A stretch of 24,000 nt of DNA from Collinsella sp. (lineage in GTDB: Bacteria > Actinomycetota > Coriobacteriia > Coriobacteriales > Coriobacteriaceae), in contig JAXIZI010000035.1 of NCBI GenBank assembly GCA_036304065.1, forward strand, positions 7,626 through 31,625. The letters are read 5' to 3'. Shown here piece after piece: positions 1-24,000 of the stretch. The notes below the pieces were generated by a model, which was not told the origin of the DNA, did no database searches, and saw nothing but the letters and a program-made list of their open reading frames with translations. A program made the position numbers and the translations under genes. Within the stretch, counting starts at the first letter, position 1; each line of letters starts with the position of its first letter.

Positions 1-39
1 GCCCGCCTCTTTCCGTTGTGCGATTTCGATTTCCCACGG

Positions 40-135
40 CTAGTCCCGGTCGTCGTCGCCGGCTGCGCAGCAGGCGTAGGCCGTGAGCGTGAGGAGCCCC
101 ATGAGGAGCCCTATTCCGAAGGGCGCGAATCCCAT
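40..135 (-). CDS. Possible 31-aa small hydrophobic peptide (MGFAPFGIGLLMGLLTLTAYACCAAGDDDRD)
   Basis: An internal ATG of track ORF 40..642 is preceded by a strong SD (GAAGGAGGTGGAAGG-ATG). The product is one predicted TM helix plus an acidic tail. It overlaps the sortase 3' end by 25 nt in another frame. The longer track ORF is an R/G-rich shadow. Confidence 0.3.
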   Translation of the reverse strand: MGFAPFGIGLLMGLLTLTAYACCAAGDDDRD

Positions 136-842
136 CCTTCCACCTCCTTCGCGTAGACGACGGTGCGCGAGTTGCTCGTCTGGTAGCTGCACGTCACGAA
201 GGCCCAGGCCTGCGCGACGTCCGCCGGCTCTTCCAGGACGACCTCGCACCGGGACAATTTGTCCCCGAGGTAGGCGTCGAGCTCCGCAGCGTCGGCGAAG
301 TCGGTCCGCTTGCCCTCCGAGCTCGCGTCGACCACGTCGGCCGCGAAGACCTCGAGCTCGATCTCCTTCTCGCGGGTGTAGACCCGGATGGTGCGGTGCC
401 CCTCGGCGAAGCCGCGCGACGAGTACTGCGCGAGCGGCGCGAACATGGTGCCGTCGGACATGTGGTGCCCGTAGACGATGACGAGCGGGCTCTCGGCGCC
501 CTGCGCGCACCCGGCGTCTATGTAGGGAGCGCCCCATGCCGATCTCCCGCCGTCGGAGTCGTGCGTGAGGTAGAAGTCGGGCGATTCCGGCCGGCCCTGG
601 ACGATCGGGTAGTCGACGGTCGTGCCCGGCACGCGCACCCATGCGACGACGGAGGCGGGAAGGGCGTCCCAGTCGATGCCTCCTCCCGTCTCTTTCATCT
701 CCATTGTCGCGTCCTCTTCCGCGGCGGGCACCTCGCGCACCACGTACGGGTTCCTCTCGGGCTGCGGCAGGACGGCGAGCGCCGCCAGCGCCAGCAACGC
801 CACGGCGACGGCGAGCGCCGTGGCGGCTTTCCCTTTGTTCAT
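111..842 (-). CDS. Class B sortase (cysteine transpeptidase)
   Basis: N-terminal TM anchor (AATALAVAVALLALAALAV). Sortase B-like motifs are present: IVYGHHMSDGTMFAPLAQY (His), FVTCSY (catalytic Cys) and NSRTVVYA (Arg). SD GGGGGAGGAG lies before the ATG, and the gene sits directly downstream of the wall-anchored adhesin gene. Confidence 0.85.
   Translation of the reverse strand: MNKGKAATALAVAVALLALAALAVLPQPERNPYVVREVPAAEEDATMEMKETGGGIDWDALPASVVAWVRVPGTTVDYPIVQGRPESPDFYLTHDSDGGRSAWGAPYIDAGCAQGAESPLVIVYGHHMSDGTMFAPLAQYSSRGFAEGHRTIRVYTREKEIELEVFAADVVDASSEGKRTDFADAAELDAYLGDKLSRCEVVLEEPADVAQAWAFVTCSYQTSNSRTVVYAKEVEGWDSRPSE
251..265. repeat. Copy 1 of the 15-bp perfect palindrome GGGACAA-T-TTGTCCC (inside the sortase CDS)
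   Basis: Read directly from the sequence. On the coding strand it is GAC AAA TTG TCC = DKLS, in frame (YLGDKLSRC). Confidence 0.95.
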
Positions 843-914
843 CTCCTCCCCCGTTCGCAGGGGAGGCCCCGGGCGGGCGCCCAGGGCCTCCGGTTCGGTG
901 TCGATGCGGCGCTG

Positions 915-3656
915 CTATTCTTCTGGCTTTTCAGCAGGCTCTTCGGCCGCCTCGTCCTTGCTTGCGCCGGCCGTCTTGCGCTTGCGGTACGCGAGCGCCC
1001 CGCCCGCGCCCGCCGCAGCTGCCAGAGCGATGCCCGCGGCCGCGGCGTAGCCGGTGGCGTCGGGGGCGTCGGCCCCGGTCTTGGCGTAGGGCTCCTCGGG
1101 CACCTCGGGCGTGTCGGGGTTGTCCACGACGACGCTCTGCTCGGCGGAGCCGATGTCCTCGTGGGTCGCAACGACGTTGCCGGCGGAGTCCAGGACCTTC
1201 TCGAAGACGACGAGCTCGTCTCCCTCGGCCAGGCCCTCGGTGTCGAACTCGAAGGTCACCTCGACGGTGCCGGAGGGCGCCTCGGGCTCGAAGGGCGTGC
1301 GCGCGGTCACCTCGTTGCCGTCCTTGTCGAGGAACGGCTCTCCGGTGCCCTTGTCCATGAGCGTGCCCACGGCGATGTAGGTCTCGCCGGGGACGAGGCC
1401 CTTGTAGGCCACCGTGTCGACGACCTTGGCCTTGCCGGCCTCGATGACCTGGTCGCCGTCTGCGGCGTCGGCCGCCTGGGTGCCCACCTCGACGGCGACG
1501 TGGACGGTCTGCCCCTCGTCGGAGAGGTCCGCGTGCGACGCCACCTCGGCGCCGTCCTTGCGAAGGCTCTCGAACACGACCAGGTCGCGGCCGCCGAGCA
1601 GGCTCGCGTCGAAGGAGATCTCTACGTCCTGGCTGCCCGTCGAGAGCGCGGGCGCGAACTCGGCCTTGGCCCCCACGGGCTTGCCCGAGGCGTCGGCCAC
1701 GGGCTCGCCGGTCGCCTTGTCGACGAGGGTCGCCGAGAGCTCGTACTCCTCGCCGGCCTTCAGCCCCTCGTAGGCCACCGCGTCGACGACCTTGGCCTCG
1801 GCGTCGGCCGAGACGTCCTTGTCGCCGTCCGCCCCGTCCTTTGCCGTGGTGGAGATGCGCGGGCCCTCCTGGTCGTCGAGGCCCATCCACACGGCCTTCG
1901 CGACCGTCGAGTCGCGATCGACCCAGAAGCTCCTCGTGATGAGCTCGAGGCCCTCGTTGGCATCGCAGCGCAGCTCGGTCATGGTGTAGGCGCCGTACGG
2001 CAGCGCCGCCAGCGAGTCGTCGACCGGCGCCGAGGAGCCGTCCTCGCCGAGCGAGAACCAGATGCCGGCCTTCGGGTCCATTTCGGCGGCCCCGATCGGG
2101 CCCTCATGGCCGAGCAGGGCGTCGTTGGCGTTGGTGTCCCTCGAGTGCCTGTTCCAGCTGCTCGCGGTCGACGCGTCGCCGTTGCGGTCCGTGACCAGCA
2201 CGTGAGTCTCGCCGGTTGCCTCGTTCTCGATGGCGAACGGGACCATGAGGCCGGCGTTGTCGGACTCGCTCTTCTTGGAGAGCTCGAGGTCGTTGCGCAC
2301 CACCTGGTCGCGGAACTCGAGCGCGTCGCCGTCCTCGGAGGCGCTCACGATCTCGCCGCCGGCGCGGACCTCGAAGGTGCGGGGCTCGCCGTCGGTCAGC
2401 AGGTAGCTCCCGTTCGTCGCCGTCTCCCGCACGTCGTAGGTCCCGTACGGCAGTGCGTCGGCCGCGGTCTGCGCGGTGTAGGCGCCGGCCTCGTCGTTCC
2501 ATGCGGTGGTCAGCGTGGCCACGGCCTCGCCCGGCTCGCGCCACTCGCCGTCAACGAGGACCTTGTGCGCCGAGCGGTTCGTGACGGTGAACTCGATCCC
2601 GTCGAGGCCGGGGTGCTCGCCAGGCGCCTCCTTGTGGGCGCTGCCCGCGAGCGCCTCGGACGCCTGCAGCTCCTTGTCGGACTTGGTCACCTGCACGCCG
2701 CCGCGGAAGACCTCGTCGGTCACGGGGTCGCCCGTGAGGTCGCATACCTCGCCGGCCTTCACGGTGAACGCGACGGGGGCGTCGCTGGCGTCGTAGCCCT
2801 CGGGCGCGCCGGACTCGACGATGCGGTAATTGCCCGCGGGAAGCGCGTCGGCGCCGGTCGCGGCGACGTGCGACCCGTCCTCGGGCGCGGTCTTGATCGT
2901 GGCGCACGCCTCGCCGTCGGCGTAGTACTCGCCGCCGACCAGCACGTAGCGGCCGGTCTCGTTCACGACGGAGAAGCTCGCGCCGTCGAGCGAGGCGTCG
3001 CCCTGGGGCTCGGCGCCCGCCTCGGAGTCCGTTTTGGCTACCTTGACTCCGCCCGTGGACCAGCTGAAGCTCACGAGTGTCTGGGAGCCGCCGCCGGTCC
3101 TGACGCAGAACGCGTCGAACCCGGCGGAGACCCTGCCGGCGCCCGCCTTCATCTTGGCGAAGGTCCCGCCGATCAGCTCGGATTTCGCCCAGGAGGCGAA
3201 CTCGGCGCTCGTGCCGTGCGTGGCAGCCGACTCGGACCCAGAGTAGGCGTAGGCGATGAGCACATGGCTCGCCGCGGCGTACTTCGCGTCGTCCCAGCCG
3301 CCGCCGTCGTACCAGCTGCCCGGGAACATCGACGCGTCGAAGCCGGGAGAGCCGAACGAGTACCAGATCGCCGCTGTCACGTCGCCGCTCGGCACGGGGC
3401 TCGTCGAGTAGGAGCCCGGCTCGGGCGTCGGGGACGAGGGCTCGGCGCAGTAGGCGATGTTCCCGTCGGCGCTCATCCATGTGGTGGCGAAGCCGCCGTA
3501 GGGGATCTTGCCGCCTATGGACACGTCGACCGTGCTCGGCGCGGCGTAGGCGGGCGAGGCCGCCACGGAGGCGAGCAGCGCCCCCGCCGCCAGGATGAGC
3601 GCCATGGCGCATCGGAGGAGCTTTTCCTGCAGGGTGCAGTCTTTCGCTGCGTTCAT
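915..3656 (-). CDS. Wall-anchored adhesin: signal peptide, thioester (TQXA-type) domain, Cna-B/SpaA-like domains, two VaFE repeats and a C-terminal sorting signal
   Basis: Signal peptide MALILAAGALLASVAASPAYA. Candidate thioester Cys (NIAYCAEP) and Gln (GGGSQTLVSF). Cna-B-like segments (GASFSVVNETGRYV, GIEFTVTNRSAHKV). Two repeats of about 110 aa end in DLVVFESL and ELVVFEKV. The C-terminus reads PYAKTG, then a hydrophobic stretch, then YRKRK. SD GGGAGGCGGAAAG lies before the ATG. Confidence 0.85.
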   Translation of the reverse strand: MNAAKDCTLQEKLLRCAMALILAAGALLASVAASPAYAAPSTVDVSIGGKIPYGGFATTWMSADGNIAYCAEPSSPTPEPGSYSTSPVPSGDVTAAIWYSFGSPGFDASMFPGSWYDGGGWDDAKYAAASHVLIAYAYSGSESAATHGTSAEFASWAKSELIGGTFAKMKAGAGRVSAGFDAFCVRTGGGSQTLVSFSWSTGGVKVAKTDSEAGAEPQGDASLDGASFSVVNETGRYVLVGGEYYADGEACATIKTAPEDGSHVAATGADALPAGNYRIVESGAPEGYDASDAPVAFTVKAGEVCDLTGDPVTDEVFRGGVQVTKSDKELQASEALAGSAHKEAPGEHPGLDGIEFTVTNRSAHKVLVDGEWREPGEAVATLTTAWNDEAGAYTAQTAADALPYGTYDVRETATNGSYLLTDGEPRTFEVRAGGEIVSASEDGDALEFRDQVVRNDLELSKKSESDNAGLMVPFAIENEATGETHVLVTDRNGDASTASSWNRHSRDTNANDALLGHEGPIGAAEMDPKAGIWFSLGEDGSSAPVDDSLAALPYGAYTMTELRCDANEGLELITRSFWVDRDSTVAKAVWMGLDDQEGPRISTTAKDGADGDKDVSADAEAKVVDAVAYEGLKAGEEYELSATLVDKATGEPVADASGKPVGAKAEFAPALSTGSQDVEISFDASLLGGRDLVVFESLRKDGAEVASHADLSDEGQTVHVAVEVGTQAADAADGDQVIEAGKAKVVDTVAYKGLVPGETYIAVGTLMDKGTGEPFLDKDGNEVTARTPFEPEAPSGTVEVTFEFDTEGLAEGDELVVFEKVLDSAGNVVATHEDIGSAEQSVVVDNPDTPEVPEEPYAKTGADAPDATGYAAAAGIALAAAAGAGGALAYRKRKTAGASKDEAAEEPAEKPEE

Positions 3657-3668
3657 CTTTCCGCCTCC

Positions 3669-4127
3669 CTATCTCTCGACGCTTCGCTGGGCGCGGGGCG
3701 CCTCGTGCTCGGCGGCGCGGCTCGCCTGGCGGGCGTGCTCGGCGCGCTCCGCGAGGTAGCGCGAGCGCCCTGCGTCAACGGCCTCCTTGAGCTGCGCCGG
3801 CATGACCTTCACGGTGTCCTTGACCGCGCGGCCGCCCTCGTCGAGCTCGGGCTGGCCGTCCGGGCCCATCACCGTCTTCCTCAGCCACACCTCGCGGTTC
3901 GCGAGCAGCGGTATGTCTCTGAAGTCGGCCCCCTTGAAGCGGCTCTCGTTCACGAACATGGGGCTGAACTCGTAGCCTCCCACGTCCACGCCGTCGACGA
4001 CGGTGCCCTTGGGAAGGGTCGCCGAGTTGAAGGTCCTGGCCTCGCCGGTCGCGCGGTCGGTGTACTCGATGCCCTCGCGCACGAAGCTCTTGTGCAGCGA
4101 GAGGTACACGTTCTTCCTCTCTTCCAT
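3669..4127 (-). CDS. Hypothetical ICE protein (152 aa), family not recognised
   Basis: The start was moved to the internal ATG (MEERKNVYLSL...), which is preceded by AAAAGGAGGAAAGAC. The composition looks protein-like and the gene is packed between the VirB6-like and adhesin genes. Confidence 0.6.
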   Translation of the reverse strand: MEERKNVYLSLHKSFVREGIEYTDRATGEARTFNSATLPKGTVVDGVDVGGYEFSPMFVNESRFKGADFRDIPLLANREVWLRKTVMGPDGQPELDEGGRAVKDTVKVMPAQLKEAVDAGRSRYLAERAEHARQASRAAEHEAPRAQRSVER

Positions 4128-4236
4128 GTCTTTCCTCCTTTTCGTTTTCAATCGGTCCTTGTCTTCATCCGCCGGGACGCGTGCCCCGGCGCGGCGCCCC
4201 TATCTCATGGCGACCGCCCCCTTCCTCGCTTTTCCG

Positions 4237-5238
4237 CTAGAAGCCGCTCACGATGTCGCGCGCCCAGGAGCCGCTCTTCACGAGGGCCAGGATGAGCAGC
4301 GCGCACATGGCCAGGTACTGCAGCGCGTAGGTGAGCCCGTTCGCGACCGCGTCGGCCGGGGTGCCCGTCCCGGGGTTCGCCCCGGTGAGCCCGCCGAGCA
4401 CGAGCGGGAACGATATGAGCAGCACGAGGATGATGACGCCGGCGATGCAGACCGCCCCGAAGCTCTTCAGGTAGCCGAGGCCTATCTGGCGCGTGGCGTC
4501 CATGCCGAGGAACGCCAGCGGGATCGGGGCGAACGCGGCCATGATGTAGAGCTGGAGCGCGCGGGCCCAGCAGACCACGAGGGCGACGACGTAGGCCGCC
4601 AGCACCACGACCCAGCTGATGAGGCTCACGACGAGCATGGCGATGAGCGACGGGATGTCGTCGTCGGTGGTGACGACGGACACCTCGGGCAGGTCGAGCG
4701 CGCCTCCGGCGCCGAAGAGCGCCTCGACTCGGTCGATGGCGAGCCCGCAGACCTCGTAGATCGACGCCATCAGGTCGAAGCTGTTCTGTATGAGGAACAG
4801 GAACACGGCGAAGAACACCAGGAGGAAGACGACCTCCTTGACGCCGGGAAGGCTCTGGCTGCCGTCCATGCGCTGGGATATCTCGATGAGCTTCAGGGTG
4901 AAGACCAGGCCGAGCACCCCGCACCCGATCGGCAGGATGGCCACCTGCCATACGCCCCGGGCGACGTCGTTCATGGTCAGGTCGCTCGAGCTCGTGAGCA
5001 TGTGCGCGAAGTCGGCCGAGAGGATCCCGTTCGCGCCGATCGACCCGAGCACGCCCGTTTGCGCCTTGAACATCCAGTTGCAGCAGTCGCGCAGGAGGCC
5101 GCACAGCCAATCGTTGACGTCCCCGGCTATGTCGGCGTATGCCGGCTGCGCGGGGACGAGCAGGAGCGCGCAGAGGGCGAATGCCGTCGCGGCGGAGATG
5201 GCGAACGCCCTTCGGCGTCGCGATTCAAGCGCCCGCAC
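4237..5238 (-). CDS. Polytopic membrane protein, VirB6/TrbL-like T4SS channel component
   Basis: At least 6 hydrophobic helices (for example VVFLLVFFAVFLFLIQ, IAMLVVSLISWVVVLAAYVVALVV, GAVCIAGVIILVLLISFPLVLGGL). The N-terminal signal-like segment is RRRRAFAISAATAFALCALLLVPAQPAYA. I place the start at GTG 5238, two nt after the upstream stop, with GGAGG 10 nt upstream. The track start at 5349 would overlap the upstream gene by 109 nt. Confidence 0.7.
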   Translation of the reverse strand: MRALESRRRRAFAISAATAFALCALLLVPAQPAYADIAGDVNDWLCGLLRDCCNWMFKAQTGVLGSIGANGILSADFAHMLTSSSDLTMNDVARGVWQVAILPIGCGVLGLVFTLKLIEISQRMDGSQSLPGVKEVVFLLVFFAVFLFLIQNSFDLMASIYEVCGLAIDRVEALFGAGGALDLPEVSVVTTDDDIPSLIAMLVVSLISWVVVLAAYVVALVVCWARALQLYIMAAFAPIPLAFLGMDATRQIGLGYLKSFGAVCIAGVIILVLLISFPLVLGGLTGANPGTGTPADAVANGLTYALQYLAMCALLILALVKSGSWARDIVSGF

Positions 5239-5240
5239 GG

Positions 5241-5960
5241 CTACATCGCCTCCAGCGAGCCGCCGCGCGAGACCACGGTGACCACCGTCGAGGCGGGGTC
5301 GTCGAGCGTGAAGGTCGTCGACGCGACGTTTCCGGCGTAGTCGAGCCACACCTCCTTGTCCCAGGTGGCTCCCGTCGCCCGCGGGGACACCTCCGCCGCC
5401 TTCCCGGCGACGGCCTCCTCAATGGCGGCGGCGTCCGCGCCCAGCGCCTCGGGGAGGCGGTCGTCGGTGCCGGTCACGGAGAACGCTCCCTCGCGTGCCT
5501 TCTGGGGCGCGTACGTCTGCGTCAGGAGGTCGCATGCCAGGGTGCGGTTGTCCCCGCCGCCCGAGACCTGGATGAGCGACAGGCATCCCGCCTTGTCGCC
5601 GGTTCCCTTGACCTCGATGGGCATGCTGAGCACGCCGCCGGCCTCGGAGGGCTCCTCGGCCGAGAAGAACCAGGCGCGCTCGGTGCCGCCCGCGCTCTCC
5701 ACCATGGCGCCCTCGACGATCCGCAGCGTGGCTGTCGGGTCGTCGGCGCCCGTCCATGCGGTGTTCCAGAGCGCCTCGGCGCCCGAGGCGGCCTTCCCGG
5801 TCGCCGCGTCGGCGCCTGCAGCCGCGGGCTGCTCTTGCTCCTGTGGACTATCCTGCGCGCCTTCCTGCGGGGCGATGGCGCAGCGCGCCGCGCCCGCGCC
5901 GAGCGCCACGACGAGCGCGCTTGCCGCGACGGCGGCCATGACCCTTGACTTTCCCTGCAT
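5241..5960 (-). CDS. Secreted or membrane-tethered ICE protein (239 aa), function unknown
   Basis: N-terminal signal peptide (VMAAVAASALVVALGAGAARC) followed by a low-complexity linker. SD TAGGAGAAACCA lies before the ATG. The gene sits between the hydrolase and VirB6-like genes. Confidence 0.65.
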   Translation of the reverse strand: MQGKSRVMAAVAASALVVALGAGAARCAIAPQEGAQDSPQEQEQPAAAGADAATGKAASGAEALWNTAWTGADDPTATLRIVEGAMVESAGGTERAWFFSAEEPSEAGGVLSMPIEVKGTGDKAGCLSLIQVSGGGDNRTLACDLLTQTYAPQKAREGAFSVTGTDDRLPEALGADAAAIEEAVAGKAAEVSPRATGATWDKEVWLDYAGNVASTTFTLDDPASTVVTVVSRGGSLEAM

Positions 5961-5969
5961 TGGTTTCTC

Positions 5970-7571
5970 CTATCTCGCGGTGAGCGCGCAGCTGAAGCTG
6001 CCGATGCCGCTCGCTATGCGGCACACGTCGCCCGTTCGCGGCTCGTGTATGTACCTGTCGTCGCCGATGTAGATGGCCACGTGGCCCGAGCGGTAGAGGA
6101 TGTCGCCGGGCTTCGCCTCCGAGAGCGGTATGCGCCTGAGCTCCTCGTACTGGGAACCCGTGTAGTGGCTTATGCGGATGCCCGCCTGCGCGTAGCAGTA
6201 TTGCGTGAGTCCGCTGCAGTCGAGCGCCTTGCCGGGGGTCGAGCCTCCCCACACGTAGGGCACGCCGAGCTGGCTGTACGCCGCCTCGACGATCGCGTTC
6301 CCGCTCGCGGATGCGTCCTTCAGGTCCTCGACCGTCATGGAGTCGAGCCGGTAGAGGCCCCATTGCGCCATGATCGACTTCAGGGACTCGACGTAGGACG
6401 AGTCGGTCGCCCAGCCGGCGTCCTTGAGCCCCTCGGCCATCCTGTCCGAGTCGCGCCTCTCGATCGCCTCGCGGATGAGGGCGTTGCCCGAGTAGCGCTC
6501 CGCCTGCAGGAAGACCCTGCTGCGGAAGCGGATGCACTCGGCGTCGCCGGTGAAGCGGATGAAGCTCGCCGTGATCTGGGTGTGCTCGCCGGGCACGTAC
6601 TCCTCGCTGGTGGCCCAGTTCGCCTTGCCGGCCACCTCGGGGCAGCCCGCGTAGCCCGACCACCACTTCATGCCGAAGAGGTTGTGGTCGCGCTCTGCGA
6701 GCTGGCTCATGCGGTCGCCCTGGCCGGACTCCTGGATGATCTGCGCGATGGTGCAGCCCGCCGGGTGCCCGTACTCCTCCTGGCACTCGAGCGCCGCCTC
6801 GACCATCTCGTAGGTGATGTAGGGCGGCAGCCCCTCGAGGCCCCGCTTGGAGGCCGCGTCGTCCCAGAAGCCGAACAGCGCGCTCAGCAGCTGCGCGACG
6901 GCGAGCGCGCAGGCGACGAAGGCCACGATGCCGGCCGCCGCCCCGAGCAGGGCGGGCGCCGCGCCCGAGACCGCGCCCGCGATCGCGGAGGCGGCGCCCT
7001 TCGACCCCGCGGCTCGGGCCGCCTCGCCCGACGCCTGCGCGGCCGCCTGGGCCGCCTGGTGCTTGGCCGGGGCGGTCGCGCCGGCTGCCTCGGGGCCGCG
7101 CGCGCCTCCCTTTGGGGCGCCGAGCGCGGTCGCCGCCTTGCGGCTGCCTTGGGCTGCTTTCTTCGCCTTCCTCTGCCGCAGCCTTCCCGCGGCCTTCTCG
7201 GCCGCGCGCCCCGCGTCGTACATGCCCGAGGCGCCCTCGAGCTCCTCCGAGTCGTCGAGCTGGGAGACGGCCTCCCGGGCGATCGCCAGCTTCGCCGCAT
7301 CGACGCGCGAGCGCATCGCGGCCGCCGCGCGCCGGTCGCCGGCTGGTTGGGACAATTTGTCCCCGAGCCCGCCTTCCGGCGCGTCGGGCCTGGATGGGCG
7401 CCCCTTCGCCGTTGCGGCGGGGCCTCCCGCCTCGTCGAGCGGGCCGGCGCCCTCCGAGACGTTTCCCAGGGCGTCGCGCTCGGTCTCCGCGACGTCGCCC
7501 GCGGTGAGCACGTCGCGGCGCCGCGCCCCGACCACCTCGAGCATCCCGCCGCCCTCGCTCGGGCCGGCCAT
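5970..7571 (-). CDS. T4SS-associated bifunctional peptidoglycan hydrolase (N-acetylglucosaminidase/lysozyme-like domain + NlpC/P60 endopeptidase)
   Basis: An Ala/Gly-rich N-terminal region is followed by one TM helix (LLGAAAGIVAFVACALAVAQLL). FlgJ/glucosaminidase-like motifs are present (IAQIIQESGQG, HNLFGMKWW). NlpC/P60 motifs are present (VPYVWGG, LDCSGLTQYCY, GHVAIYIG, IHEP). The start is set at ATG 7571 (GGAGGAATAGGA-ATG), 3 nt after the VirB4 stop. The track ORF extension to 8279 is a shadow over VirB4. Confidence 0.85.
   Translation of the reverse strand: MAGPSEGGGMLEVVGARRRDVLTAGDVAETERDALGNVSEGAGPLDEAGGPAATAKGRPSRPDAPEGGLGDKLSQPAGDRRAAAAMRSRVDAAKLAIAREAVSQLDDSEELEGASGMYDAGRAAEKAAGRLRQRKAKKAAQGSRKAATALGAPKGGARGPEAAGATAPAKHQAAQAAAQASGEAARAAGSKGAASAIAGAVSGAAPALLGAAAGIVAFVACALAVAQLLSALFGFWDDAASKRGLEGLPPYITYEMVEAALECQEEYGHPAGCTIAQIIQESGQGDRMSQLAERDHNLFGMKWWSGYAGCPEVAGKANWATSEEYVPGEHTQITASFIRFTGDAECIRFRSRVFLQAERYSGNALIREAIERRDSDRMAEGLKDAGWATDSSYVESLKSIMAQWGLYRLDSMTVEDLKDASASGNAIVEAAYSQLGVPYVWGGSTPGKALDCSGLTQYCYAQAGIRISHYTGSQYEELRRIPLSEAKPGDILYRSGHVAIYIGDDRYIHEPRTGDVCRIASGIGSFSCALTAR
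7349..7363. repeat. Copy 2 of the 15-bp palindrome GGGACAA-T-TTGTCCC (inside the hydrolase CDS)
   Basis: Read directly from the sequence. It shares 19 identical nt with copy 1 (GGGACAATTTGTCCCCGAG) and encodes in-frame DKLS (GLGDKLSQP). Confidence 0.95.
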
Positions 7572-7573
7572 TC

Positions 7574-10051
7574 CTATTCCTCCGCCTCTCGCGCCGCCCG
7601 GCGCATCTCGCGCTCGGCGACCTCTGCGGGCTTGGTGTTCCACAGGTCGTAGAGCGGGCCTTTCGGGAAGTCGTCGGTGATGGGCACGCGGATCCCGGCG
7701 CTGATGAGCAGGCCCTCGCCGGGCTTGACGGCGTCGCCGATGTAGCCGCGCTCCGTGGCGGAGAGCTGGAGCATCTCCGCCCATGCGTCGAGGTCGGCGG
7801 TGGACTGCTTGTGCAGCAGGAAGAACTCGGAGTTGAGCACCATGTCGCGGGCCTCGGCGTTGGCCAGCATGTGGCTCGTGTTCTGGCTGATGCCGGTGCA
7901 GATGAGGCCGAACTTGCGCCCCTCGCGCCACAGGCGGGCGAAGTACTCGACCACCGTCGGGTGCGCGAAGAGGCTCTGCACCTCGTCGATGTAGAGCCAG
8001 GTGTAGTTGGGGCGCGGCGGCGTTACCATCACGCGGTTGCGCACCATCTCGAGCGCCGTGATCATGCCGAACACGCGCATGTTCTGGCCGAGGCCGTGCA
8101 TGTCGATGTTGGTGATGCGGTTGTCGAGCGCCACGTTGCTCTGGCCGTTGAAGAAGGAGAACGCGCCCTTCACGTAGCGCTCGTAGCGCAGCGCGATGTC
8201 GGCGGCCTCGGGCTCGGGCTGAGCGAGCAGCGCCGCGTGGAAGTCGCCGAGCGTGGGCAGGCGGCCGTCCCTCGCGCACTCCCGGTACGCCTCGCCGACG
8301 CAGCGGGCGATGATCGAGCGGTCGCGCTCAGGCAGGCCCTCGCGGCCCTCGGCCATGAGCGCGCTCGAGAGCGCGAGCACCGCGTCGGTCTTGTACGCGA
8401 GCTTGGCGGCGTCGGCGCGGTCCGCGACGTCGGCGGTGTCGAGGGGGTTGAGCACCGCCGAGCATCCCGGGGCGAGCTCGACGTTCGCGCCGCCGAGCGC
8501 GCCGACGAGGTTGCCGTACTCGCCGGCCGGGTCGAAGATCACGACCTCGTCCTCGGGGTGCGCGAGAACGGTGTTGGTTATCTCGCGCTTGACCGAGAAG
8601 CTTTTGCCCGAGCCGGGCTTGCCGCACACGAAGCCCATGGGGCTCGCCAGGCGCTTGCGGTCGCACAGCACCAGGTTCCCGCTCTCCTTGGACTGCCCGT
8701 AGTAGCCGCCGCCCGCCTCGTCGAGGCTCTGGCTGGCGAAGGGCATCTGCATGGCCACCTGCCCCGTGGTGAGGTAGCGGCTCACGGTGACGTGGTTGTC
8801 ACCGAGCGGGAGCACCGAGTTGAGAGCCTGGCGCTGCCGGAAGTGGAGCGGCTCGAGGCCGATCGTGCAGCCCTGCGCGACGCTCGTCACCTGCTGGACG
8901 CGGCGGTCGAGCTCCTCGAGGCTGTCGGCCCAGGTGTAGACGAGGCCTGTGTAGACGAACAGGCGCTCGGACTTGTTGCGCAGGAAGTCGAGCAGCTCCT
9001 CGGCCTCCTCCTTCGAGAAGCGCAGCTCGGGCGGCAGGATCTGGTAGTCGTAGCCCTTCTTCACGGCGCTCATCTGCTCGTCGATGATCTCCTTGTCCAT
9101 CCAGTCGATCTGGCGCTTCACGAGCGCGAGCGCCTCGCTCTGCGCGATGGGCTGCACGTGCAGCGTCACGTTGAGCGGCAGCGGCAGGTCGATGATGGAG
9201 GCGAGGTAGGTCTCCTCGATGACCGACCCGAAGCTGCGCACCGCGAGCACCGCGCCGTAGCGCCCGTCGCTGCGGAAGCAGTCGGACCTGCCTTCGGGCT
9301 TGAAGTCGAGCGTGGAGGGCATGACGAAGTCCTTCGTGCGCGCTCCCGACGCCGGGGACAATTTGTCCCAGGAGAACTCGAAGCGCGACCCCGGGCGCAG
9401 CTGCCCCTGAAGGAGCTCGAGCCTCTCGGCGCCGTCGAGGGCGCGCGACGAGCAGCGTATGCGCGCGAGCGTCTGCTCCACGTCGCCCCGGATGCGCGCG
9501 AGCTTGGGCACCGCGGCGTCGACGTCGTCGGCGCCCACGGCGTAGGTCAGGTAGCGGTGGCGCACGAGGTTCGAGACGCCCTCGCGCATCTTGTCGTTGA
9601 GGATCCGGTTGTACTCTTCGGCGAGCCCGGCGGTGGCGCGCTCCCCGGGCTCGAAGAAGACCTTGCGGCCGACCTCGTCGGCGGGGATGGGCGCGTTCAC
9701 TACCTGGAGCTGCACGTGGGAGTCCGCCGGGAAGTAGTTGAACAGCGAGCTCATCACGGTGAAGGCCGTCTCGCGCGCCTCCTTGCGCGCGGACTGGTAG
9801 CTGATGTCGGAGAACTCGACCGTCTGGCTGAACACCCCGGGCATCACCTGGGCGATTCCGTCCTTGTACATGGCGTCGTAGCCGACGTAGGCGGCCATCT
9901 CGCGCGAGCGGTCGCGCTCCCGGCGGCGCCTCTGCCGCTCGGCCTCCGCGCCCTTCGAGGCGTCCTTGCGCCCGCCCGTGCCGCCGAGGAGCAGCCCGAG
10001 GGTGCTCGGGCGCTTCGGCCTATTCTCCTTGTTGCTTCTTGCTCGGCTCAT
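7574..10051 (-). CDS. VirB4-like conjugal transfer ATPase (Gram-positive TcpF/Orf16/CD1110 type)
   Basis: 825 aa. Walker A is GKPGSGKS and the Walker B-like region is WLYIDEV. The N-terminal segment YDAMYKDGIAQV...FSDISYQ is typical of this family. SD GAAAGGAG lies 9 nt before the ATG. The 5' end overlaps the PrgI-like gene by 32 nt. Confidence 0.93.
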   Translation of the reverse strand: MSRARSNKENRPKRPSTLGLLLGGTGGRKDASKGAEAERQRRRRERDRSREMAAYVGYDAMYKDGIAQVMPGVFSQTVEFSDISYQSARKEARETAFTVMSSLFNYFPADSHVQLQVVNAPIPADEVGRKVFFEPGERATAGLAEEYNRILNDKMREGVSNLVRHRYLTYAVGADDVDAAVPKLARIRGDVEQTLARIRCSSRALDGAERLELLQGQLRPGSRFEFSWDKLSPASGARTKDFVMPSTLDFKPEGRSDCFRSDGRYGAVLAVRSFGSVIEETYLASIIDLPLPLNVTLHVQPIAQSEALALVKRQIDWMDKEIIDEQMSAVKKGYDYQILPPELRFSKEEAEELLDFLRNKSERLFVYTGLVYTWADSLEELDRRVQQVTSVAQGCTIGLEPLHFRQRQALNSVLPLGDNHVTVSRYLTTGQVAMQMPFASQSLDEAGGGYYGQSKESGNLVLCDRKRLASPMGFVCGKPGSGKSFSVKREITNTVLAHPEDEVVIFDPAGEYGNLVGALGGANVELAPGCSAVLNPLDTADVADRADAAKLAYKTDAVLALSSALMAEGREGLPERDRSIIARCVGEAYRECARDGRLPTLGDFHAALLAQPEPEAADIALRYERYVKGAFSFFNGQSNVALDNRITNIDMHGLGQNMRVFGMITALEMVRNRVMVTPPRPNYTWLYIDEVQSLFAHPTVVEYFARLWREGRKFGLICTGISQNTSHMLANAEARDMVLNSEFFLLHKQSTADLDAWAEMLQLSATERGYIGDAVKPGEGLLISAGIRVPITDDFPKGPLYDLWNTKPAEVAEREMRRAAREAEE
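9355..9369. repeat. Copy 3 of the 15-bp palindrome GGGACAA-T-TTGTCCC (inside the VirB4 CDS)
   Basis: Read directly from the sequence. It encodes in-frame DKLS (FSWDKLSPA). Confidence 0.95.
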
Positions 10052-10445
10052 AGAGCTCGGCTCCTTTCTTCCTTGCCCTGCGCCTCGCGCGACGTCCCGG
10101 GCGGCCCGGGCGCGGCGAGCCCTCGGGGAGGCTCCCGGCGAGGCAGGGCTCGTACGCGAGCAGCTGCGGGGAGAGCTCGTGTGCCGCCAAAAGCGGCAGC
10201 AGCTCCTCGGCGCGCATGCCGAAGGGCCGCCAGAACCCGGCGAGCCAGAACGGCATGCTGCAGAGCATGATCGGGAAGGCCGCGTCCGCGACGTCGGCGT
10301 GCAGGCCCAGGTGGACGAAGGCCGCCGCCCCGACCGCGCTGCCGAAGCCGAGCGACACGCATGCGAGCGTGCGCAGGCTCATCTTCCCGACGATCTTCTC
10401 CTCGTACTCGCCGATGTCCTTCTGCACCGGTATCCTGAGCGCCAT
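10020..10445 (-). CDS. PrgI-family small T4SS membrane protein
   Basis: The N-terminus (IPVQKDIGEYEEKIVGKMSLRTLACV) followed by two TM helices matches the PrgI-family pattern. It is positioned immediately upstream of VirB4, as in enterococcal and clostridial systems. Confidence 0.75.
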   Translation of the reverse strand: MALRIPVQKDIGEYEEKIVGKMSLRTLACVSLGFGSAVGAAAFVHLGLHADVADAAFPIMLCSMPFWLAGFWRPFGMRAEELLPLLAAHELSPQLLAYEPCLAGSLPEGSPRPGRPGRRARRRARKKGAELYEPSKKQQGE

Positions 10446-10457
10446 CCGCGACGCCCC

Positions 10458-10673
10458 CTATGCCGGCAGCCAGGACGTGTCCAGCTGACCGAAGTAGACC
10501 GACGCGGCGATGATGATCGCGCCGCCGGCGATGGTGGATATGGCGGTCGCGATCTGCGGGCCGCCCTGCTGCTCCCTGATGGCCAGGCCGAGCGAGACCG
10601 CTCCCCACACGACCAGGAAGCCGCCGAGGAAGGTCACGCAGCCCGACACGAGCTTGATGACGTTTGCGAGCAT
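10458..10673 (-). CDS. Maff2-family small membrane protein
   Basis: A 71-aa protein with two TM helices (VSGCVTFLGGFLVVWGAVSLGLAI ... AISTIAGGAIIIAASVYF). Size, topology and position between the T4CP and PrgI genes are typical of the family. Confidence 0.75.
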   Translation of the reverse strand: MLANVIKLVSGCVTFLGGFLVVWGAVSLGLAIREQQGGPQIATAISTIAGGAIIIAASVYFGQLDTSWLPA

Positions 10674-10757
10674 GCTGCTCTCCTTTGCTTTCGGTTGACG
10701 ATGTTCCTTGCTGTTCCTCCCCCGCGGCGGGGGAGGCCCGCGCCCGCCGCGGCCCCG

Positions 10758-12623
10758 TCACGAGGCGCCGTCCTTCCGCCTGCGGTACTCCGCGAAGTCG
10801 AACGGGCCTTGGCGGGCGGCCTCCTCGAGCAGGCGCGAGCGCGGGTGGCGCTCGAGCCGGTACTTCCGGTCCATGAGCGGCATGCACCCGTTCACGAGCA
10901 CGAGCGCGTCCTCGCGCGGCATGCGCGCCACCTCGGCGGGCTGTATGAGGTCGCGCTCGGAGATGCCGCGGTTCACGGTCCGGGTCCAGCCGGCGCCCCG
11001 CGAGTCGCTCTGCGTCTCGCTCGCCACCGTCTGTTTGCCGGCCATCTTGCTGATCTCCTCGTTGGTCTCGTTCGCCTTTCCGCCCAGGTAGAGCAGCGTG
11101 TCGCAGGCGTTCACGATGGTCTCGGCGTTGTTGTCGCCGTAGGTCTCCTTCAGCTGCGAGAGAGACTGGGCGATCATCGAGACGGCGATGTTCCGGCTGC
11201 GGGTGACGGCGATGGTCCGCTCGAAGTCGGGTATGCGCCCGATGTTGGCGAACTCGTCGAAGACGAGGTGCACCGTCGTGGGCAGCGAGCCGCCGTGCGC
11301 CTCGAGCGCCTCGGCGCAAAGCGCGCTCACGGCGGTGTCCATGAGCAGGGCGAACAGGAAGTCGAAGGTCGAGTCGGTGTCGCTCATGGACGCGAAGAGC
11401 GCGACTTTGGCGCCCTCGTCGCCCATGTGGGCGAGGTCGAGCTCGTCTTTGGAGGTGAGGTCGCGCACGGCGCGGATGGAAAGCGGCTTCAGGCGGACGT
11501 TGCAGCTCGAGAGCATCGACTTCATGGTGTCGCCGGCGGCCACGCGGAACTCGCGGTAGCTCGCGAGCGCGAAGTCGTCGGGGGGCGCGGGCTCGCGGAC
11601 CTTGACCCACTCCCACGCGCCGTCCTCCTCGGCGAAGCCGCGCAGCGAATCGCCCTCCGCCGAGGCGCCGCCGCGCCTCACGTAGCGCTCGCCGGTCTCC
11701 AGCTCGCGGAACACCATGTCGAGCGGGCTCATGTAGCCCGGGTCGTCGCGTGCGTCGGCGAGCGAGAGCAGCGTGAGCAGCCCGTCGAGGTTTCGGTCGG
11801 CGGGCTCGCAGTGCATGACGAGGTAGGCCGTGAGCGCGGTGTAGACCAGCCGCTCGGCCTTCTCCCAGTAGGGGTCGCCCTTGTGGTCGGCGTCGCCCTC
11901 GGTGTTGGCGACGATGCCGCGGGCGAAGCGGATGACGCCCGCCTCGTCGCGTATGTAGGCTATGGGGTTGAAGCGCATGGAGCGCGTGAAGTCGATGGTG
12001 TCGAACGCGCGGATCTCGTAGCCGAGCTCCGCCAGCGCGCCGCCCATCTCGCGGATGAGCGTGCCCTTCGGGTCGGTCACGAAGAAGCTGGCGTTGGCCT
12101 GCAGGAGGTTCGGCTTGACGTAGTAGCGCGTCTTGCCGGTGCCCGGGCCGCCCACCACGAGCACGTTGTCGTTGGTGTCGGTGGAGAGGTCGAACCTGCG
12201 GCTCACGAGGCGGATGCGCGCGTTGTCGGTGAGGATGATGTTGTTGTCGGGGTCCTTGGCGTCGCCGAAGGGCGCGATGTCCTTGCGCGTGGCCCACCTG
12301 GAGCTACCGTGCTCCTCGCCGTCGCGCCGGGCGCCCTTGGATCCCATGGAGCTACCGTGCTCCTCGCCGTCGCGCCGGGCGCCCTTGGATCCCATGGAGC
12401 GCGCCCAGGCGACGAGCGCCGCGCACGCGCAGGCGGTCCCCGCGCACAGGGGAAGCGCCTCCGTTGAGAATACGCGCCCCGCGCGGAGCGCCGCCGGGAT
12501 CGCCGCCATGGCGGCCTCCGGGTCGAGGATCGGGCTCGTGCCCGACGCCGCAAGGGCCGCGGCCGCGAAGTCTCCCGCGGCGAACGCCGCCGCGGCCAGC
12601 GCTGCCGCCGCCTGCCACCTCAT
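10758..12623 (-). CDS. Type IV coupling protein (VirD4/TraG-like, T4CP)
   Basis: 621 aa with an N-terminal hydrophobic region. Contains HGSSRWAT (the family HGS[AS]RWA motif), Walker A VVGGPGTGKT and Walker B-like LVFDEFAN. The start ATG overlaps the upstream stop (ATGA). Confidence 0.92.
   Translation of the reverse strand: MRWQAAAALAAAAFAAGDFAAAALAASGTSPILDPEAAMAAIPAALRAGRVFSTEALPLCAGTACACAALVAWARSMGSKGARRDGEEHGSSMGSKGARRDGEEHGSSRWATRKDIAPFGDAKDPDNNIILTDNARIRLVSRRFDLSTDTNDNVLVVGGPGTGKTRYYVKPNLLQANASFFVTDPKGTLIREMGGALAELGYEIRAFDTIDFTRSMRFNPIAYIRDEAGVIRFARGIVANTEGDADHKGDPYWEKAERLVYTALTAYLVMHCEPADRNLDGLLTLLSLADARDDPGYMSPLDMVFRELETGERYVRRGGASAEGDSLRGFAEEDGAWEWVKVREPAPPDDFALASYREFRVAAGDTMKSMLSSCNVRLKPLSIRAVRDLTSKDELDLAHMGDEGAKVALFASMSDTDSTFDFLFALLMDTAVSALCAEALEAHGGSLPTTVHLVFDEFANIGRIPDFERTIAVTRSRNIAVSMIAQSLSQLKETYGDNNAETIVNACDTLLYLGGKANETNEEISKMAGKQTVASETQSDSRGAGWTRTVNRGISERDLIQPAEVARMPREDALVLVNGCMPLMDRKYRLERHPRSRLLEEAARQGPFDFAEYRRRKDGAS
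12300..12395. repeat. Perfect 2 x 48-bp tandem duplication inside the T4CP gene, in frame
   Basis: Copies at 12300-12347 and 12348-12395 are identical. They encode MGSKGARRDGEEHGSS twice. A 5-nt microhomology (GGAGC) recurs at 12396-12400. Confidence 0.95.
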
Positions 12624-13171
12624 CTCTCGGGCCCCTCGATATGTCGCGGGCCGCGGTCCCGGCCGGGGCCCTGGCTGTGGGCCCTAGACGCCTCGCGCGC
12701 CCGCTCGGCGCGCTCCGCCAGCCGCTCGGGCGCCTGGCGCCTCTCGGCGATCTCGGAGAGCCGCTCCCTTGCGCGGTCGGCGGCCTTGCCCGTCTCTTGC
12801 TCCAGCTGGCGGAAGGCCTCGTCGACCTCGGGGGCGTCCTCCACCTTGAAGAGCAGCCAGTCGCGGCCCTCGCCTGGGATGATGTGGTGCTCGACCGACG
12901 CGGCGCGCAGCTTGTCGGAGACGACCTCCTTGATCGTCGCGTACTCGGGAAGCCCCGAGAGCTCCTCGAGGCTGAGCTTCGCGTAGGTCGGCGCGCCGTC
13001 GGCCGCGATGGCCTCGGCGCGCCCGCCGGCGATGGTCCCGCGGATTCCCGCGAGGCGCTCGGAGAGCTCCCTCGCGCTGCGCGCCATTGCCTCGGCGCCG
13101 GCCTCCTGGCCGATCCTCAGCATCCAGTCGAGCAGCTTGCCGCCCGCCTCGTCCCCGTAGTCGCTCGCCAT
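12620..13171 (-). CDS. PcfB/DUF3801-like conjugation accessory protein (tentative)
   Basis: 183 aa, directly upstream of the T4CP gene and translationally coupled to it. The family call rests mainly on size, position and general sequence character. SD GGAAGGGAGG is present. Confidence 0.5.
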   Translation of the reverse strand: MASDYGDEAGGKLLDWMLRIGQEAGAEAMARSARELSERLAGIRGTIAGGRAEAIAADGAPTYAKLSLEELSGLPEYATIKEVVSDKLRAASVEHHIIPGEGRDWLLFKVEDAPEVDEAFRQLEQETGKAADRARERLSEIAERRQAPERLAERAERAREASRAHSQGPGRDRGPRHIEGPER

Positions 13172-13197
13172 CCCGCGCCTCCCTTCCAGTCGGGATG

Positions 13198-13220
13198 AAA
13201 AAGGGGCGTCTTCGCGCCCC
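13198..13220 (-). terminator. Intrinsic-terminator-like hairpin inside the ICE gene array
   Basis: The minus strand reads GGGGCG-CGAAGA-CGCCCC followed by TTTTTC. It lies between the stop at 13229 and the pcfB-like start at 13171. Confidence 0.55.
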
Positions 13221-13228
13221 GGTCGTCC

Positions 13229-13762
13229 CTATTCGGCCCCGACGGCCCTCTCGCGCGCCATTGGGGCGCGGGCTTCCTGCCCGGCGTGCGCGCGGCTCGC
13301 CTCGCGGGCGGACGCGGCGCGCTGCGCCAGCGGCTCGGGAGCCTTCTCGTGCAGATGGGCCCACTCGCCGCTGCGGCACTGCTCCGGCGTCGCCTCGCAC
13401 ATGTCGCGCATGGCGCGCTCGAACCGCTCGGGCTCCTGGGCGATGGCGCCGAAGCTCCAGCTCTCGAAGCTGGTCCACGCGTCGCCGTCGCGTTTGAGCG
13501 TCCACCACTCGTCGCCGCCGTTCACCTGCTGGATGAACGCGAGGTCGCGGTAGCAGAACCCCTGGCGTATGGCCCAGTTGCCCGAACCGAGCGCCTCGCG
13601 GAGCCTGTCGACGCTCTCCGTGCGGGAGAACTCGTAGGCGTACTCCTCGAGGAACGGGTCGTCCTGCCAGTCGAAGCCGCCGACCTTGAGCCAGCCGTTC
13701 TCCTGGCACTTCTCCACGAGCTCTTCGTGCTCGCGGCCGGTTATCCTCTCGAAGCCGTCCAT
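13229..13762 (-). CDS. Hypothetical acidic, Trp-rich ICE protein (177 aa)
   Basis: The start was moved to the internal ATG (MDGFERITGREHEEL...), which is preceded by AAAGGCGGAGGG. The upstream part of track ORF 13229..13960 is R-rich and spans an intergenic region. Confidence 0.6.
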   Translation of the reverse strand: MDGFERITGREHEELVEKCQENGWLKVGGFDWQDDPFLEEYAYEFSRTESVDRLREALGSGNWAIRQGFCYRDLAFIQQVNGGDEWWTLKRDGDAWTSFESWSFGAIAQEPERFERAMRDMCEATPEQCRSGEWAHLHEKAPEPLAQRAASAREASRAHAGQEARAPMARERAVGAE

Positions 13763-13913
13763 GGGCCCTCCGCCTTTCGTTTGTTGCTTGGCGGGCGGCG
13801 TCCTCGCGATGGGGGCACGGTGCGAGTCGGAGCAGGCGTGCGTGCCGGCGCGTTGGCGCCGCCCAAGACGTGTATAGCGATTTCGATTGCGGCAGAGGGC
13901 GGGGCCGCCCGCG

Positions 13914-13934
13914 ATGGGTCGAGCTGGGTCGAGC
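13914..13934. promoter_or_regulatory. Tandem 10-bp motif, site A (minus strand GCTCGACCCAGCTCGACCCAT)
   Basis: Two direct CTCGACCCA(N) units with 10-bp period lie in the 201-bp intergenic region between the loader gene and the next gene. The same arrangement occurs at 15953-15981. Confidence 0.5.
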
Positions 13935-13963
13935 CGTCCGCGCCTCCACGGGAAGCGCACAAG

Positions 13964-14752
13964 CTAGCCGAGCCGGCGCCTGTCCCTTCCGCCCAGGTAG
14001 ACGGGCCTGCAGGTCTGGGAGATCCTGCTCGCGATCGCCTCTGCCGTTACGCGCTCGCCGCGCCTTGCGAGCCTGTCCGCCAGCGCGCCCGGCGCGTAGT
14101 TCGACGTGACGATGGTCGGGCGCATGTCCTCGTAGCGCGCGTCGAGCACGCTGAACACGGTGCCGACGGACCACTCGGTCGCGTCCTCCTTGCCGAGGTC
14201 GTCGAGCACGAGGACGTCGCACTTGGCGTACCGCGCGACGGCGGCCTCGGTGCCGCCCTCGTCGAACGTGGCCTTCACGCGCTCGAGCATGCCCTTGGCC
14301 GTTGTGAAGGCGACGTCGTAGCCGGCCTCGGCGAACAGCCTGGCCATGGCGGAGGCGGCGTGCGTCTTGCCGGCGCCGACGCCCCCGTGTATGTAGAGCC
14401 CGGCGCCCCCGTTGCCCGCGAACGAGGCGATGTACTCGGCGAACTCGGGGCGGTCGGCCTCGGCGGCCCAATAGCGCCTGGGGACGCCCGCGCGCGAGAG
14501 CGCCTTCTCCCGGCGGGCGGCCTCCTCCTTGGCGGCGAGGGCCGCGCGCCTTCGCGCCTCGGCCTCCCGCTCGCTGGCTGCGCCCTCGCACGGGCAGGGG
14601 GCGGCGGAGACCCAGGCGACCCTGCCCGCCAGCGCCGCGCCGAGCGGATCGAGGGCGGCGCCGCAGTGCGGGCACGCCCTCGGCTCCGGCTCGTCGAAGG
14701 AGAGCCCGGCCGCCCGGGCCTGCTCCAGGGTGATGAGTCCCGCTCGGTCCAT
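13964..14752 (-). CDS. DnaC/IstB-like AAA+ ATPase (helicase-loader type) with an N-terminal Cys4 zinc-ribbon-like motif
   Basis: Walker A is GGVGAGKTH and Walker B is VLVLDDLGKE. A sensor-like TSNY follows. The N-terminus reads CPHCG...CPCEG. Confidence 0.85.
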   Translation of the reverse strand: MDRAGLITLEQARAAGLSFDEPEPRACPHCGAALDPLGAALAGRVAWVSAAPCPCEGAASEREAEARRRAALAAKEEAARREKALSRAGVPRRYWAAEADRPEFAEYIASFAGNGGAGLYIHGGVGAGKTHAASAMARLFAEAGYDVAFTTAKGMLERVKATFDEGGTEAAVARYAKCDVLVLDDLGKEDATEWSVGTVFSVLDARYEDMRPTIVTSNYAPGALADRLARRGERVTAEAIASRISQTCRPVYLGGRDRRRLG

Positions 14753-14766
14753 CGGGCGCCCCTTCC

Positions 14767-15282
14767 TTATCTTCTGAAGTCCTCGTTATCCCTTTTGCTT
14801 ATTGGGTGGCATATCGTCAGGGGTTTCCCTGTCATCTCGTCAGGGGTTCGGGCTGCAAACCCTGACGGTTCGTCACCCTTGTTCTCGGCGAACCCTGTCA
14901 TTTCGTCACCCTTTCGCGTCTGGAACCCTGACGAATCGTCAGGGGTTGCCAGCGCTCCGGGTGGCAGCCTCTCGCGCACGATGCGATAGCGTTTCGTGGC
15001 ATGCCCGCGCGCCGGGGCGTGCACACCGCATTCCTCGATGAGGCCCCGGTCGAGCAGGCCGCGGATGGCGCGGTGGGCGCTGCGCTCCTGCACGTTGAGG
15101 AAGCGGGCCAGGTTGCCCTTGCTCTCGAAGTAGTCGCACCCGCCGTCGCAGAAGCCGAAGATGCGCGCGTAGACGAGCAGGGGAAGGCCGGAGAGGCCCA
15201 GGTCCGCCATCATGAAGTGCCGTACCGCCGTGAACTCGCGCGGGGAGGGGCCGTCGCGCCCCCTCGGGCCTGCGGCCGCCAT
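14767..15282 (-). CDS. wHTH replisome-organizer/DnaD-like replication protein with a C-terminal 11-aa repeat region
   Basis: The start is set at ATG 15282, 6 nt after the upstream stop, with AAGGGA upstream. The core LLVYARIFGF...NLARFLNVQERSAHRAIRGLLDRGLI is wHTH-like. The gene sits directly upstream of the DnaC-like gene. An alternative start is at MMADLG. Confidence 0.6.
   Translation of the reverse strand: MAAAGPRGRDGPSPREFTAVRHFMMADLGLSGLPLLVYARIFGFCDGGCDYFESKGNLARFLNVQERSAHRAIRGLLDRGLIEECGVHAPARGHATKRYRIVRERLPPGALATPDDSSGFQTRKGDEMTGFAENKGDEPSGFAARTPDEMTGKPLTICHPISKRDNEDFRR
14814..14950. repeat. Iteron-like degenerate repeats with 33-bp periodicity
   Basis: TCGTCA(GGGG/CCCT)T occurs at 14814, 14837, 14870, 14903 and 14936, with the last four exactly 33 bp apart. 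AACCCTG(A/T)C occurs at 14858, 14891 and 14924, also 33 bp apart. A near-palindrome AACCCTGACGA-A-TCGTCAGGGGTT lies at 14924-14947. Confidence 0.85.
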
Positions 15283-15287
15283 CGGCG

Positions 15288-15536
15288 CTAGTCCCTTCTG
15301 GGCGAGCCGACGGCGCTGTTGCGCTCGACCCATGCGACGAGCTCGTCGTGCAGCACGATGCCGTCGCGCGTCTTGCCGCCGATGTAGCGGATCGGGAACG
15401 GGTCGTCGGGGTCCTTGGCGAGCCGGTACATGGCGTCGCGGCTGATGTGCAGCATCGCGCACGCCTCGTCGGCGCCGAATATCGCGTTGGTCGATGCGAT
15501 GAGCCTCACCTGGCTCCTGCTAGTGCTCTTGGTCAT
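15288..15536 (-). CDS. Small HTH DNA-binding protein (excisionase/AlpA-like family)
   Basis: 82 aa. The segment ACAMLHISRDAMYRLAKDPDDPFPIRYIGGK is typical of HTH_17-like proteins. Confidence 0.65.
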   Translation of the reverse strand: MTKSTSRSQVRLIASTNAIFGADEACAMLHISRDAMYRLAKDPDDPFPIRYIGGKTRDGIVLHDELVAWVERNSAVGSPRRD

Positions 15537-15542
15537 GGTCGT

Positions 15543-15566
15543 CCTCGAGCTCCTTTCGTCTCGAGG
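15543..15566 (-). promoter_or_regulatory. Hairpin enclosing the SD of the 82-aa HTH gene
   Basis: The minus strand reads CCTCGAG-ACGAAAGGAG-CTCGAGG, followed by ACGACC-ATG. The arms are 7 bp, with AAGGAG in the loop and GAGG in the 3' arm. Confidence 0.4.
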
Positions 15567-15614
15567 CTCCCTCGCGTGCCCGGCCGCGGGCGGCTCCCGG
15601 GGCGGTCGCCGCCG

Positions 15615-15833
15615 TCATTTCCTGCCGCTCCTCGACTCGATGTAGGCGTCCACGGACGCCCTCGAAACCAGGAGCTTCCTTCCGAGCCTGTACGAGTCGA
15701 TCTCTCCCGACCAGATGAGGTCGTACGCCTTGTTTCGGCTCGCCCTCATGTACTCCTGCATCTCGATCACCGTCATCCATTCGCCGCGATCTTGGTTGCC
15801 CTCGGGCGCGGCGCATTCGGCTGTGCGTGCCAT
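15615..15833 (-). CDS. Excisionase-family HTH protein (72 aa)
   Basis: The segment MTVIEMQEYMRASRNKAYDLIWSGEIDSYRLGRKLLVSRASVDAYIE fits the HTH_17/Xis pattern. The start is chosen at ATG 15833 after GGAGGAACC. It is the first gene of the ICE array. Confidence 0.65.
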   Translation of the reverse strand: MARTAECAAPEGNQDRGEWMTVIEMQEYMRASRNKAYDLIWSGEIDSYRLGRKLLVSRASVDAYIESRSGRK

Positions 15834-15952
15834 GGTTCCTCCAATCTTCCCGTGCGGCACCGCGCGAGGACACCGCACGACACCGTGTGCCTTTTCGTCT
15901 GCGCGACGATTGAACCGCCTGATGGCGCTTGGCGCGCACGGCGGGAGCGGAG

Positions 15953-15981
15953 ATGGGTCGAGGTGGGTCGAGCTGGTCGGG
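15953..15981. promoter_or_regulatory. Tandem 10-bp motif, site B (minus strand ...GCTCGACCCACCTCGACCCAT)
   Basis: Two CTCGACCCA(N) units plus a degenerate third lie about 120 nt upstream of the first ICE gene. They match site A. Confidence 0.5.
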
Positions 15982-16031
15982 CCTTCACGAAACGGCCATG
16001 AGCCGCGTGCCTTAGCTCGCGGCTAAGTCCC

Positions 16032-16062
16032 TGAAAAGTAAAAGGCGCCCATGCGGGCGCCT
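16032..16062 (-). terminator. Rho-independent terminator
   Basis: The minus strand reads AGGCGCCC-GCAT-GGGCGCCT (8-bp GC stem) followed by TTTACTTTTC. Confidence 0.7.
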
Positions 16063-16490
16063 GCCTAGTAGCTGGAATTGTTCGGTTGTGGTCGGAATGC
16101 TCGTATTCCGCGGTGCTGTCGTCCGGGGTCCGGCATCTGTCGTTCGCCTCTTCTGTCGTGTTTGATGTTGCGTGTTATGCGAGCGACCTTTCGCGGGCCT
16201 GCCGGCCCGTTGCCCCAGGTGCACCCGGGTAAATGGTACCCATCCGTTGGAACATGGACATCGCGGGAGGGCTGTTTGGGCAAGCTAGGATGGATGAGCG
16301 GCGGGGTTCTAAATGCAATAATTCGAGCTAAAGGGCCTTGTACTCTCTTTTGTAAAACGCGAGGGTGCAATAAACTCGACGATCCCCCTGAACCTTTTCT
16401 GAACGAATCAGCTCTTAGGCGGTATGACGCGACACGCATCGGTAGTGCTCGTACTGGGTTAGTCATCGAGTGGGTATAGAACATACGTTC
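16063..16490 (-). ncRNA. Candidate non-coding transcript (about 430-450 nt) of unknown class, or alternatively a long 3' UTR of the DUF2992 gene
   Basis: An extended -10 (TGCTATAAC, 16499-16507 on the minus strand) lies upstream and the terminator at 16032-16062 lies downstream. The only ORFs (16065..16484 minus, 16078..16479 plus) are mutually antisense, Arg- or Cys-rich, and lack an SD. Local hairpins occur at 16093-16110 and 16194-16209. Confidence 0.3.
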
Positions 16491-16571
16491 TGTATAACGT
16501 TATAGCACCAGGTGGCAGGCGTAGTTTCAATCGAAGCTACGCCTGCTGCTATATATGGGTTGATGGTGGTA

Positions 16572-16991
16572 TCAATGACCGCGATGCTTCTGTTTGCGCT
16601 TCAGTTTTCGCTGCTCGAAGCGCGCCTCCGCCTCATCCGCGCGACGCTGGCTTCTTGCTTGAGCCGATTCCCGCTTCATCGTCTCCCGCTGATTCGCGAG
16701 CGCCTGCTGCGCCTTGGTGCTCATCGCCGGCTGCTTGAGGGCTTTCGCCGCCTCGCGGGCGCGGCGCTTGGGGTTTTTTGCAGGCTCGCTCGCCTCGGCG
16801 GGATTGCCGCCGAAGAACGCGAGCTTCGCCCATTTGCTTGTAACGAATCGCAGGATCTCCTCATCGGACGGTTCTGCGCCGAAGACGATGCGGGCGACGC
16901 CGTACCTGCCGTCCTCGACATGCTCCGCCAGCCCGACCCAGAATTGGCCGTCGTGATATACGGTCAGGGTGGACGACACGCTGATCTGCAT
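16572..16991 (-). CDS. DUF2992 (YjdF-family) protein
   Basis: The N-terminus (MQISVSSTLTVYHDGQFWVGLAEHVEDGRYGVARIVFGAEPSDEEILRFV) plus a basic K/R-rich C-terminal tail is the DUF2992 pattern. The start is at the internal ATG after AAAGGAGGAACCAGCC. Confidence 0.8.
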   Translation of the reverse strand: MQISVSSTLTVYHDGQFWVGLAEHVEDGRYGVARIVFGAEPSDEEILRFVTSKWAKLAFFGGNPAEASEPAKNPKRRAREAAKALKQPAMSTKAQQALANQRETMKRESAQARSQRRADEAEARFEQRKLKRKQKHRGH

Positions 16992-17127
16992 GGCTGGTTC
17001 CTCCTTTATGTAGATGACCATGCAGAGAAGGGACAACCAAGGAGGCAGGTTACTGATGCGGACTCCCGCACGCCCACGACTACCCGACGGGGACTGTGTT
17101 TTCATCTCTGGTGGTTGGATTGTAGCA
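16992..17127 (-). promoter_or_regulatory. Promoter and about 120-nt structured leader of the DUF2992 gene (yjdF-riboswitch candidate)
   Basis: An extended -10 TGCTACAAT lies at 17119-17127 on the minus strand. The leader contains a perfect 7-nt anti-SD (CCTCCTT, 17039-17045) complementary to the SD (AAGGAGG, 17000-17006). Confidence 0.35.
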
Positions 17128-17196
17128 CGTGCGAATGCGCATTGACCTCGCTGCCGGCATGCTGTGATTGGGGTCGGAATTTCGAATTCTCGATAA

Positions 17197-17400
17197 TATG
17201 CCTACGTGCATCGCCCCTCAGTTTCGGAACTTAAAAACATCTCGAGTTTCGAAACCGAGAGGGAGCTCGCGCCGCTGCTATCCGTCAGGGATGCGTTCCC
17301 GAAGGTTCTCATCGCCCGCACGAGGCATGAACCCTATACCCGGGATGGTGTTCTCGTGCTGGACCTCGCGAGGTGGCTGCCCGGCAAGCAGGAGTTCTGA
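17197..17400 (+). pseudogene. 3' remnant (about 65 codons) of a DUF4143-type AAA+ ATPase gene
   Basis: The segment FETERELAPLLSVRDAFPKVLIARTRHEPYTRDGVLVLDLARWL resembles the extreme C-terminus of this ATPase family. An in-frame stop lies at 17194-17196. No ATG or SD is present, and the N-terminal part of about 350 aa is missing. Confidence 0.5.
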
Positions 17401-17435
17401 GCGTCATACGGGGATATCGCGGGATTCTGCCGGAT

Positions 17436-17463
17436 AAGAAAAAGCCGAGGGAAACGTCCCGGC
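17436..17463 (-). terminator. Second, weaker terminator-like hairpin downstream of the merR-family gene
   Basis: The minus strand reads GCCGGGACGTTTCCCTCGGC (imperfect stem) followed by TTTTTCTT. Confidence 0.35.
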
Positions 17464-17496
17464 ACTTGGAAGCCCTCCTGGCGGAAAATCAAATAA

Positions 17497-17531
17497 CCTC
17501 CGAACCTTCTGGTTCTGAGGCCTTCTTTTTG
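17497..17531. terminator. Bidirectional terminator between the ATPase remnant and the merR-family gene
   Basis: CCTCCGAACC-TTCT-GGTTCTGAGG (one mismatch) is followed by CCTTCTTTTTG on the plus strand and by TTATTTGATTTTCC on the minus strand. Confidence 0.6.
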
Positions 17532-17583
17532 TATGTCTGCCTAAAACGACTCCTCGCCAAAGCCCCTTGAGCATCGGGCGGCA

Positions 17584-18024
17584 TTATCGAGCGTGGGCGT
17601 TATCGTAGGTATCTTTGATCTCTTCCGGCAAATTGTCGGGAATCAGCGCCTTCAGTCTATCCTCGTTACCATCTTGGATCGCCTGCTCGTAGTACCAGCA
17701 TTTGAACCTCAGCATATCCAGCGCACGGTTCATGTTTGCGATCTCCGACTCCATGTGGGCCTTCCGCTCCTCGAACATGGCCTTGCGCTGGGGGTATGTT
17801 GATGGACCCTCTGCGCACCATTCCATGAACAGGCGGATGTCCTTGATCTCCATTCCCGCCTTCTTCAGGCATTCGATGACCCGAAGCGCCTCGAGTTCTG
17901 TATCGCCGAATCGGCGAATGCCGGACGTCCGCTCCAATTCCGGGAACAATCCCTGCTTGTCGTAATAACGCAGCGTGGAAACGGGCAGACCGAACATATC
18001 TGCTACCTGTCCGATTGTGTACAT
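17584..18024 (-). CDS. MerR-family transcriptional regulator
   Basis: The N-terminal HTH is MYTIGQVADMFGLPVSTLRYYDKQGL. A coiled-coil dimerisation region follows. SD GGAGGG is present. Confidence 0.9.
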   Translation of the reverse strand: MYTIGQVADMFGLPVSTLRYYDKQGLFPELERTSGIRRFGDTELEALRVIECLKKAGMEIKDIRLFMEWCAEGPSTYPQRKAMFEERKAHMESEIANMNRALDMLRFKCWYYEQAIQDGNEDRLKALIPDNLPEEIKDTYDNAHAR

Positions 18025-18055
18025 GGTCCCTCCGGACGAGTCTTGAATTAACTCA

Positions 18056-18086
18056 TTGACCTAAAGTTAGGTTTAGGTATTACCTT
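18056..18086 (+). promoter_or_regulatory. MerR-type promoter/operator
   Basis: TTGACC (-35) overlaps a dyad ACCTAAA-N6-TTTAGGT (18059-18078). Candidate -10 elements are TATTAC and TACCTT. The site lies in the divergent region between merR and the CMD-cupin operon. Confidence 0.5.
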
Positions 18087-18244
18087 CATTCTCGTCAATA
18101 TCAATTGGGAGCGCAAGGGGTGTTCAGTAATCGCCGGTCACCCCGCCCTTGAGCAGGCGCGACGAATGGGCATGGGAGTCTAGACGCGGCTTAGCTGCGC
18201 GGAAGCGGTTTTGTACTCAAAACCATCGACAGGAGGAATCAAAC

Positions 18245-19009
18245 ATGACGATTAAACAGACGGCGGGCAGAGATGCCCTGGGGGATTTTGCCCCCAAATT
18301 TGCACAGCTCAATGACGATGTGCTGTTCGGCGAGGTGTGGAGCCGAGAAGACAGGCTTTCCCTTCGAGACCGCAGCGTGGTGACGGTGGTTGCCTTGATG
18401 GCACAGGGGCTGACGGATTCTTCGTTCCAATACCATCTGATGTCCGCAAAGAACAATGGCGTGACCAGGGCGGAGATAGCGGAAATCCTTACGCATGTGG
18501 CGTTTTATGCGGGATGGCCCAAGGCGTGGGCGGCCTTTCGCATGGCGAAGGAGGTCTGGGCAGATGATGATGCCGCTGATGCAAGAGCTGAGCATCAAAA
18601 CGAGATGGCCTTTCCTATCGGTGTCCCCAACGACGCGTTTGCGAAGTACTTTATCGGGCAAAGCTACCTCGCGTCCCTTTCCACCGAGCAGGTCGGCATT
18701 TACAACGTTACGTTCGAGCCCGGCTGCCGCAACAACTGGCATGTCCATCACGCCAAAAGCGGTGGCGGACAGATCCTCGTCTGCGTGGCCGGTCGAGGGC
18801 TTTACCAGGAATGGGGTAAACCGGCACAGGAACTGCGCCCTGGCGACGTGGTCAACATCGCTCCGGGTGTGAAACATTGGCACGGTGCGGCGCCCGACAG
18901 CTGGTTCTCCCATCTCGCGGTGGAGGTTCCGGGCGAGGAGGCCTCCAACGAGTGGTTGGAGCCCGTGGACGACGAGCAATACCTTAAAGCGACTGACAAG
19001 GAGGCTTAA
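18245..19009 (+). CDS. Carboxymuconolactone decarboxylase-family (AhpD-like) domain fused to a cupin domain
   Basis: The start is at ATG 18245 after AGGAGGAATCAAAC. The CMD region reads VVALMAQGLTDSSFQYHLMSAKNNGVTRAEIAEILTHVAFYAGWP. The cupin region reads NNWHVHH...GQILVCVAG...GVKHWHGA. Confidence 0.85.
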   Translation: MTIKQTAGRDALGDFAPKFAQLNDDVLFGEVWSREDRLSLRDRSVVTVVALMAQGLTDSSFQYHLMSAKNNGVTRAEIAEILTHVAFYAGWPKAWAAFRMAKEVWADDDAADARAEHQNEMAFPIGVPNDAFAKYFIGQSYLASLSTEQVGIYNVTFEPGCRNNWHVHHAKSGGGQILVCVAGRGLYQEWGKPAQELRPGDVVNIAPGVKHWHGAAPDSWFSHLAVEVPGEEASNEWLEPVDDEQYLKATDKEA

Positions 19010-19011
19010 AC

Positions 19012-19983
19012 ATGGAACAGTTGAATCTGACGCAGGAATGGGACAAGGTATTCCCCAAAAGCGATAAGGTTGAGCACAGCAAGGCGACCTTCCACAACCG
19101 ATACGGCATCACGCTGGCGGCCGACGTCTACGTGCCAAAGAACGCGGAGGGCAAGCTGCCTGCCATCGCCGTCAGCGGTCCGTTTGGCGCGGTGAAGGAG
19201 CAAACGTCCGGCCTTTATGCGCAGAAAATGGCGGAGCTGGGCTTTTTCGCGATTGCCTTCGACCCGTCCTATACCGGCGAGAGCGGCGGTGTGCCCCGCT
19301 ATGTAGCATCGCCGGACATCAACACCGAGGATTTCTGCGCAGCGGTGGATTTCCTCTCCGTGCAGAATAACGTTGACACGGAGCGCATCGGCATCATCGG
19401 CATCTGCGGTTGGGGCGGCATGGCAGTCAATGCGGCGGCCATCGACACCCGCATCAAAGCTACCGCGGCTATGACGATGTACGACATGACCCGCGTGACC
19501 GCCAATGGCTATTTTGACGCCGAGGATTCTGAGCAGGCACGCTTCGAAAAGCGGAAAGCGCTGAATGTACAGCGCACCGAGGACTATAAAAACGGCAGTT
19601 ACGCGCTGGCGGGCGGCGTGGTCGATCCGCTGCCGGGGGACGCGCCGCAGTTTGTGGCGGACTATTACGCCTACTACAAGACTCCGCGAGGCTACCATCC
19701 CCGCAGCCTTGGCTCCAATGGCGGCTGGAATGTGACGTCCTCACTGTCGTTTTTGAATATGCCGATTTTGCAATATAGCAGCGAAATCCGCTCTGCTGTG
19801 TTGCTGGTGCATGGCGAGAAGGCGCACTCCCGCTATTTCAGCGAAACCGCGTACAGCAAACTGACCGGGGACAACAAGGAGCTGCTTATTATCCCTGGTG
19901 CCAGCCACACCGACCTTTACGATCAGATGGACGTCATTCCGTTTGGAAAGCTGAAAGCGTTCTTTGAGGAGTATTTGAAATAA
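19012..19983 (+). CDS. Alpha/beta hydrolase (dienelactone-hydrolase-like, Cys nucleophile)
   Basis: 323 aa. The nucleophile elbow is GICGWGG and the C-terminal region reads PGASHTDLY. The start lies 3 nt after the upstream stop, indicating an operon. Confidence 0.8.
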   Translation: MEQLNLTQEWDKVFPKSDKVEHSKATFHNRYGITLAADVYVPKNAEGKLPAIAVSGPFGAVKEQTSGLYAQKMAELGFFAIAFDPSYTGESGGVPRYVASPDINTEDFCAAVDFLSVQNNVDTERIGIIGICGWGGMAVNAAAIDTRIKATAAMTMYDMTRVTANGYFDAEDSEQARFEKRKALNVQRTEDYKNGSYALAGGVVDPLPGDAPQFVADYYAYYKTPRGYHPRSLGSNGGWNVTSSLSFLNMPILQYSSEIRSAVLLVHGEKAHSRYFSETAYSKLTGDNKELLIIPGASHTDLYDQMDVIPFGKLKAFFEEYLK

Positions 19984-20130
19984 GGCGTGCCTTGATTCAA
20001 TGCCAAGTCTCCAGCAACGATTCTTCTAAAGAGTGGAAGTAGCTGAAACGAGGCGACTGCATAGCTCCATCTGTTTTGGTTAAAACAAAAAATATGCCGC
20101 GCGCCTGCGGCATGAAGGAGGGAGATTCTT

Positions 20131-20661
20131 ATGAATATCGTTGTATTGAGTGGTAGCCCGCGCAAGGGCGCCAATACCGACACCATGGTCGAGGCGTTTG
20201 CCGAGACCGCGCGTGAGGGCGGCAATACGGTCGAGGTCGTCCGTGTTGCCAGCAAGAAAATCGCTGGTTGCCTGGGGTGTCAGTATTGCTTCGCCCATGA
20301 GGGCACTTGCGTGCAGAAGGATGACATGGCCGACGTGATCGAGTCGCTGAAAGGCGCCGATATGGTTGTCTTCGCCTCGCCCATCTACTGGTTTGATATC
20401 ACTGCGCAGGAGAAAGCCGCCATCGACCGCCTGTACGCCTTCGGTGCCACGGGCTTCCCGTTCACCAAGACGGCCCTTTTGCTCGATAGCCACAGCGAGG
20501 GCGTCTATGATGCGGCGATTGCTATGTACAGGGCCACATGCGCGTACTGCAAGTGGGAGGACCAGGGCATTGTCACCATTAGCGGCATGACCGAGCGCGA
20601 CAGCATGGCCTCCTCGCCCAAGTTGGAAGAGGTGCGAGAGCTCGCTCGCAAGCTCGCCTAA
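20131..20661 (+). CDS. Iron-sulfur flavoprotein-like NAD(P)H-dependent FMN reductase
   Basis: The flavodoxin-like N-terminus is MNIVVLSGSPRKGANT. The compact Cys motif is CLGCQYCFAHEGTC (CX2CX2CX6C). SD GAAGGAGGGAG is present. Confidence 0.85.
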   Translation: MNIVVLSGSPRKGANTDTMVEAFAETAREGGNTVEVVRVASKKIAGCLGCQYCFAHEGTCVQKDDMADVIESLKGADMVVFASPIYWFDITAQEKAAIDRLYAFGATGFPFTKTALLLDSHSEGVYDAAIAMYRATCAYCKWEDQGIVTISGMTERDSMASSPKLEEVRELARKLA

Positions 20662-20671
20662 GGACAAGAAG

Positions 20672-20743
20672 AACGCATGGCAATCGGTGTTGGTGGAAAA
20701 TGCTTGCTATCCTTACCAAGAGGAATGCTGATTGCCATGCGTT
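20672..20743. terminator. Long hairpin between convergent genes (14-bp perfect arms, 44-nt spacer)
   Basis: AACGCATGGCAATC (20672-20685) pairs with GATTGCCATGCGTT (20730-20743). On the minus strand it is followed by CTTCTTGTCCTT, so it is a plausible terminator of the ATPase gene. Confidence 0.4.
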
Positions 20744-20770
20744 GATGCTTCCGCGGACAATTCCGGCGTG

Positions 20771-21865
20771 CTAAAACGCCTTCTCGTTCAAGAATTCCCT
20801 GAACGCGGGGATGTCAAAGCCGACGAGACCACGTCCACGTTCCCCGATGACGCCGTCCTCGAGAAGACGGCGTTTATATTGGCTTGCATAGTTGCTGGCA
20901 ACGCCCATGCGTTTGGCTATCTCCGAGACCCTGCTGGGGCCAGAATCGGGCAGCATCGCGAGCAAAAACTCAATGTCTTTATCGGAAAGCTCCCGATAGG
21001 TCGTTTTGAGAATTCGATCGCGCAGCTCCATGCGGGCAAGCAGAGAACCCTGCTGTACATCAGGTGCACTGATTTTGGGCGAGTTCTCCGAAACATCCCA
21101 TGTGCGATATCCGACGAGCTGCATCATATAGGGAAATCCGTCGACGGCCTTCACGGCATCCTCGAGCGCTTCTGGCGTGATTGAGCGGCCTCCGGCCTCA
21201 ACGGTTTTGCGGAATGCGTTTGCAATTTCGACGTCAGTGATTCGTCCCAACTGATGATATTGGGAACGCCTGAGGAACGAGACGGAATCGTTACGCAGCA
21301 ACGCCGATACTTTGTAGGGCAGTCCTGCCATGAGTAGGGCAACTTTTTTACCTTCGCGTACAAAGTGCTGGTAAACAGAGGCAAATTGAAGCATTTCTTC
21401 GAGATCGACGGTGACTTCATCGATGGTGATGAGAAGTCCGATGTCATGTTTTTCGAGTTGCTTAAAGATGCCATTCATGCGCGTGCGCCAGTTGCCCTGA
21501 GCCTCTTGAGCATATGTCCAATCGATGCCCGCTGGGCCAATTTGAACACCGTTTATGCGCGCGTGAGGCTGTGAGAGGTAGCTATCTGCGGCTTCTTTGG
21601 TTCGCTCGATAATATCTTCGAGCATGCCTGGCATGGCGGAGACATTTGCTGCGATCCAGCCGTGTTCAAGCGCCGTTTCTGAAAGGAGCGAGAGAAGCGC
21701 CGTCTTGCCCGTTCCCCTTGCGCCAGTAAAAATGGTTGACAGGTTGGGATCTCCCGGGCCGTTGATAAAGCCACGGTTGATGTCACGCAGGATATGCTCG
21801 CGACCCGCTAGAAAGGGAGGGACGCTTCCGAACGTCGGGGTAAAGGGGTTCTTGCTGTACTTCAT
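20771..21865 (-). CDS. Orphan AAA+ ATPase with a C-terminal winged-helix domain (ORC/Cdc6-like or Arch_ATPase-like)
   Basis: The start is at the internal ATG (MKYSKNPFTPTFG) after AAAGGAGCTACC. Walker A is GARGTGKT and Walker B is LLITIDEV. The C-terminal wHTH reads VSEIAKRMGVASNYASQYKRRLLEDGVI. Confidence 0.8.
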   Translation of the reverse strand: MKYSKNPFTPTFGSVPPFLAGREHILRDINRGFINGPGDPNLSTIFTGARGTGKTALLSLLSETALEHGWIAANVSAMPGMLEDIIERTKEAADSYLSQPHARINGVQIGPAGIDWTYAQEAQGNWRTRMNGIFKQLEKHDIGLLITIDEVTVDLEEMLQFASVYQHFVREGKKVALLMAGLPYKVSALLRNDSVSFLRRSQYHQLGRITDVEIANAFRKTVEAGGRSITPEALEDAVKAVDGFPYMMQLVGYRTWDVSENSPKISAPDVQQGSLLARMELRDRILKTTYRELSDKDIEFLLAMLPDSGPSRVSEIAKRMGVASNYASQYKRRLLEDGVIGERGRGLVGFDIPAFREFLNEKAF

Positions 21866-21874
21866 GGTAGCTCC

Positions 21875-21911
21875 TTTGCAAGTTTTGCTAACTTTTGCAA
21901 GTTTTGCTAAC
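21875..21911. repeat. Two tandem copies of an 18-nt word (period 19) abutting the ATPase SD
   Basis: On the minus strand, GTTAGCAAAACTTGCAAA appears at 21894-21911 and again at 21875-21892. The second copy runs directly into GGAGCTACC-ATG. Confidence 0.9.
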
Positions 21912-22005
21912 GACTGACCAAAGGGCATCGAAGCAGTGACGCTGACATTTTTTACGCAGAAAAATAAGCAGAAATCAATTTATCTGCGTTAAAAAATAGT
22001 TGAGA

Positions 22006-22056
22006 AGAAAAACGACGAGTCCCGGGCGCAATGCCGTTGCGTTCCGGGCCTCGTCG
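22006..22056 (-). terminator. Rho-independent terminator of the topoisomerase gene
   Basis: The minus strand reads CGACGAGGCCCGG...CCGGGACTCGTCG (13-bp stem, one mismatch) followed by TTTTTCTTCTC. It lies 38 nt after the stop. Confidence 0.6.
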
Positions 22057-22093
22057 CTTTGCGAAGTATCTAACGATCTCGTTGCCGTGGTAC

Positions 22094-24000
22094 CTAGTCA
22101 AACAGACTCGGCATGTCGTTTTCCTTCATAAGGGCGCCAGCGGAGGGCAGGCTCTGCGCGGTGAACTTCTCGGCCGAGACGCCGGCGCCAAGAATCTCCT
22201 CGGTCGTGCCGACGGTGGTGACCGAGCGGCCCTTCTTGGCCGTAAAGGCCTGGACGCCCTGCGTGTTGGTGGTCGTCTTGGTCTTGAGCAGCGACGTGTT
22301 GAAGTTCATCAAACGATAGTCGCTCGAGACCAGCGCGATGTCGCGATCTTCCTTGAGCACCTGAGCATACAGCAGCTTGCTGCCGCCGTAGATGGCGTTC
22401 TTGAGGCGCTTGCGGTTGGTTTTGGTGACGTATCCGGAAAGCGCGACGCGCACCACGCGGCCGTTCTCAAAGACAAACAGCACGTCGGCCTTGTAGTCCT
22501 CGGGGTCGATGACCCAGATGACGCTCTCGTCGGGTTCCATCTCGAGGTCGGTGGGCAGGTACGAGCCCAGCTGGGCCGACTTGGTGTCCTCAAACGTCGC
22601 AACCTTGCACTTATACACCTGACTCTTGTTGGTAAAGACCAGCAGCTCGTGGGTGTTGGAGGACGGAAACTCGATAAAGGGCTTGTCACCGTCTTTGTAC
22701 TTGAGCGTGGTGGCCTTCTTGAGCACTCGGTCGGTCATCTTTTTGAGGTAGCCATCGCGCGAGAGCATGATGGTGACCGGGTACTCCTCGACCTCGGGCT
22801 CCAGGCTCACCTCGATGACCTCATGGGGCTCAATTCTGCCCGTGCGGCGCGGCATCACATACTTCTTGTTGACCGCTGCCAGCTCGTCGCTGATGACCTT
22901 CTTGATGTTCTCCTCGCTGGAGAGGATCTCCTCAAGCTCGGCGATCTCACCCTCGAGCTTGGCGATGTCCTTGGTGCGGTTGAGGATGTACTCCTCGTTG
23001 ATGTTGCGGAGCTTAAGTTCGGCAACAAACTCGGCCTGGGTCTCATCGATGTCGAAACCCTTCATAAGGTTTGGCACGACCTCGGCCTCGAGCTTGGTGC
23101 CGCGGATGATGACGATGGCCTTGTCGATGTCGAGCAGGATCGCCTCAAGGCCGTGCAGCAGGTGCAGGCGCTCGGACTTTTTGCCCAGGTCAAAGTTAAT
23201 GCGGCGACGCGTGGACTCAATACGCCACTTGACCCACTCGTGCAGAATCTGGCGCACGCCCATAACGCGGGGATAGCCGTCGACCAGCACGTTAAAGTTG
23301 CACGAGAACGAATCCTGCAGCGTGGTCGAGCGATAGAGCTTGGCCATGAGCTTGTCGGGGTCAACACCGCGCTTAAGGTCGATGGCGATGCGCAGACCCG
23401 ACAGGTCGGTCTCGTCACGGATGTCAGCGATCTCCTTGACCTTGCCCTCTTTGGAAAGCTTGACGATGCGCTCGATGATGACATCGGTCTTGGTGGTGTA
23501 GGGGATTTCGTAGACCTCGATGATGCGCTCTTCGGGAATCCAGCGCCAGCGGGAGCGGATTTGGAAGCTGCCAAGGCCGGTCTCGATAATCTTTTCCATC
23601 TCCTCGCGGCGGTAGATGATCTCGCCGCCGGTCGAGAAGTCGGGCATGGGCATGTACTCGAGCAGGTCGCAATCGGGATCCTTGAGGTAGTGCATCGTTG
23701 CGGTACAGACCTCGTTGAGGTTGAAGCCGCAGATATCGGACGCCATGGCGACGCCGATGCCCTTATTGGCCGAGACGAGGATGTTGGGGAACGTGGTGGG
23801 CAGCAGGCGCGGCTCCTTCATGGCGCCGTCGTAGCTGTCGACAAAGTCGACCGGGTCCTTGTCAATGTCCTTGAAGATCTCGGCGCTGATGGGGGAGAGC
23901 TTGGCCTCGGTGTAACGCGAGGCGGCGTAGCTCAGGTCGCCCGAATAGTATTTGCCAAAGTTGCCCTTCGACTCCACGAAGGGGGCAAGCAGCGCTTCGT
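22094..24000 (-). CDS. Type IIA topoisomerase subunit A (ParC/GyrA family); the 5' end is outside the window
   Basis: Contains GNFGKYYSGDLSYAASRYTEAKL (the family catalytic-Tyr RYTE motif), then the tower/coiled-coil region and C-terminal beta-pinwheel-like repeats. The reading frame stays open to position 24000; the track M at 23977 is an internal GTG. Confidence 0.9.
   Translation of the reverse strand, partial: EALLAPFVESKGNFGKYYSGDLSYAASRYTEAKLSPISAEIFKDIDKDPVDFVDSYDGAMKEPRLLPTTFPNILVSANKGIGVAMASDICGFNLNEVCTATMHYLKDPDCDLLEYMPMPDFSTGGEIIYRREEMEKIIETGLGSFQIRSRWRWIPEERIIEVYEIPYTTKTDVIIERIVKLSKEGKVKEIADIRDETDLSGLRIAIDLKRGVDPDKLMAKLYRSTTLQDSFSCNFNVLVDGYPRVMGVRQILHEWVKWRIESTRRRINFDLGKKSERLHLLHGLEAILLDIDKAIVIIRGTKLEAEVVPNLMKGFDIDETQAEFVAELKLRNINEEYILNRTKDIAKLEGEIAELEEILSSEENIKKVISDELAAVNKKYVMPRRTGRIEPHEVIEVSLEPEVEEYPVTIMLSRDGYLKKMTDRVLKKATTLKYKDGDKPFIEFPSSNTHELLVFTNKSQVYKCKVATFEDTKSAQLGSYLPTDLEMEPDESVIWVIDPEDYKADVLFVFENGRVVRVALSGYVTKTNRKRLKNAIYGGSKLLYAQVLKEDRDIALVSSDYRLMNFNTSLLKTKTTTNTQGVQAFTAKKGRSVTTVGTTEEILGAGVSAEKFTAQSLPSAGALMKENDMPSLFD

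Follow-up and report, generated by a model that had tools for sequence, protein, structure and literature searches.

A dispersed intragenic palindrome kept at the DNA level in a widespread conjugative element of gut Actinobacteria

Why would three unrelated genes of a conjugative element each carry the same perfect palindrome in the middle of their coding sequence? The window analysed here is a 24 kb stretch of DNA, and scanning it for GGGACAATTTGTCCC, a perfect 7-1-7 palindrome (GGGACAA-T-TTGTCCC), returned three identical, exact copies on the + strand, at 251-265, 7349-7363 and 9355-9369, as the preliminary description had claimed. That description also held that the window contains no other copy, and indeed no further match with two or fewer mismatches was found in the 24 kb; 100 shuffles gave a mean of 0.03 matches for a 15-mer at this tolerance, against the three exact copies seen. 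The 19 identical nucleotides attributed to copies 1 and 2 were confirmed as the 19-mer GGGACAATTTGTCCCCGAG, and domain matches bore out the claim that the carrier genes are unrelated. The copies and their carriers are as follows:

251..265, within the sortase gene, which is read on the minus strand: copy 1, GGGACAA-T-TTGTCCC, exact match
111..842, minus strand: class B sortase, carrier gene (PF04203, E = 1.5e-10)
7349..7363: copy 2, exact match, in a little-conserved linker of the cell-wall hydrolase, about 70 codons from the start of its gene
5970..7571, minus strand: glucosaminidase plus NlpC/P60 peptidoglycan hydrolase, carrier gene (PF01832 and PF00877)
9355..9369: copy 3, exact match, in VirB4, on the conserved peptide W-D-K-L-S
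7574..10051, minus strand: VirB4-like conjugation ATPase, carrier gene (DUF87/HerA match)

The limits of the hydrolase gene (5970-7571) were taken from the genes called in L082. Homologues of the window VirB4 are named in the sources 'VirB4-like conjugal transfer ATPase, CD1110 family'. Every copy in the window lies at least 200 nt inside a gene.

All three genes read the palindrome as G GAC AAA TTG TCC C, encoding DKLS within the peptides YLGDKLSRC (sortase), GLGDKLSQP (hydrolase) and FSWDKLSPA (VirB4). The common reading frame that had been pointed out is thus real, but it is not an independent signal, because it follows from the GC3 bias of the carrier genes (>0.9): this is the only frame that places G or C at the third codon positions of the arms. 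Relatives carry the motif in another frame as well, where it encodes the peptides GTICP and GTNCR. The identical orientation of the central base in all copies, also put forward earlier, carries no weight of its own. The argument from the A/T-rich codons held, and is stronger than first put. Among 14 element genes (4836 codons), TTG accounts for 5 of the 393 Leu codons, three of these five being the palindrome copies; AAA accounts for 21 of the 169 Lys codons, and the AAA-TTG dicodon is confined to the three copies. Given the peptide DKLS, the probability of finding GAC AAA TTG TCC is about 4e-4 per site.

Comparison of 60-73 close relatives, about 97% identical, revealed a single variable column among the 45 in the motifs, compared to 196 of 900 in the flanks; at third codon positions the figures were 1/15 and 101/300, respectively. 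The idea that the DNA word and not the peptide is under selection is strongly supported by this reduced polymorphism, by the rare codons and by a dyad that persists in diverged elements although its position and frame shift, and is also backed by a site made through conservative amino-acid replacement (both described below). The palindrome is real, and the evidence strongly supports its being functional and kept by selection on the DNA itself.

Alignment of orthologous carrier genes, which the preliminary description had proposed, showed codons replaced in place in the sortase and the hydrolase. Orthologous sortases read LGERIS or other peptides at copy 1 without a gap, and the alignment indicates that this copy was made by conservative substitutions (LGERIS to LGDKLS) and not by insertion; even a sortase with no more than 79% identity has it unchanged. 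The hydrolase linker carries a site in three lineages, different in each: GDKLS in the window, GDNLS with a flipped centre in L062, and GTNCR in the other frame in L071. In diverged VirB4 genes the site keeps its position, and its only changes are synonymous ones in the centre (AAA/AAG, TTG/CTG). Where VirB4 lacks the GGGACA arms, different codons specify an identical or almost identical peptide, ATA AGT/AGC (WDKIS) or GTG AGC (WDKVS); the Ser codon is TCC or TCG in the motif-bearing genes and AGT/AGC or AGC in those without arms. The VirB4 copy coincides with a peptide, W-D-K-[LIMV]-S, that is itself conserved, and this by itself accounts for part of the copy's conservation.

The copies could also be partner sites for site-specific recombination, producing inversions or deletions, or footprints of a small mobile palindromic element. 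Copies in one element often have the same centre and are sometimes inverted (L060 3981/6239, L074 10686/20507), and they share 22 nt in L071 and 19 nt in the case of window copies 1 and 2. However, same-centre pairs (9 of 23, with about 7 expected) are not above expectation, VirB4, the hydrolase or the sortase would be lost if copies recombined, and no rearrangement ending at a site was seen in about 70 close relatives. Moreover, orthologues without the site show no 15-bp gap. We consider this explanation extremely unlikely. A centre of 1-3 bp is too short for the overlap region of a tyrosine recombinase. A small mobile palindromic insertion (REP/MITE/RPE-like) was tried and rejected, since the sortase and hydrolase alignments show codon replacement with no 5-codon gap.

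Diverged elements, whose VirB4 is 62-75% identical, keep the dyad RCT-GGGACA-R-N-Y-TGTCCC-AGY in 2-6 sites, and the exact 15-mer, initially taken as the selected unit, has to be corrected to a degenerate dyad, GGGACAR-N-YTGTCCC, flanked in most cases by CT/AG. The GGGACAATTTGTCCC-type dyad was the only recurrent palindrome with 6-nt arms in the loci scanned. A total of 70 half-sites gave the consensus R-C-T-GGGACA-R. Only 14 of the 35 sites have Watson-Crick pairing between inner positions 7 and 9, so that each half varies independently of the other, and most changes in the arms lack a compensating change. These two features favour a dimeric protein on double-stranded DNA over a hairpin.

A hairpin would act in single-stranded nucleic acid, either in the transferred strand (as a priming or other signal) or in the operon mRNA (in processing, stability or control of translation between cistrons). 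The RNA folds with a 6-bp stem and a 3-nt loop at -7.4 kcal/mol, reaching -17.4 kcal/mol in extended intergenic copies, some of which have arms of 10-15 nt (15 nt at L078 6472); in relatives, many copies fall between cistrons, a short way before a ribosome-binding site or after a stop codon. In L251 the variant GTGACA-AAT-TGTCAC shows a symmetric G-to-T and C-to-A change in both copies that preserves pairing, as a stem would predict, and an unrelated viral contig (L225) has five hairpin-like GGGGACA-N3-TGTCCCC repeats between genes. Nevertheless, the stem sequence is invariant, with no covariation, even between lineages whose proteins diverge by 25-50%. Pairing is lost in most arm variants (G-G in L069-71, A-C, C-A), and among those with a single substitution six are pair-breaking and two give wobble pairs. 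Positions 7 and 9 follow R and Y in each half-site and not pairing, and complementarity of the flanks past position 1 is no higher than in shuffles. Arm position 2 varies in two lineages (GTGACA, GCGACA), and in L078 and L060 these GTGACA/GCGACA sites occur in both orientations relative to transcription, so that one of them has a C-A mismatch on any single strand. No U-tract and no Rfam match was found at the sites. The hairpin is thus, in our view, quite improbable.

Across the diverged elements the sites move between genes, reading frames and intergenic DNA: they lie in VirB4, in the hydrolase linker, at either end of the sortase gene, in a winged-helix gene, upstream of the operon and after cargo genes, and some are 18-40 nt upstream of start codons. 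The only positionally recurrent site is that upstream of the gene for a 183-aa protein, seen in five lineages. These locations bear on the possibility that the sites are operators or roadblocks for another dimeric protein of the transfer module (winged-helix, HTH_17 or unrecognised) that controls transcription or replication of the element. The window encodes the following candidates, all unproven as readers, and a neighbouring loader:

13964-14752: DnaC/DnaI-like loader, adjoining the winged-helix gene 14767-15282
14767..15282, minus strand: winged-helix, replication-initiator-like protein (phrog_270 at 1.8e-5 and phrog_50 at 4.5e-48, this block)
15288-15536 and 15615-15878, minus strand: two excisionase-family HTH_17 proteins (PF12728, TIGR01764) at the head of the conjugation operon

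In diverged lineages the sites cluster around this HTH_17/winged-helix/DnaC-like block. They are found upstream of the first HTH_17 gene (L060 3981, L078 3798), within the winged-helix gene, towards its 3' end (L066 4796, L077 4817, L078 4775) and 18-40 nt before the starts of the next genes (L060 6239, L066 6808, L077 6814, L074 6804, L075 6722, L078 6472). L065, the only lineage without the block, has no site, whereas L078, L251 and others have both. Lambda O and RepA_N-type initiators have their binding repeats within the initiator gene itself, which counts for an initiator, and tetO, the operator of a dimeric helix-turn-helix repressor, has 7-1-7 geometry; our sites resemble tetO-type operators in length, in dyad symmetry with one central base pair and in having independent half-sites. 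By contrast, such operators occupy fixed promoter positions conserved among orthologues, while the window copies sit mid-gene, deep in structural genes, more than 5 kb from the nearest obvious promoter or HTH, winged-helix or DnaC-like gene, and positions shift between lineages. The recognition regions of the HTH_17 and winged-helix proteins also differ widely between lineages with the same GGGACA core, the HTH_17 sequences being poorly conserved, and L069-L071, with a different regulatory region (an Xre-type and another winged-helix protein, and no DnaC-like gene), still have two sites. Reading by one of these other module proteins is possible, if doubtful.

Inside transfer modules we counted 35 distinct site contexts; the three outside all belong to cargo next to a module, and no further site turned up in about 148 kb of distinct flanking sequence. 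In viral contigs the word occurs almost only as single copies, that is, as background. The comparison of density inside and outside the element that had been proposed comes out as 35 against none in host flanks, a count in which the host side is represented by the flanks of the modules. The sites thus exist, are not random, are confined to the element, are constrained at the nucleotide level and turn over in position. This confinement argues against a conserved actinobacterial host protein (nucleoid-associated or a global regulator) whose sites the element exploits, and so do the lineage-specific variants (GTGACA in L251; GTGACA/GCGACA in L078), which suggest that the reader travels with the element. 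On the other side, the word is unchanged in hosts of two classes, including Collinsella, Eggerthellaceae, Varibaculum and Arcanobacterium, and no element-encoded reader has been pinned down. We know of no actinobacterial regulator whose site matches the motif, and rate a host reader as very unlikely.

What, then, would read the sites? The explanation we favour, tentatively and with a probability of roughly 40%, is that these duplex dyads are docking or loading sites of a dimeric protein of the element, the leading candidate being a ParB-family protein. The site would be double-stranded, with half-site R-C-T-GGGACA-R and one free central base pair, and would probably serve its putative reader for loading or docking as a position-independent 'address', not as a promoter operator. 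Selection keeps a few copies per element and, in this GC-rich lineage, has written them into coding DNA through rare codons and conservative replacements. The candidate reader has a ParB_N domain and a GHRR motif, and its gene lies just beyond the left end of the window, next to one for a short ParA. Having loaded at the sites, the protein would either segregate the element after its excision or influence the transfer genes from a distance, in the manner of KorB at the OB sites of RK2 and of BisD at the two intragenic bisS palindromes of ICEclc.

A parB/korB-like gene outside the window had been predicted, and in the 97%-identical elements ParA and ParB_N genes do lie about 2.8 kb to the left. 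In L082-L089, whose secretion module has about 97% DNA identity to the window, a 318-aa ParB_N protein (27.5 bits, cut-off 26.3) has its gene next to that of a 254-aa ParA; the protein contains SGHRR, and its alignment with Spo0J (1vz0) spans residues 31-143. Its putative DNA-binding stretch contains the conserved motif QTGRxVSGKTIxREE, most positions of which do not vary among 11 homologues with identities as low as 51%. This invariance parallels that of the GGGACA core and is counted in favour of ParB as the reader, as is the fact that the element's other DNA-binding proteins differ between lineages in their recognition regions. The sites also share with known ParB sites their nature as short, near-identical dyads (13-23 bp class), their confinement to the element and, in the 97%-identical relatives, a ParB-family gene on the same element. 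Counting against ParB, the motif appears to track the secretion module and not the ParB/relaxase module. The nearest site in window-type elements is about 2.8 kb from parB, and in L082-L089 no copy with two or fewer mismatches was found closer than that or in the parA promoter region, which holds other conserved palindromes. In six diverged ParB loci whose secretion genes lie beyond range (L090, L092, L093, L239, L241 and L243), no site was detected within 10 kb of parB, even with the relaxed GNGACA-N3-TGTCNC. One of these, L241, has the appearance of a mobilisable element that lacks type IV secretion genes altogether. A site near the par operon is usual for plasmid systems and KorB, although it is not obligatory for chromosomal ParB or BisD.

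The korA-incC-korB autoregulated promoter carries an OB site. KorB itself is the ParB-family clamp of the IncP plasmid RK2, with the operator OB TTTAGCSGCTAAA (PMC11790492, PMC13584720). Like OB, the motif described here is a short, odd-centred palindrome spread over a conjugative element at about one per 5 kb, with some copies far from promoters, and the korB gene adjoins a short ParA, as does the gene of the candidate reader. Unlike OB, it has no copy at the parA promoter, and KorA/TrbA-type partners are known for the KorB system. BisD, a ParB-like CTPase of ICEclc (Pseudomonas), reads bisS, an 11-1-11 palindrome present in two copies, inside inrR and ssb (PMC12409273). Both systems have identical perfect palindromes with a single free central base, in few copies inside unrelated ICE genes, and both encode a ParB-family protein. 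However, bisS is 23 bp long, has another sequence and occurs only twice, 2 kb apart in a regulatory region; BisD has an extra activator domain, and ICEclc differs from the window element in host phylum and secretion-system type. Binding, foci, spreading and CTP hydrolysis have been shown for BisD, while for the window sites a reader is proposed.

Palindromes of 13-16 bp such as parS, Noc-binding sites and matS are tolerated within coding sequence. Our sites are similar to these in length and in their putative position-independent function, but those sites are chromosomal and the window-type sites are confined to a mobile element. The matS sequence GTGAC-RNY-GTCAC resembles GGGACA-RNY-TGTCCC, and especially the L251 form GTGACA-AAT-TGTCAC, although the sequences differ and the GAC/GTC cores are spaced by N3 in matS and by N5 here; to our knowledge, MatP is not expected in these hosts.

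Rather than a ParB site, the dyad could mark an address for a hitherto unrecognised recognition system of the Gram-positive-type secretion module, a reading that we hold to be unlikely. The reader might then be among the module proteins of unknown function, or the tag might be a duplex or hairpin signal in transfer or in recipient establishment; in both cases it would label the DNA of the element, and the lineage variants GGGACA, GTGACA and GCGACA would act as specificity codes.

The carrier is a very widespread conjugative element of human-gut Actinobacteria: its secretion module is about 97% DNA-identical across at least 11 genera and two actinobacterial classes, and an index of public assemblies lists one of its proteins in 16,190 blocks. 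Anti-phage defence cargo of varied kinds is found in related copies of the element. A site protected strongly enough to distort codon usage and protein sequence, and which can be destroyed by synonymous mutations, offers an experimental handle on the maintenance, silencing and transfer of this element. More generally, rare-codon islands in GC-rich genes can expose DNA-level signals hidden in coding sequence. Should a ParB-family protein read the sites, gut conjugative elements of the Gram-positive type would join those under long-range clamp-type control, as in KorB and BisD; with any other reader, the motif would mark an unrecognised recognition system.

A scan of the 24-kb window found exact GGGACAATTTGTCCC at 251-265, 7349-7363 and 9355-9369 (copies 1, 2 and 3), as the preliminary description had reported, and copies 1 and 2 have 19 nt in common. 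Its statement that the window holds no further copy also held: there was no other match at up to two mismatches, with 0.03 matches obtained from dinucleotide-preserving shuffles. The copies lie in the genes for a sortase, a hydrolase and VirB4, and in each the codons read G GAC AAA TTG TCC C. From position 1 to ~16,000 the window has ~70% G+C, only minus-strand genes and a GC3 above 0.9; the rest has 51-59% G+C. This high-GC block makes up a conjugation module of Gram-positive type, whose operon comprises:

Start (minus strand): two HTH_17 proteins, a winged-helix initiator-like protein, a DnaC-like loader and two proteins without assigned function
Middle (minus strand): VirD4, a small membrane protein, PrgI, VirB4 and a glucosaminidase/NlpC-P60 hydrolase
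End (minus strand): an unassigned protein, a VirB6-like protein, the 152-aa protein (3669-4127), a thioester/TQ adhesin and the sortase

Several lines of evidence indicate that the DNA word, and not the peptide, is selected, as had been proposed. TTG accounts for 5 of the 393 Leu codons in the element (4836 codons in total), three of those five being the copies, and the AAA-TTG dicodon is restricted to them. When near-identical loci were aligned (60-73 from the ~65-locus set, with 41-49 distinct sequences per site), the word persisted while its flanks drifted: 1/45 columns varied in the motif vs 196/900 in the flanks (P ~2e-4), and 1/15 vs 101/300 third codon positions (P ~0.02; both by our binomial arithmetic). 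The exact 15-mer is also retained in the residual, 79%-identical sortase gene of a derivative without secretion genes (L245-L247), in which AbiEi/AbiEii takes the place of the whole stretch separating the DUF2992 gene from the sortase gene. The shared reading frame, previously taken as a signal, carries no weight, because it is the only frame that gives the arms G/C at third codon positions.

The dyad is moreover kept in diverged relatives. Elements with 62-75% identical VirB4 have GGGACA-N3-TGTCCC at 2-6 sites per ~22 kb, against a composition-based expectation that we estimate at ~0.003, and it was the sole recurrent palindrome in the diverged loci scanned. Chance, or peptide constraint alone, is excluded as the cause of the copies. 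The preliminary description was right in its central inference, and the sites act in cis as DNA signals of the element. Only the VirB4 site holds its position, on a conserved peptide, W-D-K-[LIMV]-S. The Ser codon is TCC or TCG in site-bearing VirB4 genes; those without the arms here (L065, L078, L251) encode the same or a near-identical peptide with ATA AGT/AGC or GTG AGC. Judged by codon choice, the DNA at this position is constrained even on a conserved peptide. The other sites move:

Sortase gene: N-terminus (DWDSLSQ) in L074/L075 vs C-terminus in the window
Hydrolase linker: three lineages, two reading frames, both centre orientations
Winged-helix gene: 3' part, frame GTICP
First HTH_17 gene: upstream of it, in diverged lineages
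Within the operon: 18-40 nt upstream of start codons
Cargo genes: adjoining them, in diverged lineages

In the sortase copy, LGERIS-like codons are replaced by LGDKLS in a gap-free alignment, so sites arise by point substitution and not by insertion; a 15-bp in-frame mini-insertion was rejected on the alignments of sortase and hydrolase orthologues. We also observed a degenerate copy, ctcgGGGAAGCTCTGTCCCaag, with two arm mismatches (L084 14289, L086 14275, L089 14292), which takes the form GGGAGGCTC at L245 11005, L246 2010 and L247 3339. It is located ~20 nt into a cargo gene (645 aa) that follows the sortase gene and has the ctcg flank in common with copies 1 and 2. At L061 10686, the VirB4 site has TAG where Trp is otherwise encoded (AGGACAAACTGTCCC), which interrupts VirB4; this is probably a decaying element.

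The 35 distinct sites (70 half-sites) gave the half-site consensus R-C-T-G-G-G-A-C-A-R, with R at -3 in 53/70, C at -2 in 50/70, T at -1 in 55/70 and an inner R in 67/70, and a single central base pair free of constraint lies between the halves. Within the arms, position 2 varies most: in L069-L071 one half of each of the two sites reads GCGACA, L251 has GTGACA in both halves of both sites, and GTGACA is paired with GCGACA in three L078 sites (3798, 4775, 6472) and one L060 site (3447), the two variants always occurring together. The CT/AG flanks are missing from the window lineage and from L062, in both of which the centre is fixed as A-W-T. We considered whether the dyad acts as a hairpin, for which speak a predicted fold energy of -7.4 kcal/mol, the long arms of some intergenic copies and the L251 arm change, which preserves a pair. 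Against it, only 14/35 sites have Watson-Crick partners at positions 7 and 9, so each half has a purine of its own and varies independently of the other, and complementarity or covariation of the flanks beyond position 1 was not significantly above that of shuffles. These features would be better fitted by a homodimeric protein reading ~17-21 bp of duplex DNA. As for the variants themselves, L078 6472 lies within a 33-nt near-perfect palindrome, ATAGCTACTGTGACAGTTTGTCGCAGTAGCTAT. L251 (75% identical VirB4) has no GGGACA site; its two identical CTGTGACAAATTGTCACAGTGGC copies (743-757, 2510-2524), with the same G-to-T change in both half-sites, lie between genes of an upstream cargo operon, which includes a UmuC/DinB-like gene preceded by an SOS-like box, GAAC-N4-GTTC.

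We favour docking or loading of a dimeric element-encoded protein, which would occur at these sites. A parB/korB-like gene had been anticipated in the unseen part of the element, and exact-protein look-ups placed, left of the window on the opposite strand, a 184-aa protein, a MOB relaxase (PF03432) and a NikA-like protein, then a 318-aa ParB_N protein, a 254-aa ParA and a UPF0102 protein. In L082, whose secretion module is ~97% DNA-identical to that of the window, this conserved mobilisation/partition module occupies 14208-18958, immediately left of window position 1, and faces the secretion operon in convergent orientation; the defence cargo that borders it differs among relatives (type I restriction-modification, BREX, HamA with a DEAD helicase, AbiE). 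The element ParB carries SGHRR (GxxR), aligns to Spo0J and has a putative DNA-binding stretch (our assignment) with the conserved motif QTGRxVSGKTIxREE, most positions of which are invariant in 11 homologues down to 51% identity. The ParB-like BisD of ICEclc loads at two identical 11-1-11 palindromes inside inrR and ssb and spreads over ~50 kb (PMC12409273), and KorB of RK2 is a sliding clamp that starts from dispersed OB sites (PMC11790492). Such loading sites are position-independent and kept in few copies, as the dyad sites are. Against ParB, the dyad is absent within 2.8 kb of parB, and within 10 kb in six diverged ParB loci, relaxed pattern included; one of the six (L241) seemingly has no secretion genes at all. 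What ParB-centred look-ups yielded were modules with cargo behind them, or elements devoid of secretion genes. No palindrome common to all ParB modules was found. On this domain evidence and these analogies, ParB would be the single most likely reader, with a probability of roughly 0.4.

Likewise against ParB, the parA promoter carries other conserved palindromes, not the dyad. Its two conserved repeats, CGTACATATCCGTACG and TTGTCGGACAAATCCGTACGGTTTTGTCC, are probably autoregulatory sites of the par operon and occur at:

L082: 18456-18532
L090: ~9120-9180
L241: ~9100-9190
L243: ~9120-9180

ParB lineages with an extra HTH_17 gene upstream of parA have CGTTCA-N4-TGAACG at the promoter instead, probably with the same role. 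The promoter palindrome GGGACAAAACCGTACGGATTTGTCC, whose outer arms match the 15-mer, was rejected as a related site, its right arm not being conserved in L241.

Alternatively, the reader may belong to the HTH_17/winged-helix/DnaC-like block (13964-15878), around which the sites of diverged lineages cluster; the sole block-less lineage, L065, has no site, a correlation that rests on this one lineage and counts L078 as site-bearing by its variant sites. The recognition regions of the block proteins vary, however, and no window site is near the block. Protein-family and solved-structure searches gave no DNA-binding candidate among the unassigned proteins of the module. That a host factor reads the site is unlikely, since the host flanks hold zero copies and the site variants are lineage-specific. 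Recombination sites were rejected, shared centre triplets and inverted pairs not being above expectation, and TTTGTCGGACAAA, tried as an alternative dispersed site, occurs once. Our literature search on the half-sites and on ParB sites of actinobacterial conjugative elements returned nothing on this motif, though it led to the work on BisD and KorB. In viral contigs scanned for the 15-mer and CTGGGACA-N3-TGTCCCAG, a contig nearly always had just one copy, a background level. Phage-like L225 departs from this with five GGGGACA-N3-TGTCCCC repeats (4362, 6902, 8230, 8912, 9349; one with an arm mismatch), four of them intergenic in a single operon and one within a gene, GATCTCTT following two of them. 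Their centres depart from R-N-Y, and they look like an unrelated regulatory hairpin or site sharing the arm sequence by coincidence.

The module (16-17 kb, 70% G+C) is ~97% DNA-identical in ~65 loci (L001-L058, L064, L067, L072, L076, L079 and L080; window span 1-17136) from Collinsella, Olsenella, Thermophilibacter, Gordonibacter, Senegalimassilia, Slackia, Paraeggerthella, Eggerthella, Adlercreutzia, Varibaculum and Arcanobacterium, and the 152-aa protein is indexed in 16,190 public-assembly blocks, which points to a very recent and very broad spread. Bifidobacterium is named as a source in related ParB and sortase clusters. All relatives retrieved in the search for sortase homologues were at least 79% identical, scanning a metagenome set with the L090 sortase gave two short contigs, and megablast of window 1-16000 against a plasmid collection gave no match. 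An azaaromatic (yjdF) riboswitch (17013-17115, minus strand; RF01764, 60.8 bits vs a gathering score of 45) lies directly upstream of the DUF2992 gene (16572-16991, minus strand), inside the ~97%-identical block found in many hosts, and therefore appears to travel with the conjugative element. The low-GC segment 17200-24000 (MerR regulator, CMD and cupin protein, alpha/beta hydrolase, FMN reductase, AAA ATPase, GyrA/ParC-like subunit) belongs to the host or is variable cargo, and the window showed no integrase. The dyad is of interest because its carrier element is ubiquitous and because the hypothesis is directly testable with synonymous mutants.
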